From positions 7,931-71,930 of the forward strand of contig JAZDJN010000027.1 in NCBI GenBank assembly GCA_043803945.1: 64,000 nucleotides of DNA. Reading direction: 5' to 3'. The translations under genes were made by a program, and so were the position numbers. This document shows, one piece after another, positions 1-64,000 of the stretch (position 1 is its first letter; every line of letters starts with the position of its first letter). The notes beneath the pieces were generated by a model, which was given only the letters and a program-made list of their open reading frames with translations, was not told the origin of the DNA and did no database searches. The stretch is from a bacterium. GTDB lineage: Bacteria > Bacteroidota > Ignavibacteria > UBA10030.

Positions 1-962
1 CGGAGCCAGACAGTAAATGGTTCACGTTCTGCACTCGGAGTTTTCTTGCGAAGAGATCGGAAAGCATCCCGAGCACGCTCGAGAGTTTGAAATGGCTTGT
101 CAATGGTGCCCGTGTTGTGGTCATTCCCAGTTGGGGAAACAAACGCTTCCTGGGCTTGAATATGTGTGATTATTACGATTGTCAGAAGCAGCGAGAACAT
201 GCAGTTCATGGATTTTCCAGGATATATAAGTATGGATGGAAAGTTGTGGAGGAATGTAAGACGAATGTGTGGGGAAGTCAAGAACAGGTAGGATGCAGAA
301 TCATCGCTTTGCTGCTTCTTATTTTCTCAATGGCCTCTGCTTGACAATAGATCCGATACACGGTAAGTTTCAGGGAGATATATTCTGCTTTGGTGGGTGT
401 ATGATTAACATTATATTCACTACTTAGAAAGCGGAGGATCCAATGAAACGCTTACACTACCACATCATTTCCATCTTTCTACTTTGCGTACTCTCAGACA
501 CCGTCGAAGTAAAACATCTTACTCTAAACGAGAATGGTAAATTAAAAATTGAGAAAACCGGTGTTCTCACCGTCGCTCACTCGGGATCGTTAGACGTCTA
601 TGAGCCATTTGAAAATCAAGGTATAATTCATGTTCGGTGAGGTGGTGCATCGGCGGTAATGGTATTTCAGCCCTCTCGTCCTCTACTTGATTCTCTGTAC
701 GTGAGATGTACTCATCCCACTTCAATTCACTCACCAATGTAACTCAGAAAGAGAAAAGATCTTGATTCAAGAGATTATTCTTGTTTTTGACCTCCCCTTT
801 TTCTCCTCCTTGGCAAGCCTGCCTGCCGCAGGCAGGGAGGGGATATGGGGAGGTTTGGAGTTTATTAGGGAAAAGCTCCATTGATTGATTATCCTTTTTG
901 CGTAACGGGAGTCACTCAGATAAGTTGATAATGCCCTCCTAAGGTAGTATTTTATCAAAGTA

Positions 963-2501
963 ATGATTATTGTAATGCGATTTTTCGTTCTCCTCCTTTT
1001 GTTTTGTCTGCCGCTTTCACAGTGCTTGCCGGCACGGTTCTATGTCGCACCGACGGGGCTCGACACAAATCCCGGTACATTTGAACAACCCTTTGCGACG
1101 ATCACGAAAGCGGTCGCACTTTCTACCTCTGTGCTGCGGCCCGGCGACACCATCTATGTAAGAGGCGGCCAGTACATCTGCACTGCAACGATCTCTATCT
1201 CCAAGAGCGGCACTGATTCATTACGCTACCAGCTTCTCGCGTATCCCGGAGAACGTCCACTCCTCGACTTTTCTTCAATGTCCCGGGACAGTAAAAGTCG
1301 AGGTATGTCTCTGAGCGGCAGATATTGGCATGTCAGCGGTCTGGATATTAAATTTGCTGCTGATAATGGTATGTACATCCAAGGTTCGAATAACATTATT
1401 GAATATTGTTCTTTCTCCGAGAATATGGACACGGGATTGCAGCTCGATAACGGTGCATCGAATAACCGGATCATCAATTGCGATTCTTACTATAATGTCG
1501 ATATCACTCAAGGAGATGCTGATGGCTTTGCACCGAAATTGGGTGTAGGAACGGGTAATTATTTTTATGGCTGCCGTGCCTGGCAAAACTCCGACGACGG
1601 CTGGGATGGCTATATGCGCACTGCCAACGATGTCTCAACCACGCTGGAAAACTGCTGGTGTTTTAAAAATGGGTATCTCAAGAATAGTTCGCCAAGCACC
1701 GGTAATGGGAACGGTTATAAAATGGGAGGCAGCGATACCAAAGTTCTCATTCATAACTTCCTGCTTATCCGGTGCCTTGCCTTTGATAATCGGGTGAAAG
1801 GTTTTGACCAGAATAATAATCGCGGATCGATGACACTCTACAATTGCACCGGCTATCGCAATGGTACCAACTATCAGATTGCCGACACGCTCGCGTACTC
1901 AAAAGGGAAGGTGCTGACGGTAAAGAACTGCGTTGCGCTCGGTACGTATGGCACACTGAGGAGCGGATCAATTCAACAGACGAACAGTTGGATGTCCCCA
2001 TTCTCCACAGTCACAGCGGCAGATTTTTTGAGTATCGATACTCTCGGGATGAGAGGGCCCCGTAAGCCCGATGGCAGTTTACCGGATGTCCGATTTCTTT
2101 TCCCTGCACCTGGCAGTCAACTGATCGATGCCGGCACGGACCTGGGAATGCCATTTAATGGTAAAGCTCCAGACCTGGGGGCTTTTGAGACAGGAGGGAG
2201 TACCACGGAAATTCTACAGGAGAATTCCACACCTCCCCCTTCAGCACTACTTCTCCAATGCTATCCAAATCCTTTCAATTCTTCTACGACTATATCGTTC
2301 ACAGTACCTCAAACTTCATATGTCTCTTTAACCATATTCAATTCGCTCGGTCAGGTTATTGCGCAACTGGTGGATGAAGAAAAAGGAGCAGGTGAATACC
2401 TGATTCACTGGGATGCAGGTTCAATCGCGAGCGGTGTTTATTTTTCGCGTCTCTCTGCTGATGGTCATACAGCGACTAAGAAGATGATCCTGATGCGGTA
2501 A
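963..2501 (+). CDS. Secreted right-handed beta-helix (pectate-lyase-like) protein with T9SS C-terminal sorting domain
   Basis: 512-aa ORF with an N-terminal signal peptide. The beta-helix/pectate-lyase-like motifs are 'ARFYVAPTG...GDTIYVRGGQY' and 'NSDDGWDGY'. The C-terminal ~80 aa, 'CYPNPFNSSTTISF...SGVYFSRL...KKMILMR', is the canonical Por/T9SS CTD pattern. Confidence 0.7.
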   Translation: MIIVMRFFVLLLLFCLPLSQCLPARFYVAPTGLDTNPGTFEQPFATITKAVALSTSVLRPGDTIYVRGGQYICTATISISKSGTDSLRYQLLAYPGERPLLDFSSMSRDSKSRGMSLSGRYWHVSGLDIKFAADNGMYIQGSNNIIEYCSFSENMDTGLQLDNGASNNRIINCDSYYNVDITQGDADGFAPKLGVGTGNYFYGCRAWQNSDDGWDGYMRTANDVSTTLENCWCFKNGYLKNSSPSTGNGNGYKMGGSDTKVLIHNFLLIRCLAFDNRVKGFDQNNNRGSMTLYNCTGYRNGTNYQIADTLAYSKGKVLTVKNCVALGTYGTLRSGSIQQTNSWMSPFSTVTAADFLSIDTLGMRGPRKPDGSLPDVRFLFPAPGSQLIDAGTDLGMPFNGKAPDLGAFETGGSTTEILQENSTPPPSALLLQCYPNPFNSSTTISFTVPQTSYVSLTIFNSLGQVIAQLVDEEKGAGEYLIHWDAGSIASGVYFSRLSADGHTATKKMILMR

Positions 2502-2612
2502 ACCTCCAAGACCTTCGGAAGGTTTTAACTGCTGGGAGGGAGCTCCCGCCAAACAACGGCGGGACAAGCCCTGCTCCCGACCAGCGCGGAATAAATTAAA
2601 ACAAGAAAAAAT

Positions 2613-2756
2613 CAGTGTTCCCAAAATGCTTCAGTTTGGGATCTGCTACGCGGAATTAACATGTAGCGTTTAATTGATCCCCCCGATATAAAGCATCCCG
2701 AAATAAAGCATCGGCACAGGTCGGGGCAAGCCGACAGAAGCACTCGGGGAACACTG
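2613..2756. repeat. MITE-like intergenic repeat, copy 1, with terminal inverted repeats CAGTGTTCCC / GGGAACACTG
   Basis: Directly visible TIRs and an internal hairpin 'cccaaaatgcttcagtttggg'. It is homologous to two tandem copies at 41300-41548. Confidence 0.6.
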
Positions 2757-2934
2757 ATGGGTGGAGGAAATTTATCCCTTCGTCACTAAATACCGCAAGT
2801 CATCTCAAAGTGCTTGACGCTTTGCTCGAAAAGATTAATTTAACCGATAGATTGCTTCTTGACACAAAGATTATCGTGTTTGTTGCACTGCTTGACGGAA
2901 GTTGTACGGCCGGTGATATACTAGAGAGGACTAG

Positions 2935-3693
2935 TTGATGAGAACGATGATTTTCCGTTTTTCCCTCGATTTCATAATTCTCCTGATGTTTACTGCTTGC
3001 AGGGAAGGAGTAGTGTTGCCTCAGACCGTTGATGAGCTGTCGAATTCCACACGTGTGAATTCCACAGCGTTCCAGTTTGTCATCTACGGTGACGTCAGCA
3101 GCAGCCAGGTGTCGGGAGTCTATGAAGCATTGGTATCAAACAATGAGAGGATAAAAAAACATCTTCATGTAACCGACATGCCTCAGGTGAAAATCTCTCT
3201 CTGGTCGGAAGCTCAAAGCAGCGATTTCTACAGCCAGATGAAATCCCGAATCGGTCAGATCTACCCCGGAGCCACGGGCTACACTCCCAGTGCGAGAGAG
3301 ATCTGCCTGCTTTGGAATTCTTCCGCTCCCACTGGAGTAGTGCATGAATATGCTCATCTCGTATCGATTGCTCTCAGGCCGACGATTGGTAATAATCCCC
3401 GCTGGTTGTGGGAGGCAATAGCTCAGTATGAAGCGAGAATGTTCGACCATCCATCACGCTGGTCTTTAGAGCAACGAAAGTTTCCCGGCTTTTCAGCACT
3501 CAATCAGTTCAACTCGGAGTTACCTTATCGCTGGGGATATTATCTCGCGGCATTCATCCTTGAGCGCTGGGGGGATGACGGATATATTAATCTCATCCTG
3601 ACCAACGGAAATATTTCCAATTCGCTTGGCGCGACGGAGAAGGAATTTGGAATTCTCATGGAAGAGTATATCAAGCGGCTTGTGAATTCATGA
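2935..3693 (+). CDS. Peptidase MA-like (zincin, HExxH...E) lipoprotein
   Basis: Signal peptide plus lipobox (LLMFTAC). The motif 'VVHEYAHLV' is followed ~20 aa later by 'PRWLWEAIAQYEA', the HExxH-(n)-P.WL.EG.A.Y pattern of the Peptidase_MA_2-like family. Confidence 0.5.
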   Translation: MMRTMIFRFSLDFIILLMFTACREGVVLPQTVDELSNSTRVNSTAFQFVIYGDVSSSQVSGVYEALVSNNERIKKHLHVTDMPQVKISLWSEAQSSDFYSQMKSRIGQIYPGATGYTPSAREICLLWNSSAPTGVVHEYAHLVSIALRPTIGNNPRWLWEAIAQYEARMFDHPSRWSLEQRKFPGFSALNQFNSELPYRWGYYLAAFILERWGDDGYINLILTNGNISNSLGATEKEFGILMEEYIKRLVNS

Positions 3694-3754
3694 AAGGGAG
3701 GAGACGACGGTCCAAATCTGCTAAACCTTCAACTTGAAACCTGTAATTACTTTG

Positions 3755-4582
3755 CTATTGCAGGTACACCTGATAATTCCGTTGGGCTTGCGCACTGAAG
3801 TAACCCAAAGCGTTATTTGAGAGATTGGATTTTGGATTGAAGTCTTTGATTTTAAAAAAGTCGGACACTTCGATGTCGCCTTCGCCTATAATCTCTCTGA
3901 GTGAATGGAAATACTCATAAGTTGCCTTGTCAATAGAGATCAGCTCAATACGAATTACATTGCCGGTTGGAGAAAACGAAGGGCTGTTGACAATTACCTG
4001 CTGACCGTCAGAATATTTATCGCTGTAGAGTGTCCAATAGAATGAAGTGCTGTTCTGGTTGTACGCTTTGATCAGGCAGTATTCTTCAACCCCCGGTTTG
4101 TTTGTGAGATAATATTGAAGTTTGGTCTCACTGAAAAATCCCCAAAATGTATTGACATCAGTGTGTTTGATGGAATCCATCGTCATTGGCGACGGCATGT
4201 TTGAAACGGCAGTGTACTGCATACCGTTTACCTCGACTCTTAGAGTATAGATCCGCGGGGCAATCGGGTACGTTTTGGCAGGGAGATAGAGTCCAGGTTG
4301 TGTTTCAGCGAGAGTCTCGCTATTGCCGGCATCATCGCTTATGGTGACCTGCGCTCCGCGAATATCTTTTGGCTGCGACTTTTGGAAGATACTTTCGGTC
4401 ATGCTGATCTTGATCTTGTTCAGAGTGTGATTATCCGAGAGAACACCCTCGATAACAATTTGGTCGTGAACCTCATCGAGATCGATGTCGATTACTTCCT
4501 CGCAGGAGAGAAAGAGGAGCGAAATCAGCAGAATGGCGGCGTGCCGGAATGATTTCGAACGGCCTCTTCGAATTGTTCCCAT
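3755..4582 (-). CDS. DUF4249-like lipoprotein, the usual partner encoded downstream of CarbopepD_reg TonB-dependent receptors
   Basis: 275 aa with a lipoprotein signal (LLFLSCEE). It lies immediately downstream of the TonB-dependent receptor on the same strand with an 8-bp gap. Confidence 0.45.
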   Translation of the reverse strand: MGTIRRGRSKSFRHAAILLISLLFLSCEEVIDIDLDEVHDQIVIEGVLSDNHTLNKIKISMTESIFQKSQPKDIRGAQVTISDDAGNSETLAETQPGLYLPAKTYPIAPRIYTLRVEVNGMQYTAVSNMPSPMTMDSIKHTDVNTFWGFFSETKLQYYLTNKPGVEEYCLIKAYNQNSTSFYWTLYSDKYSDGQQVIVNSPSFSPTGNVIRIELISIDKATYEYFHSLREIIGEGDIEVSDFFKIKDFNPKSNLSNNALGYFSAQAQRNYQVYLQ

Positions 4583-4589
4583 AGTTCTT

Positions 4590-7220
4590 CTACAAAGTAA
4601 ATGTGTAGCTGAGCGATGGAATCATAGGGAATAACGAAAGTTTTACTGCTTCCTTCATACCCGGTTGATTAGATTTATCGCGGAAGAGCACAGTATAAAT
4701 GTTCCGCCTTCCAAGCGCGTTATAAAAATTCAGGCTCCAAATTCCCCCGCCATCGGTGATGTAGGTAACCCCCAGATCGAGGCGATGATACGAGGGGAGG
4801 CGGTATCCATTCCGTTCTGTGTATGCCAGCACCTCTTTGCCAAACACAGAATACCTGCCATAGGGCAATGTTATGTTAAATCCGGAGGCGTAAATAGAAT
4901 TTGCCGAGAATGACCAATGATCGCTCACTTTGTATTGAGCAACAATATTCAGTTCGTGGGTCTTGTCGTTCGCGGCAAAGTAGGGCTGACCTCCATTGAT
5001 TTGCTCAAACTCTCGTTTCGATGTCGAGAGCGTGTAGGCAATCCAACCTGTCAGGTTTCCGGAATTCTTTTTTACAAGAAGTTCTGTACCGTACGCCCAT
5101 CCCTTGCCGAAGACTAATTCAGAGTCGAAGTAATTCTTAAAAAGAAAATTCGCTCCATCTTTGTAATCAATCTGGTTTCTGAGATCTTTGTAGTAGATCT
5201 CCGCTGAAAGTTCGCATGTGTTATCAAGAACAGATCTGACATAGCCCATTGAGATTTGATCGGAGATTTGCGGCTTGATGGCGGAGCTGCTGGGCTGCCA
5301 GATATCGAGTGGAGTGCCGGAATTCGAATTGCTGAGCATGTGTAAATATTGGAAATTTCTGGCATAACCAGCTTTTATAGAACTGAATTCGTCCAGCGTG
5401 AATGTAGCACTAATTCTGGGCTGGAGATTGGCGTACGTCTGATCTTCTTTGCGATGGAAATCGATATACAATTCGCCTGCATCCTCGATATCGAAATTAT
5501 CCGCTTCTCCCGCAACAGTAAAAAGACTTGCACGAATACCATATTCCAGTTTGATGTTATCATTCCAGGTGTGCTCGTGAGAGGCATAGGTATTAAACTC
5601 GTTCGCGGTCTTTTTCCCAATGGTAAATTTGTAATTCGCACTTCCCATCACGGAAAACTGAGCAGGGAGAAATGAGTGATGGATATAGTTAAGGCCAAAG
5701 CCGAAGGTGTTCTGTGCATCCTGAAAATATTCGAAGTCTTCCTTCAATGCGATATTGGAGACTTCGGAGATCCACTCTACATGATCGTCATCCTGGGCTT
5801 CTCCGCCGGCGTCGAGTTGATACTTAAAATTACTGAGGATGAGCGAGGAATTCAGGAAGAGTTTATTGCTGAACAAGTGATTCCATCGTACTGTGCCGGT
5901 TGAATTGCCCCAGTTCATATCGAACGCATCCGAAAATCCTATGCCGTCTCTTCCGAAGTACCCCGAGAGATAGACTCTGTCTCTCTCATTGATTTTATAA
6001 TTCACTTTCGCGTTGAGATCATAAAAATGGAACTTCGCATCGCTCGCATCGCTTGAGAGCGCTGTGAAAAAATCGAAGTACGTGCGCCTGCCGGAAATCA
6101 GGAAAGAGGCTTTGTCGTTCAGGATGGGCCCCTCCAGCATCAGCCGGGAAAAGATAAGGCCGATGCCGGCTGTCCCGTTGAACTCTTTCATGTTCCCCTC
6201 CTTCATTTGCATGTCGATCACGGAAGAGACTCTGCCGCCATACTTTGCCGGAGCGGTACCCTTCATCATTCGTACATTGCGAATCGCATCGGAATTGAAG
6301 ATGGAGAAGAGGCCGAAGGTATGGAATGGACTGTAGATGGTAGCTTCATCGAGCAGGAGGAGATTTTGATCGGCATTGCCGCCGCGGACATAGATGCCGC
6401 AATCGCCTTCACGCGGATTGCTCACTCCGGGCAGCAGTTGGAGAATCTTCAGCAGGTCTTGCTCACCGAGGAGCAATGGGATGGTACTGAGTTGACTTGG
6501 ATTCAATTGCACAGTTCCAAGCCGGGGTGAGCGAGGGGAGAGTTCTTCGAACTCCGCAACGACAACAACGGTATCGATCTTAATGGAGGAACTTTGTAAA
6601 TGAACATTGTTTGTGACATCGGATTCCAGTTCAATCAATACCTCCGAAGTGATATAGCCCATGTACCTGAACTGAACAATATAATTACCCGGGGAGAGTG
6701 TGATTGAATAAAAACCGTATGCATTGGCTGTCGTACCGAGAGTAAGGTCTCGCAAGTAGACTGTAGCGCCCAACAGCGCTTCTCCGCTTTCTGCATCTGT
6801 AATGTAACCGCTCATCGTGAACGACTCTCCCAAAGCTGCACCGGAGCGGCTTTTCTTTTTCACGAGGATCACCTGGTTCTTGTTCATCACGATAATATCG
6901 ATGCTTTCGTCGTGCAGGATTTCCTTTAGTACGAGGAAAGCCGGTTGATGATCCATGGAGAGCGTCACCGTGGTTTCTTTATTCAGGAGGTTCTCGTTAT
7001 AATTTAATTTGAATTGGCCTTTCTCTGCAACAGTGTGCAGGGCTTCTTTCAAGGGTACGTTCTTGAACTGAACAGAAATTGAATCTAACAAAGCCAGCGG
7101 CACCTGTACATTCCTTGAGTCAACGATGGGGTGCTGTTGCCCGATCATCGTAGAAGTTCCTGCAACCAGAACAAGGAAAAGTATCCAGCATTGTCTCGGT
7201 ATGTTGATTTGGATTTCCAT
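4590..7220 (-). CDS. TonB-dependent receptor/transducer (N-terminal STN signalling domain, carboxypeptidase-regulatory-like domain, plug, beta-barrel)
   Basis: 876 aa. The N-terminal STN-like region is 'VPLALLDSISVQFKNVPLKEALHTVAEKGQFKLNYN'. The CarbopepD_reg region is 'SGYITDAESGEALLGATVYLRDL...GNYIVQFRYMGY'. The plug motifs are 'GVSNPREGDCGIYVRGGNADQNLLLLDEATIYSP...KGTAPAKYGGRVSSVIDM'. The protein has a long C-terminal beta-barrel ending in an aromatic-rich terminus, 'YTFTL'. Confidence 0.8.
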   Translation of the reverse strand: MEIQINIPRQCWILFLVLVAGTSTMIGQQHPIVDSRNVQVPLALLDSISVQFKNVPLKEALHTVAEKGQFKLNYNENLLNKETTVTLSMDHQPAFLVLKEILHDESIDIIVMNKNQVILVKKKSRSGAALGESFTMSGYITDAESGEALLGATVYLRDLTLGTTANAYGFYSITLSPGNYIVQFRYMGYITSEVLIELESDVTNNVHLQSSSIKIDTVVVVAEFEELSPRSPRLGTVQLNPSQLSTIPLLLGEQDLLKILQLLPGVSNPREGDCGIYVRGGNADQNLLLLDEATIYSPFHTFGLFSIFNSDAIRNVRMMKGTAPAKYGGRVSSVIDMQMKEGNMKEFNGTAGIGLIFSRLMLEGPILNDKASFLISGRRTYFDFFTALSSDASDAKFHFYDLNAKVNYKINERDRVYLSGYFGRDGIGFSDAFDMNWGNSTGTVRWNHLFSNKLFLNSSLILSNFKYQLDAGGEAQDDDHVEWISEVSNIALKEDFEYFQDAQNTFGFGLNYIHHSFLPAQFSVMGSANYKFTIGKKTANEFNTYASHEHTWNDNIKLEYGIRASLFTVAGEADNFDIEDAGELYIDFHRKEDQTYANLQPRISATFTLDEFSSIKAGYARNFQYLHMLSNSNSGTPLDIWQPSSSAIKPQISDQISMGYVRSVLDNTCELSAEIYYKDLRNQIDYKDGANFLFKNYFDSELVFGKGWAYGTELLVKKNSGNLTGWIAYTLSTSKREFEQINGGQPYFAANDKTHELNIVAQYKVSDHWSFSANSIYASGFNITLPYGRYSVFGKEVLAYTERNGYRLPSYHRLDLGVTYITDGGGIWSLNFYNALGRRNIYTVLFRDKSNQPGMKEAVKLSLFPMIPSLSYTFTL

Positions 7221-7244
7221 TCGGATATACCGATAAGAGAAGAC

Positions 7245-8000
7245 TCAGTTCACTTTCTGAATGATTGAACCGCCGCTGATCGTTGTTCTGCGGATGACAG
7301 GATTTCCTTTATATTTAAGAATCGATCCTCCGCTCAATGTCAGATCGAGAATATCGGAGACCTGAATATTGCTGATGCTTCCGCCGCTGAGTGAGACATC
7401 GCAATTCTTCACAGGAAAATTGAAGAGATTGAACACTGTGCCGCCGCTTCCATATAATCGCATTTCGCTTGCACTACCAGTCAAGTCGACGACGCTCGCA
7501 CCGGTTAAATTAAAGTTTACTTCCGTCGCTGTCAAATATCCTCTAATCACACTTGCCCCGGAGGATACGATGTCTATTCCGTTGTTAAGGTCGAATCCTT
7601 CCAATGTCACGGAAGCTGCACCGTTAATATTGAGAGAGGAGAGATCGGGTGATTCGATTGTGACGTCGAATGTGATATTTTTATAGCTCTTGTTATCCAA
7701 TCCAATCGATACTTCATTGGACGATTGATAGGCGTTCATGTATTTCTCAATATTATCGTCGAGTGCAATCTGTATCGAGTACGTAGAGCTTTTCCTTATC
7801 TTGGCCTTTGCAGAATTATTCAAGAGGATCTTTGAAAAATTCTTAAATGGGAATGTGGCCGTGATGATCTTCCCGGAGCCGATAATGGCATCCCGATCGT
7901 TGTCATTATCGGGCCCGTTCATCGAATCAATTACTATGCAGCCTGTGAAGGAGAGAATCAGGGTGGTCAGTATTGTGAGGCTAAAAGTTCGATAGTTCAT
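7245..8000 (-). CDS. DUF2807/DUF4097-like lipoprotein (putative adhesin head GIN domain)
   Basis: Lipoprotein signal (FTGC). The C-terminal half contains repeated 'LSGGSI' / 'TGASVV' beta-solenoid-like repeats typical of DUF2807. Confidence 0.5.
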   Translation of the reverse strand: MNYRTFSLTILTTLILSFTGCIVIDSMNGPDNDNDRDAIIGSGKIITATFPFKNFSKILLNNSAKAKIRKSSTYSIQIALDDNIEKYMNAYQSSNEVSIGLDNKSYKNITFDVTIESPDLSSLNINGAASVTLEGFDLNNGIDIVSSGASVIRGYLTATEVNFNLTGASVVDLTGSASEMRLYGSGGTVFNLFNFPVKNCDVSLSGGSISNIQVSDILDLTLSGGSILKYKGNPVIRRTTISGGSIIQKVN

Positions 8001-8036
8001 TGGTCCTCCGATGAAAAGAAATATGATGGATGTCTA

Positions 8037-8738
8037 CTATTCGCTGATGTGTACTGGAAAAGTGAATCCGAGATTGATGCTGAATCCTTTACTTTTATAG
8101 ACTGCATGGTTCAGGATATTCCCGCCTAATATTTCATCCGCAAATTCACCGTTGATTCTTCCACTCTTGATAATATTGTTTAAGCCATGGCTGTACCGTG
8201 CCTCGAAAGAGAGATCGAGAAATTCGTCAATCTGATACATCAGACCACCGCCCAATTCCAGAGAATATTCAAGGTCATCCACCAGATCGTTGGCATCGGC
8301 TTCAAGTTCGATCTGCGCAAACGGGAGTCCCTGGATCTCTGCCCCTAAGCTGGATGAGAGGTTGATCCCAAGCGTTGGTCCGAAAAGGATGTACGGCTTA
8401 AGCTTATTGCCCACAGAATATTTCACGAGAAGGGGAAGTTCCAGGTATGACAGATTGAATGAGATGGTCGGAGAGAACACCAGCGTGTGAAATGGGCTCG
8501 CGGATGTCTCTTTCTCGATGTATGTCGGATTTAGCAACACTGAGAGATTCCTTGTCAATGGGATATCAAGAACTGCTCCGAATGTATGCGTAGGTCGACT
8601 GACAGCATTTGAATAGTAGAAGTTGCTCTGGTTCGCCTGGGAGAAATGAAATCCCCCGTTGAGTCCAAGATGCACTTGCGCCGTGAGTGTATGGAAGACG
8701 AAGAGAAATACGATTGGAAGAAATTTTAATCTGGTCAT
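8037..8738 (-). CDS. Outer-membrane beta-barrel (OmpA/OmpW-like porin family) protein
   Basis: 233 aa with a signal peptide. Alternating hydrophobic beta-strand pattern and a C-terminal aromatic-rich strand, 'GFTFPVHISE'. Confidence 0.45.
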   Translation of the reverse strand: MTRLKFLPIVFLFVFHTLTAQVHLGLNGGFHFSQANQSNFYYSNAVSRPTHTFGAVLDIPLTRNLSVLLNPTYIEKETSASPFHTLVFSPTISFNLSYLELPLLVKYSVGNKLKPYILFGPTLGINLSSSLGAEIQGLPFAQIELEADANDLVDDLEYSLELGGGLMYQIDEFLDLSFEARYSHGLNNIIKSGRINGEFADEILGGNILNHAVYKSKGFSINLGFTFPVHISE

Positions 8739-8885
8739 GGCATGTCACCTTTTTTTATCGTTTGTAAGGGGTTCTTTCTCTTAAGACAAACGAGGAAGTG
8801 TTTTGGGTGACGAGCGATTGGGAGACTTAATAATATTCTTATCCTGGGATCGAGCTGTCTCATAACGTCCGGTGAGGGTAGAGAT

Positions 8886-9917
8886 TCATTGAGGCACAAA
8901 ACGGATTGTGTCTCCATGCTGCTTATAGGTACTACCGAGGAGGATAGAGAGAAGATGCAGGTTATCCTCAAGGGGTTTATTTTCGATAAAGATCGTAATG
9001 CGATTTTGATAGAGTGCACTATCGGCAGCCACGATCTGAATCTGGTACCATCGCTCTAATTGCTGGAAGACCTCCTTGATTGGAGTGTTTTGGAAATATT
9101 TCTCTTTCTTCATCCATGAAATATAGTTTGAGAAATCAATTTCTGCCGGAGGGGAGAGAGAACCTCCTTCTCCCAATGTGCTCATGGTGTTTTTCGTTAA
9201 ATAGACTACCGCCGCCGTATCGGTATTCCCTTCCGTCTGGAACGAAATCCTTCCTTCGTTAACGGCAACAACGATGTTCCGGTTTGCCTCCCAGGCACGG
9301 ATGGCAAATAGTGTTCCGAGAACTTCGATCTTTCCTCCGTTCGCATGGACGATGAAAGGTTTGTCGGCATTCTTTGCCGCCTCGAAGTACGCTTCACCCT
9401 GCAGATACACCTCTCGGAGATCAGTGTTGTTAAAACTCTGAGGATATGTCAAGGAGCTGCCCGCATCAACCGTGATTCTGGATCCATCGGAGAGGACCAA
9501 GCTCTGCATAGTGTTTGATGTCAATGTGACTTTTTCGGCATCTCTCTCCGAAATAGAATTCAGATACAGATAGAGTGCTCCAAACATTATGATCAGTACA
9601 GCAGCAGCGCGTAATGCAGGGGAGTGGAACGGAGTTGCATAGTGCGGCCTCTTCCTTCCAGATTGCGGGAGATGGAGTATGTTTGTACTCCTCACGGAAT
9701 CGGTTTGTTCAATTCTGGAGAGGACACTCTTCAATGCCTTTTCAGTATCTGGTTTAGGAACTGCTGAGCGATGTTCAAACCAAGCTGCCTTAATGCGATC
9801 GTAGAATTTCCGGTTTTCTTCACTCTCGGCAATCCATTCGGCGAGCCGTTGTTCGTCGCTTTCAGATGAAACGCCGGTTAAATGATTGATGAGTATGTCC
9901 AGGTCAAACGATTTCAT
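8886..9917 (-). CDS. FecR-family anti-sigma factor (transmembrane sensor)
   Basis: 343 aa. The N-terminal cytoplasmic region 'HLTGVSSESDEQRLAEWIAESEENRKFYDRIKAAW' is typical of Bacteroidota FecR. It has a single TM and a periplasmic FecR/DUF4974-like C-terminal region, and lies directly downstream of the ECF sigma gene. Confidence 0.75.
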   Translation of the reverse strand: MKSFDLDILINHLTGVSSESDEQRLAEWIAESEENRKFYDRIKAAWFEHRSAVPKPDTEKALKSVLSRIEQTDSVRSTNILHLPQSGRKRPHYATPFHSPALRAAAVLIIMFGALYLYLNSISERDAEKVTLTSNTMQSLVLSDGSRITVDAGSSLTYPQSFNNTDLREVYLQGEAYFEAAKNADKPFIVHANGGKIEVLGTLFAIRAWEANRNIVVAVNEGRISFQTEGNTDTAAVVYLTKNTMSTLGEGGSLSPPAEIDFSNYISWMKKEKYFQNTPIKEVFQQLERWYQIQIVAADSALYQNRITIFIENKPLEDNLHLLSILLGSTYKQHGDTIRFVPQ

Positions 9918-10007
9918 CGAGTCTATGGTGTAAACGTATCCGTTACAGTGATGACAATTATAAGAGTCTAAAGGGTGACAACATGTTATTCCAAAATGAA
10001 AAATTTA

Positions 10008-10580
10008 TTACTCTAGCAGAAACAGTATTAAATACAGATGCTGCAACGATTTACTCAACGATTTAATCGCTCGCTTCAGTTGGGTTTTAACTGTATTGAT
10101 ACTGACCTTTTCTATCTCAGCAATTTCCTGGTAGGAGAGGTTGTCATATTTTGCCATAGAGAATATCTGCCGGCACTTGGGAGGCAGTTTCTTAATGGCC
10201 TTTTCCAGTGCTTCGGCGAGTTCGTTCCGTTCCAATTGTGTGTCTGGCTGGGGATTGGTTGTATCAACTCGATCCTCTTCAAATTCCAAAGAAGTGAAAA
10301 AACTCTGGTGTTTGAGATAGTTCAAGCATGAATTCTTCACCGAGGTATACAGGTAGCTTTTCAGATTGCTCGTGATTTGCAGGGATTGTCTGACATCCCA
10401 GAGTTTCACAAAGAACTCTTGAACGATGTTCTCTGCGGCGCCAGGATCTCGAACATATCGTGCGGCAAAATAGTACAGCGGTTCGTAGTACGATCGGAAG
10501 AGCTCAGAAAACGACTCAAGATCACCCCGGCGAATGCCTTCAGTGATGTCGTTATCGCTATGTCGAGGAGAAGCATTCAA
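10008..10580 (-). CDS. RNA polymerase ECF-type sigma-70 factor
   Basis: 190 aa. The region 2 motifs are 'FSELFRSYYEPLYYFAARYVRD...ENIVQEFFVKLW'. Region 4 is the HTH 'LSYQEIAEIEKVSINTVKTQLKRAIKSL'. Confidence 0.8.
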   Translation of the reverse strand: MNASPRHSDNDITEGIRRGDLESFSELFRSYYEPLYYFAARYVRDPGAAENIVQEFFVKLWDVRQSLQITSNLKSYLYTSVKNSCLNYLKHQSFFTSLEFEEDRVDTTNPQPDTQLERNELAEALEKAIKKLPPKCRQIFSMAKYDNLSYQEIAEIEKVSINTVKTQLKRAIKSLSKSLQHLYLILFLLE

Positions 10581-11056
10581 AGGCTTACATCAATCTATTG
10601 GCCTATCGTGAGAATCGCTACCATCGCTGCGAAAACTATTCGCTCCAATAGAGCGGCGATGGATTGTCCAATACTACGGCATTGCTATTCCTAAGATACA
10701 TCAGGAAATCCTGAAATACTAAAGGGAGGGATTGAATCAACAGTTCAGTAAGATTCCAAGGCGTTTCCCTACTAGGTTCACAGAGGCGGAGAGTCTTTTA
10801 AGGATTTTAAATATCTTCCAGAAGTAATCTCCTATTCCGTTGCTAGTACAAATTATGTTTTATACTAGCGGATTTAACAAGGGGAAAATCGAACTTGACA
10901 TTATCTTTGATTTCAAGTAACCTTGTATGGAGCTAGCTTAAGATTTTTCTGATAGACTATGAGATGTAATACTATCTCAATTCTACTAAATTTCATATGT
11001 ATTACCCTTTCAATACTGTTTCATTTATAGGTCAAGAATTTTGATCAGAGAAACGT

Positions 11057-11914
11057 TTGATGAAACAGGTAATCATTCTATGTTCATTCCTAATTAATGC
11101 CGCTCTTCTTTCAATTGCTGCCTTTGCTCAAGAAAAATCATCAATCCAACTAGATTCGCTTTTTAAGTCTAGAGTACAACTAGAAGAACAGGAGCTTTTT
11201 GATTTTCTTACAAATTTTAAATTTATATACATCGATAAACAAAATGAATTTAACAGAGCTCGTCAATTGAAAAGGATTGATAGTATCACATCAATTCTTC
11301 GTGCTTCTTGGAGGACAAGAAGCAAGATAAAACTCCTTAAATCATCTATAAGTACAAATCCAAATTCGAATACGATGTTTCATATTGGTAAGTATGACTT
11401 CAAGCGAGAGGCATTTGAGATTAAGCTAGGTAAGGTACCTTTTGCAGATAAATTAGACGTTGAAGAAGAGATTCTCAATAAATATTTAAGGAATAAAATA
11501 CCGAGGAGCACAAATATTTTAGGCGCATATATACTGCTATTCCTTGACAACTTCCAAATGGATAAAAAATATTTTCTTCCAATGAATACTTCTAGTGCTG
11601 AAGAATTTAAGCGACGGATTGAAGAGTATGAAACACCATGTGAAGTCGTTATTGATTTTTTAAGCTTTATCAAAGAAAGCATTAGTCTTGAATCTACAAT
11701 TGGTTTCGATAATTACAAGAATTCTCAAAAAGCTAACTTTCAGGGGATGTCCAAAAACGAAAGAGAAAGAATTCTGTTACAGCGATACCGATCACTATAT
11801 CCATATAATCTATCGCACGAAGCATCTTTTTTTCTTGAAGTTACTTTCAGGATCGTAGCAATTAGATTTTTTGATGTTTTCACCGATAAATATATTGATT
11901 GGGTTCCGAGATGA
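11057..11914 (+). CDS. Hypothetical secreted protein encoded in the low-GC island
   Basis: 285-aa ORF with a signal peptide (LLSIAAFAQE). Composition is AT-rich and I recognise no family. Confidence 0.45.
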   Translation: MMKQVIILCSFLINAALLSIAAFAQEKSSIQLDSLFKSRVQLEEQELFDFLTNFKFIYIDKQNEFNRARQLKRIDSITSILRASWRTRSKIKLLKSSISTNPNSNTMFHIGKYDFKREAFEIKLGKVPFADKLDVEEEILNKYLRNKIPRSTNILGAYILLFLDNFQMDKKYFLPMNTSSAEEFKRRIEEYETPCEVVIDFLSFIKESISLESTIGFDNYKNSQKANFQGMSKNERERILLQRYRSLYPYNLSHEASFFLEVTFRIVAIRFFDVFTDKYIDWVPR

Positions 11915-12031
11915 ACATCAGTAAATAGTATTTCTTTTTCTTCTAACAAGCTTTAATAAATGCATCTTACCAAAGAGTAATAATAAAGACGTTTCAACAT
12001 TAGGATATATTTCCTACTTATTATAGAAAAT

Positions 12032-13480
12032 TTGTCCCAGACAATTGAATATGTAAAGGCGGGCAATATGAACGCATCTAAAGTAATTTATATGAGTACT
12101 CTAATATTATCCTTCCCGTTTATCTTAGTGGGACAACCTTCATTAGATTGGATAAATAGAACTTCCACAAAAGAAAGCAATATCTTTAACTCTAGAATAT
12201 TTTTCTTTCCAGACTATTTGTTCCATCCGCTTTCTAGATATCAATATTATATTTTTCCAGACGACGAATTCGAAGAACATAAATTGAAAGAAAATCAAAA
12301 GTCTTTTCAATTACTCTTCGCATCTCGATGGAAAAATGGTTTCTTACTACAAATACCAATCGATGTGGGGAATAAATTAACAAATAGTAGTTACTTTCAA
12401 ATGGGGGTATATGATTTTAGATCGGAGTCTTTTCCATTGAGATTTGTTGGTGGCAATTTGGATTTTCCACTTTATAGGGAAGATGTTGATCAAACGCACC
12501 TGCAGAATGTATCTCAAGCAAAAGGCACAAAATATGCGTATCCGGGCCGAGGTGCAATACGATTGAGATCGAGTAAACCTTCAACAACTTTTTTTTCTTT
12601 GAAGGTTCCGAAACATTTTGCTGAAATATTCAAAAGTGGTGTAATTTCAGAAGGAATTGGAATTCAACTAATAATTGATTTTGAAAATTCGATTTCATAT
12701 TCATCAGCTCAAAAACCTACAAATCATTTTAAAGAGCAGATAGGAATTTGGAAGTTTAATAAAATTAATGAACAAGCTCTTAATACATATTTGAAGGAAT
12801 TTGGAAAAGTATTTGGAAGGCCAATGGAATTGATTCAATGCTTAAATTTGACAATAAAAATTAGAGGTTTTAGAATTGTTGATTATGAACAGATTATCCT
12901 TTTCGAGTGGATAGACAATTTAGCAACTCCTGGTTTATGGAAGATTGATTCAAAGAATTCAACATTCAGTGATCAGCTCATTATCGCTGAGCAACCGTTA
13001 GATACATTTATATCACAATGGGCGGAGTATCCATGGCATAGAGAAACTATCATCTCAAGTTACTCTATAGATAAGAATCAGGTTTCTAAACAAGAATGGC
13101 AATCATTTTTATCTCGGGATCTATATAATACAAGGAATGGATTTTTGACTTCTACTTCAATGAGCTATCTATCAGATGAATTTTCTTGGTGGGATTGTGA
13201 TTTCTATTTAAAAAGAATTGGTAAAAGATTACCGTCGAATTATGAAATTCGGCAGGCCGTCTCAGATAAACTTAAAAGCACTAATTCCAATAATAAGGCC
13301 TTCATTACTTTGATTAATTATCATAATGAGATTTGTAATAATTCGATAGATTTCAATAACAGGGAACACCTCTTTATTTCACGTAATGAAACCGGTCGAT
13401 GGTCAAAGACCGAATTTGACATAGATGATGATTACTGGCATTGGTCGAACTCGATCGGTTTTCGCGGTGTACATCACTGA
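12032..13480 (+). CDS. Hypothetical secreted protein with a degenerate FGE-sulfatase (SUMF1/DUF323)-like C-terminal region
   Basis: 482 aa with an N-terminal hydrophobic segment. The C-terminal part carries 'EYPW', 'VSKQEWQSFL', 'WWDCDFYLKRIGKRLPSNYEIRQAV' (compare the FGE 'W..A.AYC.W.G.RLPTEAEWEYAA' motif) and a terminal 'IGFRGV' (compare 'GFRCV'). Confidence 0.45.
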   Translation: MSQTIEYVKAGNMNASKVIYMSTLILSFPFILVGQPSLDWINRTSTKESNIFNSRIFFFPDYLFHPLSRYQYYIFPDDEFEEHKLKENQKSFQLLFASRWKNGFLLQIPIDVGNKLTNSSYFQMGVYDFRSESFPLRFVGGNLDFPLYREDVDQTHLQNVSQAKGTKYAYPGRGAIRLRSSKPSTTFFSLKVPKHFAEIFKSGVISEGIGIQLIIDFENSISYSSAQKPTNHFKEQIGIWKFNKINEQALNTYLKEFGKVFGRPMELIQCLNLTIKIRGFRIVDYEQIILFEWIDNLATPGLWKIDSKNSTFSDQLIIAEQPLDTFISQWAEYPWHRETIISSYSIDKNQVSKQEWQSFLSRDLYNTRNGFLTSTSMSYLSDEFSWWDCDFYLKRIGKRLPSNYEIRQAVSDKLKSTNSNNKAFITLINYHNEICNNSIDFNNREHLFISRNETGRWSKTEFDIDDDYWHWSNSIGFRGVHH

Positions 13481-13644
13481 TAATTTCTCTACGCTTATGA
13501 TTAATTTGATAAATAATAAAAATACATCAAACCCTATAAATAATTGTGAAAAACCTTATTGAACCTAGGTATTGGATTATCATTGTAGATTCTGAAATTG
13601 TAATATCAAACATCACTAACTAATCTTTCTACTGGCACCATACT

Positions 13645-14298
13645 ATGCCACTATCTGAGTTGAGCTGGAAGTTAATCCTTCTTTTTACTCCTGGGATTAT
13701 ATGCACTTTAACGATTGACATGTTGACAATTCATGCTCGTTGGTCACCATTCGATTTTCTAATCAGGTCTTTCATTTATGGTATCATTACTTATTTATTT
13801 TTACAGTTGCTACTCTTTACATATTTTGGAATTTATAGCGTTTACCATCATGAACAAATAACCATCGCTTACTTATCTATTTGGCGATTAATTACGGAGC
13901 AAGGACAGACCGTTAATATCATTGAGATTACGGGGTCATCTATATTATCAATCATCGTAGGATTTATTGCTAGCAAGGTGATGAATGACAAAGTATTAAT
14001 TAAGATTGGAAGGAAGCTAAAGATTACCTCTAAATTTGGAGACGATGATGTATGGTCATATTTCCTGAGTGATGACGAAGTACACTGGGTTTGGGTCCGA
14101 TGTCCAAAAGACAATATTGTTTACGAGGGTTGGGTTCAGGCGTTTTCTGAATCAGAAAAATATCGAGAAATCGTTTTACGAGATGTCAAAGTCTATGCAA
14201 ACAACAATTCTTCCTTCTTGTATGAGATTCCCGCTGCTTATCTATCAGGGGAACCGAATGATTTATTCATAGAGATTCCACCAGATCCATTTTTATGA
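13645..14298 (+). CDS. Hypothetical integral membrane protein (~4 TM plus soluble C-terminal domain) encoded in the low-GC island
   Basis: 217-aa ORF with four hydrophobic helices in the first 110 aa followed by a charged C-terminal domain. Confidence 0.4.
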   Translation: MPLSELSWKLILLFTPGIICTLTIDMLTIHARWSPFDFLIRSFIYGIITYLFLQLLLFTYFGIYSVYHHEQITIAYLSIWRLITEQGQTVNIIEITGSSILSIIVGFIASKVMNDKVLIKIGRKLKITSKFGDDDVWSYFLSDDEVHWVWVRCPKDNIVYEGWVQAFSESEKYREIVLRDVKVYANNNSSFLYEIPAAYLSGEPNDLFIEIPPDPFL

Positions 14299-14621
14299 GA
14301 AAACATGTATTCATAAATCCCCATAATCCGATCGAAATATATATAGGAGATTATCATGCGAAAAATACTTGCTGAGGGAACCGACAAGAAATCGATAAAG
14401 CCAAAACCACAAAAGCCACGTCCCAGCACACCTCCTCCACCACAACCAAGGCCTCATGGTGGAAGATAATAATACAAGCACAATAACTTTAGTTGTAGAT
14501 ATTGACTTATAGCTATTTGAATTGGAAGAATATTCTTAACTAGTATCCAAATATCAGTAGGATCAATTGTATGAGTATGTACGCTAACAATTCTAATATC
14601 TTATTTTATGAAAGGTACATT

Positions 14622-17486
14622 ATGAGACGATATCTTTTTGCCTTCTTATCCTTGTTATTCTCCTTCAGCACACTCGCAGTTGCTGGTGAAAAGGGGAAAG
14701 AGTTTAAAATTCCGTATGAGAAATATAAGCTTGCCAATGGCTTGAATGTCATTCTCCATATGGACAAATCCGATCCCATCGCCTCGATCTACGTCTGTTA
14801 CCATGTCGGCTCGAATCGTGAGACGAAGGGGCATACGGGATTTGCTCACCTGTTCGAACACATTATGTTTCAGGAGTCGCAGCACATTCCACAGGATCAG
14901 TTCTTTAAAAAGATTCAGGGTGCTGGCGGGACGTTAAATGGCTCGACAAATAATGACCGGACAAATTACTATGAGACGGTTCCGAAAAATGCATTGGAGA
15001 TGGCGCTCTGGATGGAAGCCGACCGGATGGGATTTCTGCTGAGCAAACTCACGCAGGAAGCATTCGAGAATCAGCAGAACGTTGTGCAGAATGAGAAACG
15101 GCAAAACTACGACAACCGTCCACTCGGCAACTCAGGGTATGTGTTGAGCAAATTGCTCTACCCTGATATCCATCCCTACAACTGGCAGGTCATCGGCTCG
15201 TTGGATGATCTTGGTAATGCCAGCCTGCAGGATGTTATCGACTTCTATCGAAAATATTATGGCCCGCAGAATGCAACACTGGTTGTTGCCGGCGATCTCG
15301 ATGTGCCGCAAACAAAAAAATGGATTGAAAAATATTTCGGAGAAATCAAGGGAGGAGCAAAAGCTCAATCGCTTTCCAAGATGCCTGTGACATTGACGGA
15401 AACAAAGAAAGCATACTATGAGGATGATCTCACAAACTCCAATTCCTTTACAATGGCATTCCCGACGGTTGAAGAATACAACAAGGACTCCTATGCACTG
15501 AGGTATCTCGGTCAGTTGCTCGCGAGCGGAAAGAAATCTCCGATGTATCGTGTGCTTGTAGACGAGAAAAAACTGACTCCAAGCATGGGCGGAGGAGGCG
15601 GAGGCCGCGGTATGGGCGGCGGCGGTGGTGGAGCAATGAACAGGAGCATGGAACTGAGCGGATCATTCAACATCTCGGTGCAGCCTTATCCCGATAAAAA
15701 TCTTACCGATGTGGAATCCGCTGTGAAGGAAGCTTTTGAATTGTTCGAGAAAGAACGCTTCACCGATAAAGATTTGGAACGGCTCAAAACCGGTATTGAA
15801 TTACAGTTCTATAACAGTATCGCCGGTGTTGCCGGAAAAGCTTCACGCCTGGGCGATCTGAATGAATATGCTGGTTCTCCCGACTTCCTGAATTCCGACC
15901 TCAACAATTCCCTCAATGTGACGAAGGAAGATATCTGGAGAGTATACAACCAGTATATCAAGGGGAAAAATTATGTCGTGCTCAGTATCGTACCGACAGG
16001 GAAATCAAATCTTGTTGTACAAGGTTCAACACTGTTCGTTATACCTGAGGAGTCGATATCCAGGCAGGGCACCGCGAAGAAGAGTGCAACTTCTGTAAAA
16101 GTTGAGCCAACCCCGACAAAATTTGATCGATCGAAGGAACCGCCGAAAGGCTCTAACCCGGCTGTGACGATTCCAAAAATATGGACAGCGAACACAAAGA
16201 ACGGAATCAAGATTTATGGTATTACCCATAAAGAACTTCCGCTTGTTCAATTCTCTGTCTCGCTGAAAGGCGGAATGATGCTCGATCCAAAAGATAAGAT
16301 CGGCACATCTTCTTTGACCGCACGGCTGATGAATGAGGGGACCAAGACTAAAACTCCGGTGGAATTGCGTGAAACCATGCAGGACCTTGGTGTCAGTGTC
16401 TCGATGAGCAGCGGCGAAGAAACGTTTACGGTCTCCAGTAGCTGCCTCGCAAACAAACTCGCTGATGCCGTTGCTCTTGCAAAGGAAATGATGTTTGAGC
16501 CGCGATGGGATGAGAAGGAGTTCGCCCTGGCAAAACGCCAAACTATGGAATCCTTTAAACGGAGTGAAAGCAGCCCTGCCAGTATTGCCACAAGAGTGTT
16601 CGACAAGCTTGTCTATGGTGCCGATCATATTCTGGCGAGTTCTGCAAGCGGGACGGCAAAATCGATCGAGAGCATTACCATCGACGATCTGAAGAATTAC
16701 TACAACAACTATTTCTCACCCTCCGTCGCTAAGATTATGGTGGTAGGGGACATTACCAAAGAAAAAGCAGTTGCTATGTTTGATGCATTGAAAGATTGGC
16801 AAGCAAAGGAAGTTAAGATTCCAAAGATTTCCGTCGAACCATCCAAAATGAAACCCGGCATCTACTTTGTCGATGTTCCGAATGCAAAGCAATCGGAATT
16901 CAGAGTCGGTCATTTGGGACTTGCCAGAACAAATTCTGATTACTACAAAGCGGTCGTCATGAATTACCACCTTGGCGGTAACTTCAATGGAATTCTGAAC
17001 ATGATCCTGCGAGAGGAGAAGGGATACACATACGGTGCCCGTTCCAGTTTCTCCGGAACAACAAATCCCGGTACTTTCCAGGCATCATCGAGCATTCAGG
17101 GAAATGCAACCTTGGAAACCTCAAAAATCATCCATTCGGAGATCGATAAATATCGTCAGGGAATATCCCCCGAGAATCTTGCCCTCGTTAAAAGCACAAT
17201 CCTGAATGGCGAGGCATTGAATTATGAGACTATTCGCCAGTTGGCTGGCATGCTTTCCCTGATTGTTCAGTACGATCTGCCGTTCGATTATGTCAAAAAG
17301 CAGCAAGAGATTGTCAAGAATATGAGCACGTCAGAGCATAAGGCACTCTCGGAAAAATATCTGCTGCCGGATAAGATGATCTATCTCATCGTGGGTGATA
17401 AAGCAACTCAGTTTGACAAGTTGAAGGAAGTCGGCCTTGGAACTCCTATCCTGTTGGATAAAGAAGGAAAACCGGTCGCACAATAA
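14622..17486 (+). CDS. M16-family (pitrilysin/insulinase-like) zinc peptidase, two-domain, secreted
   Basis: The inverted zinc motif HxxEH is 'GFAHLFEHIMF', with the downstream E in 'NVVQNEKRQ'. There is a signal peptide and a length of ~955 aa, typical of two-repeat M16 enzymes. The probable start is the ATG at 14622 (MRRYLFAFLSLL); the ORF is open from 14571. Confidence 0.8.
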   Translation: MRRYLFAFLSLLFSFSTLAVAGEKGKEFKIPYEKYKLANGLNVILHMDKSDPIASIYVCYHVGSNRETKGHTGFAHLFEHIMFQESQHIPQDQFFKKIQGAGGTLNGSTNNDRTNYYETVPKNALEMALWMEADRMGFLLSKLTQEAFENQQNVVQNEKRQNYDNRPLGNSGYVLSKLLYPDIHPYNWQVIGSLDDLGNASLQDVIDFYRKYYGPQNATLVVAGDLDVPQTKKWIEKYFGEIKGGAKAQSLSKMPVTLTETKKAYYEDDLTNSNSFTMAFPTVEEYNKDSYALRYLGQLLASGKKSPMYRVLVDEKKLTPSMGGGGGGRGMGGGGGGAMNRSMELSGSFNISVQPYPDKNLTDVESAVKEAFELFEKERFTDKDLERLKTGIELQFYNSIAGVAGKASRLGDLNEYAGSPDFLNSDLNNSLNVTKEDIWRVYNQYIKGKNYVVLSIVPTGKSNLVVQGSTLFVIPEESISRQGTAKKSATSVKVEPTPTKFDRSKEPPKGSNPAVTIPKIWTANTKNGIKIYGITHKELPLVQFSVSLKGGMMLDPKDKIGTSSLTARLMNEGTKTKTPVELRETMQDLGVSVSMSSGEETFTVSSSCLANKLADAVALAKEMMFEPRWDEKEFALAKRQTMESFKRSESSPASIATRVFDKLVYGADHILASSASGTAKSIESITIDDLKNYYNNYFSPSVAKIMVVGDITKEKAVAMFDALKDWQAKEVKIPKISVEPSKMKPGIYFVDVPNAKQSEFRVGHLGLARTNSDYYKAVVMNYHLGGNFNGILNMILREEKGYTYGARSSFSGTTNPGTFQASSSIQGNATLETSKIIHSEIDKYRQGISPENLALVKSTILNGEALNYETIRQLAGMLSLIVQYDLPFDYVKKQQEIVKNMSTSEHKALSEKYLLPDKMIYLIVGDKATQFDKLKEVGLGTPILLDKEGKPVAQ

Positions 17487-17513
17487 TTCTATGGTACATA
17501 AGTTTCATTAACA

Positions 17514-17545
17514 GAGTCCCGCTCAAAGCGGGACTTTCTTTTGGA
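17514..17545 (+). terminator. Rho-independent terminator after the M16 peptidase gene
   Basis: The hairpin 'gagtcccgctcaaagcgggact' is followed by 'ttcttttgg'. Confidence 0.55.
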
Positions 17546-17742
17546 ATCCTTTTCCTGATACCCTCGAGGCAAGAGTATTGAAGATGCTTTCCAAGCTGTG
17601 AAAGAAAGAATAACATTGCCTTTGACATCGTCTTTATCCCAGCCGGCTTGACGATGATTGTAAAATGATTATTTTGGCATAAAGTGTTGCATGTGGCCTG
17701 GCTGATAGCTCTGAAAAATGTTGAACATCACAAGGAGAAGCA

Positions 17743-18687
17743 ATGAGAAATCACATCGATCGTCGTCAATTTCTCAAACGATGTTCGGTGAGAAGTTTAG
17801 GGATTCTTGTCAGCCCCAATTTAACCGGCATGCTTGCAGGTCAGTGGAGCGATGGATCTCCAGAGCACACCGTCTCTGTTGTCGCAGGAGATCGATATTT
17901 CGAAAACACCATCAAGGCCATTGAAGCATTGGGAGGAATGAAACGATTTGTCAAGAAAGGTGCATTGGTCGCATTACTCATTAACTCCGTCTTCGACAGG
18001 CCCGGATCTGTTGTCCATACTGATATCCCTCTTGCTGTTCTCAAAATGTGCCTCGATGCCGGAGCGGGAAGAGTTCTCACCATCGAAAATACTCCGAGAA
18101 TATTTTGGAAGATGGGTACGATGTCTGAGAAGTTCACGAAGGAGATCAATGGCATCGGATATTCATCAGACAAAAAAAATGTGAACCTCCCCGGAGCTGT
18201 GTATCTAAAGCAAGGATCGGTGTCGTCTTCGCTTATCGCATGTGATGTCTTTATTAATATCCCGATTATCAAAGATCATAAGGGCACGCAATATACAGGG
18301 AACCTTAAAAACATGATGGGGGCATTCTCTTCAGCAACTTGCAGGCGTTGTCATTATGGAGATCAATCCCTTCTCACCCAAATATTCCAGGGTGCTTATG
18401 AGAAGGTGGAGTTGCTGACGCAATCCATAGCTGATTTAAACCTAGTTCGCACTCCTGACCTGAGCGTAGCGGATGTTACAGAGATATTGGCAACGAACGG
18501 TCCGGTCGGTCCGGGGAAAATTATCAGGCCGATGGAAATCGTCGCAGGTACGAATGCTCTTGCAGTGGATATGTATTGTGTAAAACATTTGGGACTGAAC
18601 GTCGAAGAGACCGTGACGATAAGACATGCACAAGAGCATCACTTAGGTCCGAAGAGTCTGGCAGAGGTGAAGGTCCTCTGGAATTAA
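17743..18687 (+). CDS. Tat-signal protein, DUF362-like
   Basis: The twin-arginine motif 'RRQFLKRCSVRSLGIL' is at the N-terminus. It is a ~300-aa protein resembling the DUF362 family; this recognition is from memory and has not been checked. Confidence 0.4.
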   Translation: MRNHIDRRQFLKRCSVRSLGILVSPNLTGMLAGQWSDGSPEHTVSVVAGDRYFENTIKAIEALGGMKRFVKKGALVALLINSVFDRPGSVVHTDIPLAVLKMCLDAGAGRVLTIENTPRIFWKMGTMSEKFTKEINGIGYSSDKKNVNLPGAVYLKQGSVSSSLIACDVFINIPIIKDHKGTQYTGNLKNMMGAFSSATCRRCHYGDQSLLTQIFQGAYEKVELLTQSIADLNLVRTPDLSVADVTEILATNGPVGPGKIIRPMEIVAGTNALAVDMYCVKHLGLNVEETVTIRHAQEHHLGPKSLAEVKVLWN

Positions 18688-18818
18688 GAATGGGATTTCT
18701 TGCTCTGCCTAACGATTTCGCTTCTCGATGCGCATTCGTCTTGAGAGCAAGCAATATGGTAGAACCTGGAAGAGTTATAGGCAGTTAGTATTGGAGGAGG
18801 GGTCGATCCTCATCCACA

Positions 18819-19217
18819 TTAGTTGAGTGTTCTGACAGTTATGCCAGAGGATCCCCTCTTTGTAAGGAGAACTGCCACAGGATTTAATCCATCCTCTCCC
18901 TTTACGGCATCTGCTCCATAACTGCAGGCGTAGACCTGGAGATTTTGCCCGGATCCACTCACCCAATATCCGATATCAGGCTCGTCAATAAAGAATTTAG
19001 TTAATACAAAGCCGGTGTATGATCCTCCGCCACCGCCGGTTTGAGTCGACCTAAGCTTGTATTGTTCAGCAAATTGGACAAGAAACTTAGCTTCCTGGAG
19101 TACCCTTTCCCTGGCACTGTCTGCATTGTAGTAGTCAAACATGCGTGTTCCTGCATAGATCGCCATGGAAATAATGATAACGCTCAAGACTATCAGCAGC
19201 AATTGTTGTTGTCCCAT
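18819..19217 (-). CDS. Small membrane-anchored hypothetical protein
   Basis: 132 aa with an N-terminal TM helix and a Gly-rich linker 'TGGGGGSYTG'. It lies 40 bp downstream of the 19257-19706 gene on the same strand. Confidence 0.4.
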   Translation of the reverse strand: MGQQQLLLIVLSVIIISMAIYAGTRMFDYYNADSARERVLQEAKFLVQFAEQYKLRSTQTGGGGGSYTGFVLTKFFIDEPDIGYWVSGSGQNLQVYACSYGADAVKGEDGLNPVAVLLTKRGSSGITVRTLN

Positions 19218-19256
19218 TGATTACCTCCAACATAATATTAAAATAAAAGTCGAACT

Positions 19257-19706
19257 CTATTGAACGATCGGGGGTGGAAGTTTCAGCTCGACCAATGGTG
19301 TTGTACTCTGGTTGCCCTTGATTGTGAGGACAGCCTTCGTCCTATTTATTTTTCCCATGTAATATGCTTTTAGCAGTAACACGACACCCATTTTTTTGTC
19401 ATCTGATATTGCATTCCACATTTCTTCATCGATGACCAGCGTTACGGTGGAGTCATTCTTTGACTTTACGAATCCTGTCTTTATCCACCCACTAATCGTT
19501 CCTTCCTGGTTGATGAAATTCAGAGAAATTCCAGGTTCGTTGCTGCTGGTGAACACATCGTACAGAATCAAAACCGCTCCAAGAACTACAACAACCAAAA
19601 GGTAACGAATAGTTCTCTTCAGCTTGGCGATCCGAACTCTTTCCCGCTGAGCAGCAGCTTTCTTTAAGCGCTTTATTTTCTCTGGGTCCCATTGTTGTAT
19701 GGGCAC
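19257..19706 (-). CDS. Small bitopic membrane hypothetical protein
   Basis: 149 aa with a basic N-terminal region, one TM helix ('YLLVVVVLGAVLILY') and a periplasmic domain. Confidence 0.4.
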   Translation of the reverse strand: MPIQQWDPEKIKRLKKAAAQRERVRIAKLKRTIRYLLVVVVLGAVLILYDVFTSSNEPGISLNFINQEGTISGWIKTGFVKSKNDSTVTLVIDEEMWNAISDDKKMGVVLLLKAYYMGKINRTKAVLTIKGNQSTTPLVELKLPPPIVQ

Positions 19707-20085
19707 AGAATACCCCCTCGATGGTTCATCAGATCGCCTGTAATAACTACATCATAGGCTTAATTAGATAAATTTCTTAGAAAGAATCCAGAGCATTAAT
19801 AATTAAACAATATGAATGCCTTCACGATGAAGCTAATCGAAGGAATCGAAAAGTGAACAGGCACGGGGTCATGGTTCTATTATCGTCTCGATTCCTTTGT
19901 ATTAACGCTAATTTTGAGACTTCTGGAGACAACGCCGCCCATCAATGTATCCTTCCACCATCCAAAGGGCGAGGATGTCGCCTTCCTTCAATCCAACCTT
20001 CTCCATTTAAACTTCTTCTCATCTTCCGCTGTACTGCCTTCCCCGTCATTGGGTTTGAGTTTGGTATATTGCACTACCCGCCATT

Positions 20086-21507
20086 TTGTGTGAACGCACT
20101 CCAATCGAAACTGAGAGTCAATGGGAAAGAAATATTTTCCTGCATCAATCCGAAGTGATATCATCCATTTACTTTCTTATATTCTGCACATTATTACTTG
20201 TCATGGATAAACCTCTGATCGTCATCGTTTATAATGGAACAATGGATCGACTGACAAAGGCAATACCTCCCAAATTGATTGCCGCCGGAGCAGTGCTGCT
20301 GCTCGCGTTGCCCGTGGTTGTGTATACACGGCTTGTATTTCTTTATATGGTCAACATTCCATTCCATGATGATTATGAAATCATTCTGGATTTCATGAAT
20401 AAGTATCTCCAGGCCGACACCCTTGGAGAAAAACTCTCATTGCTTTTTTCCCAGCATAACGAACATCGCATGGTGTTTGGGCGAATTGTGGCACTGGTTC
20501 AATATTCCTTGCGTCAGGAGATAAGCCTGAATGACTCTCTGCTGATCGGCAATCTCGGATGGATTTGTGCGATAGCGATTATTATGATCGTTGCACAAAA
20601 GCACTATCGTTTAACTCTGGTCCAACTGTTACCCATTCCCTTCATTCTCCTGATACCGACACACTGGGAAACGATGGTCTTTGCTTCTGCTGCAGCAAAT
20701 TACTGGGTGATCGTTTTTTCACTTGTTTTTATCCTTTGCGTTGTGCACGATCGATTCGTTGGGGCGTGTCTCTTCTACCTCGCGGCGCTTCTGACATTCG
20801 GCAATGGACTGTTGTTGGGCTTGTTGGGACTCTGGTTCTGGGGGCGCCAGAAACGATGGAAACCGTTCTTTGTGTTTGGTGCGCTGATGGTTGTATCTAC
20901 GCTTCTTTATTATGTGAATTACCAGAAGCCGGTCGATCATCCAATGGTTTTCGAAACGATTACACAACCAGGCGCAGTACTATCGTACATCGTTCTGTTT
21001 TGGGGCAGCATTCTCCCAATGAAAATCCCTGCCTTTCTGTTCGGCCTGGGAATGATCATCTACGCGATACTCCATATGCTGAAGAGAAATCGGGATCACT
21101 TCCTGATTATGATTATTCTTTTTGTTGCTCTGACGAGCCTTGCTGCTGCGATCACAAGAAGCGGATTTGGAATCGAGCAGGCGCTCTCATCGAGAAATTC
21201 AATCTACGCACTCCTCCTTGTCGCGTGCTGCTACATTTCTATGATCACCTCAATCAGTCAAACTCAAATCAGGAATGGCGTTGCTCTCGTGATGATTTTT
21301 CTTGCCATACTATTTTGGCACACCAATGCAGCACGGTATGAAACAAAACTGTCGTTAAGAAAGTCTGATCGAATTGCAGGTTTTGCTAAACTCATCGAGA
21401 GGAAAGATCCTGCAAGTCTAATTCATCCGGATCAAATGCGAGCCGCAGCAATTCTCTTTACTGCCGAGAGTTTACATGTTTATCAGTATAAGCACTGGAA
21501 TCGATGA
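20086..21507 (+). CDS. Polytopic integral membrane protein (>=10 TM), possibly a GT-C-like glycosyltransferase or polymerase, first gene of the exopolysaccharide-like cluster
   Basis: Continuous strongly hydrophobic ORF with a soluble C-terminal ~90 aa. The probable start is the ATG at 20203 (MDKPLIV). I recognise no family with confidence. Confidence 0.45.
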   Translation: MCERTPIETESQWERNIFLHQSEVISSIYFLIFCTLLLVMDKPLIVIVYNGTMDRLTKAIPPKLIAAGAVLLLALPVVVYTRLVFLYMVNIPFHDDYEIILDFMNKYLQADTLGEKLSLLFSQHNEHRMVFGRIVALVQYSLRQEISLNDSLLIGNLGWICAIAIIMIVAQKHYRLTLVQLLPIPFILLIPTHWETMVFASAAANYWVIVFSLVFILCVVHDRFVGACLFYLAALLTFGNGLLLGLLGLWFWGRQKRWKPFFVFGALMVVSTLLYYVNYQKPVDHPMVFETITQPGAVLSYIVLFWGSILPMKIPAFLFGLGMIIYAILHMLKRNRDHFLIMIILFVALTSLAAAITRSGFGIEQALSSRNSIYALLLVACCYISMITSISQTQIRNGVALVMIFLAILFWHTNAARYETKLSLRKSDRIAGFAKLIERKDPASLIHPDQMRAAAILFTAESLHVYQYKHWNR

Positions 21508-21532
21508 ATACCTCACCGCATGGGACTGTCGT

Positions 21533-22699
21533 ATGAAAAAAATTGCAGTCATATTCGGAACCAGGCCCGATACCATCAAATTGGCACCGGTGATTCTTGA
21601 GTTGCAGAAAAGCAGCAAGCAGTTCAAGGTGCTCACTATTGCCACCGCCCAGCATCGACAGATGCTGGATCAGGTTCTTTCGGTGTTTCATATTACTCCC
21701 GATTATGATTTGAATATCATGCAGGCAAAACAATCGCTTGCGAGCATCGTGCACAATACCATCAAAGCACTCGATGCGATTCTGGAGCAGGAACGACCTG
21801 ATCTCGTCCTGGTTCAGGGCGATACCACAACGACATTTGTCGGAAGCCTGGCAGCTTTTTACAGAAAGATTCCTGTCGGTCATGTCGAGGCAGGTTTACG
21901 GACGTATGATAAATTCAATCCATTTCCCGAGGAAATTAATCGCCGGCTCACAGGCACACTGACTGATCTGCATTTTGCGCCGACACAAACTTCAAAACGC
22001 GCTCTCCTCAAAGAGAACATCCATCCGAAATCCATCTTTGTCACAGGGAATACCGTTATTGATGCATTGAAGATGACGGTGACCCGTAGGCATACATTTT
22101 CATTGCCGGTATTGACTACGATTCTTGCTCAAAAGAAACGAATCATTTTGGTGACGCTCCACAGGCGGGAAAATTGGGGCGAACCGATGAAGAGCGCATG
22201 CCGGGCAATCCGAGCAATTTCTGAGCAGCATCAGGACATCAATATTATTTTCCCTGTCCACTTAAACCCGATAGTTCAGGAAGTTGTCCATGCAACATTA
22301 GGTAATCTTGATAATGTTTACCTGGTCGCTCCGTTGGAATACCCTGATTTTGTCAATGTGATTGCCAGGTCGTTTCTTATCATCACGGATTCTGGTGGAG
22401 TTCAGGAGGAAGGCCCGCATTTTGGAATACCGATTCTGGTGATAAGAAAAGTTACAGAACGGCCAGAGGCAGTTGAGTATGGGACTGTGAAACTCGTCGG
22501 TACCGGGGAGAAAAAGCTTTTATCCGCCGCAGAGCGTCTTATCACCAACACGCATGAGTATCGTAAGATGGCTTCTGCCATCAATCCTTATGGCGACGGC
22601 CTCTCTTCAAAACGAATTGTTCAGATCATAAAATACTCGCTTGGCATATCACGGACGAAAATCAAAGAATTTGTCCCTGGTAAGAAGAGAAAGCAATGA
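21533..22699 (+). CDS. wecB: UDP-N-acetylglucosamine 2-epimerase (non-hydrolysing)
   Basis: The N-terminus 'MKKIAVIFGTRPDTIKLAPVI', 'TAQHRQMLDQVL...DYDLNIM', 'HVEAGLRT', 'TGNTVIDAL' and 'ITDSGGVQEE' give a canonical WecB/MnaA motif series. Confidence 0.85.
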   Translation: MKKIAVIFGTRPDTIKLAPVILELQKSSKQFKVLTIATAQHRQMLDQVLSVFHITPDYDLNIMQAKQSLASIVHNTIKALDAILEQERPDLVLVQGDTTTTFVGSLAAFYRKIPVGHVEAGLRTYDKFNPFPEEINRRLTGTLTDLHFAPTQTSKRALLKENIHPKSIFVTGNTVIDALKMTVTRRHTFSLPVLTTILAQKKRIILVTLHRRENWGEPMKSACRAIRAISEQHQDINIIFPVHLNPIVQEVVHATLGNLDNVYLVAPLEYPDFVNVIARSFLIITDSGGVQEEGPHFGIPILVIRKVTERPEAVEYGTVKLVGTGEKKLLSAAERLITNTHEYRKMASAINPYGDGLSSKRIVQIIKYSLGISRTKIKEFVPGKKRKQ

Positions 22700-22730
22700 G
22701 TGATTCCAGAATTTATCCAGGAGAGAAAGC

Positions 22731-25700
22731 TTGATAAACCATTGCACGGAGATGTTTCACGGAAAAGCAGCAGTGATATCAACCGCATGCCGTTGTCTTG
22801 TTCTCATAGTTATTCTTCTATGGTGCTCAGCAACCACATCATATTCGCTTCCTCAATCCAAGACGAAAAATATAATCATTCTGGTAGAAGGGGATACCAA
22901 TCTTAAGAGCATTCCGATGGCCGGCGGGCGGCAGTTAGCAACTCTCTTTGGCCATTTCGATGTGAAAAGTACAATCAAAGGTGTTAATCAATATACCGCA
23001 GGAGAGATGAACGGTTATGATCTTGTATACTACCTCGGTGACAAATTCAAGAATACTCCACCAACGAACTTTCTGAACGATATTCTCACCACGCGCAAAG
23101 ATATTGTCTGGTTGAATACCGGCTTCGCTGAGTTCTCCAAGACCCATGATGTTCAGAAGACATTTGGATTTTCTGTCAGCGCCATTGATTCTTCCTCCGG
23201 CTATGAGATTGTCAAGTCCGGGACCAAGGTATTCACCAAAGGTGATAAACCGACTGCGGTGATCCAGATTGCCGATAGGGAATTAGTTAAGGTATTGGCG
23301 ACCACATATTCTCCCTCTCGAAAGAAAGAAATTCCCTACATCGTCAAGTCGAAGAACCTCACATATATTGGCGACTCTCCCTTCTCCTATGCCAGCGAGA
23401 CCGACCGCTATCTCCTCTTCGCTGATATGCTGCATGATATCCTCGGTGAGCAGCATGAGGAATCCCATTCGGCGATTATCCGTATCGAAGATATCAGTCC
23501 CATGGATGATCCAGAGAGACTCCGTGATATTGCCGATCTGTTTGCCTCCCACAATGTCCCGTTCCTCGTCGGCGTGATTCCGTTCTATGTCAATCCTTCC
23601 ACCGGAACCCGGCTCGGATTATCTGATAAACCGGAGCTGGTGGATGCGCTCAAATATGTGGTGCACAACGGCGGTGCGCTGGTAATGCATGGCAGCACGC
23701 ATCAATATAAAGGAGTGACAGCTTCGGATTTCGAATTCTGGAATCAGATGACGAATAAACCAATCGCCGATGAATCGGAATCAACCTTCTCGAAAAAGAT
23801 TGAGTCGGGCATTCAGGAATTCATGAAAAACGGCCTCTACCCGATCGTATGGGAGACCCCCCACTATACCGGATCCTTTCTATTGTACAAGACCATTGCG
23901 AAATACTTCAGCAGTGCAATGGAGCCGCGATTGGCGATTGAAGATATTGACCAAAGCCAGTTCTTCCCTTACATCATTGCGAAAGATCTCTTTGGTCAAA
24001 AGCTCTATCCTGAGAATCTTGGCTATGTTCCGTTCGATGAGGATCCACGAATCGGCGAGGAAGCAGTTCAAACGATTTTAAGAGGTGCCAAAGCAAACCT
24101 TGCTGTGCGTGACGGGTTTGCTGCTTGTTTTTTTCATTCCTTCAATGAACTCGATTTACTTGAAGAGCTCGTGGATGGTATTCTTGCGCTTGGTTATAAA
24201 TTTTATGATTTGCGTGATCAGAATAATTGGGTAAAGACATCCGACAGAATAATTCTGACCGGAAGCCAGGACTATACACTGAAACTCAACGGGCAGTATC
24301 TCTCCGAAGCGTACTACGATGTTGACGGGCAAATAAAACAGGAGCTGTATTCAGAGAACAGAATTGATGGCACAATCACCAAATCGATCTCACTGGCACC
24401 GGGTGAACTCTACCGCGCAGAACCGGTGGAGTACCGTGAACGGAAGCTGACGATGACTGAGAAACTTGCCAACAGCCTCGATCGTGCGTACCAGCATATC
24501 TTCACTTCAACCGATGTGTGGAAGGAAGCCCGTGTTGCCATTCTCTGGAATCATTATGCGCGCGGCTCGGCGTACAATGATCAGGCTTCTTTCGCTTCCA
24601 CATTTCAGAGCATCAACATTAAGGTCGATACTATTTTCCTTGGACAGCAGATCAATCTTCAACCGTATAACCTGGTTGTCGTACCGTATGTTTTCATCGA
24701 CTCCCTTTCGGAGAGTGATTACACAACTCTTGCGGATTACGTGAAACGTGGTGGGAATATGATCACCGACACGAAAAGCTCTCTGACTGATCATTTCGGC
24801 ATCAAGTTTAGTGAGACAAAAATCAGAATTCGCAGGATCCGCGACCGATTTTTCCCGGAAGAGGCAATCGCCTGGCGTTATGCCGAACTGGTCAATAAAA
24901 TTGAGATCGATGATCCCGACGAGATCTTGTGCTCTGATGAGGTTACCCAAATGCCGATGGTGATTGGGAAGCACGTTGGGAAAGGGAAAATCATCTTTTT
25001 CAATTCCCGATTCGATCCTTACTCTCAACAGGGCTATAGTCTCTACCCGTATCTTCTCGAGTATGTGAGAAAGTTCTTTAATCTCTCGCCGATTGTTCGG
25101 AGAGATAACCTCGAAGTATATTTCGATACTGGATTCCGGATAAATTTCAGTACAGAAAATCTGATCAAGCAATGGGTGACACAGGGGATTCGGATTATCC
25201 ATGCCGCCGGCTGGCATCAATACCCCCACTTTACATTTGATTATCGGCGCCTGATCGACCTGGCCCATGCCAATGGAATGCTGGTGTATGCCTGGCTTGA
25301 ACCGCCGCAGGTGAGTCAGAAGTTCTGGCTTGAACATCCGGAGTGGCGTGAGAAAAATTATAAAAATCTCGATGTCCAACCTTCATGGCGGTACCCTGTT
25401 GCGATGACAGATCCAAAATGCCTTGAAGCCCTTGCACAAGAGTTCAACACTCTTCTGGAGCAGTACGACTGGGATGGTGTGAATTTGGCAGAACTCTATT
25501 TTGAGGCTGGAAAAGGGCTGCAGGAGCCGAACCTTTTTACACCCATGCATCCCTCGGCAAAAAGTGAAATCTTTAGAAAATATGGAATCGATATGAATAC
25601 GGTGTTCGATTCAACATCGGCATCGTATTGGAAGCATCACCCTTCCGTCGAGAATTCCATTACCACATACCGGGTCAATAAGCTCCGTGAGGTCTATGAA

Positions 25701-26726
25701 CTTCTTTTGTCGATGTTCGAAAGGATTGCCCAACAGAAGGCTGGCTTCGAGATTATGGTCACAGCCATGGAAAGTCTCGGGTCTCCGGAATTGCGGGAAT
25801 ACATTGGCGTGGATATGAAGAGTATTCTAGAACTCCAGAAAAAATTTCAATTTACTTTACAGATAGAAGATCCAGAGCTTCGCTGGTCATCTAATCCGCA
25901 GCGCTATATTGAAATTGGGAATCGGTACAGGGGGCTTCTTGGCGGAGATTCCAAACTGGCACTGGACCTCAATATTCTCACCTTCAGGAAGGGAAATGTT
26001 GTCACACCGTTTCCCACATTGATTCAAACCGGTACGGAATGTTTTCAGTTGATTCGGGCTGCTGCTTTGGGTGCCCCACGATTCACGATCTATTCCGAGT
26101 CCAGTGTGAATCCTCAGGACATGACGTTCCTCCCATTTGCTGCCTCGCCGCACGTACAATATCGGTATATCCAAAATGGGTTTGAATTTTATTCCCCCTA
26201 TTCTTTTACCTTACAGCTTCCACCGGCAATCACCATCATTACCGTCGATGGAGCATTACTCGTACCACATCGCGAAAATCTGTTTACCATTCCGGCGGGA
26301 ACACATTCGGTTCGTCTGTCACGTGAGTCCATTGGTTCGTTTTCCGCAAGCGACCTCCAGGCAAAAATTCTTTCCTGCAGCGGGAATCTTACTTCTGTGC
26401 TGTACGGGATGCACGATATGAAGTTTACCTATGAATCAACGACCCGGACATTGATTTCGGTGAATCGCAAACCAACAGCCATCAAAGTCGACCAGCAGGA
26501 GTATCACCCCACCGTAATGAAGGGGAATGATTGCTTCACAATTTTCCTGCCGCCAGGGAACCATGAGGTTGAGTTAAGAGCGGGCGATGCTATTTCGTAC
26601 GGCATCAATCTGACATCCATCTGGTCGTCGACCGGCATTGCGATCTTTGGCACTCTCGCGGTAGCGATGCTTTTCGTTATGTACCTTCTTTTAAAAACCC
26701 TTCGAAAAAAGTATTCATCCGTCTGA
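22731..26726 (+). CDS. Giant (1331-aa) membrane-anchored multidomain protein with a deacetylase-like (DUF2334-like) region and a GH-like TIM-barrel (GHL10-like) region
   Basis: It has an N-terminal signal/anchor and a C-terminal TM helix ('IAIFGTLAVAMLFVMYLLL'). The region 'IRIEDISPMDDPERLRDIADLFASHNVPFLVGVIPFY...LVMHGSTHQY' resembles predicted polysaccharide deacetylases. The region 'IHAAGWHQYPHF...MLVYAWLEP...DWDGVNLAELYFE' resembles glycosyl-hydrolase-like TIM barrels. Confidence 0.55.
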   Translation: MINHCTEMFHGKAAVISTACRCLVLIVILLWCSATTSYSLPQSKTKNIIILVEGDTNLKSIPMAGGRQLATLFGHFDVKSTIKGVNQYTAGEMNGYDLVYYLGDKFKNTPPTNFLNDILTTRKDIVWLNTGFAEFSKTHDVQKTFGFSVSAIDSSSGYEIVKSGTKVFTKGDKPTAVIQIADRELVKVLATTYSPSRKKEIPYIVKSKNLTYIGDSPFSYASETDRYLLFADMLHDILGEQHEESHSAIIRIEDISPMDDPERLRDIADLFASHNVPFLVGVIPFYVNPSTGTRLGLSDKPELVDALKYVVHNGGALVMHGSTHQYKGVTASDFEFWNQMTNKPIADESESTFSKKIESGIQEFMKNGLYPIVWETPHYTGSFLLYKTIAKYFSSAMEPRLAIEDIDQSQFFPYIIAKDLFGQKLYPENLGYVPFDEDPRIGEEAVQTILRGAKANLAVRDGFAACFFHSFNELDLLEELVDGILALGYKFYDLRDQNNWVKTSDRIILTGSQDYTLKLNGQYLSEAYYDVDGQIKQELYSENRIDGTITKSISLAPGELYRAEPVEYRERKLTMTEKLANSLDRAYQHIFTSTDVWKEARVAILWNHYARGSAYNDQASFASTFQSINIKVDTIFLGQQINLQPYNLVVVPYVFIDSLSESDYTTLADYVKRGGNMITDTKSSLTDHFGIKFSETKIRIRRIRDRFFPEEAIAWRYAELVNKIEIDDPDEILCSDEVTQMPMVIGKHVGKGKIIFFNSRFDPYSQQGYSLYPYLLEYVRKFFNLSPIVRRDNLEVYFDTGFRINFSTENLIKQWVTQGIRIIHAAGWHQYPHFTFDYRRLIDLAHANGMLVYAWLEPPQVSQKFWLEHPEWREKNYKNLDVQPSWRYPVAMTDPKCLEALAQEFNTLLEQYDWDGVNLAELYFEAGKGLQEPNLFTPMHPSAKSEIFRKYGIDMNTVFDSTSASYWKHHPSVENSITTYRVNKLREVYELLLSMFERIAQQKAGFEIMVTAMESLGSPELREYIGVDMKSILELQKKFQFTLQIEDPELRWSSNPQRYIEIGNRYRGLLGGDSKLALDLNILTFRKGNVVTPFPTLIQTGTECFQLIRAAALGAPRFTIYSESSVNPQDMTFLPFAASPHVQYRYIQNGFEFYSPYSFTLQLPPAITIITVDGALLVPHRENLFTIPAGTHSVRLSRESIGSFSASDLQAKILSCSGNLTSVLYGMHDMKFTYESTTRTLISVNRKPTAIKVDQQEYHPTVMKGNDCFTIFLPPGNHEVELRAGDAISYGINLTSIWSSTGIAIFGTLAVAMLFVMYLLLKTLRKKYSSV

Positions 26727-26745
26727 CCAGGGAGCCCATCACACC

Positions 26746-28005
26746 ATGTCTGTTTTAGAAATCGATCTCAGTTTTCTCTTCCTCATCGCAGTCATCCTGA
26801 TCTGGTTTATGATCGGCTATCAGTTCGTACTGACGCTCTTTGGGTATATCAATTTTATCCGATCCTTAAGGGAGAAGAACGAGATCGATCAGATGTCGTT
26901 TCAATTCCCTCTTTGTACGATCCTCATTCCGGCACATAATGAAGAAAAGGTCATTGCCAAAACGATCGAGTCGATGTTGAAGCTGAAGTATCCGAAGGAA
27001 CAACTCCAGATTGTCGTTATTAACGACGGCTCGACAGATGCAACGAAGGAGATTAGTGCGAGATGTGCCAGAGAAGACTCACGGGTGGAATTGTACGATA
27101 TTCCCCTCGGTGAAGGCGGTAAAGGAAAATCGAGAACATTGAATCTGGGGCTCAGTGCTGCCCGCGGTGACATTATTGCCATCTACGATGCTGACAACAC
27201 GCCACATGAAGATTCACTCCGCTATCTCGTGTCGCAATTGCTTCTGCATAAGGAGCTTGGCGCTGTGCTCGGGAAATTCCGGACGGTGAATAAAAACAGG
27301 AATTGGCTGACGAAGTTCATTAATATCGAAACCTTAAGTTTTCAGTCCATGCTTCAGGCAGGGAGATGGCAAATGCATAACATTGCCACGCTTCCCGGAA
27401 CGAACTACGTGGTGTGGAGCTGGCTGATCAGAAAATTAGAAGGTTGGGATGAAGAGGCGCTGACGGAAGATTCTGAGCTGAGTATCCGGATGTACGAAGA
27501 GGGATATAAAATTAAATTCATCCCGTATGCTATTACCTATGAACAGGAACCCGAAGAGTGGAAGGTGTGGATTAAGCAGAGGGTTCGATGGGTACGCGGC
27601 AATAATTATGTGCTCTTAAAATTCCTCAAACATATTCCAAAGTTCAAGAATCGACGGCTGGCGTTCGACATCCTCTACACCCTTGCTCTGTACTATATCT
27701 TTTTTGCAGCTATTGTAGTCTCCGACCTTCTGTTCCTGATTGGATTGTTCAACCTAGTCAGTATCTCTCTTCCCGGTCCGTACACGTTTGTCTGGCTTAT
27801 TGCTTTTATCCTCTTCATCCTGGAAATCATTCTAGCAATCTCATTTGACGAAGAGGATAGTTTCAAGCAAATCTGGTTTATTGTGCTCATGTATTTCTCG
27901 TACTGCCAGTTGTGGATTTATATCGTGGTGAAGGCTGTCTATGCGGAGTGGATTAAAAAAGAAAAACGGACTTGGACAAAAACGATCCGGTTTGATACAG
28001 AATGA
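26746..28005 (+). CDS. Processive family-2 glycosyltransferase (PgaC/IcaA/NodC/cellulose-synthase-like polysaccharide synthase)
   Basis: N-terminal TM, then 'ILIPAHNEEKVIAKTIESMLKLKYP...IVVINDGSTD', 'IYDADNT' (DXD) and 'QRVRWVRG' (Q-x-x-R-W), followed by 3-4 C-terminal TM helices. Confidence 0.8.
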   Translation: MSVLEIDLSFLFLIAVILIWFMIGYQFVLTLFGYINFIRSLREKNEIDQMSFQFPLCTILIPAHNEEKVIAKTIESMLKLKYPKEQLQIVVINDGSTDATKEISARCAREDSRVELYDIPLGEGGKGKSRTLNLGLSAARGDIIAIYDADNTPHEDSLRYLVSQLLLHKELGAVLGKFRTVNKNRNWLTKFINIETLSFQSMLQAGRWQMHNIATLPGTNYVVWSWLIRKLEGWDEEALTEDSELSIRMYEEGYKIKFIPYAITYEQEPEEWKVWIKQRVRWVRGNNYVLLKFLKHIPKFKNRRLAFDILYTLALYYIFFAAIVVSDLLFLIGLFNLVSISLPGPYTFVWLIAFILFILEIILAISFDEEDSFKQIWFIVLMYFSYCQLWIYIVVKAVYAEWIKKEKRTWTKTIRFDTE

Positions 28006-28060
28006 ACCCGAAACCGGACGACTCCAAGAGATATCGCAAACTCGCTGACTAACAAAGACT

Positions 28061-29497
28061 ATGAAGAGATCTCCTCAACGAATACCATTCATCCTGTTTT
28101 GTCTTCTCGTGTGTGTTCTTTCCCTGCACTCTCAGAAAGTTCGGAACGATAGTCAAACGAAGAGCAACAACGCAGCAAGTACACTGAGAAGTCAGTATGA
28201 AACCCGGCTCTCTCAGATATTCCTCACCAACGTCACCCGTCAGAAGCACTACGTCGATTCGCTTTCACGAGAGATTATCAAGCTTCGTGATATACTGCAG
28301 AGAGGTGTCAGTAAAGTCCATGACACGCTCATTGTTGCTGCAGCTCGTCTGTTCAATGCTTTGAGGAGAGATTCATTGCAGCGAACCTCTTTCCTGTTGA
28401 CACAACCTTTTCAATCGTTGACAGATCGCTGGAACACTCTCTCAGGTAATTTACTCAATCGTGAAACAACGTTTCTTAAGGCACAGCAATCCTTATTCGG
28501 TCGATCGTCGATTTCAGATCAGGATGAATCTGTTGAAAGGATAGAGGAGTATTCATCGATTGCGGATAGTGTTTCTGAGATGGTTCTTGATTCGAGTTCC
28601 TGCTTTTTCGATACAATCATAGACAATCTCACCGAAGCTGCCGATGCTGCACGCGACTCGTTGGAGTCCGTCTATTGGCTTCTGGAGGAGGATCAACAGA
28701 AGGAGAATGATCTTCTTGCAGAGCGCCAGGAAGCGATTGCAGACAGTCTTGCCGAGGTGAAGGAACATGCTTCGAGACTTGTTGTTTCGATGTACTATAA
28801 TCACCATGCAACGTATCGCGGCCGCGATAATGGGATTAGCTATAATTCATTTGTTCCAACCCTCACGTATACTCATCGATCGGGATTTTCTCTTGGGCTG
28901 ATGGGAATCATTTTCCCCAATCACCCTGAGCGTCGTTATGAAGGTACCGGAGTAAGTCTGGGTTACTCGGGAGAAATTGCTGCTGTGGTGAGTTCCAGCA
29001 TTACCTATACGCATTTTTGGTTTGGCAAGAACAGTGCGGAACCGCGCTCCTATATGAACGATAACCTCTGGGCTGATTTGGATATAAACCTCGGCAGCTT
29101 TTCCATGAATCTTGCATCAACGTATGATATAGGATCAAAATCCGAATTCAATGGTATCCTTACTTCGATGGTTCTTCTTGATCTTGGTAAACCATTCGGA
29201 GCAGACAGGTTCGTCGGCGGCCCGGTGCTTTCGGCGCTCTACGGGCAACAGGATGCAACCTTAACGAGTGTTCGATTAACCATCTTGAAAAAGAGAACGA
29301 TCTCCACAACCGTCACCGAAGAGAAAAAAGTGTTTGGAGTTCTCTGCTATGAGCCGATGTTGATCCTCAGTTATCAGAAGGGGGGATTCAATCTGAAACC
29401 GTCGCTGGTATATGAAATTCCATTAAATGTTGTCGATAATAGCACCTCTCATCCCTTTCTCAATGTGACCTTGGAGATGAGTTATACCATCCGTTAA
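28061..29497 (+). CDS. Secreted protein with a helical N-terminal half and a beta-strand-rich C-terminal half; putative outer-membrane export barrel of the polysaccharide system
   Basis: Signal peptide (FCLLVCVLSLHSQ). Residues ~30-230 are Leu/Glu/Arg/Gln-rich helical sequence. Residues ~240-478 show an alternating hydrophobic pattern ('FSLGLMGIIF', 'GVSLGYSGEIAAVVSS', 'LTSMVLLDLG', 'KPSLVYEIPL', ...). Confidence 0.4.
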   Translation: MKRSPQRIPFILFCLLVCVLSLHSQKVRNDSQTKSNNAASTLRSQYETRLSQIFLTNVTRQKHYVDSLSREIIKLRDILQRGVSKVHDTLIVAAARLFNALRRDSLQRTSFLLTQPFQSLTDRWNTLSGNLLNRETTFLKAQQSLFGRSSISDQDESVERIEEYSSIADSVSEMVLDSSSCFFDTIIDNLTEAADAARDSLESVYWLLEEDQQKENDLLAERQEAIADSLAEVKEHASRLVVSMYYNHHATYRGRDNGISYNSFVPTLTYTHRSGFSLGLMGIIFPNHPERRYEGTGVSLGYSGEIAAVVSSSITYTHFWFGKNSAEPRSYMNDNLWADLDINLGSFSMNLASTYDIGSKSEFNGILTSMVLLDLGKPFGADRFVGGPVLSALYGQQDATLTSVRLTILKKRTISTTVTEEKKVFGVLCYEPMLILSYQKGGFNLKPSLVYEIPLNVVDNSTSHPFLNVTLEMSYTIR

Positions 29498-29636
29498 AGA
29501 TGATCTGCGGGTAAAATCGATCGTGCGCTTTCAGGTTTATGCACTGAACAATAGAAGATCGGCACTGAAAAAATTGTTGAGCACGATTAATCTTCGTGCT
29601 TGTTGAAAAACTATTCTTTATCGAAAGAGGCTCACT

Positions 29637-30158
29637 ATGAAAATCAGAATGTTGCTTGCGGTTCTTTTGGTACTCTGCTTTGCACAGATGCTTGTTGGTC
29701 AGCAATCGAATCCCGTCTGGGAGAAGTGGCAGTATTTGCTCGGCACATGGATTGGTGAAGGAAGCGGTCAACCGGGACAAGGTAGCGGCTCATTTACATT
29801 CCAAACTGATCTTAGCGGCTCGGTCATCATCCGGAAAAGTCAAACAACCTTTCCTGCGACCAAGGATAAAGGAGCAAGCCTTCATGAGGATTTGTTAATT
29901 ATCTATTTGGATTATTCTGGAGTGCCTTCAAAAGCAATTTACTTCGATAATGAACGACACGCCATCAACTATACCGTTATGTATCGTGATCAAGTGATCG
30001 TGTTCACCAGTGAAAGTATCAAAAATGCTCCACGATTTCGGTTATCCTACGAGCCGATTGATCGCAATATCGTGAATACCAAATTTGAGATCGCCTCGCC
30101 TCAGAATCAGGATGAGTTTAAAACCTATATCGAAGGGAAATCCAGAAGGAAAGAATAA
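29637..30158 (+). CDS. Small secreted hypothetical protein
   Basis: 173 aa with a signal peptide (LLVLCFAQMLVGQ) and a Gly-rich segment, 'GEGSGQPGQGSGSF'. Confidence 0.4.
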   Translation: MKIRMLLAVLLVLCFAQMLVGQQSNPVWEKWQYLLGTWIGEGSGQPGQGSGSFTFQTDLSGSVIIRKSQTTFPATKDKGASLHEDLLIIYLDYSGVPSKAIYFDNERHAINYTVMYRDQVIVFTSESIKNAPRFRLSYEPIDRNIVNTKFEIASPQNQDEFKTYIEGKSRRKE

Positions 30159-30763
30159 TATCAGCTTGGAGTTGTTTGGCTAATTTATCAATGGTCGGAA
30201 ATGCAGTTTGGAACTTGCATCTCATTCCGGAAATAGGTATCTATTACAGGGTGGAAAAAAATCGATGAATAGAAAATTCACACAGCATATTGCAGCCAGC
30301 GTCCTTCTGCTCTACCTCTGTGTGGGTTTCCTTGGTAGCCTCGAGGTGATATCGAATCTGTTCCGGCCTCCGACACCGGTCACCTCTTTCCGGGTATCGA
30401 AACCTCTCCCGCCAACATCATGCAAAATCATCTGGACTCAGTATAAGCATATCCCGAGCAGTCCAAAGGTGGTGGTTCAAACCCAGGCGATACTCACTGA
30501 TCCAATTTCGATCGAACGAAAAGAATTTTCTACTCTAGTCATTCCTTTTCAGGTTTCAGGATATACATCTCCTCAACATTCTTCCGGCTCTTCTCGCGCT
30601 CCACCTTCAGCATAACATTTCTCAAATCAATACTGTAGACGAATCTTAGAACTCAAGTCTGCTCGTGTTCTGATAAATTCATTTATACGAATTCATTTCA
30701 TGCGATGAGGAGCAGAAGAGAATCCTCTCTTGTTCTAAGTTTCTTTCCACTGAAGTAAGAAGG

Positions 30764-31996
30764 GTGAGTGTCATGATTCTATGGCATCGACGAGCTCTTA
30801 CAAAAAGCACGCAATTGGCAAACAATGTACTGCGTCCATTTCAGGAGTTCTTTCGAATTGAATCGAGTGCCGGGATTCTTCTGTTCATATGCACGGCAGT
30901 CGCATTGTTTTGGGCCAACTCACCGTGGAGTACAACCTACAGTTCCTTCTGGCAGTACAGCCCTGCGGTTGATCTCGGCAGATTCAAGTTCTCGAAATCC
31001 CTTGAACACCTTGTGAATGATGGCTTGATGGCCATCTTTTTTCTCGTTGTCGGATTAGAGATCAAACGGGAATTGTTAGTTGGAGAAATCTCTTCCTTGA
31101 AGAAAGCAGCACTGCCCGTGATTGCCGCGATTGGCGGGATGTTAGTACCAGCCTCGCTATTTCTCTCGTTCAATTCCGGCACTGAAGGTTCGCACGGATG
31201 GGGTATCCCCATGGCAACCGATATTGCCTTTGCCATCGGTGTTCTCTCGCTGCTCGGAAACAGAATACCTCTTGGATTGAAAGTCTTTCTGACAGCCCTG
31301 GCGATCATCGACGACCTAGGTGCCGTTCTGGTAATTGCCTTTTTCTACACCAGCGAGATTAATGGCTCGGCGCTTATTGTAGCAGGAATGATCTTCCTTT
31401 TGCTTCTCCTTCTCAATTACAGAGGAATCCGATTGATTTCGATCTATGTGGTACTTGGATTCTTCCTTTGGATTGCACTCTTAAAATCAGGCGTGCATGC
31501 GACGATTGCGGGGGTCCTGCTAGCCGCAACGATTCCGGCCCAGTTCAACCGGTCATTGGATCAGGAGGGAGAGGGGACCTCGCCGCTCCAAAAACTGGAA
31601 CACACGCTTCATCCATGGGTAAGCTATTTCATCATGCCGGTCTTTGCTCTTGCCAATGCCGGGATTGTGGTGAGTGCCGGCTTCTTATCGGCCCTGACAC
31701 ATTCTATTTCAGCGGGAATCATTCTTGGACTGGTCATCGGCAAGCAGGTGGGGATAACACTCTTCGCATGGTTGGCGGTGCGCTTGAAGCTTGCCTCGCT
31801 GCCGGCACATACCCGGTGGATTCAACTCTATGGAGTTGGCTGGCTGGGCGGTATCGGTTTTACAATGTCGTTGTTCATCGCCACTCTGGCATATGGTGAG
31901 TCAGAGATACTGGCAAATGCAAAATTGGCGATACTAATGGGTTCGGTCATTGCTGGATTTGGAGGATGGGCGCTGCTGCGCTCTGTACGATCATAA
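30764..31996 (+). CDS. nhaA: Na+/H+ antiporter NhaA
   Basis: 'FFRIESSAGILLFICTAVALFWANSPW', 'MAIFFLVVGLEIKRELLVGE' and 'GIPMATDIAFAIGVLSLLG' are canonical NhaA motifs. Confidence 0.85.
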   Translation: MSVMILWHRRALTKSTQLANNVLRPFQEFFRIESSAGILLFICTAVALFWANSPWSTTYSSFWQYSPAVDLGRFKFSKSLEHLVNDGLMAIFFLVVGLEIKRELLVGEISSLKKAALPVIAAIGGMLVPASLFLSFNSGTEGSHGWGIPMATDIAFAIGVLSLLGNRIPLGLKVFLTALAIIDDLGAVLVIAFFYTSEINGSALIVAGMIFLLLLLLNYRGIRLISIYVVLGFFLWIALLKSGVHATIAGVLLAATIPAQFNRSLDQEGEGTSPLQKLEHTLHPWVSYFIMPVFALANAGIVVSAGFLSALTHSISAGIILGLVIGKQVGITLFAWLAVRLKLASLPAHTRWIQLYGVGWLGGIGFTMSLFIATLAYGESEILANAKLAILMGSVIAGFGGWALLRSVRS

Positions 31997-32048
31997 TAAT
32001 ATTTCAACTTACAACGATTTTTTACTTCGAAAATAGAAGGGTTGGCAT

Positions 32049-32258
32049 ATGAAAAAGAATTTTCAATTGATAGACATTGTCTTCAGTCTCATAGTTTCTT
32101 TCGTTGTGAGCCTCATTCTCTGCGTTGTTTATAGTTTACAAACTGATGAGTATGTCCATATTCATTGGGAGCTCTGTGCAGTTCTTGCGTTGCTCATCGG
32201 AGTTGGAATTCTTTGGAATCAACGGCGCGACAGAAAAGCCCAGGTGAAAAAGCAATAA
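32049..32258 (+). CDS. Small two-TM membrane protein (hypothetical)
   Basis: 69-aa ORF with two hydrophobic helices. It sits between nhaA and the next membrane protein; support is weak. Confidence 0.25.
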   Translation: MKKNFQLIDIVFSLIVSFVVSLILCVVYSLQTDEYVHIHWELCAVLALLIGVGILWNQRRDRKAQVKKQ

Positions 32259-32362
32259 CCATGTGCAGTAGTTAGAAAGATCGTTTCATAACGAGGCTCG
32301 AACAACCAAGCATTTTATCCTGTGCTTACAGGCAATCAACATTTAAGCGAGATGAGGTATCT

Positions 32363-33034
32363 ATGCCTAGTCAAATAGAAGCAACCATCAATTCCCTAAA
32401 ATCTCTTTGGGAACAACTCCTCCAATTCTTACCTCAATTGCTTATCAGTCTTGGCATTATGGCAGTCGGATGGTTCATTGCATTATTGATACGGAAGGGA
32501 GTTATTGTCCTCCTTAAACTCCTCCGAGTCGATAAAATGGCAGAAAAAGCTGGGCTCGAAGGTATTCTCTTAAAAGGTGGTGCTCAGTATTCGACAGTGA
32601 ATATCCTGGCAAATCTTTTCTATTGGTTCCTGATGTTGGGGCTAACACTCTCCGTCCTTCATAGCCTCGGATTAGACACGGCAAAGGAAGTGTTCAATCG
32701 GATTATTCTCTACATCCCGAATGTCATTGCAGCTCTCTTTATACTTGTTTTTGGAATGTTTCTGGCAAAACTCTTACGGGGAGCACTGCTCACATACCTT
32801 ACGAATGTCAGAATTTCAGGTGCAGACTTTGTGAGCACGGTAACGTATTGGGCGATCGTTTTTCTTGTCTTATCAAGCATGCTTCAACAACTGTCGCTCG
32901 GTGGACAATTGTTGATCTCGGCGTTCGAAATAGCCTTCGCAGGATTGTGTCTCGCACTCGCCATAGCCTTTGGCCTGGCAGGAAAAGAGTGGGCTACTCA
33001 AATTCTGGAGAAACTCTGGAGAAGCAGTCGTTGA
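32363..33034 (+). CDS. Membrane protein with tandem conserved-TM-helix repeats (MscS-associated 'TM_helix'-like)
   Basis: 223 aa with two similar repeats, 'L..LL..L.I.A...FIALLIRK' and 'IPNVIAALFILVFGMFLAKLLR'. Confidence 0.4.
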   Translation: MPSQIEATINSLKSLWEQLLQFLPQLLISLGIMAVGWFIALLIRKGVIVLLKLLRVDKMAEKAGLEGILLKGGAQYSTVNILANLFYWFLMLGLTLSVLHSLGLDTAKEVFNRIILYIPNVIAALFILVFGMFLAKLLRGALLTYLTNVRISGADFVSTVTYWAIVFLVLSSMLQQLSLGGQLLISAFEIAFAGLCLALAIAFGLAGKEWATQILEKLWRSSR

Positions 33035-33089
33035 TGATACTCAATTATCATTGCGGGAGTGTCTAATTATACGATAGGATGGTGTAATT

Positions 33090-35357
33090 ATGAAGATTAC
33101 CGTTCGTCTTATTATATCGCTTTTCATAGCGGCCGCCTTTGTTGCTGCTGTGTTTTCCTACCTTCAGGTTCAGAATGAACGAGATCTCCTTGTTCAAGAC
33201 CTAACGAGCCGGGCGCGTGTCCTTGGTGAAAGTATGGAGGAAACCATCAAGGAATACATTCAAGCGAATGCAATGGCAAAACTTAAAAGCACGATATATC
33301 GATTCGGCAGAAGGACAAAACTCCTTGGAATTGCAGTTTATGATAATCAAGGGGCGGGTATTGCTTTCAGTCCAGCGCTGGATTCTACATTCTCGACAAC
33401 TCCCCCGGAAGTCTGGGAATCAATCACAAGCCTAAAAGCTGTCAGTGGAATGAAGGAGGTGAGCGGTAATACTGTCCATTTATATGTTCATCCCCTGATG
33501 GCTGACTCGTCGATTGTTGGAGCGTTACTGTTCTACCATGATGTTTCCTTTATTGATGCAAAGCTCCAGGGGATCTGGCAGACAAACTTTATTCGTCTGC
33601 TTACGCATTTTTTCCTAATTATCGTGACGACCATTCTTGTCGTACGATGGAGTATCAAAGGCCCCATTGCACAAATTGCCCATTGGATGCGCGGTTTACG
33701 AACGGGAAAATCTTATCAAACAATCCCAATTCCACGGGGTGATCTTCTTGAACCGTTAGCCAATGAAGTCTCACTGCTTGCAAAAAGCCTCACACAAGCA
33801 CGAACCGCTGCTCAGGAAGAGGCACGTCTGCGTATAGAAGCCGAGTCACTTTGGACCTCAGAACGGCTAAAGGAACATGTCAAAATTGAGTTAAACGGGA
33901 AAAATCTTTTCGTTATCTCCAACCGCGAGCCCTATATGCATATGATAATGGGAGGAACGATTCAGTGTATCGTTCCGGCGGGCGGATTAGTCACTGCCCT
34001 TGATCCGATTCTGCGTGCGTGCGGGGGTATATGGATTGCCCATGGGAGTGGCACTGCTGACAGAGAGACTGTTGATATGCAGGATCGCGTTCAGGTTCCA
34101 CCAGAGGATCCGACATATTCATTGCGACGAGTCTTTCTCACCAAAGAGGAGGAAGAGGGATACTATTACGGGTTCTCCAACGAAGGGATATGGCCGCTCT
34201 GTCATATTACACACACTCGTCCCACATTTAAATTACAAGATTGGGTTCATTATCAAAATGTCAATGAGCAATTTGCAAAAGCGTTGTTAGAAGAAATCCG
34301 AAATGAAGAATCTCCCCTGATTTTGATTCAGGATTATCATTTTGCTCTCCTTCCATTATTGATTAAATCCAAACGCCCGGATGCGAGGGTGGCGATCTTC
34401 TGGCATATTCCCTGGCCCAATCCCGAAGTGTTCGGCATTTGTCCCTGGAAACAGGAATTGCTGCTTGGTTTACTCGGCGCGGATCTTATCGGGTTTCATA
34501 TCCAATTTCACTGCAACAATTTCCTTGAGACAGTGGATCGTTACTTAGAATCAAAAATCAACTGGGATCAATTTTCCGTTGAGCGGCATGGACAACTCAC
34601 CTCTGTGCGTCCATTTCCTATCAGTGTCGCTCATCCGTATGAGTCTGAAATCAGCACTCAACGGCCAGTCTCTATCGCTACCAAAGAGTCCTTACTCAAA
34701 AAATCTGGAGTTGTTGCTCCCTTCATGGCGTTGGGCGTCGATCGGATAGACTATACAAAGGGAATCGTTGAACGATTCCAGGCAGTGCGGCGATTCCTGG
34801 AAAAATATCCAGAATATGTTGGGAAGTTTACATTCGTTGAACTCGGAGCACCGAGCCGTACGCATATCAAACGCTACCACGACCTGATCGCTGAATTGGA
34901 TGAAACAGTCGATCGCATTAATTGGTCGTTTCAAGCTAAAAATTGGAAACCGATCGTTTTTCTCAAAGCCCACCATGATCACAAAACCATCGGCGATTAT
35001 TATCGGGTTGCCGATGTGTGCATGGTCACTTCTCTTCATGACGGGATGAATCTCGTTGCCAAAGAATTTATTGCAACACGCACCGATGACGATGGTGTTC
35101 TCATTCTCAGTCAATTTGCAGGGGCGGCACGGGAGCTACCCGATGCACTCATCGTTAATCCGTACGATATTGAAGAAATGGCTGAAGCGCTTCATCTGGC
35201 ATTGACGATGGAGAAAAAAGAACAACGTGAACGAATGCAAGAGATGCGAACGGTGGTGAAAGAAAGAAATGTTTACCGGTGGGCAGCGAACATTATAACA
35301 ACCCTCACGCACTTGCGGATGCCCAAGCAACCTGCAGCGATGGAGTCACAACAGTGA
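33090..35357 (+). CDS. otsA: Trehalose-6-phosphate synthase (GT20, OtsA) fused to an N-terminal two-TM periplasmic sensor plus HAMP-like module
   Basis: The C-terminal ~480 aa carry GT20 motifs: 'LILIQDYHFALLPLLIK', 'IFWHIPWPNPEVFGICPW', 'LLGADLIGFHIQFH', 'GVDRIDYTKGI' and 'ILSQFAGAARELPDALIVNPYDIEEMAEAL'. The N-terminal ~270 aa comprise TM1 (res 7-25), a ~140-aa extracytoplasmic region, TM2 ('FIRLLTHFFLIIVTTILVV') and a HAMP-like helix-connector-helix ('GPIAQIAHWMRGL...PRGDLLEPLANEVSLLAKSL'). Confidence 0.8.
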   Translation: MKITVRLIISLFIAAAFVAAVFSYLQVQNERDLLVQDLTSRARVLGESMEETIKEYIQANAMAKLKSTIYRFGRRTKLLGIAVYDNQGAGIAFSPALDSTFSTTPPEVWESITSLKAVSGMKEVSGNTVHLYVHPLMADSSIVGALLFYHDVSFIDAKLQGIWQTNFIRLLTHFFLIIVTTILVVRWSIKGPIAQIAHWMRGLRTGKSYQTIPIPRGDLLEPLANEVSLLAKSLTQARTAAQEEARLRIEAESLWTSERLKEHVKIELNGKNLFVISNREPYMHMIMGGTIQCIVPAGGLVTALDPILRACGGIWIAHGSGTADRETVDMQDRVQVPPEDPTYSLRRVFLTKEEEEGYYYGFSNEGIWPLCHITHTRPTFKLQDWVHYQNVNEQFAKALLEEIRNEESPLILIQDYHFALLPLLIKSKRPDARVAIFWHIPWPNPEVFGICPWKQELLLGLLGADLIGFHIQFHCNNFLETVDRYLESKINWDQFSVERHGQLTSVRPFPISVAHPYESEISTQRPVSIATKESLLKKSGVVAPFMALGVDRIDYTKGIVERFQAVRRFLEKYPEYVGKFTFVELGAPSRTHIKRYHDLIAELDETVDRINWSFQAKNWKPIVFLKAHHDHKTIGDYYRVADVCMVTSLHDGMNLVAKEFIATRTDDDGVLILSQFAGAARELPDALIVNPYDIEEMAEALHLALTMEKKEQRERMQEMRTVVKERNVYRWAANIITTLTHLRMPKQPAAMESQQ

Positions 35358-36193
35358 AGAATCCGGTCTATCTATTTTCAGGACGACGAGAATCATGGGA
35401 CGCGATCGCCCGGAAATTACGCGCTGCTTCCGGCATAGCTCTATTTCTTGATTACGATGGAACATTGACCCCGATCCGGCGGACGCCATCAGCGGCAGTT
35501 CTTACACCGGACGTAAAGAACATTTTACAGCAGTTGGCACAACTTCCGGATGTGTGCGTCGCTATCGTCACCGGCAGGTCAATGAGGGATATCCAGAAAC
35601 TCGTTCGTGTAGATACCCTCGGATTTGCCGCAAATCATGGTTTCCATATGGATATCAATGGAATTGACTGGATTCATCCTCAAGCTGTATCTCAGAAGAA
35701 AGTACTGTCACGACTTCACTCGATTCTTTGCAACGCACTTGCAGCATTTCCTGAACTCTATATTGAGAACAAACAATTCACATTAAGTATTCATTATAGG
35801 AATGTTGCTGCACATCATGTCCGTTCCCTCAAAGCACTGGTTTCGAAAACCGTACACTCATTTAATCCGACACTACAAATAACTCGCGGAAAGAAAATAT
35901 TGGAAGTAAGACCTCAAATACCATGGGGAAAGGGAGATGCTGTTTTAGCAATGTTAAATTTGAGTAAGACTTCTCAACGCCGGATCCCGCTGTTTATCGG
36001 CGATGATACAACAGATGAGGATGTCTTTCGAGCCTTGCGTTCGAAAGGGATAACGATACGGGTGGGAAGGGCGCGATCTACAAATGCGCAATACTATGTG
36101 AAGAGCGTCAAGGAAGTTCACGATATACTTCGATTGATCATCTCTCTCAGAGAGAATCGTTCTATCCGCACTCGTTCACGTCAGAAGAAATAA
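35354..36193 (+). CDS. otsB: Trehalose-6-phosphate phosphatase (HAD superfamily)
   Basis: HAD motif I is 'LFLDYDGTLTP' and motif IV is 'FIGDDTTDEDVF'. The probable GTG start overlaps the otsA stop in a GTGA overlap, suggesting translational coupling. The ORF is open from 35279. Confidence 0.8.
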   Translation: MKNPVYLFSGRRESWDAIARKLRAASGIALFLDYDGTLTPIRRTPSAAVLTPDVKNILQQLAQLPDVCVAIVTGRSMRDIQKLVRVDTLGFAANHGFHMDINGIDWIHPQAVSQKKVLSRLHSILCNALAAFPELYIENKQFTLSIHYRNVAAHHVRSLKALVSKTVHSFNPTLQITRGKKILEVRPQIPWGKGDAVLAMLNLSKTSQRRIPLFIGDDTTDEDVFRALRSKGITIRVGRARSTNAQYYVKSVKEVHDILRLIISLRENRSIRTRSRQKK

Positions 36194-36208
36194 GGAAGGA
36201 ACATCAGC

Positions 36209-37417
36209 ATGCATGCATTAGAAGAATACCGGGACATTGTCGGTGATGATGTTATCGCAGAAATCTATCGTTTAGCTCGTCCGCTATATGGTAAGAAAAT
36301 CCTTCATATCAATTCCACCTACTATGGAGGCGGTGTTGCAGAGATCCTCTATTCACTTGTGCCACTTCTGAATGCCGCCGGTCTTGATGCCGACTGGAGA
36401 ATGTTGCGAGGTACTCCGGAATTTTTCAACGTCACAAAGAAATTCCACAACGCTATTCAGGGTGAATCGATCCGAATGACCGACATCAAGGCAGCGCTCT
36501 ATTCCGAGAATAATCAGGACTTTGCATCGTATTGCAAGATCGATGCCGATTGTGTGATCATTCATGATCCTCAACCATTACCACTGATCCGTTTTTATAA
36601 GAAACGCCAACCCTGGCTCTGGAGGTGTCACGTTGATCTCTCGCATCCAAACCAAGATCTCTGGCACTTTCTCAAAGGGTATATCCTTGCCTATGATGGT
36701 ATCATTGTCTCCGATGAACAGTATGTTCAAAAAGATCTTCCGATGAACTATACTATCATCGATCCTGCTATTGATCCACTCTCCTCGAAGAATAGAGTTA
36801 TCCCGGAGGACCTAATAGAACGGACGCTTCAGAAGTATGATGTCCCCACTGATAAACCATTTATTACTCAAATATCAAGATTTGACAAGTGGAAAGATCC
36901 TGAAAATGTTATTGAAGTATATAAACTTGTGCGGAAGGAATGCGATTGTCGGTTAATACTGTGTGGAAGCATGGCAACGGATGATCCGGAAGGCTGGGAA
37001 TATTTCGAGCGAACGAGGAAGGCAGCAGGATCGTACCTTGATAATAAGGATATCATATTGATTACAGTAGAGGACAATATTTTGGTCAATGCACTCCAGA
37101 GTAAGTCGACCATCATTCTTCAAAAATCGATACGGGAAGGATTCGGGCTCACGGTCACTGAAGCGCTCTGGAAGGGCAAGCCAGTAGTTGCATCGAATGT
37201 TGGCGGTATTCCCCGGCAGTTGATTGATAATAAAACGGGATTTCTCGTGGAGCCGCTAGATATCCAGGGTTGTGCCGATATCGTGAGTACGATTCTAAAG
37301 AATCCAAAGTTGGGTCAGGCACTTGGTGTGAATGGTAAAGAACACGTTCGAAAAAACTTTCTCATCACCCGGCATGTGATTGATGATCTAAAGCTGCTCA
37401 ATAAAATATTGAGTTGA
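36209..37417 (+). CDS. treT: Trehalose glycosyltransferring synthase (TreT-type, GT4; NDP-glucose + glucose -> trehalose)
   Basis: 'HINSTYYGGGVAEILYSLVPLL', 'FFNVTKKFHNAIQG', 'PWLWRCHVDLSHPN' and 'IREGFGLTVTEALWKGKPVVASNVGGIPRQ' closely match the motif set I recall for archaeal and Thermotoga TreT. Confidence 0.6.
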   Translation: MHALEEYRDIVGDDVIAEIYRLARPLYGKKILHINSTYYGGGVAEILYSLVPLLNAAGLDADWRMLRGTPEFFNVTKKFHNAIQGESIRMTDIKAALYSENNQDFASYCKIDADCVIIHDPQPLPLIRFYKKRQPWLWRCHVDLSHPNQDLWHFLKGYILAYDGIIVSDEQYVQKDLPMNYTIIDPAIDPLSSKNRVIPEDLIERTLQKYDVPTDKPFITQISRFDKWKDPENVIEVYKLVRKECDCRLILCGSMATDDPEGWEYFERTRKAAGSYLDNKDIILITVEDNILVNALQSKSTIILQKSIREGFGLTVTEALWKGKPVVASNVGGIPRQLIDNKTGFLVEPLDIQGCADIVSTILKNPKLGQALGVNGKEHVRKNFLITRHVIDDLKLLNKILS

Positions 37418-37435
37418 GATTGACTGTGGTGGACC

Positions 37436-37966
37436 ATGAATTATTTTGAACGTTTTTACAAACACAAGAAATTTTTTGATTTCCTGGACGAGCTAAAGAT
37501 AAAGCAGCGGCACTGGATTATCTTATCGATTCTCGTTGCAAGCGCCGATTTCCTGAGTGGCAACAAGATCCAATTTTCTATCCTCTACCTCTTGCCCATT
37601 GCTTTGGCTGCCTGGTTTGGTGAACGTCGTGAAGCATTGATTCTTGCTTTGCTACTTCCCTGTTCTCGATTGATCTTCCGAGCACAATGGGATATGCCAT
37701 GGTTCGTTCTCGATTCAATGATAAATCTTCTCATTCGCATTCTTGTCTTTATCATTATTGCATATTTAATTTCTTTCATAAAAGAGCTACACGTGTTGAG
37801 GGGATTATTGCACATCTGTTCGTATTGCAATCGGATCAAAAATGAAGATGGAACCTGGATCTCCGTGCAGGAGTATATCGTTGATCATTCAGAAGCTCTC
37901 TTGAGTCATGGCATATGTCTTGAGTGTGGTTCAAAACATTTCAGTCGACTGTTTCCGAACAAATGA
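37436..37966 (+). CDS. Membrane protein (4 TM) with a C-terminal CxxC...CxxC zinc-ribbon-like tail
   Basis: 176 aa. The C-terminus is 'CSYCNRIKNEDGTW...CLECGSKHF'. Confidence 0.4.
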   Translation: MNYFERFYKHKKFFDFLDELKIKQRHWIILSILVASADFLSGNKIQFSILYLLPIALAAWFGERREALILALLLPCSRLIFRAQWDMPWFVLDSMINLLIRILVFIIIAYLISFIKELHVLRGLLHICSYCNRIKNEDGTWISVQEYIVDHSEALLSHGICLECGSKHFSRLFPNK

Positions 37967-38142
37967 GATACTTTTTCGACATGAGTGATTTGACCAATAA
38001 GGATTGAGCATATAGTTAACATTACTTGATAAATGCTGAATTTCTTGATCTCAAAAACTAGGTACTATTCTCCGGTTTGCAGATGTAATGATTCCTTCTC
38101 ATATTCAATTCACGATCACTAATTCCAGTAAAAGTTGGAACA

Positions 38143-40137
38143 TTGATGCCAGTGGGATCAAAACGATTTCAACTCCCAAAATTATTAATGCGCCTCACTG
38201 CGCCTCCCAGAAACGCGGTAGAGAAGTGGTTTTATCATGGAGGAAAAGTTGATGCAAAATCCCGAAAGAGCGAAACGCATCCTTGGTACAGAGTACTCTG
38301 GCTCACCGGTGTTGATTATTTTTCTACGTTAGGATACCAACCGGGAATTGCCCTCCTTGCTGCAGGAGCTCTTTCTCCTTTGGCAACGGCTCTTTTAGTA
38401 ATTGTCACCTTGTTTGGTGCGTTGCCAGCCTATCTGCAGGTAGCACAACGTTCGTATGCCGGTCAGGGATCCATCGCGATGCTGGAGAATCTGCTTCATG
38501 GATGGAAGGGTAAAATCTTCGTTCTGATTCTCCTGGGATTTGCCAGTACAGATTTCGTTATTACGATCACACTCTCTTCTGCTGATGCAGTCCAGCATCT
38601 CCTCGAGAATCCACTTATCGGTCCCTTCTTTGGCGATGCACGCCTGACATTAACAAATATCATGCTGGCAATCCTTGCCGGTGTATTCTTAATGGGCTTT
38701 ACTGAGGCAATCAGAATTGCTGTTTTTGTTACAATACCATACCTGGCATTAAATGCCATTGTCATACTCCGGTGCATCGTTGAGATCATCCAGCGACCGG
38801 AACTATTCACCAATTGGTCAGCAATGCTCTCGCTTCACGGTGATCCAATCATGATCGTTCTGGTCTGTGCCTTGATTTTTCCGAAGCTCGCTTTGGGACT
38901 TAGCGGTTTTGAAACCGGTGTCGCAGTTATGCCGCTCGTATCCTCAGGAGGGGGTGTCTCCCGGGGTCAGATACCATTCGTCAGAATCGCTGCAACAAAA
39001 AAGCTACTTACCACGGCCGCTCTGATCATGAGCGTATTTCTTATCTCTTCAAGTTTTGTAACGACCCTGCTTATTTCGGAAAAAGAATTCGCCCTCGGAG
39101 GAATAGCAAGTGGAAGGGCATTGGCATTTCTGAGTCATACCTATCTTGGACATACTTTTGGAACGTTGTACGATATTTCCACGATCGCGATTCTCTGGTT
39201 TGCGGGTGCCTCAGCAATGGCGGGCTTACTCAACGTGATTCCCCGATATCTGCCGCGGTTTGGTATGGCGCCGCGATGGGTAGCCTACACCCGGCCCCTG
39301 GTTATTGTGATCTTTATTGTAAGCCTTATCGTGACAAAAATCTTCAATGCGAGTGTCGAAGCTCAAGGTGGAGCATATGCCACTGGAGTTCTTGTTCTGA
39401 TGCTTTCTGCAGCGGTCGCCGTTGCTCTCGAGCTGAAGCGTGAAGCGATGGATAAAGCAGAGTATCTTCTGGGAAGAATTAAAAAAGTTCTCTTAAGCGG
39501 ATATTTTTGGGTTATTACGTTGATTTTCACATTCACACTTATTGATAATATTTTCGTTCGCCCGGATGGAGTGATCATTGCAAGCCTGTTTATTATTTCG
39601 ATTATTGCACTGGGTGCATTGAGCCGCTACATCCGACAGACAGAATTACGCGTGGAAAGTATGTCGCTTGTGGATGAGGAGTCACTAGCCTTGTGGCAAA
39701 AAATTAAAGGGAAGAAGGTTAATCTTGCACCGTTAAAAGATGAGAATCAGGACTCTATAGTCAAAAAGCAGAGTGAAATTAGCAGACATTACAAAGTTCA
39801 GGGTCCGATAGCATTCGTTCATGTCCATCTTCTCGATAACCGCAGCGAATTTCTGACTCCGTTGCAATTGAAAATTCGTAGGCGAGGAAAACATTACATG
39901 ATTAATATCTTTGGCGCTGTAGCTGTCGCGAATAGTCTCGCCTATCTGAGCGAACAGATGGATCCAAAAACCATCTTCATTGGTCTCACAGGGCAGAACC
40001 TCATGACTCAATCACTAAACTATTTTATTTGGGGAGAAGGCGAGGTGGGACTTTCGGTGTACACCATTCTTGTTCGATATTGGGAATGGATCGGTGAAGA
40101 AAATGAACGGCCGCTAATTTTCTTAATGAGTGAATGA
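38143..40137 (+). CDS. APC-superfamily-like polytopic permease with a ~180-aa cytoplasmic C-terminal domain
   Basis: 664 aa with ~12 hydrophobic helices in the first ~480 aa, and a soluble C-terminal region. Confidence 0.45.
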   Translation: MMPVGSKRFQLPKLLMRLTAPPRNAVEKWFYHGGKVDAKSRKSETHPWYRVLWLTGVDYFSTLGYQPGIALLAAGALSPLATALLVIVTLFGALPAYLQVAQRSYAGQGSIAMLENLLHGWKGKIFVLILLGFASTDFVITITLSSADAVQHLLENPLIGPFFGDARLTLTNIMLAILAGVFLMGFTEAIRIAVFVTIPYLALNAIVILRCIVEIIQRPELFTNWSAMLSLHGDPIMIVLVCALIFPKLALGLSGFETGVAVMPLVSSGGGVSRGQIPFVRIAATKKLLTTAALIMSVFLISSSFVTTLLISEKEFALGGIASGRALAFLSHTYLGHTFGTLYDISTIAILWFAGASAMAGLLNVIPRYLPRFGMAPRWVAYTRPLVIVIFIVSLIVTKIFNASVEAQGGAYATGVLVLMLSAAVAVALELKREAMDKAEYLLGRIKKVLLSGYFWVITLIFTFTLIDNIFVRPDGVIIASLFIISIIALGALSRYIRQTELRVESMSLVDEESLALWQKIKGKKVNLAPLKDENQDSIVKKQSEISRHYKVQGPIAFVHVHLLDNRSEFLTPLQLKIRRRGKHYMINIFGAVAVANSLAYLSEQMDPKTIFIGLTGQNLMTQSLNYFIWGEGEVGLSVYTILVRYWEWIGEENERPLIFLMSE

Positions 40138-40508
40138 AAAGGATGTGAGACATGCATGATATAGCACCAATAATTCTTTTTGTCGGCTGCCTGGTGTTTC
40201 TTGCACATTTTTTTGTCCTTGCGTTTGAACGAACCCGTGTGCCCGACGTGCTATAACTTATCATGATTGGCCTATTTATAGTATAGTGGGGATGCGGATG
40301 ATTGTCGGATAACGAAGCGGTTCAACCGTGAACCTGCTGCATTACTGTTTCGATATGGGTTTCGCTGCGCACTGAGCAAATAGAAGGTAAACAATTAAAA
40401 ATTCTCCAATTAGCTTGGTAGAGGCATAGGAATATCATTTATGCCACATGACCATCGAGCTAATTCAATTGTCCATCGACTCTTCTTTAATATTTTACTA
40501 ACTTTGCT

Positions 40509-41252
40509 TTGGAAAAGAAGCATAGAATCGGGTGTGAAATGATTCTTCCAAATTTCATTCTCAAAAGCGTAATTATTCTCATCCTGCATGTTGCCATCGC
40601 CGCACGGGCCGGACAGGAACAGTATCTTCGCGAACGCACTATGATGGTACAAACTCAAATTGTGGAGCGCGGTGTTCGCGATACCTCCGTCCTGCGGGCT
40701 CTTCGAACTGTCCCGCGTCATCTGTTTGTTCCGGCTGAACAGCAGCAGAATGCATATCAGGATTCTCCTCTTCCCATCGGATATAACCAGACCATCTCCC
40801 AGCCCTACATTGTCGCATTGATGACTGAACTCATCAAGCCGCAACCATATTTCCGTGTGCTGGAAGTTGGAACCGGATCCGGTTACCAGGCTGCAGTTCT
40901 TGCCGCACTTGTCGATAGTGTCTTTAGCATTGAACTTCTCCCGGAACTGGCTACTTCTGCAGCGACACGATTGAAGCGGCTAAATATTCGTAACGTAGTT
41001 GTACGGCAGGGAGATGGCTACCAGGGCTGGCGTGAGCATGCGCCATATGATGCAATTCTGGTGACAGCAGCGGCTGATGAAGTTCCTGCTGCGCTGATCG
41101 ACCAGCTCAAGGAAGGGGGCAGAATGATCATTCCGGTTGGATCAGCAGGGTCGGTTCAGGAGCTTATGCTCATTGAGAAGAAGGGGAAAAAAGTTGTATC
41201 GACGTCTATCATACCGGTTCGATTCGTTCCTCTCATCCATCCTCGTAAGTGA
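40509..41252 (+). CDS. pcm: Protein-L-isoaspartate O-methyltransferase
   Basis: The SAM-binding motif is 'VLEVGTGSGYQAAVLAALVD'. 'AILVTAAADEVPAALIDQLKEGGRMIIPVG' is also present. The ORF as drawn begins with a hydrophobic signal-like segment. An alternative cytoplasmic start is at 40641 (MMVQTQIVERG). Confidence 0.8.
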   Translation: MEKKHRIGCEMILPNFILKSVIILILHVAIAARAGQEQYLRERTMMVQTQIVERGVRDTSVLRALRTVPRHLFVPAEQQQNAYQDSPLPIGYNQTISQPYIVALMTELIKPQPYFRVLEVGTGSGYQAAVLAALVDSVFSIELLPELATSAATRLKRLNIRNVVVRQGDGYQGWREHAPYDAILVTAAADEVPAALIDQLKEGGRMIIPVGSAGSVQELMLIEKKGKKVVSTSIIPVRFVPLIHPRK

Positions 41253-41299
41253 TTCCTCGCTTAATACCTACTGGTAGGAGTATTAATAACAGGGGAAAA

Positions 41300-41395
41300 A
41301 GTGATCCCAAAGTGACTTTGTTTGGGATCTGTAACGCGGAATCAATTTACACCGAATAGTAGATCCCCGATAAATACATTCGGGGAACACTAATG
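41300..41395. repeat. MITE-like repeat, copy 2
   Basis: 'agtgatcccaaagtgactttgtttgggatctgtaacgcggaat...cattcggggaacactaatgagttgg' is homologous to 2613-2756. Confidence 0.6.
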
Positions 41396-41420
41396 AGTTG
41401 GGAAACAACAAGCAAAGGAA

Positions 41421-41548
41421 AGTGATCCCAAAGTGACTCTATTTGGGATCTGCTAAATGGAAATGAATTGCACCGCATCGTAGATCCCCCACCTTCGCAT
41501 CGCTACGGTGGGCAGGCCGATAGAAGCATTCGGGAACACTAATGGGTG
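41421..41548. repeat. MITE-like repeat, copy 3, in tandem with copy 2
   Basis: 'agtgatcccaaagtgactctatttgggatctgctaaatgg...cattcgggaacactaatgggtgagg' is a near-identical start and end to copy 2. Confidence 0.6.
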
Positions 41549-41593
41549 AGGAACCAACAAGTAAAAAGCAGCAAGAAGTAAATTTACTTTTCT

Positions 41594-42958
41594 CTAAAAT
41601 CTTGGCGGCAGGCTTGCCTTCCATCTCCAATAATAATATGCAGGAATACCGAGAAGAATAATTCCCAATCCAAAGAGCGCATCACGAGGATCTTCAAACA
41701 GAGTGTTTCCAACGAGATAGAGAGAGAAAAGGATGAAGATTATCGGAGTGTATGGATATCCCCATGTCGCATACGCTCTCGGAAGCTCTGGCGATCGCTT
41801 ACGGAGGATCAGCACCGCACCCGCTGCCATCGCATAGAAGATCCACGATGCAAAAATCACATATGTGAAGAGTTGATCAAATGTACCAGAGAGCACCAAC
41901 AGGCATGACCAAACGCCCTGCGCGATCAGCGAAGGTATCGGTGTGTGAAATCTTGGATGCACCGAAGCCATGATCTTTGGAAAAGAATTATCGATACCCA
42001 TCGCATAATAAATCCGTGCACCGGAAAGGATAAAGCCATTATTGCTGCCAATCGTTGCTATCATTACAGTGATGGCTGCAATGGATGCTCCGGCTGATCC
42101 GATCAGCTTTGTTGCTGTATCGGCTGCAACCAGGGTTGACTGTCCAATCTTCTCAAGTGGAAGTACTCTCAGATATGTGATATTCACCAGAGTGTAAATG
42201 ACAAGAACGATAAGCATCGAAAGAATAATTGAGCGGGGAATATTCTTCTGGGGATTCTTAACTTCTCCGGCGACGTAGGTGATTTCAATCCAGCCATCAT
42301 ACGACCAGAGCACAGCTACCAGTGCGATGCCGAACGGTCCTAAAAAACTCGAAAAGGAGAAAGGAATATTCGTAAGTGATAAATCCAGGCTCTGAGCGTT
42401 GGTCATAGTAAATCCCAGGACGATGAGGGCAACGATGATGAGCAATTTGAGGATCGTGAATCCATTTTGCACGATAGCACCGAGTCTAATCCCGAAGCAA
42501 TTGATTGTTGTCAGGAGAATGATTGACCAGATGGCGATAATTTTTATTCCCATGGCAGAAAGAGGAATGAAATATCCGAGATATGTGGCAAAGCCGACCG
42601 CAACTGCAGAGATTGCCGCTGTCAGGATAACCGTGAATGCTGTCCAGCCGTAGAGAAATGCCGAAAGAGGGCCATATGCTTCGCGCAGGTAAACATATTG
42701 ACCACCAGCGTTCGGATACATCGCTCCCAGTTCTGCCACCGAAAGAGCTCCGAACAGGCTTATGATGCCGCCGAAAATCCAGACCAGGATAATTGAGGGG
42801 GAGGAGGGAAGGATTAACGCAATGGATGCAGGGACAAGAAAAATTCCCGATCCGATCATACAGCCAACATTCAGCATGGTTGAATCGAGAAGTGAAAGCT
42901 CACGTTTGAGTTCAGGAGTGTCGGCTGATGGAGAAGCTTCCTTCGGTATCAAATTCAC
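41594..42958 (-). CDS. APC-family amino-acid/polyamine permease
   Basis: 454 aa with 12 predicted TM helices and the typical APC N-terminal motif ('GCMIGSGIFLVPASIAL'). Confidence 0.7.
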   Translation of the reverse strand: MNLIPKEASPSADTPELKRELSLLDSTMLNVGCMIGSGIFLVPASIALILPSSPSIILVWIFGGIISLFGALSVAELGAMYPNAGGQYVYLREAYGPLSAFLYGWTAFTVILTAAISAVAVGFATYLGYFIPLSAMGIKIIAIWSIILLTTINCFGIRLGAIVQNGFTILKLLIIVALIVLGFTMTNAQSLDLSLTNIPFSFSSFLGPFGIALVAVLWSYDGWIEITYVAGEVKNPQKNIPRSIILSMLIVLVIYTLVNITYLRVLPLEKIGQSTLVAADTATKLIGSAGASIAAITVMIATIGSNNGFILSGARIYYAMGIDNSFPKIMASVHPRFHTPIPSLIAQGVWSCLLVLSGTFDQLFTYVIFASWIFYAMAAGAVLILRKRSPELPRAYATWGYPYTPIIFILFSLYLVGNTLFEDPRDALFGLGIILLGIPAYYYWRWKASLPPRF

Positions 42959-43177
42959 ACCTTGAGCTGTAATTGTCTGACTGGTAGAATCATTGCAAGG
43001 TAAACGAATCGATTGTGAATGTGAGGATAGTTTTTGAGAATAACAATTGTAAAAGAACTTTTGCTTTGTTCACCATAATCGATTATTTTCAAGAGTAAGT
43101 TCCGAAACGGTCAAGCCACAACCGGAGAGGAGAAGATTGTTCCAGTGGCAAGGTAAGCACAGAAGAAAGATGAGCGT

Positions 43178-44170
43178 ATGACACACTATAAAGAACTCGG
43201 ATTGGTGAATTCAAAGGAATTATTTCAGAAGGCCGTGAAGGGCGGATACGCGATTCCGGCATTCAATTTTAATAACCTTGAACAATTGCAGGCAATCATC
43301 GGTGCTTGCGTTGAAACAAAATCTCCCGTTATTCTTCAAGTCTCCAGCGGCGCCAGAAAGTATGCGAACCAAACGCTTTTAAAACATCTCGCCAAAGGTG
43401 CCGTGGATTATGCCGGGGAACTCGGCTATGCCATTCCTATTGTGCTCCACCTCGACCATGGCGATACTTTGGAGTTGTGTAAATCCTGTGTTGAATCCGG
43501 ATTCTCCTCGGTGATGATTGATGGTTCTCACCATTCGTATGACAAGAATGTTGAATTAACGCGCCAAGTTGTTGAGTTCGCACACTCGCACGATGTTACT
43601 GTTGAAGGTGAGCTGGGCGTATTGGCAGGTATCGAAGATGAGGTTTCCAGCGCGGTAACGCATTACACGAAACCGGAAGAGGTAGAAGACTTTGTGAAGA
43701 AAACGGGAGTCGACTCGCTGGCCATTTCCATTGGAACCTCGCACGGTGCGAACAAGTTCAAACCGGAACAATGCACACGGTCCGAAGACGGAGTGCTTGT
43801 CCCGCCGCCGCTCCGGTTCGATATTCTGGAAGAAATTGAAAGGAGGATTCCGGGATTTCCCATCGTGCTGCATGGTGCATCCTCCGTGCCGAGCGAGTTA
43901 GTGAAAATCATCAACAGCAATGGCGGCAAGTTGAAGGATGCAGTTGGTATTCCGGAGAGCCAACTCAGGAGGGCTGCCGCATCGGCGGTGTGCAAGATCA
44001 ATATCGATTCAGATGGCCGGCTTGCAATGACAGCAGCGATACGAAAAGTGTTTGGTGAGAGTCCGGGGGAATTCGATCCGCGAAAATATCTGGGTCCGGC
44101 CCGTGATCAACTCAAGGCATTATACAAACACAAAATTGTGAACGTGCTTGGGAGTGCTGATAGGGCATAA
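43178..44170 (+). CDS. fba: Class II fructose-1,6-bisphosphate aldolase
   Basis: 'PVILQVSSGARKY', 'IVLHLDHGDT', 'SVMIDGSHHSYDKNVELTRQVVEFAHSHDVTVEGELG' and 'IVLHGASSVP' are class II FBA signatures. Confidence 0.85.
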   Translation: MTHYKELGLVNSKELFQKAVKGGYAIPAFNFNNLEQLQAIIGACVETKSPVILQVSSGARKYANQTLLKHLAKGAVDYAGELGYAIPIVLHLDHGDTLELCKSCVESGFSSVMIDGSHHSYDKNVELTRQVVEFAHSHDVTVEGELGVLAGIEDEVSSAVTHYTKPEEVEDFVKKTGVDSLAISIGTSHGANKFKPEQCTRSEDGVLVPPPLRFDILEEIERRIPGFPIVLHGASSVPSELVKIINSNGGKLKDAVGIPESQLRRAAASAVCKINIDSDGRLAMTAAIRKVFGESPGEFDPRKYLGPARDQLKALYKHKIVNVLGSADRA

Positions 44171-44197
44171 CACAGTTCAATGCCGATGTACATTTGA

Positions 44198-44226
44198 AGC
44201 CCGTCTATGGACGGGCTTTTTTTTGG
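44198..44226 (+). terminator. Rho-independent terminator of fba
   Basis: The hairpin 'agcccgtctatggacgggct' is followed by T9. Confidence 0.7.
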
Positions 44227-44565
44227 GGGGACTGGACTACACAGTCATCAGTAATTGAATTTATGTGATAAAGTTTTTTACTCATTCGAAGAAGAAAGAG
44301 CAACCGCGAAGAATGCCAATAGTCCAAGAATAGAATGAAAGTGTTTTCCTCATAATAGAAAAAGTCAGGCAATGTGTTACCTGACTTTTAGTACGCCCGA
44401 AGGGAGTCTCCGCCAGGCGGATGAGCCTCCGGCTCAGAGCCCCTAACACCCATTTTGATTAATGACCGAAATCGTACTAATGCTTAATTCGCGGTAATAA
44501 AAATCCCGCCTCCCAGCGGGATCTTTTCTTCTCACTTCTCACGTTTTTCTTCTTACCTTCTTTTG

Positions 44566-44639
44566 TACGCCCGAAGGGAGTCGAACCCCTAACCCTCAGC
44601 TCCGTAGGCTGATGCTCTATCCAGTTGAGCTACGGGCGC
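44566..44639 (-). tRNA. tRNA-Arg (anticodon ACG)
   Basis: The reverse complement folds as a cloverleaf: acceptor GCGCCCG/CGGGCGT, D-arm GCTC..GAGC, anticodon stem TCAGC/GCTGA with loop CTACGGA, and T-arm AGGGG-TTCGACT-CCCTT. There is no encoded CCA. Confidence 0.8.
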
Positions 44640-44755
44640 AAAGGAATATGTAAATGTGGAAATGAGTAAATGAAGGAATTGTAGCATTGAAAAGACGTTT
44701 CTCTTAATTCCTCAATTTCCTAATTCCCAAATTTTCACATTCTCACATTTCTATG

Positions 44756-44828
44756 TAGCCCTAACGGGATTCGAACCCGTATTTTGGCCTTGAGAGGGCC
44801 ACGTCCTAAACCCTTAGACGATAGGGCC
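44756..44828 (-). tRNA. tRNA-Glu (anticodon CTC)
   Basis: Reverse complement 'GGCCCTATCGTCTAAGGGTTTAGGACGTGGCCCTCTCAAGGCCAAAATACGGGTTCGAATCCCGTTAGGGCTA'. The anticodon loop is CTCTCAA and the T-loop is TTCGAAT. Confidence 0.75.
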
Positions 44829-44944
44829 AAGGTAAATAAGTGAATGTGAAAATGTGGAATTGAAAAACAGTTTCTTTCAATTTCTCAATGCCATATTCTA
44901 CATTCTCATATTCCCCCATTCTCATATTTCCATTGCTGCCCCGC

Positions 44945-45017
44945 TAGGGCTCGAACCTAGACTCTTCTGATCCAGAGTCAGACGTGTTGCCAGTTACACC
45001 ACGGGGCAATTAAAAAT
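44945..45017 (-). tRNA. tRNA-Gln (anticodon CTG)
   Basis: Reverse complement 'TGCCCCGTGGTGTAACTGGCAACACGTCTGACTCTGGATCAGAAGAGTCTAGGTTCGAGCCCTAGCGGGGCAG'. The U1-A72 pair is typical of tRNA-Gln, the anticodon loop is CTCTGGA and the T-arm is CTAGG-TTCGAGC-CCTAG. Confidence 0.8.
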
Positions 45018-45305
45018 CAGTACTTTCGTAAGGGAAAAACCTATTCTTGATAAAATACATGTTACAGAATAGTAGCAGATTGTATAGGTTTGTATCTGCC
45101 GGTACTGATTTATGGCGCACAAATGTAGCAAGGAATTTCAAAACTATCAAGAAGATATATTTTGATAGATTCATTCCAAATAAAAAGAAGCTAAGTGTAA
45201 GATTCCAGATATGTATTCTTGTTGGTGTGAGGATGTTATGATAGAATCACAAATAAAGAAGCGCGTATTCTTAAAAATATATCAAATAGAAAATATTCGA
45301 TTGAT

Positions 45306-46382
45306 ATGGATGTTTTTACCATGATGCGCGGCCTCCCGATGGATTTCTCATCTGACGAAAAAAGCTACTCCATCGGAGATCAGTATATGTTCGGTCCCTC
45401 GATCATGGTTTGCCCTGTAACCGAGTACATGTACCATCGCCCGCCGGAGTCAAGCGAACTGGTGCAACGCGATGTTTTCAAAACTAACGACGGTAAGCCC
45501 GGGCTCCTGGCAAGATATTTCAAAGACGCCGACCGACGAATGTTGACACGAGAACAGATCGATCCCAACATCGACATCATATGGTATACAGGTCGCCCGG
45601 ACTATGTCACGGACTCGGCTTATGCGATCCGCTGGGAAGGAAAGCTCATACCGAAGGAGAACGGGAATCATCAATTTCATTTGTTGTGCTATGATAAAAA
45701 ACGTCTATTGCTGAATGGGGATACGCTTCGTATGGTGTACACCAGCGTCGAGCAGTACACTGAACTTGTGAAGTTGGAGAGAGGAAAAGAATATCCTTTT
45801 GTACTTGAAACAGAGAATAGGTCAACCGGAGCTGCACGAATGCGCCTGTTCTGGAAGACACCGTCGATATTCGCGAGAGAGCAAGAGAAGAAGAATAAAG
45901 AAAAAACGAGAACAGTCTATCTTCCCGCTTCTCACCTTTGGTACGATTTCTGGACAGGTGCTCCTTTTAAGGGAGGGCAGACGATCAAGGCTGATGCACC
46001 GATTGAGAAGATTCCTCTCTTCATAAAAGCCGGGTCAATCATCCCGATGGGACCTTTTCTCCAGTACACCACGGAGAAACCTGCCGATCCTCTCGAATTG
46101 CGTATCTATCCCGGAGAACATGGTCGGTTCACCCTCTATGAGGATGAAAACGACAACTACAACTACGAGAAGGGAGTGTATGCGACGATCGAATTCTCCT
46201 GGGACAATGAGCGACGGCAACTCGTCATCGGTGACCGCCAAGGAGAGTTCCCGGGCATGGTGCGTGAGCGCATCATCAAGGTAGTCCTCGTCTCAAAAGA
46301 CCGCGGGACTGGTATCGAGATCTCAGATCGATTCGATGCAGTCGTTACCTATCGTGGTACAGAAATCGTTTTGAAGTTCTGA
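45306..46382 (+). pseudogene. 5'-truncated glycoside hydrolase family 31 gene (C-terminal ~360 aa only, with PA14-like insert)
   Basis: 'DQYMFGPSIMVCPVTEY', 'RTVYLPASHLWYDFWTG...GGQTIKADAPIEKIPLFIKAGSIIP' and 'LELRIYPGEHGRFTLYEDE' are GH31 C-terminal motifs. The PA14-like insert is 'LARYFKD...IRWEGKLIPKENGNHQFHLLCYD'. The N-terminal domain, the catalytic (beta/alpha)8 core and a signal peptide are absent. The ORF starts ~290 bp from the tRNA cluster. Confidence 0.6.
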
Positions 46383-46975
46383 ATAGTTGAAGATCTTTAT
46401 AAAGGAGGAGTTCATTACGAGCAGTTGTTTTTGTGGGACGAGCAAGAATTCAATACAAGCCTACCGCGACACGCTTTAAGTCGGGATCCTATGTACCCGC
46501 TGAAGCCCCGAAGGGTTGAAGGTGGGCCCCATCACAATAGAGGCCGTTTCTGAAAAGACTCGACCTCTTTCTTTTCATGACCCCGACTTGTACCTGCATT
46601 TTGAAGATGGAGCAAACAATAAGACTTCTTTACAGAGCTAAAGAAAGCACGATGTATCACGCTTGATTGGTTTGATGCGGATAGGACAATAATCTGATAT
46701 GGAGTGGCCAACGGAGGAATCAATAAACAACAGATGATCTAATGAACACCAGAGTATCTGCAGACATCGGAAGGTGTGGGGAATGTAGAGACAGTAGAAA
46801 TCTGATGGGTCGTGCTTTGATGATTAAAGAGGTGAGAATGAGCGGAGAGGTCTTGACATTTGAATAATTGGTAGTAATCTTCCTTATAACAGTCTGGAAT
46901 TCTTTGAGCTGCAACGTTGAGCGGTTATACTGTGATGGACAATCGAGCTATAATTCTCTAAAGCGAGGATTGTGT

Positions 46976-48334
46976 ATGTTTCGTAAAATTTTCCTGGTTG
47001 GCATTCTAGCTTTGATAATGTTCTCGTCGTGTTCTCTCATCCAGTTTCTTTATGAGCAGGATGATTTCATTCGCGTGGAGAGGACTCAGTTTACCCACAA
47101 CGGTAAGCCGTACTATTTTGCTGGGATCAACCTCTGGTATGGCTGCTATCTGGGATCTCCCGGAGAAACAGGTGATCGTGAGCGGCTTTGCCGTGAACTC
47201 GATTCATTGCTCGCCTATGGCATTAACAATCTGCGTCTCCTGGCTGCTTCTGAAGATTCATACATACTGCGTTCGATCAAGCCGGCGATTCAACGAGCTC
47301 CCGGTGTTCTCAATGATTCCCTGCTGGTCGGATTAGATTTTGTCCTGGATGAAATGTCAGAGCGGCATATGCATGCTGTGATGTTCTTGAACAATTACTG
47401 GGAATGGTCGGGTGGAATGGCGCAGTATGTCGCTTGGGCCACCGGTGCAGATGGCCCCGATCCGGAAGATCCGGTAAAAGGCTACGGTGGATTTATGGAT
47501 TTTTCAGCGAAGTTTTATTCTACTCCCGAAGCGATGCGGCTGTATGAAGAGTATGTGAAACGGATCGTCACTCGGAGAAATACAATCAATGGCCGCTTGT
47601 ATGCCGAGGATCCAACGATCATGTCGTGGCAGCTCGCGAATGAACCACGCCCCGGCCGGGATGGAGAATCGGGAAAACGAAACCTTGCCGCGTTCAATGC
47701 CTGGATCGAACGGGCTTCGCAGTACATTCATTCCCTGGATACCAATCACCTCGTCTCGACTGGAAGCGAAGGGAAGGTTGGCTGTATTCAACTTGAAGAA
47801 GCGTTTCTCGAATCACACAAATCGGTGTATGTTGATTACCTGACATTTCATCTCTGGCCATTGAATTGGGGATGGTTCAATCCCAAACGCATTACGGAGA
47901 CTCTTCCCTCGTCGGAAGAAAAATCGTTGCAGTACATCAACCTCCATTTTACGCTAGCGAGACAGCTCAACAAGCCAATTGTCATGGAAGAGTTCGGCAT
48001 GGGGCGGGATAGTGCAAATATCCTTCCCGGAACACCGACGACAGCACGCGATCATTTTTATCGAGTTGTCTTCCAGGCACTCTATGATTCTGCACGGGCC
48101 GGTGCACCGATTGCCGGCTCGAATGTCTGGACGTGGGGAGGCGAAGGTGTTGCCCGGCATCCAGACGGTCAATGGCGCAAAGGCGATCCGTTCGTCGGCG
48201 ATCCTCCGCAGGAACCACAGGGAAGAAATTCAATTTTTATTTCGGATACCTCTACCCTAAGTATTCTGCATCGGCACGCACGACTGATGCAGCGGCTTGG
48301 CATTATGGATTCCCTGCTCACCTATAAGAAGTGA
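46976..48334 (+). CDS. GH5-family (clan GH-A) endo-beta-1,4-mannanase-like lipoprotein
   Basis: Lipoprotein signal (MFSSCS). 'WQLANEPR' carries the catalytic acid motif NEP and 'VMEEFGMG' is the nucleophile region. A Trp-rich TIM-barrel pattern is present. Confidence 0.65.
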   Translation: MFRKIFLVGILALIMFSSCSLIQFLYEQDDFIRVERTQFTHNGKPYYFAGINLWYGCYLGSPGETGDRERLCRELDSLLAYGINNLRLLAASEDSYILRSIKPAIQRAPGVLNDSLLVGLDFVLDEMSERHMHAVMFLNNYWEWSGGMAQYVAWATGADGPDPEDPVKGYGGFMDFSAKFYSTPEAMRLYEEYVKRIVTRRNTINGRLYAEDPTIMSWQLANEPRPGRDGESGKRNLAAFNAWIERASQYIHSLDTNHLVSTGSEGKVGCIQLEEAFLESHKSVYVDYLTFHLWPLNWGWFNPKRITETLPSSEEKSLQYINLHFTLARQLNKPIVMEEFGMGRDSANILPGTPTTARDHFYRVVFQALYDSARAGAPIAGSNVWTWGGEGVARHPDGQWRKGDPFVGDPPQEPQGRNSIFISDTSTLSILHRHARLMQRLGIMDSLLTYKK

Positions 48335-48499
48335 CAATGAATTTGAAGATGCAATGGAGATTCCTGCTGATGCGGAACAGTACTGATGAGTCGCTCTCAG
48401 CAGTTACTTGCTTAAAATCTGGTCAACGCCTGCTATGGCGCATGCGGACCAATCGTACGGTACTAATCCACACTTCAACGAATCGTGCCTTAGAATTCT

Positions 48500-51111
48500 A
48501 TGAACCATATCAAAGTCTTGACGTTACTTGCCGTATCGATGATGATCGTGCAGCTTTCAGCTTCCAACGGTGACCGTTCGATGAACATGAACCTGCACAC
48601 TCAATGGAGATTTAAACAGGAAGGAACCGATCGATGGTACTCTGCGGCTGTACCGGGGTGTGTCCATACCGACCTGATGCAAAACGGACTAATTCCAGAT
48701 CCATTTGTTGGAACGAACGAACGCGATCTCCAATGGATTGGTGAAAAGAATTGGATCTATGAGACAACATTCGGCATTCCAGCCGCATTCCTCCGACAGG
48801 ACCATGTCGAACTTATCTTCGAGGGATTGGATACGTATGCAGATGTTACCCTGAACGACAACACCATTCTCCATGCAACAAATATGTTTCGCACATGGCG
48901 AATTGAATGCAAAAGCCTTTTACGAGAGGGGCAGAATCGTTTGGCAATCCGATTCAAAAATGTGTTCGACGAAAATCTCCCTAAACATCGTTCTGCACCC
49001 TTCGAGCTGCAAGCCTTCGATAACAATGATCAGGCAGAGGCAAAGATTTCCATGCATTCCCGCAAAGCCCAGTTCCATTACGGATGGGATTGGGGGCCCC
49101 GGCTAATCACGTGCGGCGTTTGGCGTCCTGTGGCCCTTCAAGCGTGGAGTGGATTCAAGCTTAACCATGTGCATGTCCAGCAACAGAATGTCACAGAAGC
49201 TGGTGCTGATATCCTCTCTGTCATCGCCATCGACTCAGATCGGCCGCGGGAGGTTTCCATACTCATGACGATGGATGACCTCCAGCTTGTTACACAGCGT
49301 GTGAAGCTTCAACAGGGGAAAAATGTTATTCCTCTTACAGGGCATCTGGCCAATCCAAAACTCTGGTGGACGAATGGCTTAGGTGCTCAATACCTCTACT
49401 CGTATCGGCTTATCGTGAAGGATGATTCCGAATTGAGTGATGAGTATACCACATCCATCGGCATCCGTTCTCTGGAAATTGTTCGGGAGAAGGACACACA
49501 CGGTAGAAGCATGTATGTGAAACTGAATGGTGTACCGGTCTTTATGAAAGGGGCTAATTATATCCCGCAGGACAATTTTCAGAATCGGGTGACTCGGGAC
49601 CGTTGCGAACACATTGTTCGTTCTGCCGCAGAAGCGAATATGAACATGCTCCGGGTATGGGGCGGCGGTATTTACGAAGACGATCAATTCTATGAGTTCT
49701 GCGACCGGTACGGTCTCCTTGTGTGGCAGGAAATGATTTTTGCCTGTGCGATGTATCCTGCTGACGGTGACTTTCTGGAAAATGTGCGGCAAGAGGTGAT
49801 TGATAATGTAACCCGAATCCGCAACCATCCCTGTATCGCATTGTATTGCGGCAACAATGAGAATGAAGCTGCCTGGTTTCAGTGGGGATGGAAGCAGAAA
49901 TACGATACACGAACGCAAGAAATTTTTGAACGGAACGCAGAAAGGCTCTTCTATGAAGTAATCCCTTCGGCGCTCCGGGAAGCAGACTCGACACGCTATT
50001 ATCATCCCACTAGTCCGATTGCCGGAATCAAAAATACTCCATACAGCGAAGGTGATATCCACTATTGGGGTGTGTGGCATGGCAAAGAACCGTTCGAGAA
50101 TTTCACTTCCAACATTGCCCGCTTTGTGAGTGAATATGGATTTCAGTCCTACCCTGAACTCTCCACCGTTTCAAAATTCGCCCGGCCGGAAGATCGACAG
50201 CTTCATTCCGATGTGATGCTGTCTCATCAGCGTTGCATGGCGGATGCACGGCGTGACAAAGAGTATGGCAATCGCTTGATACAGACATACATGGATCGAT
50301 GGTACCGTACGCCGAAAGATTTTGAATCATATCTCTATGTCAGTCAGGTTCTTCAGGCTGAAGGAGTACAGGTAGCATTGGAGGCTCATCGCCGGGCAAT
50401 GCCATTTTGCATGGGAAGCTTATACTGGCAGATCGACGATTGCTGGCCGGTGGCATCATGGTCGAGTATCGATTATTACGGCCGCTGGCATCATGGTCGA
50501 GTATCGATTATTACGGCCGCTGGAAAGCACTCCACTATGCAGCAAAAAACTCTTATGCTCCTATTCTGGTTTCTCCAGCGATGTCGAAAGACAGTGTCAT
50601 CCTTATTCTAGTTTCAGATGCATTGAAAGCGTTTGAAGCGTTGCTCGATGTAACGGTGATGGATTTCAACGGCACTCGAATTTCACACCTTACGCTTCCC
50701 GTGACTGTACCGGCGAATAGCTCGGCGAAGATTCCTACCATCCCGAAACAGCAGCTTATCGGAGATGCAAACGAATCCCGATCTGTTATTCACCTGCAAT
50801 TACGACGGGGGCAGGAAACTCTCCACGAACGATACGCCTACTTCCGGCTGCCAAAGGAACTGGAACTACACAAGCCAACCCTGATGAGAGCCATTCAAAA
50901 AAATCTAACGGGATATACCATTGAGTTGGCCGCATCGACACTTGCGAAATCTGTCATGCTTGCCTGCGGTGACGATGCATGTTTCTTCAGCGATAATTAT
51001 TTTGACCTGGTGCCGGGAATTCAAAAGACTATAACGGTAACGACAACAATGAAACAGGATGAATTCGAAAAATCATTGAAGATTATCAGCTTGATCGATA
51101 GTTATCAGTAA
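48500..51111 (+). pseudogene. GH2 beta-mannosidase disrupted by a 35-bp tandem duplication (frameshift splits it into ORFs 48500..50611 and 50407..51111)
   Basis: The N-terminal 'WYSAAVPGCVHTDLMQNGLIPDPF' and 'LIFEGLDTYADVTLN' are typical of beta-mannosidases. The unit 'tggcatcatggtcgagtatcgattattacggccgc' occurs twice in tandem (50451-50485 and 50486-50520). Removing one copy restores the continuous frame '...CWPVASWSSIDYYGRWKALHYAAKN...' and a protein of ~860 aa. Confidence 0.75.
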
Positions 51112-51173
51112 CCTGAATTCTCCGTACTGCTAATTCGATTACAGTCCTCCGTATCCTGAACATTAAACGATCC

Positions 51174-52271
51174 ATGATGATTGTCATTATTCGATTGCTT
51201 GTCTATCTCGCCACACTCTTAGGATCGGCCACTATGCCCTCACCGCTGAAATTCATACCAGCCAACCATCCCTTCATTCAATATAGTGGAAGATGGGATG
51301 TATCCGACACGCTTCACCGCAAGCATTCCTGGCCCGGAGCGTATCTCCGCGCTTCATTCAGCGGTACGAGTATCGGGATCAGGATGAAAGATAATCTGAA
51401 CTATTACAATGTGTATATCGATGGAACGCTGTATAAAATTTTTCGTGGAACCTCGCCGGACGAAGCTGAGTACACCCTTGCGGAAGGTCTGGATTCTTCA
51501 GCGCATGCACTGCTTCTTAGTAAGCGAAATTTCATGTTCGATGCCGTTTTTTCGGTTTCAGGATTACTGATCGAGGAGGGGGCATCGCTTCTTCCTCCGC
51601 CACCGAGGCCGGAGCGAAGAATAGAATTCGTCGGGGATTCCTTCACGGCTGCTGAAGGGAACGAAGCAACCATGCAGGATGTCGCGTGGGAAGATCGTTT
51701 TCCACTCACCAATATTGATCGGGGATTTGCTCCCATCGTTGCCCGTCATTTTGATGCCGAGTATCACACAACCTGCCGCTCCGGCAGCGGGATGGTATGC
51801 AATTGGGAGGGAAATCCAGAGATCACCATTCCGAAGATCTTCAACCGTACATTGATGGAAGCCCCGGAACCGAAATGGGATTTCAGACAATGGAAACCCG
51901 ACCTCATCGTCATTTGCCTCGGCCTGAATGATCACTCGGGATTACGTGATTCCAATGGGAATATCTCTGAGGAAAAATCTTCTTTCTTTCGCAGAGGTTA
52001 TACAGAATTTATCAGTAGACTCCGAACGCTCTATCCCGGTGTGCGACTTCTTGCCGTTGCGGCTCATCCTGAATGGGTCAGAACGAACGTTCATCAGGTT
52101 GTTCAGGAGGAACTCCTCCATGGAATGAAGGATGTTGCATACACAACGTTCGATGAGGTTCCAGGCGGGTATGTCGCGAACAATCACCCAACAGTTGCCA
52201 CGCACGAAAAAATTGCTGAACAGATCATTGCTGCCATCGAACGGGAGAAAATATTTCCGGTGATGAAATAG
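51174..52271 (+). CDS. CE2-like acetyl esterase (N-terminal beta-sandwich + SGNH/GDSL hydrolase)
   Basis: Signal peptide. The GDS motif is 'IEFVGDSFTAAEGN', the SGNH block III is 'VICLGLNDHS' and a C-terminal 'NNHPTVATHEKIA' is His-containing. Size and architecture fit the CE2 family. Confidence 0.6.
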   Translation: MMIVIIRLLVYLATLLGSATMPSPLKFIPANHPFIQYSGRWDVSDTLHRKHSWPGAYLRASFSGTSIGIRMKDNLNYYNVYIDGTLYKIFRGTSPDEAEYTLAEGLDSSAHALLLSKRNFMFDAVFSVSGLLIEEGASLLPPPPRPERRIEFVGDSFTAAEGNEATMQDVAWEDRFPLTNIDRGFAPIVARHFDAEYHTTCRSGSGMVCNWEGNPEITIPKIFNRTLMEAPEPKWDFRQWKPDLIVICLGLNDHSGLRDSNGNISEEKSSFFRRGYTEFISRLRTLYPGVRLLAVAAHPEWVRTNVHQVVQEELLHGMKDVAYTTFDEVPGGYVANNHPTVATHEKIAEQIIAAIEREKIFPVMK

Positions 52272-52283
52272 CAGTCATATTCA

Positions 52284-53513
52284 ATGTATCCAATGAAAGA
52301 ATTACGAACGATGAGAAGGTGCACTCTACAACGGTTCTTGTTTTACCTAGCTTTGGTGATCTGGAATTCATTCTCCTATGGACAATCACCTCTCCCTCCC
52401 GATGCAAAACTGGAAAAACTTGCCACCGGATTCCTGCAGCCCGAGGGACCAGTATGGAAAGAGGGAGTCGGCCTCCTCTTTAGCGACATCAAACGCAACC
52501 TCATTAATCTCTGGTCGCCGGTGGATGGTTCGATAAAAACATATCTGCAGCCGTCGGATAGTTCCAACGGACTCACATTCGATCGCCATGGCCGTTTAGT
52601 GCTCACACAGATGCGATTGCGCCGGGTATCACGGCAGGAATTGGATGGCACGATCACACCGCTTGCCTCGACATATAATGGTAAGAAACTGAACAGCCCG
52701 AATGATCTCGTGGTGAAATCCGATGGCTCCATTTTCTTTACCGACCCCGATTTTAATATCCCTGTCGGGCAGATAAAAGAATTGAACTTCAAAGGGATTT
52801 ATCGGATTAGTCCCGCCGGCGCGTTGATTCTCCTGGATAGCACATTCGATAAACCGAATGGCATTTGTTTCTCTCCAGATGAACGGAAATTATACGTTTG
52901 CGAGTCGCCGCGCTGCGGCATTTATGTATGGGATGTGATCGGTGATTCCGCGCTTGCGAACAAGAAACTTTTCTTCGCAATCCCCGCAACCGGCTATGCA
53001 GATGGGATGAAAGTTGATGCAGCAGGCAATCTTTACTGCACAGGGCCTACGGGAGTCTGGATTATCTCTCCATCGGGACAATATTTGGGTAAGATTGCTA
53101 CACCTGGAAATCCATCGAACTGTGCCTGGGGTGATGCCGATAGGAGAACCTTATATATTACTGCGGACAGTTCACTGTATAGGATTCGGATGGTCACCAC
53201 AACAAAACAGGAAGAAGAAGAGCATCCAACACCCGACCACTCCGAGCTGTTTCAGAACTATCCGAATCCATTCAATGTCTCGACTATTCTTACGTATCGG
53301 ATTTCGGAAGCCTCGCATATCAATCTCAGGATCTTTGATTCGCTGGGGAATCTTGTCACAACTCTCGTCGACGAGAGGAGAGAGGCGGGTTTCCATGCTC
53401 GAACATTCGATTGCTCGGTGTTGGCGAGCGGTGTTTATCTTGCCCAGCTCATGGCCCGAACGGATCGGACAATCTCCACCTCGCAATCGAAAAAGTTACT
53501 GCTGATACGGTAG
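52284..53513 (+). CDS. SMP-30/gluconolactonase/LRE-like beta-propeller protein with T9SS C-terminal sorting domain
   Basis: 'FLQPEGPVWKEGVGLLFSDIKRNLINLW' and 'NSPNDLVVKSDGSIFFTDP' are propeller-family motifs. The C-terminus 'FQNYPNPFNVSTILTY...SGVYLAQL...KKLLLIR' is a T9SS CTD. Confidence 0.65.
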   Translation: MYPMKELRTMRRCTLQRFLFYLALVIWNSFSYGQSPLPPDAKLEKLATGFLQPEGPVWKEGVGLLFSDIKRNLINLWSPVDGSIKTYLQPSDSSNGLTFDRHGRLVLTQMRLRRVSRQELDGTITPLASTYNGKKLNSPNDLVVKSDGSIFFTDPDFNIPVGQIKELNFKGIYRISPAGALILLDSTFDKPNGICFSPDERKLYVCESPRCGIYVWDVIGDSALANKKLFFAIPATGYADGMKVDAAGNLYCTGPTGVWIISPSGQYLGKIATPGNPSNCAWGDADRRTLYITADSSLYRIRMVTTTKQEEEEHPTPDHSELFQNYPNPFNVSTILTYRISEASHINLRIFDSLGNLVTTLVDERREAGFHARTFDCSVLASGVYLAQLMARTDRTISTSQSKKLLLIR

Positions 53514-53672
53514 TTAATCGATGATCGTTTATATTGCTGCGCGTGAAGGTGAAGTATTGCCTCGCTTTGTATCGTCCGATAGATCCTCAAGAAAAAGAAG
53601 AGAATTTTAAAGAATAGGTGTATATTTGTTTGTCGTACTTGATATGTATGTTCATTCACAGGAGGGGACTCC

Positions 53673-55862
53673 ATGAACCTGGGTAAACATTTTTTCAACT
53701 TGCTTCTTGCACTTATCATTTCACAGGTATCATTTTCACAATCGAACCGGATCACCTATAACAATCAACGACTGTTTCTCAGCGGTGCTAATCTCGCATG
53801 GCTCAGTTTTGCGGGAGATATTGGACCGACACAGGCCAATTATGCAAAGTTCGGAGAAATACTTCTTATGATGCATGACAGCGGCGGGAATTCGATGCGT
53901 TGGTGGCTTCATACCAATGGCACTATCAGTCCGCAATTCAATGATTCGGGGTATGTTATTGGACCGGGAGATGGTACTCTTGATGATTTGAAGAAAGTGT
54001 TGGATCTCGCCTGGGAGCGAGAAATTGGATTGAAACTGTGTCTCTGGTCGTTTGACATGCTTCGCTCTTCCAATAATAGTACAGTTCTCAATCGAAACAG
54101 GCTGATGTTGAATGATACCAACTACACCCGCGCCTATATTAAGAATTGTCTCATTCCATTGGTCAATGCGCTGAAAGGGCATCCCGCGATCGTTGCATGG
54201 GAAATATTTAATGAACCAGAGGGCATGAGCAATGAATTTGGATGGAGCGAAATCCAGCACGTCCCCATGGCCTCTATTCAACGATTCGTTAATCTCTGTG
54301 CTGGAGCGATTCACCGTGCAGATCCGGCAGCTAAAGTGACGAATGGCTGCTGGGCGTTTCTTGCACTCACCGATGTGGCGACAACTTCCATCTCCTTGGG
54401 AAAGATTGGCATAGACCTCTCACAACTGGGTATTGCCGAGAGAGAGGATATGGAAAAACGGTTTACGGATAAATATGGGATAACGCTCACCGCGGAAGAA
54501 ATAGTGCAGCACTATCAACGCGCTGCTCTGCAAGCAAACTATAATTATTACTCCGACAGCCGTCTCATTGCTGCAGGTGGAGATGTTCAGGGAACACTCG
54601 ATTTCTACTCCGTGCATTATTATGATTGGGCAGGGACGTCTCTTTCTCCTTTCAGCCGGCCTGCACTGTTTTGGAATCTGGATAAGCCGATCGTCGTTGC
54701 TGAATTCCATATGAAAGATACATTCGGTGTTCCCAAACAGTATCTCTTTGAAGTCTTGTTCCAGAATGAATATGCAGGTGCCCTGCCATGGTCGTGGACG
54801 GATAACGCCGTCACGAAAGTTGAAGATATGCTGGCTGGAATGAAGTATATGTGGGATAATCATAAGAACGATGTGGATGTTCTCGGCATCGGGGGAGATT
54901 GGCCAATTGTAACGCTTACAGCTCCTGCTCCTGAAACAAAATTTGCCGACACTGCAAAAGTCGTCATTACAGCCGAGGCGTCGGATAAGGATGGTTCTGT
55001 AGCCCGGGTGGAGTTTTTTATCTCGGATACTGTGAGAATTGGAGAGGCCATAACACCGCCGTATACGATGACCTGGTCGAATTTGAAATCAGGATTATAC
55101 GTGATTACAGCAGCAGCGACCGATGACAAGGGTCACAAGCGGATCTCCAAGGGAGTTCAGATCCAGGTGGGTGCGCTTCAGATGACAAGACTGGAAGCCG
55201 AAGGTGCAATCCGATCTGGCACACCGACTGTTCGAAGCGATCCGACAGCAAGCCGTGGTTCCTATGTCACCATGCAGCAGACCGGCACTATTACATGGAC
55301 AATCCCCAGTGTGCCTAAAGATGGAGCTTATGAAATCGTGTTTCGATACAGATTATCTTATAATACACCAAAGAATCAGTATATCAATATCAATGGAGTA
55401 CGTATAACAGAACTGGCATTCACGGGAACAACGAATACATGGCTCGATAAATCATTAACGGTTAATCTTACTGCCGGGCAGAATATTGTACAAATGGAAT
55501 TATCCTGGGGATGGATGGATGTCGATTACCTCTCCGTCCCGGTCACATTCCTCACATCGGTGAAGAGCAACAATGAGCTTCCACTCTATTTTTCTCTTGA
55601 GCAGAATTACCCGAATCCGTTTAATGCAATGACAAATGTCGAATTCCGATTGCTGGTGAGGGCCAAGGTGAAACTGAGTGTGTACGATATCCTCTGCCGT
55701 GAAGTGGCAATACTGGCGCATAGCGACCTGGCGGCAGGAACCCATGCAGTACGGTGGGACGCTTCGAATTTCGCCAGCGGAGTTTACTTCTACAGACTCG
55801 AAGTACAAGATGGTTCACCGGCTGGTGTGATTCAGACAAGGAAAATGGTCCTGGCCAAATAG
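53673..55862 (+). CDS. Secreted clan GH-A (GH5-like) mannanase/glycanase with C-terminal beta-sandwich (CBM/Ig-like) domains and T9SS C-terminal sorting domain
   Basis: Signal peptide. The catalytic region carries 'LFLSGANLAW', 'SMRWWLHTNG', 'AWEIFNEPEG' and 'VVAEFHMKD'. The C-terminus 'EQNYPNPFNAMTNVEF...SGVYFYRL...RKMVLAK' is a T9SS CTD. Confidence 0.6.
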   Translation: MNLGKHFFNLLLALIISQVSFSQSNRITYNNQRLFLSGANLAWLSFAGDIGPTQANYAKFGEILLMMHDSGGNSMRWWLHTNGTISPQFNDSGYVIGPGDGTLDDLKKVLDLAWEREIGLKLCLWSFDMLRSSNNSTVLNRNRLMLNDTNYTRAYIKNCLIPLVNALKGHPAIVAWEIFNEPEGMSNEFGWSEIQHVPMASIQRFVNLCAGAIHRADPAAKVTNGCWAFLALTDVATTSISLGKIGIDLSQLGIAEREDMEKRFTDKYGITLTAEEIVQHYQRAALQANYNYYSDSRLIAAGGDVQGTLDFYSVHYYDWAGTSLSPFSRPALFWNLDKPIVVAEFHMKDTFGVPKQYLFEVLFQNEYAGALPWSWTDNAVTKVEDMLAGMKYMWDNHKNDVDVLGIGGDWPIVTLTAPAPETKFADTAKVVITAEASDKDGSVARVEFFISDTVRIGEAITPPYTMTWSNLKSGLYVITAAATDDKGHKRISKGVQIQVGALQMTRLEAEGAIRSGTPTVRSDPTASRGSYVTMQQTGTITWTIPSVPKDGAYEIVFRYRLSYNTPKNQYININGVRITELAFTGTTNTWLDKSLTVNLTAGQNIVQMELSWGWMDVDYLSVPVTFLTSVKSNNELPLYFSLEQNYPNPFNAMTNVEFRLLVRAKVKLSVYDILCREVAILAHSDLAAGTHAVRWDASNFASGVYFYRLEVQDGSPAGVIQTRKMVLAK

Positions 55863-55930
55863 GCGGGTGAGTTACAGGGTGTGCATACAAATAATTAAGT
55901 GTTGTCACTGTTTACTAACGAGATAGTATT

Positions 55931-58027
55931 TTGATTATAACAAAGGAATCAGCCGTGCAACCTTGCCGATTTTTTCTCTCTGCGGTATCATTGACAATAC
56001 TAACAGTGTCGAGTCTATGGTGCCAGCTTTCCAGCGACATTCGCTTGAATCAGATCGGGTTTTATCCCGCGATGCCAAAGATCGCAATTGTCCGCAATGT
56101 AAGTGCAGCGCCGTTCGCGATTGTATCAACGACAACGTTAGATACCGTCTTCCGCGGCACACTGAGTTCAGCGCAGACATGGCCCTATTCAAATGAGTCT
56201 GTAAGCCGTGCAGAGTTCACCGAATTGCAGACACCCGGCACTTATCGAATTGTGGTACCCGGCTTAGGAACATCGTACCTCTTCACGATTAAACCCCGCA
56301 TTCACCTGAATGTCGCGACCGCCGCGTTGAAGAGCTACTATTATCAGCGTGCATCGATGACGCTCGATGCTGCGTATGCGGGTTCCTGGGCGCGTGCTGC
56401 TGGGCATCCGGATAATAGTGTCCTGATTCATCAGTCGGCGGCAAGCGTGCAGCGTCCGGCAAACAGTACAATCTCCGCTCCTCGCGGATGGTATGATGCC
56501 GGTGATTATAACAAGTATATCGTCAATTCCGGAATATCGACATACACGATTCTTGCGGCGTACGAACACTATCCGGAATTCTGTGATCGACTGGACACAA
56601 ACATTCCTGAGAGCGGCAATGGCGTTCCGGATATACTCGATGAGGCGCTCTGGAACGTACGGTGGATGTTGGCCATGCAGGATCCGAATGATGGAGGAGT
56701 GTACGCCAAACTGACGAATGCGAACTTTGATGGTTTTATCATGCCCGCTGCTGCTACCACGCCGCGCTATGTCGTGAAAAAATCTACCGCTGCTGCATTA
56801 GATTTCGCTGCGGTAACGGCGCAGGCAGCACGGATCACAAAAAAATTTTCTGCTGCACTGCCGGGATTATCAGACTCTTGCTTGCAGGCATCGCTGAAGG
56901 CGTGGCAATGGGCAAGGAACAATCCAGCAGTGTATTATGATCAGGCGCAAATTAATGCTCAATATACTCCCGTAATCAATACGGGAGCATACGGTGATAA
57001 TAATGTCTCCGATGAATTTGCATGGGCGGCTGCAGAGTTATGTGTTACAACGGATCAGGATAGTTTTTTAACGGTGGCGAGCCCTCTCTCGGTCTCCTGG
57101 TTCAACGTCCCCGGATGGCCTGATGTTCGCACACTCGGACTGTACACACTCGCTCAGCATCGTAACACTCTGCCATCATCCATCGATACGAGTATTCTCG
57201 CAGTTCGATTGGTAACGCTGGCAAACATGCTTCGTAATGCTATGACAACTTCTGCCTACCGTGTCGTGATGGGCGCGCAAAGCTCTGATTTTGGATGGGG
57301 AAGTAATTCTGTGGCAGCAAATCAGGGAATGGTGCTCCTGATGGCGTTCAGGATGACAGGCGATACAAGCTATCTGCGCGCCGCCCTGAGCAATCTCGAT
57401 TACCTTCTCGGGAGAAATGGAACGACATTCTGTTTTGTTACCGGTCTTGGATCTCGCTCTCCATTGAATATTCATCATCGCCCCTCAGCTTCAGATGGTG
57501 TCCAGGCACCCGTGCCGGGATTATTAGCCGGAGGGCCGAATCCCAGAATGGAGGATAGTGTGAAGACCTATCCGTCATCGCTGCCCGCTCTGGCGTACAC
57601 CGATAATGTGAATTCCTATGCTTCGAATGAGATTTGTATCAACTGGAATGCACCCCTGGTATACCTCGCCATCGGAATAGAGGCGCACACGTCACCGAAT
57701 GGTTTACCGACCTCGTTGAATCCTGATCCCTCGCATCAGCCGATTCCCGGGTCATACGGACTGTTCCAGAATTATCCCAATCCATTCAATCCCTCAACGA
57801 CGATCAGGTATCAGATACCGGCGACAGGACATGTGACGTTGAAAGTGTTCGACACGCTTGGTTGTGAAGTGACAACCTTGATTGATGAAGTGAAAAGCGA
57901 AGGTTCCTATTCAGTGGTATTTGATGGTGCACATCTTTCGAGCGGTGTCTACTTTGGACGGTTGATGGCACAATCCCGGGATGGTAATCCTGTCGTTGAG
58001 ACAAGAAAGCTTGTCTTGACAAAGTGA
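55931..58027 (+). CDS. GH9-family glycoside hydrolase with N-terminal CelD-like Ig domain and T9SS C-terminal sorting domain
   Basis: 'IRLNQIGFYPAMPKIAIV' is the Ig-like N-domain. 'GWYDAGDYNKYIVNSG' matches the GH9 DAGD motif. 'DEFAWAAAEL' is present. The CTD is 'FQNYPNPFNPSTTIRY...SGVYFGRL...RKLVLTK'. Confidence 0.7.
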   Translation: MIITKESAVQPCRFFLSAVSLTILTVSSLWCQLSSDIRLNQIGFYPAMPKIAIVRNVSAAPFAIVSTTTLDTVFRGTLSSAQTWPYSNESVSRAEFTELQTPGTYRIVVPGLGTSYLFTIKPRIHLNVATAALKSYYYQRASMTLDAAYAGSWARAAGHPDNSVLIHQSAASVQRPANSTISAPRGWYDAGDYNKYIVNSGISTYTILAAYEHYPEFCDRLDTNIPESGNGVPDILDEALWNVRWMLAMQDPNDGGVYAKLTNANFDGFIMPAAATTPRYVVKKSTAAALDFAAVTAQAARITKKFSAALPGLSDSCLQASLKAWQWARNNPAVYYDQAQINAQYTPVINTGAYGDNNVSDEFAWAAAELCVTTDQDSFLTVASPLSVSWFNVPGWPDVRTLGLYTLAQHRNTLPSSIDTSILAVRLVTLANMLRNAMTTSAYRVVMGAQSSDFGWGSNSVAANQGMVLLMAFRMTGDTSYLRAALSNLDYLLGRNGTTFCFVTGLGSRSPLNIHHRPSASDGVQAPVPGLLAGGPNPRMEDSVKTYPSSLPALAYTDNVNSYASNEICINWNAPLVYLAIGIEAHTSPNGLPTSLNPDPSHQPIPGSYGLFQNYPNPFNPSTTIRYQIPATGHVTLKVFDTLGCEVTTLIDEVKSEGSYSVVFDGAHLSSGVYFGRLMAQSRDGNPVVETRKLVLTK

Positions 58028-58204
58028 CTTACGTGTCCCGCTAGAGCCAAGATTGAGAGTCTGAGATTGATACTCTGAACCACCAAGTTCACCAAAATGT
58101 AAAATATTTACTCAGCGTGATATTAACAGTCAAGGTGATTTCCATCTCAGCAGAATGCCGCAGGACCTGATTAATCAATTGTAGTTCTCATGCGGAGTAA
58201 ATTC

Positions 58205-58311
58205 CCCCTTTCGTAAAGGGGGTCCGGGGGATTTGGTTTTTGCTGCGTTAATCTGAGAAGTATTTACAGCTTCCAAAGAAATCCCCCAAATCCCCCTTTG
58301 GCAAAGGGGGA
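58205..58311. repeat. G5/C5 palindromic hairpin cluster between convergent genes (probable bidirectional terminator or REP-like element)
   Basis: There are two hairpins, 'ccccctttcgtaaaggggg' and 'ccccctttggcaaaggggg', in direct orientation ~70 bp apart, flanked by the inverted pair 'gggggatttgg' / 'ccaaatccccc'. Confidence 0.5.
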
Positions 58312-58473
58312 GATAGAAATGAAGGCACTCATTGGGCTGTCGGACATGCTGAGTAAATACAAATATTTTTATAATAGGATTTGAGGACCATTCAGTCAAT
58401 GATTGAAGAGGAGTAAACTTGTTCGTGCTAGAACATCAGGCTTGATATGCAACGCTATCTCGATATTGCTAGG

Positions 58474-60294
58474 TCAATCCGGATCGTACCCGATTTCCAA
58501 TCTTGAGAGTTGAATCCCATCCATCAAATGAATTTTTATGAAGCGATGATCCGGTGGAATATTTACAATTGAATACCGCATCGGGATAAAGGCTTTGTAT
58601 TCATTTTTGAATGGCTCGAATATCTCGTATTTCACCGACAGCGAGGAAGGTGTTTCGGGCGAAGCGCCGGAAAAAAATGTTATGCTGCTGTCCCGATTCG
58701 TTGTGGTGATGAAGACGTCGAGTTGAAGTACGGTTGCCTCTTCCGACAGGCGATAGAGAATGTAGTCGCTTCGTTTTCCTTCCAGGCGGTATTGATCTTC
58801 CTTGGCCTTGGCCGCATCCTTATTACGGATGAAGCTTACTCCAGAGGATTTTTCCACCATCAATTTATCATTCTCGAATTCATCGATAAGAATCCGATAT
58901 GGTGCTTCGATGGGTCCTGCAACGGCTGAGGCCTCCGATATCCCGGAAGTATTCTTTGCTCGAATACGGTACGAGTAACTGACACCAGGTTCTGCCGTGG
59001 TATCCGAAAAAAGAGGACGATATCTGACGTTTGCATCGCTGGCGTTGCTGTCGATAACGCTCCAGCGTGAAAAGAAGAGGAGGAACCGATCCTTCCGTTC
59101 AACAAGGTATGATGAGGCGCCTGTCGATCCTTGCCAGGAAATTTTATAGGGAGTCGTTATGGGCAGTATCGTTGGTGCCGCGGGTATCGGGAGAGGCGCA
59201 ACTGGAAGTCCATTAATAGCATAAGCCTTTTCTGTGAAGAGTTGAATGATCTTTTGCTCCTCCCATCGCTGTCCAGATTCAAAGCCGGGCCATCGGTAGG
59301 CATCTGTGTGGTAGTAATAGCCTCCATCACGATTATGCCCGCGCATACTCCACACCATGATTCCGGAAATACCTGATGAAATAACAGCATCGAGCACCAG
59401 GCGCATGCTATCCGCGGGCATGAAGCCAAACTCCCCGACAAAGTACGGTTTCTTCCCCTTTGCTTTTTCCCGCGCTGTGAGCATTAAAGTTATGGTTTGA
59501 TACGCAGGCCGATAATGATGTGTCGAGAGAATATCGATGTTGGGATCGGCAAGAGCTTCGTCCAAGATAGACTGGCTATGAGTTCCTTCGATGACCAGAT
59601 GGTTGGTATCGAGACTTTTGATATAAGCAGCAATTTCTCTTGTCCAAGCGAAGGTCGGTACATCAAGTTCGTTGCCGGTTTCCCATCCGAGAAGAGCTTT
59701 ATCGTCTTTGAAGGGGAGACCGGTATAGGTGTTGACACGATTGACCATGAAGGCAATCGTCTTCTTGAAATCGGCAATCACAACGGAGTCCGTCCAAAAT
59801 GCTTCACGCGGTTTACCGCGTAAACGCCCATAGTCGGTAACACCGCCCCACCACCACCAGTTATCGATCAGAGGGATAATAACACGTACGCCTACCTCAT
59901 TGGCAATCTGGAGAATTTTGTCGTACGCTTTGAACGCTTCTTCGTTAAACTGCCCCGGCCCTTCTACGTGCCTGATGATGCGTGGATCATCGTTCGCTTT
60001 TCGGATCGAAGGAGTATAGAGGCGAGTGACCATTCCGCCCGACTGCTTGATGGCGTTTAGTGCATCACGAATCTCGAATTCGTTCGCCACCCGCCATGGA
60101 TTCGGATCGTCAAATGCCTGATGGTCTTCAATGTAGTGCAGGTTCGGAATATTGTATGAAATGAACCGGAGCTCCCAATCTCCATCCATTAACTTGTCGC
60201 CTGCTGCCGTGATGAAGTGACTGAATTGTCCATTCACAGATTGAATGAGCGTGAAAACGCAGCAGAGTAGAAAGGTGACGAGATTACGGTTCAT
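58474..60294 (-). CDS. GH5-family glycoside hydrolase (mannanase/glucanase-like) with C-terminal accessory beta-sandwich domains
   Basis: Signal peptide at the probable start MNRNLVTFLLCCVF (60294); the ORF is open to 60411. 'LLGWETGNELD' carries the acid/base motif NEL. 'KPYFVGEFGF' is the nucleophile region. 'IDNWWWWGG' is present. Confidence 0.65.
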   Translation of the reverse strand: MNRNLVTFLLCCVFTLIQSVNGQFSHFITAAGDKLMDGDWELRFISYNIPNLHYIEDHQAFDDPNPWRVANEFEIRDALNAIKQSGGMVTRLYTPSIRKANDDPRIIRHVEGPGQFNEEAFKAYDKILQIANEVGVRVIIPLIDNWWWWGGVTDYGRLRGKPREAFWTDSVVIADFKKTIAFMVNRVNTYTGLPFKDDKALLGWETGNELDVPTFAWTREIAAYIKSLDTNHLVIEGTHSQSILDEALADPNIDILSTHHYRPAYQTITLMLTAREKAKGKKPYFVGEFGFMPADSMRLVLDAVISSGISGIMVWSMRGHNRDGGYYYHTDAYRWPGFESGQRWEEQKIIQLFTEKAYAINGLPVAPLPIPAAPTILPITTPYKISWQGSTGASSYLVERKDRFLLFFSRWSVIDSNASDANVRYRPLFSDTTAEPGVSYSYRIRAKNTSGISEASAVAGPIEAPYRILIDEFENDKLMVEKSSGVSFIRNKDAAKAKEDQYRLEGKRSDYILYRLSEEATVLQLDVFITTTNRDSSITFFSGASPETPSSLSVKYEIFEPFKNEYKAFIPMRYSIVNIPPDHRFIKIHLMDGIQLSRLEIGYDPD

Positions 60295-60568
60295 TGAGAT
60301 GGCTCTCGATAAGTGATTACGAGTAAGTGCTCTGCGCACATGGAGCGCAGACCATATCTTGAGTAATGTACTGTACAAGAAAGAAACAAAGTAGCAGAAT
60401 TCTCTTCTCAAGGTTGTTTCGGAATGAAGCTTACTCTGGAAATTATAATCAGAAAGGTAACGTTCTTGTAGTGTGGTTAATAAAAATCGCCCAATCTCCC
60501 TCTCTCCTTGTATTCACTCCCCCAATTACTTTCCTCTCAATCTCCTACACTCATACCCTCTCACACTC

Positions 60569-61756
60569 TTATTGTCGTTTTAAGATTGTAAGGTTTCTCT
60601 TAATAAGCTGTACTCTCTGCTGCACGCTCATTCCTGTGCGTAATCCATCCTCGGGTGTATGAAGCACATAGTCGAGCAGTTTCTCTATGCTTGAGACAGC
60701 GGCATGCATTCTTGTATCAGAAGAACCGTAATAGATAAGTACTTCCCCGTTTGAGCGCATGACCCAGCCACTGCTGAAGACCACGTTGGAAACATCGCCA
60801 ATTCTCTCCATTCCTTCGGGAGCCAGGAAGTATCCGGCCGGCCGGGTCATCACTTTCGAAGGATCTTTCAGATTGGTGAGAAAGAGGTAGAGAACATAGC
60901 GTAATCCGGCGGCGGTGTTGCGTACTCCATGCGCGAGCTGTAGCCAGCCTTTCTCGGTTTTCAAGGGGGCCGGTCCAAGGCCGTTCTTGGCCTCTTTGAT
61001 CGTATGGTATTCTCGGTCGTCGATAATGATCTCACTCTCGATGACAGCATTGTCGATACTGTCGCACATGCCCCAGCCGATCCCGCCGCCCGATCCGGCT
61101 TCGATGAATCCATCCTGCGGCCGGGTGTAGAAAGCATATTTTCCTCGAATGAATTCAGGATGGAGAACGACGTTGCGTTGCTGTGGAGACTTGGTCACCA
61201 AATCCGGTAAGCGCTCCCAGCTCATAAAGTCCTTCGTTCTCACAATTCCACATTGGGCAATCGCAGAAGAGGTGTCAGTTCTTGATACGTTCGGATCTTT
61301 TCGTTCCGTGCAGAAGAGCCCGTAAATCCAGCCGTCTTCATGCTTGACAAGACGCATATCGTATACGTTGATATCCGGATCCGGGGTTTCCGGGAGTACT
61401 ATCGGAAAATCCCAGAATCGGAACTGATCAACACCGCTGCGCGATTCTGCGATGGCGAAGAACGACTTGCGGTCCACGCCTTCCACACGGACCATAAGAA
61501 GGATTTTGCCATGATACTCGATGGCGCCTGCGTTGAAGGTGGCATTCACACCGAGACGCTCCAGCAGGTGCGGATTTGTTTTGTAGTTCAGATCGTATCG
61601 CCAGAAGATAGGCGTATGGTCTGCTGTCAGTACAGGATTGGTATACCGTTGATAAATGCCGTTTCCCGAACTTGACTTTTTATTTTTCTTTGCAAGAAAA
61701 AGCTTCTGCGCAGCAAGAAGCCGTTTGACGTTACGATTGAATTCAGCTTGTGTCAT
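60569..61756 (-). CDS. GH130-family beta-1,4-mannosyl-glucose / manno-oligosaccharide phosphorylase
   Basis: '[17 protein letters not shown]', '[23 protein letters not shown]', '[19 protein letters not shown]' and '[14 protein letters not shown]' form the GH130 five-bladed propeller motif set. The probable start is [13 protein letters not shown] at 61756; the ORF is open to 61825. Confidence 0.7.
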
Positions 61757-61805
61757 AACTCTTGTTCCTCTTCCATCGAAAACCGGTACTAGGCCGTTTT
61801 GTTTC

Positions 61806-63686
61806 TCACCGTGATGGCCGCACATCGACCGAATTCACAGGGTCCGGTCCGATTTTTATTCGATTGTCAAAATCCGGAGGCAATGTTTCTTTGCTCAACT
61901 CATCGAGTTTATTCCACCAGGTGAATTTTAAAATGATCGAAGTAATGATTATACTCACCGTCACGTTGAACAGCATATGATATTCTTTGGTGACCAGTGA
62001 TATTGGGAAGAGCACCAATGATACCTGCCAGGTGACACCCACGATGATGTTGAAAAGATCTCGTTTAAAATTTCGATTGGGTTCGAATGCCGGGTAATAC
62101 TTATTGACTTTATGCAAGATCGGTTTCCAAAATCCCCAGGGGCGGACCTGCATATAGAATCGCATAAGCACTTCATCCGCCTCTGGTTTGGTCAATAAGC
62201 TTCCCACGATACAGCCGATCAATGACAGAACGAAGACATAGGGGAACGCCATGATGGGAGCGATGGAAGGGAATGCGACCGGGATGATCATCGATGCAGC
62301 GATGCCGGTGATCATGCCCCAGAAATATCCGTGACCGTTTAACCGCCACCAGTACCATTTGAGCACATTCGATGCAGTATATCCACCATACAGGGCGCTC
62401 ACGATCCATAAGGTAACCTGATTAATCGAGTCGACCATAAAACCGAACACAAAACCGATCAGGACGAAAGCAATGGTTGTAATAATGCTCAACTGTACGT
62501 ATTTTTTTTCTTCTGCATGAGGATTAATGAAGCGTTTGTAAATATCGTTAACCACATAGGCAGGTGCGGCATTAATCGTCGCGGCATAGTTGGACATAAA
62601 CGCTGCAATCAATCCGGAGAGGAGAAGCCCAACCAATCCAACAGGAATGATATTCTTGATGATATTGGGGAGAATCATCTCGAAGTCAATGTTCGGTCCC
62701 ATGTCGCGTAAGTGAGGTGAGAAGTAGACAAGCGCGAGCACGGTAATGCCGGAAATCATCATGTAGCGTGGAAGGATGAGTACAATATTAACGAACCAAT
62801 TCATCTTTGCCGCTTCTTTCGGTGAACGTGTGGCAAGGACTCGCTGCATATCGTAGTTGGGAGCCGGGCCTGCCGCACTTTTCAGAATTCCCTGAAACAA
62901 GACCATCATAAAGAAAAATCCAAAAATGCCATAACCATCCTGTTGGATCTTGGTATTCACTGCGTCGATCAATCCCGTCCAATCCAGGTTCAAATGCCAT
63001 CCAAAAAATGGTGTAAGCCATCCTTCGGGGATCACCTGCCGAAGCTGCTCGGGCGAGATCGAGACGAACGCGAGAAATCCGATTGAAAGAGAAGCGATCG
63101 TCAAGACGATGAATTGGAGAAATTCTGTAATCACAACACTGAACATTCCTCCCTTTGCTGCATAAATGGCTGTCAAGGACATCAGGATGATGGCGTACAT
63201 ATCCGGTGAGATGTCCCATGGAAAAAATATTGCAGCGAATTTCCCTATTCCCTTAAATGCGTAGGCGATAAATCCGATGACGCTCACCAATGCGAATATG
63301 ACGACGCTGATATGCGATAAATTTGCGCCTGTACTGTTCCCAAAGCGTGTTTGGATCCATTGTGCGCCAGTCATGACATTGGATTTTCGCAGCCAGATAG
63401 ACAGAAATACCATGAGGAAAATTTGATTGAAGGTAGGCCAAATCCAGGGAAGCCACACGCTTTTAAAGCCATAGACAAACAGAACATACACTAACCACAT
63501 CGTGCCAGTGATATCGAACATCCCCGATGCATCCGAAACGCCAAGCATCCACCATGGCAGCGTGTTATTGCCAAGGAAATATGAATTGATGTTTTTTACA
63601 GCTCGTTTCGAGACCAGGATGCCCAGGGTGATCGCTACGACAAAATAGGTAATGATGATAATCAGATCGATTGGGTGAATTATCAT
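61806..63686 (-). CDS. Sodium:solute symporter (SSS family) transporter
   Basis: 626 aa with ~14 TM helices. The N-terminus '[46 protein letters not shown]' is a typical SSS family start. It is the first gene of an operon with GH130 and GH5. Confidence 0.7.
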
Positions 63687-64000
63687 AGATGAGTTCTTTC
63701 CATCAATGGAATAGTATTTCCCCGGTTTCAGGCATAAAGGATGCCAAACCTACAAAGGCATATTATGCTGTCATTCCCCAATAATACTATGCCTGATTTA
63801 TCAGCATAATAATCTTTTATGGAATTGATAAAAAATCGGGTTATGATAGCGAGTTACCGGGAAAAAGTGAGTGCAAAATGTGAAATTCTGCACCCATTTA
63901 ATGGCAAAGACTTTGCTCATTCTCTAATGCCTAAACTCTCAAATGTAACTCATTCAGGTGTGGAGGGTATATGTTCCTGTCGAGCGCCAGGATTTCAAGA

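What the first reader, a model, noticed from the sequence alone, without database searches (positions are those of the whole stretch)
33090..35357. Trehalose-6-phosphate synthase fused to a transmembrane periplasmic sensor and HAMP-like domain
OtsA enzymes are normally soluble and ~450-480 aa. Here the GT20 catalytic domain is preceded by ~270 aa consisting of TM1, a ~140-aa extracytoplasmic domain, TM2 and a HAMP-like linker ('GPIAQIAHWMRGL...PRGDLLEPLANEVSLLAKSL'). This is the architecture of a one-component membrane sensor. It suggests trehalose synthesis is gated directly by a periplasmic or osmotic signal rather than, or as well as, by transcription. otsB follows with a 4-nt GTGA overlap.
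Basis: partly seen in the sequence, partly recalled or inferred. Interest (0 to 1): 0.65.

Follow-up and report, generated by a model that had tools for sequence, protein, structure and literature searches.

The report
Membrane sensor fused to trehalose-phosphate synthase
A trehalose-6-phosphate synthase is built onto the receptor front end that bacteria normally attach to signalling kinases, so an outside signal may switch stress-sugar synthesis on directly; the fusion occurs in hundreds of uncultured species but no paper found here describes it.

Summary
ORF 33090-35357 (+) encodes a 755-aa protein with two hydrophobic helices, about 5-27 and 167-189. Between them lies a ~140-aa domain. A ~50-aa helix-connector-helix, a conserved helix and a complete GT20 domain (273-739) follow.

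The fusion is not a frameshift artefact. It is one reading frame in 78 of 80 related loci, and at least 537 species genomes encode the N-terminal module. These span Ignavibacteriota/Bacteroidota, Nitrospirota, Acidobacteriota, Elusimicrobia, Deltaproteobacteria, NC10 and Zixibacteria.

All twelve E. coli OtsA active-site residues checked are conserved. otsB follows with the GTGA overlap, and treT comes next.

The best reading is a membrane receptor whose output is an enzyme, controlling trehalose-6-phosphate synthesis after translation. The signal and the direction of control are inferred. An osmotic or ionic cue is suggested only by the neighbouring genes.

Five literature searches found no description. 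I rate it a new variant of a known kind.

The parts
33090..35357 (+). Whole gene: the sensor-OtsA fusion, 755 aa (NCBI MFH0989515.1, annotated only as 'MAG: trehalose-6-phosphate synthase')
   Evidence: ORF. The identical database protein is P0001. It is one ORF in 78/80 related loci.
33102..33170 (+). TM1 (about aa 5-27), a signal-anchor helix with a cytoplasmic N-terminus (K2, R6)
   Evidence: Hydropathy windows score up to 2.5. The AF2 model runs it as one continuous helix, 2-58, into the outer domain.
33171..33587 (+). Extracytoplasmic single Cache/PDC-like sensor domain (about aa 28-166)
   Evidence: - AF2 pLDDT is about 85-92, with a long N-terminal helix, a five-stranded sheet and a C-terminal helix.
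- A PDB profile search gives marginal hits to the WalK, GSU0935 and LapD-like sensor domains.
- 33/148 relatives hit sCache_3_2 and 10 hit Cache_WalK.
33588..33656 (+). TM2 (about aa 167-189), followed by the conserved 'VRWS' motif and a cluster of positive charges
   Evidence: Hydropathy. R186 and W187 are invariant.
33657..33797 (+). Divergent HAMP domain (about aa 190-236): AS1 192-205, connector 206-219, AS2 from 220
   Evidence: - AF2 predicts helix-loop-helix.
- The relative P0272 scores 26.5 bits on PF00672 (cutoff 25) at 188-236, which aligns to window 188-235.
- 25/148 relatives match HAMP at E<=1.
- hhalign against 7 HAMP sequences gives P=8e-4.
- P192 and E226 are invariant.
- The window's own sequence gives no Pfam HAMP hit.
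33798..33905 (+). Conserved signalling-helix-like linker (aa 237-272), 'ARTAAQEEARLRIEAESLWTSERLKEHVKIELNG', running straight into the first strand of the GT20 domain
   Evidence: Residues 237-252 form the most conserved N-terminal segment (mean top-residue frequency 0.65). Invariant residues are A237, R238, A241, E244, L247, R248 and W255. AF2 predicts helices 221-251 and 257-268.
33906..35306 (+). GT20 catalytic domain (aa 273-739), a trehalose-6-phosphate synthase
   Evidence: - PF00982 E=3.6e-118. TIGR02400 E=2.3e-129 but below the equivalog cutoff.
- PDB OtsA/Tps1 hits reach E=5e-77.
- R279, G298, G299, Y359, W368, D415, H439, R552, K557, R590, D651 and E659 correspond to the E. coli OtsA active-site residues. 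Eleven are invariant and G298 is at least 90% conserved in the family.
35354..36193 (+). otsB (trehalose-6-phosphate phosphatase), with its start overlapping the otsA stop (GTGA)
   Evidence: PF02358 E=3e-51. TIGR00685 scores 165.6 bits against a cutoff of 68. Sequence shown. It lies immediately downstream in 63/80 loci.
36209..37417 (+). treT-like trehalose glycosyltransferring synthase (GT4), 15 nt after otsB
   Evidence: PF21269 TreT_GT1 E=4.8e-56. NF041139 E=2.8e-126 but below cutoff. It lies within about 4 kb of sensor-otsA in 44/80 loci.
32363..33034 (+). A 223-aa membrane protein with two MscS-type 'conserved TM helix' repeats, 55 nt upstream (context; possibly in the same operon)
   Evidence: PF05552 E=7.4e-17 and NF033912 E=2.4e-18. 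It is found in 9 of the 80 loci, directly upstream in 6 of them, all among the closest Ignavibacteria-type loci.
30764..31996 (+). nhaA Na+/H+ antiporter (context only)
   Evidence: PF06965 E=3.7e-153. It is near sensor-otsA in 8/80 loci.

Best explanation
The gene encodes a membrane-integral receptor whose output is a metabolic enzyme.

**Anatomy (shown by computation)**
- The N-terminus is cytoplasmic and TM1 crosses the membrane.
- A single Cache/PDC-type domain sits outside the cytoplasmic membrane.
- TM2 returns to the cytoplasm and leads into a divergent HAMP domain.
- A strongly conserved helix follows and feeds directly into strand 1 of an intact OtsA (GT20) catalytic domain. That strand carries Arg279, the counterpart of the E. 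coli residue that binds the phosphate of glucose-6-phosphate.

**Mechanism (inferred)**
- By analogy with every characterised TM-Cache-TM-HAMP receptor, the protein should be a homodimer.
- A stimulus at the outer domain or in the membrane would move TM2.
- The HAMP four-helix bundle would convert this movement into a change in helix packing.
- The conserved helix would pass the change on to the paired catalytic domains. This would alter acceptor-site geometry, GT-B domain closure or dimer contacts.
- The rate of UDP-glucose + glucose-6-P -> trehalose-6-P would therefore be set after translation.
- OtsB is translationally coupled through the GTGA overlap and completes trehalose synthesis.

**Signal (weakest step)**
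The flanking nhaA, the MscS-type membrane protein, treT and a protein-repair methyltransferase suggest salt, osmotic or desiccation stress. Within the outer domain, the usual Cache ligand-pocket region is the most variable part and the membrane-proximal parts are conserved. This argues for a physical or envelope cue, or for lineage-specific ligands, rather than one universal small ligand.
For: **Architecture**
- ORF and GT20 domain.
- Two hydrophobic helices with positive-inside charge bias.
- AF2 models with mean pLDDT 81 and 83.
- HAMP at the aligned position in relatives. P0272 scores 26.5 bits against a cutoff of 25 at 188-236, and 25/148 relatives match.
- NCBIfam shows weak matches of the N-terminal 240 residues to the WalK, NarQ, CreC, DgcN, SiaA and chemoreceptor input modules.

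**More than an anchor**
- TM2, HAMP and the following helix are about as conserved as the enzyme: 67-68% against 76% mean identity among close homologues.
- Helix 237-252 is the most conserved N-terminal segment in 148 diverse relatives.
- Some relatives carry a tandem duplication of the outer domain, as modular sensors do.

**Active enzyme**
- All 12 E. coli OtsA active-site residues checked are identical. Eleven are invariant and one is at least 90% conserved in the family.
- otsB is immediately downstream in 63/80 loci.

**Selection on the fusion**
- One ORF in 78/80 loci, and at least 537 species genomes across at least 7 phylum-level groups.
- Every sufficiently long top hit of the N-terminal profile continues into GT20.
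Against: - No experiment or computation here shows that activity depends on a signal.
- The window's own sequence gives no significant Pfam hit to HAMP or Cache.
- A profile of the linker finds no HAMP-containing PDB chain. hhalign probability against HAMP sequences is only 25%.
- HAMP is not known to drive a GT-B glycosyltransferase, so the coupling mechanism has no precedent.
- Only monomer models could be built, so the dimeric four-helix bundle is untested. The HAMP connector and the following helix have low confidence (pLDDT 48-73).
- The osmotic cue rests on gene neighbourhood. nhaA and the MscS-like gene are conserved only in the closest 8-9 loci.
Confidence: 0.6

Rival explanations
1. 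Membrane tether or scaffold only. The N-terminal module would localise and dimerise OtsA at the inner face of the membrane. This could place trehalose where lipids need protection, or assemble OtsA with OtsB, TreT or a channel. No signal would be transmitted.
For: - The canonical Cache ligand-pocket region (94-117) is the least conserved part of the outer domain.
- No ligand can be named.
- Membrane proteins are encoded on both sides of the operon.
Against: - A tether does not need a 140-aa folded outer domain plus a HAMP.
- The HAMP and the helix after it are among the most conserved parts of the protein.
- The outer domain has been duplicated in some lineages.
- The whole input module resembles those of true receptors.
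Confidence: 0.2
2. The reverse logic. The GT20 domain would act as a cytoplasmic sugar-phosphate or nucleotide-sugar sensor, and the outer domain would be the output. LapD works this way, with a periplasmic Cache-like domain controlled from inside. The outer domain would then bind or release a periplasmic partner.
For: - Conservation is highest in the membrane-proximal parts.
Against: - The catalytic residues are fully intact.
- otsB is translationally coupled, which fits an enzyme rather than a sensor.
- No conserved periplasmic partner gene was seen across the loci.
- Matches to WalK, DctB and CitA are stronger than to LapD.
Confidence: 0.07
3. The catalytic domain makes a different sugar phosphate, for example glucosylglycerol-phosphate or another GT20 product, rather than trehalose-6-phosphate. 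The system would then control a different compatible solute.
For: The domain scores below the NCBIfam equivalog cutoffs for OtsA (432 against 565, and 498 against 634). It also matches GgpS at E=8.6e-88.
Against: - OtsA models score far better than GgpS (432-498 against 295 bits).
- All OtsA acceptor and donor residues are conserved.
- The adjacent phosphatase passes the trehalose-phosphatase equivalog cutoff (165.6 against 68 bits).
- treT is co-located in 44/80 loci.
Confidence: 0.08
4. Assembly or annotation artefact. A frameshift or mis-join would have fused an upstream sensor gene to otsA.
For: None was found.
Against: - The same one-ORF architecture appears in 78/80 independent loci and in more than 100 full-length database clusters at 60-81% identity from independent projects.
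- The junction sequence 'WT.ERLKE...LFV.SNREP' is conserved.
Confidence: 0.01

Closest known systems
WalK (YycG) and other sensor histidine kinases with a TM-Cache/PDC-TM-HAMP input module (also CitA, DcuS, DctB, NarQ)
   Same: - Same order of parts: TM1, single Cache/PDC outer domain, TM2, HAMP.
- Weak sequence matches to the WalK N-terminus, E=2.8e-6 for the window protein and down to 4.6e-11 in relatives.
   Different: There is no DHp or ATPase kinase domain and no cytoplasmic PAS. The output is a GT-B glycosyltransferase that makes a metabolite, not a phosphorelay. No response regulator is involved.
Canonical soluble OtsA (E. coli OtsA, mycobacterial OtsA, fungal Tps1)
   Same: GT20 fold and sequence, with E=5e-77 to 2e-69 to solved structures. 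The active-site residues checked are identical. otsB is the adjacent partner.
   Different: - This protein has about 270 extra N-terminal residues that make it an integral membrane protein with an outer domain.
- From general knowledge, control of the soluble enzymes is transcriptional (RpoS and osmotic induction), ionic (K+ stimulation) or allosteric. PMC6879718 reports 2-oxoglutarate and 2-phosphoglycerate as allosteric regulators of mycobacterial OtsA.
- It scores below the NCBIfam OtsA equivalog cutoffs.
HAMP-linked enzymes with direct catalytic output, such as the mycobacterial class III adenylyl cyclase Rv3645, HAMP-GGDEF cyclases and the HAMP-PP2C phosphatase SiaA (recalled from general knowledge)
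   Same: A membrane receptor whose HAMP and following helix drive a dimeric catalytic domain in the same polypeptide. The relative P0272 gives weak NCBIfam matches to the SiaA and HmsP input regions.
   Different: Those outputs make or remove signalling molecules or phosphoryl groups. Here the output is a step of bulk compatible-solute biosynthesis. No search here found GT20 listed as a HAMP or Cache output.
GgpS of Synechocystis, a salt-activated GT20-family glucosylglycerol-phosphate synthase (recalled from general knowledge)
   Same: A GT20-family compatible-solute synthase whose activity, not only its expression, responds to the osmotic or ionic state. It is a precedent for post-translational control in this enzyme family.
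   Different: GgpS is soluble and is thought to respond to cytoplasmic ionic strength. It has no transmembrane sensor, Cache domain or HAMP.
RipTPS of Ralstonia solanacearum (PMC4278537)
   Same: A bacterial trehalose-6-phosphate synthase with an added N-terminal domain.
   Different: Its extension is a type III secretion targeting signal for delivery into plant cells, not a transmembrane sensor.

Membership tests
GT20 / trehalose-6-phosphate synthase (OtsA) | Match to the Pfam Glyco_transf_20 model above the gathering score | tested here: met
   395.7 bits against a cutoff of 32.5, covering residues 273-739 and profile positions 3-471 of 473.
GT20 / trehalose-6-phosphate synthase (OtsA) | Reaches the NCBIfam equivalog cutoff for OtsA (TIGR02400, PRK14501, PRK10117) | tested here: not met
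   432.1 against 564.85, 498.5 against 634 and 284 against 759 bits. It is a distinct subfamily, and relatives behave the same way.
GT20 / trehalose-6-phosphate synthase (OtsA) | Conserved donor and acceptor binding and catalytic residues (E. coli R9, G21/G22, Y76, W85, D130, H154, R262, K267, R300, D361, E369) | tested here: met
   All are identical: R279, G298, G299, Y359, W368, D415, H439, R552, K557, R590, D651 and E659. The E. coli sequence and residue list came from memory. Eleven are invariant and G298 is at least 90% conserved in 40 family members.
GT20 / trehalose-6-phosphate synthase (OtsA) | Paired with a trehalose-6-phosphate phosphatase | tested here: met
   otsB overlaps the stop codon and passes the TIGR00685 cutoff at 165.6 against 68 bits. 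It is downstream in 63/80 loci.
GT20 / trehalose-6-phosphate synthase (OtsA) | Catalyses NDP-glucose + glucose-6-P -> trehalose-6-P | not testable with these tools
   Needs an enzyme assay.
HAMP domain (PF00672) | Match to the Pfam HAMP model | tested here: inconclusive
   - The window sequence gives no hit, even at E<=10.
- The full-length relative P0272 scores 26.5 bits (cutoff 25) at 188-236, which aligns to window 188-235.
- 25/148 relatives match at E<=1.
- hhalign against 7 HAMP sequences gives P=8e-4 and probability 25%.
- A linker profile finds no HAMP in PDB sequences.
HAMP domain (PF00672) | About 50 residues directly after the last TM helix: helix AS1 with a conserved Pro, a flexible connector, then helix AS2 | tested here: met
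   AF2 predicts helix 192-205, a loop 206-219 with low pLDDT, and a helix from 220. P192 is invariant. 'RGD.L.PL..E' aligns with the 'DEIGRL' AS2 motif of P0272.
HAMP domain (PF00672) | Forms a parallel homodimeric four-helix bundle | not testable with these tools
   Only monomer prediction was available.
Cache / PDC extracytoplasmic sensor domains (sCache) | Long N-terminal helix, central antiparallel sheet flanked by helices, and a C-terminal helix leading into TM2, all located between two TM helices | tested here: met
Cache / PDC extracytoplasmic sensor domains (sCache) | Match to a Pfam Cache model above the gathering score | tested here: not met
   The window sequence gives no Cache hit. 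Relatives give sub-threshold hits only: sCache_3_2 in 33/148 (best E=4.6e-6), Cache_WalK in 10 and dCache_1 in 17.
Cache / PDC extracytoplasmic sensor domains (sCache) | Binds a small-molecule ligand in the pocket | not testable with these tools
   The pocket region 94-117 is the most variable segment. No ligand can be inferred.
Two-component sensor histidine kinase (WalK-like) | DHp (HisKA) and HATPase_c catalytic domains | tested here: not met
   No HisKA or HATPase_c hit. GT20 occupies all residues after 272. The protein is not a histidine kinase and only shares the input module.
Single-polypeptide transmembrane receptor with an enzymatic output | Input (sensor) and output (effector) domains in one polypeptide, with the fusion under selection | tested here: met
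   One ORF in 78/80 loci, and at least 537 species genomes. The long hits checked from the N-terminal profile's top list all carry GT20.
Single-polypeptide transmembrane receptor with an enzymatic output | Output activity changes in response to the input signal | not testable with these tools
   Needs biochemistry or genetics.

The most novel reading that the evidence does not exclude
This would be a previously undescribed class of bacterial receptor in which a Cache-HAMP transmembrane module directly switches a primary metabolic GT-B glycosyltransferase. Cells could then start making a compatible solute within seconds of an envelope or osmotic stimulus, without transcription or a second messenger. 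It would also show that HAMP can control a non-signalling enzyme fold. The family is widespread in soil, sediment and groundwater phyla: Acidobacteriota, Nitrospirota, Ignavibacteriota, Elusimicrobia and NC10.
Probability: 0.45. Interest if true: 0.8.

Novelty: new variant of a known kind. Interest (0 to 1): 0.66.

Why it matters
**Osmoregulation.** How bacteria match compatible-solute synthesis to sudden osmotic or desiccation stress is usually explained by transcription and by ionic effects on soluble enzymes. A receptor hard-wired to OtsA would be a third and faster route. It would be directly testable, because input and output sit in one protein with a simple enzymatic read-out.

**Signal transduction.** It would extend HAMP and Cache outputs beyond kinases, chemoreceptors, cyclases and phosphatases to a GT-B metabolic enzyme. 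That raises the question of how helix rotation or piston movement is read by a Rossmann-type domain.

**Ecology.** The family is common in major uncultured soil, sediment and groundwater lineages, including Nitrospira-type nitrifiers and Acidobacteriota, where drought and salt tolerance matter.

**Annotation.** Hundreds of database entries are named only 'trehalose-6-phosphate synthase', and none of the source names seen here mentions the receptor half.

Tried and rejected
1. **Pfam on the N-terminal 270 aa alone at E<=10.** Only noise came back (SMP_2 at 0.06). There was no HAMP or Cache hit.
2. **Word-indexed homologue search with the N-terminal 270 aa.** It returned only 7 fragmentary proteins and no other output domains.
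3. **Exhaustive profile search.** It found 2332 clusters, but only the top 150 are listed, and all belong to this family or are fragments of it. I could not see whether the weaker tail contains kinases with the same sensor. The two longer hits with no Pfam GT20 match at E<=0.001 (P0136, P0187) are frameshifted copies that still start the GT20 sequence.
4. **Linker profile against PDB sequences.** No HAMP chain was found, only a coiled-coil filament protein at E=0.49.
5. **Home-made HAMP HMM.** It found one genuine HAMP kinase (L042). The sensor-OtsA proteins gave only non-significant AS2-region matches.
6. **hhalign.** It placed a 7-residue gap in AS2. The alignment with P0272 and Pfam supports the ungapped register instead.
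7. **Promoter and terminator scan of 29.5-41.5 kb.** Counts did not differ from shuffled sequence, so it was uninformative.
8. **afdb50 fold library.** It was unavailable, so I could not look for cultured-organism UniProt entries or other outputs by structure.
9. **Cluster member look-up.** It gave only metagenome-assembled genome (MAG) or metagenome sources and no cultured strain.
10. **Literature.** Five full-text searches and two paper look-ups found no description of the fusion. The library lacks most subscription-journal papers, so a prior description cannot be excluded.
11. **Frameshift or fusion artefact.** Rejected.
Full report

The window has a single ATG-initiated ORF at 33090-35357 (+) of 755 aa. 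Pfam places a complete GT20 domain at residues 273-739 (E=3.6e-118). NCBIfam's OtsA models match the same span (TIGR02400 E=2.3e-129, PRK14501 E=3e-149). All score below their equivalog cutoffs.

A Kyte-Doolittle scan finds two strongly hydrophobic 19-residue windows in the first 272 residues, about 5-27 and 167-189. The only other window above the 1.5 cutoff (286-304, score 1.55) lies in the GT20 domain. Lys/Arg lie before the first helix (K2, R6). Residues 196-215, just after the second helix, hold 3 K/R and 0 D/E. The predicted topology is therefore N-in, with residues 28-166 outside and the enzyme inside. An inside location is required, because UDP-glucose and glucose-6-P are cytoplasmic (established knowledge).

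The quoted linker string is present. The otsA stop TGA (35355-35357) overlaps a GTG at 35354 that is in frame with otsB, and a GGAG lies 8 nt upstream. An earlier in-frame GTG at 35279 is the only alternative start.

**2. Is the fusion genuine?**

The identical protein is in NCBI as MFH0989515.1, 'MAG: trehalose-6-phosphate synthase [bacterium]', on a 100-kb contig. More than a hundred 90%-identity clusters of 739-766 aa cover at least 96% of the query at 60-81% identity. They come from independent projects.

The 80 retrieved come from these groups:
- Ignavibacteriota/Bacteroidota
- Nitrospirota, including Nitrospira and Thermodesulfovibrionia
- Acidobacteriota (Terriglobales, Sulfotelmatobacter)
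- Elusimicrobia
- Deltaproteobacteria (Syntrophus, Syntrophorhabdus)
- NC10
- Zixibacteria

In 78 of the 80 loci the GT20 domain is in the same ORF as the N-terminal module. The other two loci gave no GT20 match, and both are short contigs. The N-terminus 'MKIT' and the junction 'WT.ERLKE....LFV.SNREP' are conserved.

An exhaustive profile search of 1.84 billion representatives found 2332 clusters at E<=1e-3 and 222 at E<=1e-30. Eight of the ten long hits scanned match Pfam GT20. The other two (P0136, P0187) are frameshifted copies that still begin the GT20 sequence. A frameshift or mis-assembly is excluded.

**3. What is the N-terminal module?**

*Structure prediction.* AlphaFold2 on a 23-sequence alignment gave mean pLDDT 81. 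A full-length run gave 83. The predicted elements are:
- helix 2-58, which is TM1 continuing outward
- helix 62-75
- strands 80-85, 90-93, 118-124, 127-138 and 141-151, with a helix at 106-114
- helix 153-190, which runs into TM2
- helix 192-205, a low-confidence loop at 206-219, helix 220-252 and helix 257-267

At sequence level the family profile gives marginal PDB hits to WalK, a Geobacter chemoreceptor sensor and a LapD-like domain (E=0.006-0.07). The window protein's first 246 residues match the NCBIfam WalK model at E=2.8e-6. Relatives reach 4.6e-11 and also touch the NarQ, CreC, AtoS, DgcN, SiaA and chemoreceptor input regions. Scanning 148 diverse relatives individually, 33 match sCache_3_2, 17 dCache_1, 11 dCache_3 and 10 Cache_WalK, all below the gathering scores. 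The outer domain therefore has a single Cache/PDC fold. It belongs to no curated Pfam Cache family at threshold.

*HAMP.* The window sequence gives no Pfam HAMP hit, and a linker profile finds no HAMP in PDB sequences. Among the 148 relatives, however, 25 match PF00672 at E<=1. The full-length relative P0272 (739 aa, about 45% identical) scores 26.5 bits, above the 25-bit gathering score, at residues 188-236 between TM2 and GT20. In the family alignment that segment corresponds to window residues 188-235. P0272's canonical 'DEIGRL' lies over the window's 'DLLEPL'.

Invariant P192 matches the conserved AS1 proline, and E226 is also invariant. hhalign against seven HAMP sequences gives P=8e-4 but only 25% probability. 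I conclude it is a divergent HAMP. The dimeric four-helix bundle could not be tested.

*Conservation pattern.* Among close homologues, mean identity to the window protein is as follows:

| Segment | Mean identity |
|---|---|
| TM1 | 0.71 |
| Outer domain | 0.44 |
| TM2 | 0.67 |
| Linker | 0.68 |
| GT20 | 0.76 |

Across the 148 diverse relatives, helix 237-252 is the most conserved N-terminal segment (top-residue frequency 0.65). The Cache pocket region 94-117 and the HAMP connector are the least conserved (0.30 each). A minority of relatives (913-931 aa) carry a tandem duplication of the outer domain.

**4. Is the enzyme intact?**

The GT20 domain matches solved OtsA/Tps1 structures at E=5e-77 to 2e-69. 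I aligned it to E. coli OtsA, typing that sequence and the residue list from memory of the published structure work. Every active-site residue checked is identical: R279, G298, G299, Y359, W368, D415, H439, R552, K557, R590, D651 and E659. Eleven of these are invariant and G298 is at least 90% conserved in 40 family members.

otsB passes the trehalose-phosphatase equivalog cutoff. It follows immediately in 63/80 loci. A TreT-type trehalose synthase lies within about 4 kb in 44/80 loci. The product is therefore most likely trehalose-6-phosphate.

**5. Context in the window**

Upstream are nhaA (30764-31996) and a 223-aa protein with two MscS-type TM-helix repeats (32363-33034), 55 nt before the gene. 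Downstream are otsB, treT, a 176-aa membrane protein with a Cys/His C-terminal motif, a 664-aa polytopic protein with no family, a protein-L-isoaspartate methyltransferase and an amino-acid permease.

The nhaA and MscS-like neighbours recur only in the closest 8-9 Ignavibacteria-type loci. The neighbourhood hints at salt, osmotic or desiccation stress, but it is not a family-wide signature.

**6. Mechanism**

*Shown.* The protein has a receptor-type input module (TM, Cache/PDC, TM, HAMP and a conserved helix). This is covalently joined to a catalytically intact OtsA, and the fusion is under long-term selection.

*Inferred.* The protein would be a homodimer. A stimulus at the outer domain or membrane would displace TM2, and the HAMP would convert this into a packing change. 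The 237-252 helix and the short 257-268 helix would transmit it to strand 1 of the N-terminal Rossmann domain (273-277). That strand is followed by R279, the counterpart of the residue that binds the glucose-6-P phosphate. Acceptor binding, domain closure or dimer geometry would then change, and with them the rate of trehalose-6-P synthesis.

The nature of the signal is the weakest step. The variable pocket and conserved membrane-proximal parts favour a physical or envelope cue, or lineage-specific ligands.

*Rivals.* The alternatives considered are:
- a passive tether or scaffold
- inside-out signalling of the LapD type
- a different GT20 product
- an artefact, which is excluded

**7. Comparison with what is known and novelty**

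The input half works like, and resembles, the input half of WalK-type kinases. The protein is not a kinase, because it has no HisKA or HATPase_c domain. The output half is an OtsA subfamily below the curated equivalog cutoffs.

From general knowledge, recognised HAMP and Cache outputs are kinases, chemoreceptor signalling domains, nucleotide cyclases or phosphodiesterases, and PP2C phosphatases. Control of OtsA-type enzymes is transcriptional, ionic or allosteric; PMC6879718 reports allosteric regulation of mycobacterial OtsA by 2-oxoglutarate and 2-phosphoglycerate. The one N-terminally extended bacterial TPS found in the searches is the secreted effector RipTPS (PMC4278537).

Five full-text searches combining trehalose-6-phosphate synthase, OtsA or Glyco_transf_20 with HAMP, Cache, sensor or transmembrane terms returned nothing describing this architecture. 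The library is incomplete. The proteins are already in databases under a generic name. I therefore rate it a new variant of a known kind rather than categorically new.

**8. Verdict**

| Claim | Assessment |
|---|---|
| Observation | confirmed |
| Architectural interpretation | supported |
| Architecture | confidence about 0.95 |
| Signal-dependent control of catalysis | confidence about 0.6 |
| Osmotic or ionic cue | confidence about 0.35 |
| Interest | 0.66 |

Noticed in passing
window 37436-37966 (+): A 176-aa protein lies 18 nt after treT, with no Pfam or NCBIfam hit. It has an N-terminal multi-TM region and a C-terminal Cys/His motif 'ICSYCNRIKNEDGTWISVQEYIVDHSEALLSHGICLECG', which looks like a zinc ribbon. 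Relatives lie near sensor-otsA in 3 of 80 loci (L004, L009, L067). Its function is unknown, and it could be a partner or regulator.
   Followed up: partly
window 32363-33034 (+): A 223-aa membrane protein consists of two MscS-type 'conserved TM helix' repeats (PF05552) and lacks the MscS beta and C-terminal domains. It lies 55 nt upstream of sensor-otsA. The gene is found in 9 of the 80 loci and sits in the same upstream position in 6 of them, all close Ignavibacteria-type loci. It may belong to the same operon.
   Followed up: partly
relatives P0071, P0080, P0082, P0093 (913-931 aa; not in the window): Some family members carry a tandem duplication of the extracytoplasmic Cache-like domain before TM2, HAMP and GT20. 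This gives a two-module outer sensor that appears to have arisen by internal duplication.
   Followed up: partly
window 38143-40137 (+): A 664-aa predicted polytopic membrane protein with a C-terminal soluble part of about 200 aa. It has no Pfam or NCBIfam match. It lies just downstream of the trehalose genes and was not found near sensor-otsA in the 80 related loci.
   Followed up: partly
window 20086-29497 (+): An exopolysaccharide-type cluster lies upstream. It holds a UDP-GlcNAc 2-epimerase (21476-22699), a 1331-aa DUF2334 protein with a GH42-like middle domain (22731-26726) and a GT2 synthase (26746-28005). Two flanking ORFs of 473 and 478 aa (20086-21507 and 28061-29497) have no family match.
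   Followed up: no
loci L012, L018, L021, L023, L026, L027 and others, downstream of otsB: In many related loci treT starts about 1.4-1.5 kb after the otsA stop, against 0.85 kb in the window. This implies a longer otsB or an extra gene of about 200 aa between otsB and treT in those lineages.
   Followed up: no
window 35279-35354 (+): The otsB start is ambiguous. The farthest in-frame start is GTG 35279, which would overlap otsA by 79 nt. GTG 35354 gives the 4-nt GTGA overlap and has a GGAG 8 nt upstream, so it is the more plausible start.
   Followed up: yes

Follow-up and report, generated by a model that had tools for sequence, protein, structure and literature searches.

A putative stress trehalose operon in an Ignavibacteria genome with two parallel routes and a receptor-fused OtsA

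We describe a putative trehalose operon in a 64-kb stretch of DNA (hereafter the window) from an Ignavibacteria MAG of uncultured source. In our reading, which we consider probable, it serves a stress response, most likely to salt or osmotic stress, through two parallel routes, with a receptor-fused OtsA replacing the fused synthase/phosphatase TPSP. The ORF list and domain searches place otsA (GT20 trehalose-6-phosphate (T6P) synthase, 755 aa), otsB (279 aa) and treT (402 aa) at 33090-37417, all on the + strand. An earlier note on this DNA had proposed OtsA/OtsB and TreT routes lying back to back; the ORFs are as it described, the domain searches assign the families, and its interpretation is partly supported. 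The operon would comprise mscTM, sensor-otsA, otsB and treT, with the small Cys4 gene as a probable further member (Table 1). Spacing is operon-like, with a 4-nt overlap of otsA and otsB, a 15-nt spacer between otsB and treT (36194-36208; the earlier figure was 16 bp) and an 18-nt spacer between treT and the Cys4 gene. No terminator-like sites were found in the intergenic spacers across 32363-37966.

Table 1. Coordinates of the putative operon genes, the parts of sensor-OtsA and the neighbouring nhaA, in window positions
Feature	Position	Strand	Detail
nhaA Na+/H+ antiporter	30764..31996	+	PF06965, TIGR00773; recurrent neighbour outside the putative operon
mscTM, MscS-like protein, transmembrane-only, 223 aa	32363..33034	+	PF05552; first gene of putative operon
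sensor-OtsA cytoplasmic stub + TM1	33090..33164	+	residues 1-25; hydropathy peak 1-28
sensor-OtsA extracytoplasmic PAS/PDC (single-Cache-like) domain	33165..33584	+	residues 26-165; AF2 model + Foldseek
sensor-OtsA TM2	33585..33647	+	residues 166-186; hydropathy peak 165-194
sensor-OtsA HAMP-like helix-connector-helix	33648..33809	+	residues 187-240; AF2 model
sensor-OtsA conserved helical linker	33810..33902	+	residues 241-271; between HAMP-like region and catalytic domain
sensor-OtsA GT20 catalytic domain	33903..35357	+	residues 272-755 plus stop; PF00982
otsB, trehalose-6-phosphate phosphatase, 279 aa	35354..36193	+	PF02358, TIGR00685
treT, trehalose glycosyltransferring synthase (GT4), 402 aa	36209..37417	+	PF21269, PF00534
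Small membrane protein, C-terminal CxxC...CxxC, 176 aa	37436..37966	+	18 nt after treT

As the earlier note had claimed, the 402-aa protein is a TreT; it is not a generic GT4 enzyme. The TreT-specific N-terminal domain PF21269 is matched over 1-144/144 (E 4.8e-56), together with Glycos_transf_1 (PF00534; E 1.6e-29). Full-length PDB matches are to the enzymes of P. horikoshii (2x6q; E 2.5e-121, 408.8 bits) and T. uzoniensis (6zj4; E 1e-107, 364 bits), whereas the next GT4 in the PDB aligns at E 1e-15 and with the C-terminal domain alone. The top NCBIfam model is TreT_Thcocales, at 421.7 bits (below its Thermococcales equivalog cut-off of 775) against 85 bits for the next family. Both parts of the motif block singled out earlier were found, aligning to PWLWRCHIDLSSPN and IREGFGLTVTEAMWKGKPV of P. 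horikoshii TreT, and the EX7E motif and the residue equal to P. horikoshii E326 (Ala in 2xa2) are kept. Therefore, two biochemical trehalose routes are encoded back to back. A Shine-Dalgarno-like AAGGAAGG lies upstream of treT, whose product NCBI names only 'glycosyltransferase'. In these features and in its length of ~400 aa the protein resembles the known TreTs (EC 2.4.1.245; P. horikoshii, Thermococcus litoralis, Thermoproteus). What sets it apart from the solved TreTs is its place in a large clade of bacteria and archaea, most of them mesophilic, in which treT lies behind TPS/TPP genes; the gene contexts of the solved enzymes are a sugar ABC transporter cluster (Thermococcales) and orfY (T. 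tenax). In the TreT tree the window clade falls within this TPSP-linked clade, with Syntrophales loci as sister, and the 2x6q and 6zj4 enzymes fall outside it; the TPSP-linked clade has no member among solved structures, and we found no characterised one. The direction of TreT is not readable from sequence, and the window protein scores nearer the reversible P. horikoshii enzyme.

The pairing of TPS/TPP with TreT extends well beyond the window. Among the best 80 TreT loci in reference genomes of many phyla, bacterial and archaeal, same-strand TPS and TPP genes adjoin or lie near treT in 59 and are directly upstream in 47; the adjacency is far beyond chance. In about 50 of the 80, both activities are fused in a single TPSP ORF that often runs into the start of treT, and such overlaps of stop and start codons suggest coupled translation. 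By this synteny, TPS/TPP with TreT is an old, widespread and conserved two-gene module, normally a TPSP fusion and then treT, rather than specific to the window. A literature search found no paper describing it.

The earlier note had also labelled otsA a fusion. A fusion is indeed present; its partner, however, is an N-terminal membrane sensor module, which that reading lacked, and not OtsB, which is encoded by a separate gene. An OtsA-OtsB fusion was thus rejected. Within the ORF at 33090-35357 (+), Pfam Glyco_transf_20 (PF00982) covers residues 273-739 (E 3.6e-118), and PDB OtsA/TPS structures match the catalytic domain at E 1e-76 to 1e-69. The alignment shows no substitution at any of the E. 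coli OtsA residues R10, G22, G23, Y77, W86, D131, H155, R263, K268, R301, D362 and E370 (gene numbering), and the glucose-6-phosphate (G6P)-binding Arg lies within 'LFVISNRE', a few residues past the linker. The domain scores under the NCBIfam equivalog cut-offs (TIGR02400, 432 vs 565), so assignment of the acceptor draws on residue conservation and on the T6P phosphatase encoded next to it. The otsB reading frame spans 35279-36193 and its real start is GTG at 35354, where GTGA (35354-35357) overlaps the otsA TGA stop; the 279 aa from this GTG are identical to NCBI MFH0989516 'trehalose-phosphatase' and match Trehalose_PPase (PF02358; E 3e-51) and TIGR00685 (165.6 bits, cut-off 68). The pair resembles E. 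coli otsBA in its GT20 catalytic residues, its HAD-IIB T6P phosphatase and its adjacent, translationally coupled genes, but the order is otsA-otsB rather than otsB-otsA, and E. coli OtsA is a soluble protein of 474 aa, whereas the window OtsA bears a 270-aa transmembrane receptor module. Control of E. coli OtsA is mainly transcriptional (RpoS, osmotic induction).

This N-terminal module consists of a TM helix, an extracytoplasmic PAS/Cache-like domain, a second TM helix, HAMP-like helices and a conserved linker, and residues 1-280 were modelled with AF2 at a mean pLDDT of 90.3. K2 and R6 precede the TM1 helix, which fits the positive-inside rule, and in the model this helix runs on into the outside domain. 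Foldseek matched the outside domain to the extracellular domain of S. aureus WalK (5is1, 4ywz; E 1e-7, TMt 0.73-0.78), followed by DctB, DcuS, CitA and Tlp3, and gave as best match of the complete module the B. subtilis WalK TM-PAS-TM-HAMP model 9a5d_A (E 1.4e-10, TMq 0.71, 267 columns). Sequence similarity to WalK is marginal: a sequence profile matches 5is1 at E 0.0075, and NCBIfam WalK is matched weakly (E 2.8e-6) by the N-terminal part only. Among 66 relatives, sCache_3_2 was matched in 11 and Cache_WalK in 2, whilst CHASE8 and SMP_2 also match relatives weakly. Across these 66 family members the outside domain is the least conserved part of sensor-OtsA, so that no conserved ligand site can be named. 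'RWSIKG' follows TM2, and TM2 with its exit, 'VVRWSIxGPIAQIA', is the best conserved stretch among close homologues. Beyond the membrane, the model has a helix (153-205), a connector and a second helix (221-251), and P192 and G206 are nearly invariant. Pfam HAMP gave no match in the window OtsA even at E<=10, and weak matches in 3 of the 66 relatives and in the relative P0008; the HAMP assignment therefore rests on the model and on these relatives. The linker, with consensus 'EEARLR...WT.ERL', has the top conservation in the N-terminal region over the 66 members (mean top-residue frequency 0.57 vs 0.42 for the outside domain). We infer that the module acts as a sensor.

Sensor-OtsA is a coherent family that is annotated merely as T6P synthase. 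Searches gave 824 cluster representatives at E<=1e-3, 385 at <=1e-10 and 66 at <=1e-30; GT20 was present in 10/10 scanned relatives of at least 547 aa, and the entire domain in all five complete-looking ones (745-913 aa). Since the window catalytic domain shares 51-72% identity with other sensor-OtsA proteins vs 31-42% with TreT-linked TPSPs, sensor-OtsA and a stand-alone otsB appear to have replaced an ancestral TPSP in the Ignavibacteria subgroup of the window. Other loci carry sensor-OtsA without treT, so the two are not functionally tied.

The stress context is drawn from the neighbouring genes and a precedent in T. tenax. The mscTM product, from a gene likewise absent from the first reading, matches PF05552 (MS_channel conserved TM helix) in two stretches (E 7.4e-17) and NCBIfam 'msc' NF033912 over its membrane part only; residues 114-206 align to E. 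coli MscS 24-116 (TM1-TM3; E 0.02), and compared with that protein the beta and C-terminal domains are absent. The gene lies directly upstream of trehalose genes in related loci L001, L002 and L004-L007 (49-70% identity), and L003 matches in part. Full-length MscS genes are found directly upstream of TPSP in L008, L014, L019 and L024, and upstream of mscTM in L001. An nhaA gene (PF06965, E 3.7e-153; TIGR00773, 434.8 bits vs cut-off 254) lies no more than a few kb from the module in the window and likewise in L001, L002, L005 and L007; this neighbour gives a salt-stress context without being an operon member. The first trehalose synthase complex of a prokaryote was described for the msc-gt-tpsp operon of T. 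tenax (PMC3634074), which likewise joins genes for a TM-only MscS-like protein (197 aa, against 223 aa in the window, both resembling the MscS membrane region only), a GT4 protein and TPS/TPP in one operon-like unit. However, the window order is msc-tps-tpp-gt4, its GT4 protein is not PimA-like but a true TreT, and its TPS and TPP are separate proteins, the TPS with its own sensor, rather than a TPSP. The T. tenax arrangement was regarded by its authors as unique to Thermoproteales (PMC3634074); the combination of msc, TPS/TPP and TreT is found again in loci with the labels Ignavibacteria, Proteobacteria, Bacteroidetes, Stahlbacteria and Hydrothermota.

Downstream, the Cys4 membrane ORF (37436-37966) and the 664-aa membrane ORF (38143/38146-40137; 663/664 aa) are both present as noted earlier, but synteny does not bear out their proposed place in the module. 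A Cys4 homologue (57% identity) lies directly behind treT in L001 and in no other related locus. The protein has 3 matches only among 5.8 billion proteins and no Pfam family, with a very weak DUF4118 match (E 0.16). Given the 18-nt spacer, the terminator-free spacers and the L001 homologue, the gene is probably co-transcribed with treT, and we place it in the operon tentatively. The transporter occurs in none of the related loci; elsewhere, the genes beside its homologues encode Na+/H+ exchangers or are unrelated, and in no case are they trehalose genes.

In the mechanism that we propose, OtsA would make T6P from NDP-glucose and G6P and OtsB would remove the phosphate, whilst TreT would form trehalose directly from NDP-glucose and free glucose. 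A signal that arises outside the cell or in the membrane would travel via the HAMP-like region and linker into the N-terminal lobe of this GT-B enzyme and, with the linker near the G6P-binding Arg of 'SNRE', would turn T6P synthesis on or off post-translationally. The MscS-like membrane protein may serve as the counterpart that releases solute or senses tension. Gene identities, domain architecture, the intact catalytic residues, the synteny counts and the distribution of the family come from the data; that the genes form an operon, that the N-terminal module transduces a signal, what this signal is and that TreT works in the synthetic direction are what we infer.

Two alternatives concern TreT. 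OtsAB might make trehalose during stress and a reversed TreT (trehalose + ADP/UDP to NDP-glucose + glucose) recover the carbon afterwards or buffer the trehalose level. Passages in PMC13597711 and PMC7688234, citing Kouril 2008 and Woo 2010, describe the TreTs of Thermococcus litoralis and P. horikoshii as reversible, the window protein scores higher against the latter (408.8 bits) than against T. uzoniensis (364 bits), and no trehalase, TreP or TreS was found among the scanned ORFs of the window, a survey that covers 64 kb of the genome only. Yet with otsAB on the same transcript, a reverse TreT would create a futile cycle (net G6P to glucose + Pi), and in Thermococcales a catabolic TreT is accompanied by a trehalose/maltose ABC transporter cluster that is absent here; a solute-binding protein gene is nearby in only 6 of the 80 TreT loci. 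Moreover, L001 retains mscS-mscTM-treT-cys4 without otsAB, and we regard this salvage role as distinctly unlikely. The same locus, where treT keeps its msc neighbours, favours the view that TreT is a synthase in its own right and tells against TreT acting mainly as partner or activator of TPS/TPP in a trehalose synthase complex. That role would explain the tight linkage, with TPSP adjoining treT in about 50 of the 80 loci and stop and start codons often overlapping, and it has a model in T. tenax, where TPSP synthase activity requires a complex with the co-encoded GT4 protein and the operon includes a TM-only MscS-like gene (PMC3634074). However, that activator is PimA-like and not a TreT, and it acts only on a TPS-TPP fusion, whereas TPS and TPP are separate in the window. 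As one would expect of an enzyme, TreT has retained its catalytic motifs, with identity of about 55-68% even between domains of life, and sensor-OtsA occurs elsewhere without treT. We consider a mainly activating role very unlikely, although TreT may have both functions.

A further alternative is that the OtsA N-terminal module is a mere membrane anchor or localiser that keeps T6P synthesis at the membrane, perhaps beside the MscS-like protein. The missing Pfam HAMP match, the poorly conserved outside domain and the lack of a known partner or ligand of sensor-OtsA would agree with this. For anchoring, though, one helix would suffice, whereas OtsA has a folded 140-aa PAS/Cache domain, a second TM and a helix-connector-helix, and the whole superposes on the sensor part of WalK. 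The strong conservation of the linker, P192 and G206 and the duplication of the outside domain in P0008, as in true sensors, also speak against an anchor, which we think unlikely.

A signal-transducing receptor on OtsA would have close parallels. The histidine kinases WalK (YycG), DcuS, CitA and DctB have the order TM, PAS/PDC (Cache), TM, HAMP, which the window OtsA matches in order and fold; its output, however, is a GT-B sugar-nucleotide glycosyltransferase in place of DHp/CA domains. In YfiN/DgcN-type diguanylate cyclases (CHASE8, HAMP, GGDEF) and HAMP-containing adenylate cyclases, an outside sensor and a HAMP control cytoplasmic catalysis within a single polypeptide. Those fusions produce second messengers, whereas by analogy the output of sensor-OtsA would be the compatible-solute biosynthesis step itself. 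The unusual point of the operon is a synthesis enzyme fused to a membrane sensor of the signalling-kinase type, such that the enzyme itself may sense stress.

By sequence, the window encodes the OtsA/OtsB and the TreT routes to trehalose in one operon-like unit, in which OtsA is the trehalose-6-phosphate (T6P) synthase, OtsB the T6P phosphatase and TreT a GT4-type trehalose glycosyltransferring synthase. All of the ORFs named in the earlier note are present. They are listed in the table together with an upstream gene for a transmembrane-only MscS-like protein (mscTM) and the flanking genes.

Positions of the trehalose genes and their neighbours in the window
Gene	Position	Strand	Remarks
nhaA	30764-31996	+	upstream of mscTM
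mscTM	32363-33034	+	223 aa; 55 nt 5' of otsA
otsA	33090-35357	+	755 aa; GT20 domain at residues 273-739
otsB	35354-36193	+	279 aa; GTG start overlaps the otsA TGA stop as GTGA
treT	36209-37417	+	402 aa; 15 nt past the end of otsB
Cys4 gene	37436-37966	+	176 aa; 18 nt past treT
663/664-aa membrane protein gene	38143-40137	+	NCBI start is ATG 38146, giving 663 aa; 176-179 nt beyond the Cys4 gene

In the window, otsA and otsB are distinct ORFs, divided by an in-frame stop. The longest ORF in the otsB frame begins at 35279 and has an in-frame GTG at 35354; the product read from this GTG is exactly identical to NCBI MFH0989516 ('trehalose-phosphatase'), and we therefore took it as the start. It is probable that otsB is translationally coupled to otsA, and a Shine-Dalgarno-like AAGGAAGG precedes the treT start. 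A scan of 32363-37966 found no terminator-like site in any intergenic spacer, the four matches in this interval all lying inside the otsA coding region. Counts of terminator and promoter matches were close to the shuffled expectation, and the sigma-70 consensus used is probably unsuited to the host phylum. Rfam returned no riboswitch or other RNA element in 31900-38300 at E<=1. Across the whole window the gathering score was reached by three tRNAs only, whose genes lie on the minus strand at 44566-45008, at intervals of ~180-190 nt.

Several further features were seen around these genes. An ORF of ~69 aa with two hydrophobic segments was spotted by eye in the spacer between nhaA and mscTM (~32049-32258, plus strand). 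A similar 74-aa ORF adjoins nhaA in L007, a treT locus of another genome (13007-13231, minus strand), and the two may be copies of a small membrane protein conserved alongside nhaA. The segment 10001-14000 has a G+C of 0.33-0.37, against ~0.45-0.47 in the remaining window, and may have been horizontally acquired. The plus-strand genes of 21476-29497 encode a UDP-GlcNAc 2-epimerase, a 1331-aa DUF2334-containing protein, a membrane GT2 resembling chitin and cellulose synthases, and a 478-aa protein that has a signal-peptide-like N-terminus and lacks a Pfam match; this set is suggestive of exopolysaccharide synthesis and export.

The earlier note had assigned the 402-aa protein to TreT, and this call was borne out. 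Pfam PF21269 (TreT_GT1) matches over its full profile (1-144/144, E 4.8e-56, 188.9 bits against a cut-off of 27), and the C-terminal half carries a Pfam GT1 domain. The protein aligns end to end with the solved TreTs of P. horikoshii (2x6q, E 2.5e-121, residues 3-399) and T. uzoniensis (6zj4, E 1e-107), the next-best GT4 in the PDB being the sucrose-phosphate-synthase-like 6kih, with E 1.3e-15 over the C-terminal domain only. Both TreT motifs quoted in the note are present. The GT4 EX7E motif is kept ('SIREGFGLTVTEA' aligned to 'SIREGFGLTVTEA' of 2x6q), as is the Glu equivalent to P. horikoshii E326, where the Ala variant 2xa2 reads 'IRAGFG'. The top NCBIfam model was NF041139 (TreT_Thcocales, 421.7 bits), far ahead of BshA (85.4 bits). 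The score falls under the equivalog trusted cut-off of 775 bits; since this model was built on Thermococcales orthologues, the shortfall speaks against strict Thermococcales orthology and leaves family membership untouched. Clustering with other GT4 enzymes, which the note had named as the outcome that would count against TreT, was not found. A neighbour-joining (NJ) distance tree with the two solved TreTs groups the protein with TreT sequences, and because this tree contained no GT4 outgroup, the family assignment rests on the tree jointly with the model and PDB score gaps. On these comparisons the 402-aa protein is a TreT, and its NCBI label 'glycosyltransferase' can be refined accordingly; IMG already uses 'trehalose synthase' for members of its 90% cluster. 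The nearest relatives by TreT are Ignavibacteria/Ignavibacteriaceae MAGs (85-89% identity).

The GT20 domain of OtsA was identified with similar clarity (PF00982, E 3.6e-118, profile 3-471/473), and it matches the solved T6P synthase structures in the PDB at E 1e-76 to 1e-69. We take the donor- and G6P-binding residues of E. coli OtsA (1gz5/1uqt, mature numbering) to be R9, G21/22, Y76, W85, D130, H154, R262, K267, R300, D361 and E369. All of these columns are invariant in the alignment with the window OtsA, and the enzyme should therefore be active. Its score against TIGR02400 lies under the equivalog trusted cut-off (432.1 vs 564.85 bits) and well over that of the glucosylglycerol-phosphate synthase model (295 bits); the NCBI name is trehalose-6-phosphate synthase. 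OtsB is a HAD-IIB T6P phosphatase, scoring 165.6 bits with TIGR00685 (cut-off 68.05) and E 3e-51 with PF02358.

Residues 1-270 of OtsA lie outside the GT20 domain. Hydropathy predicts membrane helices at approximately residues 5-25 and 166-186, and positively charged residues N-terminal of the first and after the second helix place GT20 in the cytoplasm, as its substrates demand. Residues 1-280 were modelled with AlphaFold2, using 66 homologues, at a mean pLDDT of 90.3. The model consists of a long helix continuing from TM1, an alpha/beta domain (62-151), a helix running through TM2 to residue 205, a connector, helix 221-251 and a short helix 257-267, followed by the first GT20 strand 'LFVISNRE'. 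In a Foldseek search the whole module matched the B. subtilis WalK model 9a5d_A, HAMP included (E 1.4e-10, TMq 0.71, 267 columns). The outside domain matched the extracellular PAS of S. aureus WalK (E 1e-7), then DctB, DcuS, CitA and chemoreceptor Cache domains. The predicted topology places a sensor domain of PAS/PDC (Cache) fold outside the cytoplasm, between the two TM helices. Sequence searches detected this region faintly. The NCBIfam WalK model matches the N-terminal part of OtsA at E 2.8e-6 and a profile match to 5is1 has E 0.0075, both weak, and Pfam and NCBIfam run on the N-terminal region alone gave nothing significant. Among 66 family members, domain matches were to sCache_3_2 (11), SMP_2 (9), HAMP (3), CHASE8 (3) and Cache_WalK (2). 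Pfam HAMP gave no match in the window OtsA even at E<=10, and its matches in relatives are weak (E 1e-3 in the relative P0008, and three of the 66 members at <=0.01). We therefore term residues 187-240 'HAMP-like', a name with which the helix-connector-helix of the model and the WalK superposition agree. Taken together, these data show that OtsA keeps its active site and carries an N-terminal transmembrane sensor module of the kinase type; we call this fusion sensor-OtsA.

A word-indexed homologue search recovered only 7 fragments, and the family became visible through an exhaustive HMMER search with residues 1-275, which gave 824 cluster representatives at E<=1e-3. Of these, 385 remained when the threshold was tightened to 1e-10 and 66 at 1e-30; most are metagenomic fragments. 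GT20 follows the N-terminal module in 10/10 scanned relatives of at least 547 aa, and the domain is whole in all five complete-looking relatives (745-913 aa). The family thus comprises hundreds of sequence clusters, from Acidobacteriota and Ignavibacteria among others; its named members, from Acidobacteriota/Terriglobia, are annotated just 'trehalose-6-phosphate synthase'. Elsewhere, sensor-OtsA genes that lack treT lie beside response regulator and histidine kinase genes (L082, L083), have otsB 1.3 kb downstream (L086) or stand alone. Near a sensor-OtsA gene of another lineage (L083-L085), where the histidine kinase and response regulator genes adjoin otsA, a 468-aa protein with a receiver domain and an NTP_transferase (sugar-nucleotide pyrophosphorylase) domain is encoded at 922-2328 on the plus strand, which suggests that NDP-glucose donor supply is under signal control there. 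The relative P0008 (913 aa; L088, 1968-4709) matches the outside-domain region of the query twice (residues 1-168 and 172-436) and shows weak SMP_2, CHASE8 and HAMP matches. In the literature searched we found no paper joining a HAMP or sensor domain to a T6P synthase. What is of interest here is this receptor-fused OtsA, together with the breadth of the (msc-)TPS/TPP-treT module; the gene pairing as such is common in genomes.

A scan of one genome per species yielded 348 TreT-encoding stretches, and the best 80 of these were analysed. The earlier note had claimed two trehalose routes encoded back-to-back at 33090-37417. This is correct, however it is not a peculiarity of the window, as 59 of the 80 best loci have T6P synthase and phosphatase (TPS/TPP) coding sequence in the orientation of treT, 47 of them directly upstream of it. 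In ~50 of the 80, the two enzymes form a single fused ORF of ~730 aa (TPSP) whose stop lies a few bases before the treT start or overlaps it. Bacterial MAGs with paired loci are labelled Syntrophales, Deltaproteobacteria, Thermodesulfobacteriota, Zixibacteria, Aminicenantes, Stahlbacteria, WOR-3, Neomarinimicrobiota, Latescibacterota, Synergistota, Actinomycetota and other Ignavibacteria. Archaeal labels include Bathyarchaeia, Archaeoglobales, Hodarchaeota and Nitrososphaerales. When all ORFs of the 80 loci were clustered, no third gene family occurred in more than 7 loci. In the NJ distance tree, again without a GT4 outgroup, the two solved TreTs fall outside a large TPSP-linked clade; the window clade is nested within it and adjoins Syntrophales loci bearing TPSP-treT. 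We conclude that the TPS/TPP-treT pairing is a widespread and ancient module. The literature searched held no account of a TPSP-treT operon, although Kouril et al. 2008, where treT gene context was reportedly analysed, may contain one.

The full layout of mscTM, sensor-otsA, otsB and treT is common only to the window and the Ignavibacteria-group loci L002-L007. The window catalytic domain shares 51-72% identity with sensor-OtsA proteins vs 31-42% with treT-linked TPSPs. This split rules out that otsA-otsB arose by fission of an ancestral TPSP, and argues that, in a module which already paired TPSP with treT, the TPSP gave way to a sensor-OtsA with its own otsB. In one of these loci (L005, 7239-9131, plus strand) a 630-aa GH13 and CBM48 protein (TreZ/GlgX-like) is encoded 4 nt past treT and is followed by nhaA, which hints that a third, glycogen-derived trehalose route has also joined this cluster.

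An MscS-like gene is a recurrent companion of the module. Pfam finds two PF05552 helices in the mscTM product, and TM1-TM3 of E. coli MscS can be aligned to its residues 114-206 (E 0.02); the cytoplasmic domains are absent. The gene occupies this position in L001, L002 and L004-L007 as well, and L003 has a partial match. A full-length MscS gene lies directly upstream of TPSP in L008, L014, L019 and L024, and of mscTM in L001. The arrangement resembles the msc-gt-tpsp operon of T. tenax, in which the msc product is likewise a TM-only MscS-like protein and the GT4 protein activates TPSP through complex formation (PMC3634074). The window also co-encodes TM-only MscS-like and GT4 proteins. However, TPS and TPP are unfused here, whereas the TPSP fusion is needed for activation in T. 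tenax, and the GT4 of the window is a TreT whereas TTX_1305 of T. tenax belongs to a PimA-like subfamily. The msc-gt-tpsp organisation was deemed unique to Thermoproteales (PMC3634074), and the spread of (msc-)TPS/TPP-treT generalises it.

Not all neighbours are conserved parts of the module. The earlier note had suggested that the 176-aa membrane protein (Cys4) and the 664-aa permease might share one osmoadaptation module with the trehalose genes, and we rejected both as conserved members, although the Cys4 gene is probably co-transcribed with treT. A Cys4 homologue (57% identity) directly follows treT in L001 and recurs at no other related locus, and the protein has three matches only in a collection of 5.8 billion proteins. 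Its C-terminus 'CSYCNRIKNEDGTWISVQEYIVDHSEALLSHGICLECG' (CxxC, 29 residues, CxxC) presumably resembles a motif that ends various bacterial signalling proteins; the match to DUF4118, which we take to be the KdpD membrane domain, is very weak (E 0.16). The 664-aa protein is absent from all related loci. Its family has at least 8000 matches, ~60% identical across Acidobacteriota, Tectomicrobia and Ignavibacteriales and all labelled 'hypothetical', and has no Pfam, NCBIfam or PDB sequence match, a profile search of the PDB included. The AlphaFold2 model has a C-terminal cytoplasmic domain and is of low confidence (pLDDT 60.9), so the likeness of its best fold matches (the K+ importer KimA, cation-chloride cotransporters and APC transporters) is only a hint. 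In an Ignavibacteriales MAG (L090), two Na+/H+ exchanger genes and nhaA lie downstream of the homologue. These proteins may be an uncharacterised ion transporter family.

We propose that the unit would answer salt, osmotic or envelope stress. In the window and in L001, L002, L005 and L007, an nhaA gene lies no more than a few kb from the module, which fits a salt-stress theme. The N-terminal module of OtsA would pass a signal to the GT-B N-terminal lobe by way of its HAMP-like bundle and the conserved linker, and given that the G6P-binding Arg lies a few residues past the linker, slight shifts of the helices could control how the acceptor binds or how the dimer is arranged. Within the N-terminal region, conservation is highest in this helical linker (241-271) and lowest in the outside domain, and P192 and G206 are nearly invariant. 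That the module merely anchors the enzyme seems unlikely to us.

For its part, TreT would run synthetically on free glucose and so provide a second carbon entry. It is quite unlikely that it works in reverse, for salvage. By analogy with T. tenax it might serve mainly as an activating subunit of TPS/TPP, which we regard as less probable still: L001 reads mscS-mscTM-treT-cys4 and keeps treT with no otsAB at the locus, which argues that TreT is an autonomous synthase and not just a partner. We hold this reading, with synthesis by TreT and signalling through OtsA, to be somewhat more likely than not. A broader proposal is put forward tentatively, as a real possibility. Sensor-OtsA may be a new class of one-component transmembrane receptor, in which a Cache and HAMP module of histidine-kinase type directly drives a GT-B glycosyltransferase as an osmotic, ionic or envelope-stress sensor, alongside a broadly conserved and as yet undescribed msc, TPS/TPP and TreT module in which TreT is maybe also a physical partner of TPS/TPP.

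In summary, it is well established that one organism can have several trehalose routes. The conservation of TPS/TPP-TreT across many phyla, in some cases together with an MscS gene, suggests that these 'alternative' routes normally act as a unit. The step from an osmotic or salt signal to a compatible solute is mostly explained by gene regulation and osmosensing transporters, and to our knowledge direct sensing by a biosynthetic enzyme has seldom been documented. The union of a kinase-type receptor with T6P synthase makes a simple system, with one protein and one measurable product, and would add a metabolic glycosyltransferase to the known outputs of HAMP-type receptors. If our proposal is true, the first committed enzyme of compatible-solute synthesis would itself sense stress.

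Follow-up and report, generated by a model that had tools for sequence, protein, structure and literature searches.

A partial tRNA-Arg copy and a 5'-truncated GH31 gene at the two ends of a Gln-Glu-Arg tRNA operon

Results

A three-gene tRNA operon is followed by the 3' remnant of a possible former fourth gene

We analysed a 64-kb stretch of DNA, here called the window, from the genome of an uncultured Ignavibacteria-like bacterium, in which ARAGORN and Rfam identify a Gln-Glu-Arg tRNA operon of three genes, all on the minus strand (Table 1). An Rfam search of 44100-45350 at E up to 10 returned these three tRNAs and otherwise no credible match. The TTCTCA motif that stands in the tRNA-Arg trailer also fills the trailers of tRNA-Glu and tRNA-Gln, and its presence at least twice in the 37-nt tRNA-Arg trailer is improbable by chance (P = 3.6e-4); this trailer therefore looks native to the operon rather than element-derived or imported. 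Two hairpins follow. The distal one, at 44360-44389, is probably the original operon end. The proximal one, at 44503-44522, is probably the present minus-strand terminator of the operon; this is our own reading of the sequence, the scan having called it on the plus strand. Between the two hairpins lies a fragment resembling the 3' end of tRNA-Arg, and if it is counted with the three genes the spacings from 3' end to 3' end along the operon are 180, 190, and 174 nt.

Table 1. Features of the tRNA operon and its two flanks (window coordinates).
Feature	Position	Strand	Basis
Strong intrinsic-terminator-like hairpin, 13 pairs and T-run, directly 3' of fragment	44360-44389	-	Terminator scan; fold
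Fragment trailer, similar to first ~13 nt of tRNA-Arg trailer (TTACCT.CTTTT); also an arm of the terminator stem	44376-44390	-	Alignment
Second 18-mer copy, half T-loop to discriminator plus 1 nt, without cloverleaf	44391-44408	-	Exact match
G+C-rich 28-nt insert with two mini-hairpins, splitting the fragment's T-loop	44409-44436	-	Unique in window
Fragment continuation, variable loop and T-stem 5' strand, 13/16 identical to 44583-44598	44437-44452	-	Repeat search; local alignment
G+C-rich hairpin between A/T runs, 43 nt 3' of intact tRNA-Arg	44503-44522		Scan called + strand
tRNA-Arg trailer, two tandem TTCTCA copies	44528-44564	-	TRF; motif statistics
tRNA-Arg(ACG), operon gene 3, intact	44565-44639	-	ARAGORN; Rfam tRNA, 63.3 bits
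Glu-Arg spacer, long imperfect hairpin made of 8-nt repeats	44640-44754	-	z = -3.6
tRNA-Glu(CTC), operon gene 2	44755-44828	-	ARAGORN; Rfam, 63.2 bits
Gln-Glu spacer, architecture as Glu-Arg spacer	44829-44934	-	Folding z = -3.3
tRNA-Gln(CTG), operon gene 1	44935-45008	-	ARAGORN; Rfam tRNA, 62.9 bits
Operon leader with hairpin	45009-45150	-	z = -4.3
Sigma-70-like promoter match	45150-45122	-	Consensus match only; 3 found vs 3.1 expected
5'-truncated GH31 gene, proximal C-terminal beta-sandwich with PA14 insert and distal beta-sandwich	45306-46382	+	Pfam; BoGH31A alignment; NCBI MFH0989523.1

The fragment is a partial, interrupted copy of the tRNA-Arg 3' end

The 18-mer GTACGCCCGAAGGGAGTC, which at 44565-44582 comprises 4 nt of the T-loop, the T-stem 3' strand, the acceptor 3' strand, the discriminator, and one further nucleotide, has exactly two matches in the window when up to 2 mismatches are allowed (44391-44408 and 44565-44582), and none in dinucleotide-preserving shuffles (0/100). 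The first-pass annotation had noticed this repeat and placed its second copy 2 nt too high, at 44393-44410; its further description, of a partial copy ~170 bp downstream of the tRNA on the minus strand, agrees with the 174 nt that we find, in the same orientation. The 156 bp between the copies hold no ORF or gene and duplicate nothing, giving the topology of an insert flanked by 18-bp direct repeats. A plain 174-bp tandem duplication is ruled out, the intervening DNA being unduplicated.

Perfect identity between the copies stops in the middle of the T-loop, as it would in a displaced tDNA fragment. The sequence beyond the repeat had been described as divergent, which holds for exact identity only: weaker similarity continues on both sides. 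On the trailer side, 11/13 positions agree, a score equalled by 2.6-3.4% of shuffles; on the T-stem side, a match of 11-16 nt begins exactly at the tRNA base adjoining the 18-mer and is equalled by 5.5% of shuffles. Each similarity is thus marginally significant (p about 0.03 for the trailer and about 0.05 for the T-stem side). The 28-nt insert has no second copy within the window and so is not a REP-like element there, an identity that we rule out within the window on this ground.

The fragment is not a functional tRNA gene: up to 44493 there is no alignable 5' half, the T-loop is split by 28 nt, and neither ARAGORN nor Rfam at E up to 10 calls a tRNA in 44391-44493. The 41 nt at 44453-44493, where the 5' part of a fourth tRNA would be expected, have no similarity to tRNA-Arg. 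The fragment folds no better than shuffles (z = -0.24), against z = -3.3 to -4.3 for the spacers and leader.

The locus has part of an island signature

We compared the locus with the signature used by Islander. An intact regenerated tRNA gene, tRNA-Arg(ACG), is present, as is a cognate 3' tDNA fragment downstream in the same orientation; the interval between tDNA and fragment contains no tyrosine integrase, being 156 bp without an ORF, and this is not the kilobase-scale foreign DNA of an island. Islander island sizes peak at 13.6 and 39.9 kb, and attP sites in the T-stem region are found in 1836/3919 of its islands (PMC4383910). The earlier suggestion of an integration and excision footprint thus survives in part: the duplicate is real, non-random, and of the 3' type, and with 156 bp and no gene it delimits no island.

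The window offers no mobile-DNA genes either. Pfam found no integrase or transposase domain in 41 scanned ORFs of at least 180 aa (two others of that length, 16026-16628 and 24507-25379, both inside annotated genes, were left out of the scan), in line with the first-pass remark that no integrase remains. By blastn, 44225-44564, covering most of the inter-repeat DNA and the fragment, had no match in phage or plasmid collections, and both the 21-mer fragment junction and the 43-nt 3' half of tRNA-Arg were absent from the metagenomes scanned. A scan of IMG/VR with the 18-mer gave one match, a tRNA-Arg in a high-GC phage tRNA array that is unrelated, and we set it aside as irrelevant. We also rejected the whole 45.3-57.7 kb CAZyme stretch as a tRNA-attached island: it is situated 5' of the operon, and to the right the window shows no further tRNA-Arg gene or fragment.

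The GH31 gene has lost its 5' part

On the other side of the operon, the 358-aa ORF at 45306-46382 encodes only the C-terminal ~355 residues, out of ~950, of an enzyme resembling GH31 alpha-xylosidases. Its only Pfam matches are PF21365 (GH31 C-terminal, split in two; 1.4e-25), PA14, and DUF5110 (2.8e-24); neither the PF01055 catalytic barrel nor the PF13802 N-terminal domain was matched. It aligns to residues 756-795 and 797-954 of the 955 of BoGH31A. Homology to full-length enzymes begins at codon 2 (45309; start range from DNA and protein about 45309-45321), and the sequence upstream of that point is unrelated and A+T-rich. Full-length relatives are ~950 aa long and start with signal peptides, and the N-terminus of the ORF is not hydrophobic. 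As the first-pass annotation had stated, then, this is a gene with C-terminal domains only, lacking barrel and signal peptide; its removed part is likewise missing as claimed, since tblastn against all frames of the window recovers nothing of the N-terminal ~600 aa. The truncation of the GH31 gene is real, ~1.8 kb having gone from its 5' end. Judged by its domain content, a product with neither signal peptide nor N-terminal domain nor barrel cannot act as an enzyme.

A conserved short GH31 ORF would have offered another explanation of the missing part. No stand-alone family of GH31 C-terminal/PA14 fragments exists: we checked five short ORFs of this C-terminal type, on contigs of 22 kb to 4.5 Mb, and each is directly preceded by the N-terminal part, encoded in an adjacent or overlapping ORF, so that all five are split full-length genes. 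Among 125 columns conserved to at least 90%, the piece deviates at 2, ranking 50 of 120; with no sequence decay, the cut is either recent or an assembly artefact. The ORF was deposited by PGAP as an ordinary CDS, 'DUF5110 domain-containing protein' MFH0989523.1.

BoGH31A (PDB 5jou) and CjXyl31A (PDB 2xvg) share both C-terminal beta-sandwiches with the window ORF (E = 2e-51 and 8e-46). Relative to BoGH31A, the ORF is without all that precedes residue 756: signal peptide, N-terminal sandwich, and barrel (residues 384-758; PMC4967831) with nucleophile Asp553. The PA14 domain also differs in place, standing in the window's clade inside the proximal C-terminal domain, between BoGH31A residues 795 and 797, and in BoGH31 in the N-terminal domain, at residues 214-362 (PMC4967831).

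Neighbouring genes and related loci

A GH2 beta-mannosidase gene 4 kb from the GH31 piece is broken by a 35-bp tandem duplication that lies between 9-nt imperfect direct repeats, so small disruptive mutations are also found elsewhere in the locus. In the 45.3-57.7 kb stretch the GC content is 0.48 vs 0.45, and the mean tetranucleotide correlation is 0.82 across the two sides of the operon vs 0.88 among chunks to its left; the last chunk, 57.7-63.9 kb, returns to the left-hand composition. Proteins with T9SS sorting domains occur on both sides of the operon.

No collection searched contained a relative close enough to define the breakpoints, which could consequently not be dated. Exact-protein searches with the GH31 fragment and its NCBI version gave no match. 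A contig scan with the flanking FBA gene yielded 80 loci at up to 92% identity; none of the 23 closest that were scanned has a tRNA beside FBA and none of the 21 closest that were compared has synteny with the window, so these loci were unable to define breakpoints. The Gln-Glu-Arg operon occurs in 0/87 loci examined, the only tRNA-Arg(ACG) among them sitting in an unrelated phage locus (L083). On the contigs with the closest homologues of the downstream mannanase (75% and 70% identity), the upstream genes are a GDSL esterase and GH3, not GH31, and shared gene order goes no further than mannanase and CE2. No related genome with an intact fourth tRNA gene was found.

Discussion

We tentatively prefer, with a little less than even confidence, the view that the two features were left behind, inert, by small-scale rearrangements on either side of a native operon and do not mark the limits of a mobile island. 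There is no sign that such an island was ever present; both features are real, and as rearrangement leftovers they are ordinary. We infer that 44376-44452 is what remains, as a dead 3' third, of a fourth gene that the operon once had, most likely a second tRNA-Arg(ACG) copy. What is left of this gene would be the variable loop, the T-stem on both strands, the 3' strand of the acceptor stem, and the start of the trailer; the other two-thirds, on the 5' side, would have been replaced, and the 28-nt insert would now split its T-loop. It would still stand at the regular operon spacing, directly before the old operon terminator. Transcription now probably stops at the hairpin at 44503-44522, so the fragment would do nothing. 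The GH31 ORF would be the 3' 1.07 kb of a ~2.9-kb alpha-xylosidase-type gene that lost its 5' part through a separate event, a deletion or rearrangement, with a breakpoint at about 45306 that abuts the operon's upstream region; the cut would be recent, as the remaining codons are undecayed. An assembly chimera would likewise yield an undecayed truncated gene, which counts against this reading of the GH31 gene. The first-pass annotation had treated tRNA fragment and GH31 truncation as one scar, a connection that we drop: nothing links the two, which are separated by about 900 bp and have the operon between them, and we infer independent events, as we do their order.

The exact same-orientation 18-mer, the two-sided similarity, the regular spacing, the native trailer, and the terminator directly after the fragment all support a former fourth gene. 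Against it, 44453-44493 is unlike tRNA-Arg, so that one has to postulate a discrete replacement; the similarities of the flanks are marginal; the topology is that of an insert between repeats; no related genome was found with an intact fourth gene; and identity stops mid T-loop, where T-loop-targeting integrases cross over. Williams is said to have described, in 2002, classes of integrase by their sublocation in tRNA genes. A close rival, which we consider rather unlikely, is that a tyrosine-integrase element entered the T-loop of tRNA-Arg, bringing a replacement 3' end and its own terminator and leaving the displaced original 3' end (44391-44408) beside the original operon terminator, and that a later deletion took the integrase and nearly all cargo, sparing 156 bp. 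Such a scar would account for perfect identity from the T-loop centre to just beyond the tRNA end, for a terminator behind each 18-mer copy, and for inter-copy DNA unrelated to the tRNA body; the downstream, same-orientation 3'-type fragment passes the Islander orientation filters (PMC4383910), and the T-stem 5' strand-like sequence beside it may be an attP core's left half. The tRNA-proximal trailer, however, which should be element DNA, bears the operon's own TTCTCA repeats, and the model offers no explanation for the 28-nt insert, whose position coincides exactly with the supposed crossover. No integrase was found among the scanned window ORFs, only 156 bp separate the repeats, 44225-44564 is without phage or plasmid match, the fragment junction is not in the metagenomes scanned, and the sole IMG/VR match to the 18-mer belongs to an unrelated high-GC phage tRNA array. 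The history would also require an integration, a deletion sparing both att copies, and an insertion. A variant that we regard as barely credible takes the 174 bp formed by the 156 bp and one 18-bp repeat for an integrative element in miniature that is non-autonomous, the counterpart of a MITE among integrase islands; it would contain only a replacement tRNA-Arg 3' end and terminator between attL and attR, and would depend for movement on a tyrosine integrase with T-loop specificity, supplied in trans from elsewhere.

The contig, of 100,382 bp, being from a metagenome-assembled genome, a misjoin or graph artefact at about 45306 might instead explain the GH31 piece, and possibly the short duplicate and the 35-bp duplication as well; the real genome would then hold an intact GH31 gene elsewhere. 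The undecayed fragment is what this predicts, the 45.3-57.7 kb composition is slightly different, tRNA genes are classic misassembly points, and no second genome confirms the arrangement. We think an artefact improbable, given that the breakpoint lies about 300 bp from the nearest tRNA in unique A+T-rich non-repeat sequence, that an 18-nt repeat is shorter than usual assembly k-mers, and that the 35-bp duplication between 9-nt imperfect direct repeats bears the signature of replication slippage; the left-like composition of 57.7-63.9 kb and T9SS proteins on both sides are consistent with one organism. More improbable still, to our minds, is that the leftovers function, the GH31 tail as a stand-alone PA14/beta-sandwich carbohydrate-binding protein, the fragment as a functional RNA or safety terminator, or both. 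The 358-codon ORF is intact, shows family-typical conservation, is annotated by PGAP as an ordinary CDS, and starts within 3 residues of the boundary between barrel and proximal domain in BoGH31A (756 vs 759; PMC4967831). Yet its five short homologues are split full-length genes with no stand-alone family among them, it is without a signal peptide though full-length enzymes are exported, and in the monolithic GH31 structure the C-terminal domains are packed onto the barrel (PMC4967831); the tRNA fragment, for its part, has no excess structure and no Rfam family match.

The importance of the locus beyond annotation is slight. MFH0989523.1 is predicted to be a catalytically dead GH31 remnant and should not be counted as an alpha-xylosidase in the CAZyme inventory of this metagenome-assembled genome; the adjacent GH2 beta-mannosidase is likewise disrupted. 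For island-finding by tDNA fragments the locus is a caution, as a cognate, correctly oriented 3' fragment is possible without any island. Given same-genus genomes, it would become a small clean test case of an att relic vs a decayed tandem tRNA copy.

Tandem arrays of tRNA-Arg(ACG) genes are known, as in argQ-argZ-argY-argV of E. coli, and tRNA pseudogene fragments occur in tRNA operons. The fragment described here is like a member of such an array in its spacing (174 vs 180 and 190 nt), its orientation, its last position before the terminator, and its isoacceptor 3' end; it is unlike one in that only the 3' third remains, with the 5' part no longer recognisable, nor the spacer's leader half. 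From the displaced tDNA fragments (attR) of Islander islands it differs in having no integrase, 156 bp in place of kilobases, a native-looking trailer, imperfect similarity on both flanks, and a 28-nt insert at the presumed crossover (PMC4383910). With them it shares an intact tRNA gene and a cognate 3' fragment downstream in the same orientation, with perfect identity running from the T-loop to past the 3' end (PMC4383910).

A damaged tRNA-Arg fragment at the end of the tRNA operon

The window contains the 18-mer GTACGCCCGAAGGGAGTC at exactly two places (0 expected by chance): at one it closes tRNA-Arg and spans the final 4 T-loop nt, the 3' strands of T-stem and acceptor stem, and the discriminator plus one extra base; the other, in the same orientation, is 174 nt downstream of where tRNA-Arg ends. 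The first-pass annotation had noticed this duplicate, but placed the second copy 2 nt too high and described a shorter and less damaged fragment than is present. On the tRNA side, a unique, G+C-rich 28-nt insert is followed by GAGCCCCTAACACCCA, identical at 13 of 16 positions to the bases directly after the 18-mer in the real gene, which form the T-stem 5' strand and variable loop; the best local alignment begins at the first tRNA base beyond the 18-mer, and 5.5% of shuffles equal its score. On the trailer side, in the DNA after the 3' end, similarity runs over ~13 nt (TTACCT.CTTTT; 2.6-3.4% of shuffles equal the score). No tRNA 5' half is alignable beside the fragment, neither ARAGORN nor Rfam (E up to 10) calls a tRNA at the second copy, and the fragment is no better folded than its shuffled versions (z = -0.24), in contrast to the operon's spacers and leader (z = -3.3 to -4.3).

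Successive tRNA 3' ends in the operon lie 180 and 190 nt apart; the fragment comes next, at 174 nt. Each of the three trailers is rich in pyrimidines on the plus strand and carries TTCTCA-type repeats of 7-8 nt. Two copies fall within the 37 nt that trail the intact tRNA-Arg (P = 3.6e-4 for at least two by chance, given 47 copies per 64 kb), which makes the DNA directly 3' of this gene look like native operon spacer rather than imported sequence. The intact tRNA-Arg has a G1-U72 wobble topping its acceptor stem, and its CCA is not encoded. Long hairpins fill both inter-tRNA spacers and the leader; these are composed of 8-nt tandem repeats, GTGAGAAT-type after each tRNA and the complement before the next, an architecture that may serve as a signal for processing or be a spacer design particular to the lineage.

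Features of the tRNA operon and the adjoining CAZyme cluster (window positions)
Feature	Position	Strand	Remarks
tRNA-Gln(CTG)	44935-45008	minus	ARAGORN and Rfam agree
tRNA-Glu(CTC)	44755-44828	minus	ARAGORN and Rfam agree
tRNA-Arg(ACG)	44565-44639	minus	ARAGORN and Rfam agree
Leader	45009-45115	minus	imperfect hairpin, z = -4.3
Spacer, Gln to Glu	44829-44934	minus	imperfect hairpin, z = -3.3
Spacer, Glu to Arg	44640-44754	minus	imperfect hairpin, z = -3.6
18-mer, copy 1	44565-44582	minus	
Hairpin and T-run site	44503-44522		43 nt past tRNA-Arg
GAGCCCCTAACACCCA	44437-44452	minus	after the insert
28-nt insert	44409-44436		tRNA side of 18-mer copy 2
18-mer, copy 2	44391-44408	minus	
Terminator	44389-44360		13-bp stem and T-run, directly past fragment
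CAZyme cluster	45320-57720		
GH31 ORF	45306-46382		
PA14 domain	45429-45899		ORF residues 42-198
CAACAGAGGATCTAATAAA repeat	46709-46759		19-nt unit, 2.7 copies
GH2 ORF 1	48500-50611		703 aa
GH2 ORF 2	50407-51111		234 aa
GH2 tandem duplication	50445-50523		35-bp unit, 2.3 copies, 97% matches

Dead gene copy or integration scar

The fragment and the truncated GH31 gene are ordinary pseudogene-type scars. For the fragment, we tentatively prefer the reading that the operon once had a fourth gene, most likely a second copy of tRNA-Arg, whose dead 3' end is still there; this gene would have stood at regular spacing ahead of the old operon terminator, and a replacement event would have truncated it. 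A close but less probable rival is the integration scar proposed in the first-pass annotation. Perfect identity stops at the T-loop centre, a common crossover region, and the DNA between the 18-mers is not duplicated from the tRNA, as integration would have it; yet the tRNA-Arg trailer looks native, imperfect similarity extends beyond the 18-mer, and the 28-nt insert sits exactly at the presumed crossover. To define an island, Islander asks for an intact tDNA, a cognate fragment rightly placed and oriented, an integrase gene in the interval, and a length that is plausible (PMC4383910). The intact tDNA and the correctly placed, oriented fragment are here, and to this extent the proposal stands, but the copies enclose only 156 bp and no integrase. 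Integrase and transposase domains were absent from all 41 ORFs scanned with Pfam, of 43 in the window of at least 180 aa; the remaining two lie inside annotated genes. The interval 44225-44564, comprising the fragment and most inter-repeat DNA, has no match in phage or plasmid collections, and the sole IMG/VR match to the 18-mer is a tRNA-Arg inside an unrelated high-GC phage tRNA array. The metagenome contigs searched contain neither the fragment junction nor an exact copy of the 43-nt 3' half of tRNA-Arg(ACG).

A truncated GH31 gene in a mannan-utilisation cluster

Nothing was found to connect the fragment with the GH31 truncation: the fragment lies at the operon 3' end and the GH31 breakpoint ~300 bp past its 5' end, with the leader and a promoter-like site between operon and breakpoint. 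The GH31 ORF (MFH0989523.1, from the MAG, adjoining mannanase MFH0989524.1) holds, as first described, C-terminal domains only: its matches are PF21365 (in two parts), PA14 and DUF5110. It aligns to residues 756-795 and 797-954 (of 955) of the alpha-xylosidase BoGH31A, whose catalytic barrel spans 384-758 with nucleophile Asp553 (PMC4967831). Because the alignment starts at 756, the signal peptide, N-terminal domain and barrel are all missing; full-length relatives begin with signal peptides, and the absence of one here had been rightly called. Homology to relatives begins at 45309-45321 in protein and DNA alignments; the A+T-rich DNA before it is unrelated and has a stop in frame at 45240-45242. 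When the N-terminal parts of two relatives were searched by tblastn, the window gave no match in any frame.

Many of the listed homologues are short proteins, which could suggest the conserved stand-alone gene that the first-pass annotation named as the counter-case to truncation. In all five inspected (L001, L002, L088, L090 and L091; contigs 22 kb to 4.5 Mb) the N-terminal part is encoded immediately before it, by an ORF that adjoins or overlaps; these are therefore not stand-alone genes but frameshift-split genes of ~950 aa, mostly from long-read assemblies. Across these loci and L089, whose GH31 gene is in four pieces, many "short" collection proteins are halves, mostly from the ERZ250395xx long-read assemblies; homologue lengths in such protein lists can imitate a stand-alone family. 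The least likely option is that the tail has been kept as a protein with a function of its own.

The GH31 fragment shows no decay (off-consensus at 2 of the 125 columns at least 90% conserved; rank 50 of 120), so either the truncation happened recently or the assembly created the junction. An artefact is improbable. Mean tetranucleotide correlation is 0.82 between operon sides versus 0.88 among left-side chunks, and GC is slightly higher in 45.3-57.7 kb, 0.48 versus 0.45, but the last 6 kb of the window resemble the left side in composition again and T9SS sorting domains occur on either side of the operon; the composition differences are weak evidence of a chimera at most. A real truncation is made more credible by the GH2 beta-mannosidase 4 kb downstream, whose two ORFs align to BtMan2A residues 5-643 and 628-823. 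The split is caused by a tandem duplication that encodes the peptide ASWSSIDYYGRW twice and is bounded by 9-nt imperfect direct repeats (GGCCGGTGG / GGCCGCTGG); the mutation is of the slippage type, and suggests that the mannan-utilisation cluster carries real disruptive mutations.

After the GH31 fragment, this GH2 gene is a second broken CAZyme gene. The cluster is made up of the GH31 fragment, a GH5-type mannanase, GH2, CE2, an SGL-domain protein, a CBM35 protein and GH9; several of them have T9SS sorting domains. In the ~590-bp gap from the GH31 stop to the NCBI-annotated mannanase start lies the CAACAGAGGATCTAATAAA tandem repeat, which could be regulatory.

Best identities outside the MAG are 78% for the GH31 fragment, 75% for the mannanase and 92% for the flanking FBA gene, whose matches are Melioribacteraceae/Ignavibacteriales MAGs. 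None of the 21 closest FBA loci compared is syntenic with the window, none of the 23 closest scanned has a tRNA beside FBA, and upstream of the mannanase the nearest contigs carry a GDSL esterase and GH3, without GH31. No genome among the relatives searched is near enough for dating or orienting the two events.

The PA14 domain of this GH31 clade is inserted into the proximal C-terminal beta-sandwich. In a PDB sequence search its significant matches were RsgI-type PA14 domains, and no GH31 structure. Here the domain falls between BoGH31A residues 795 and 797, whereas in BoGH31 and CjXyl31A it is located in the N-terminal domain.
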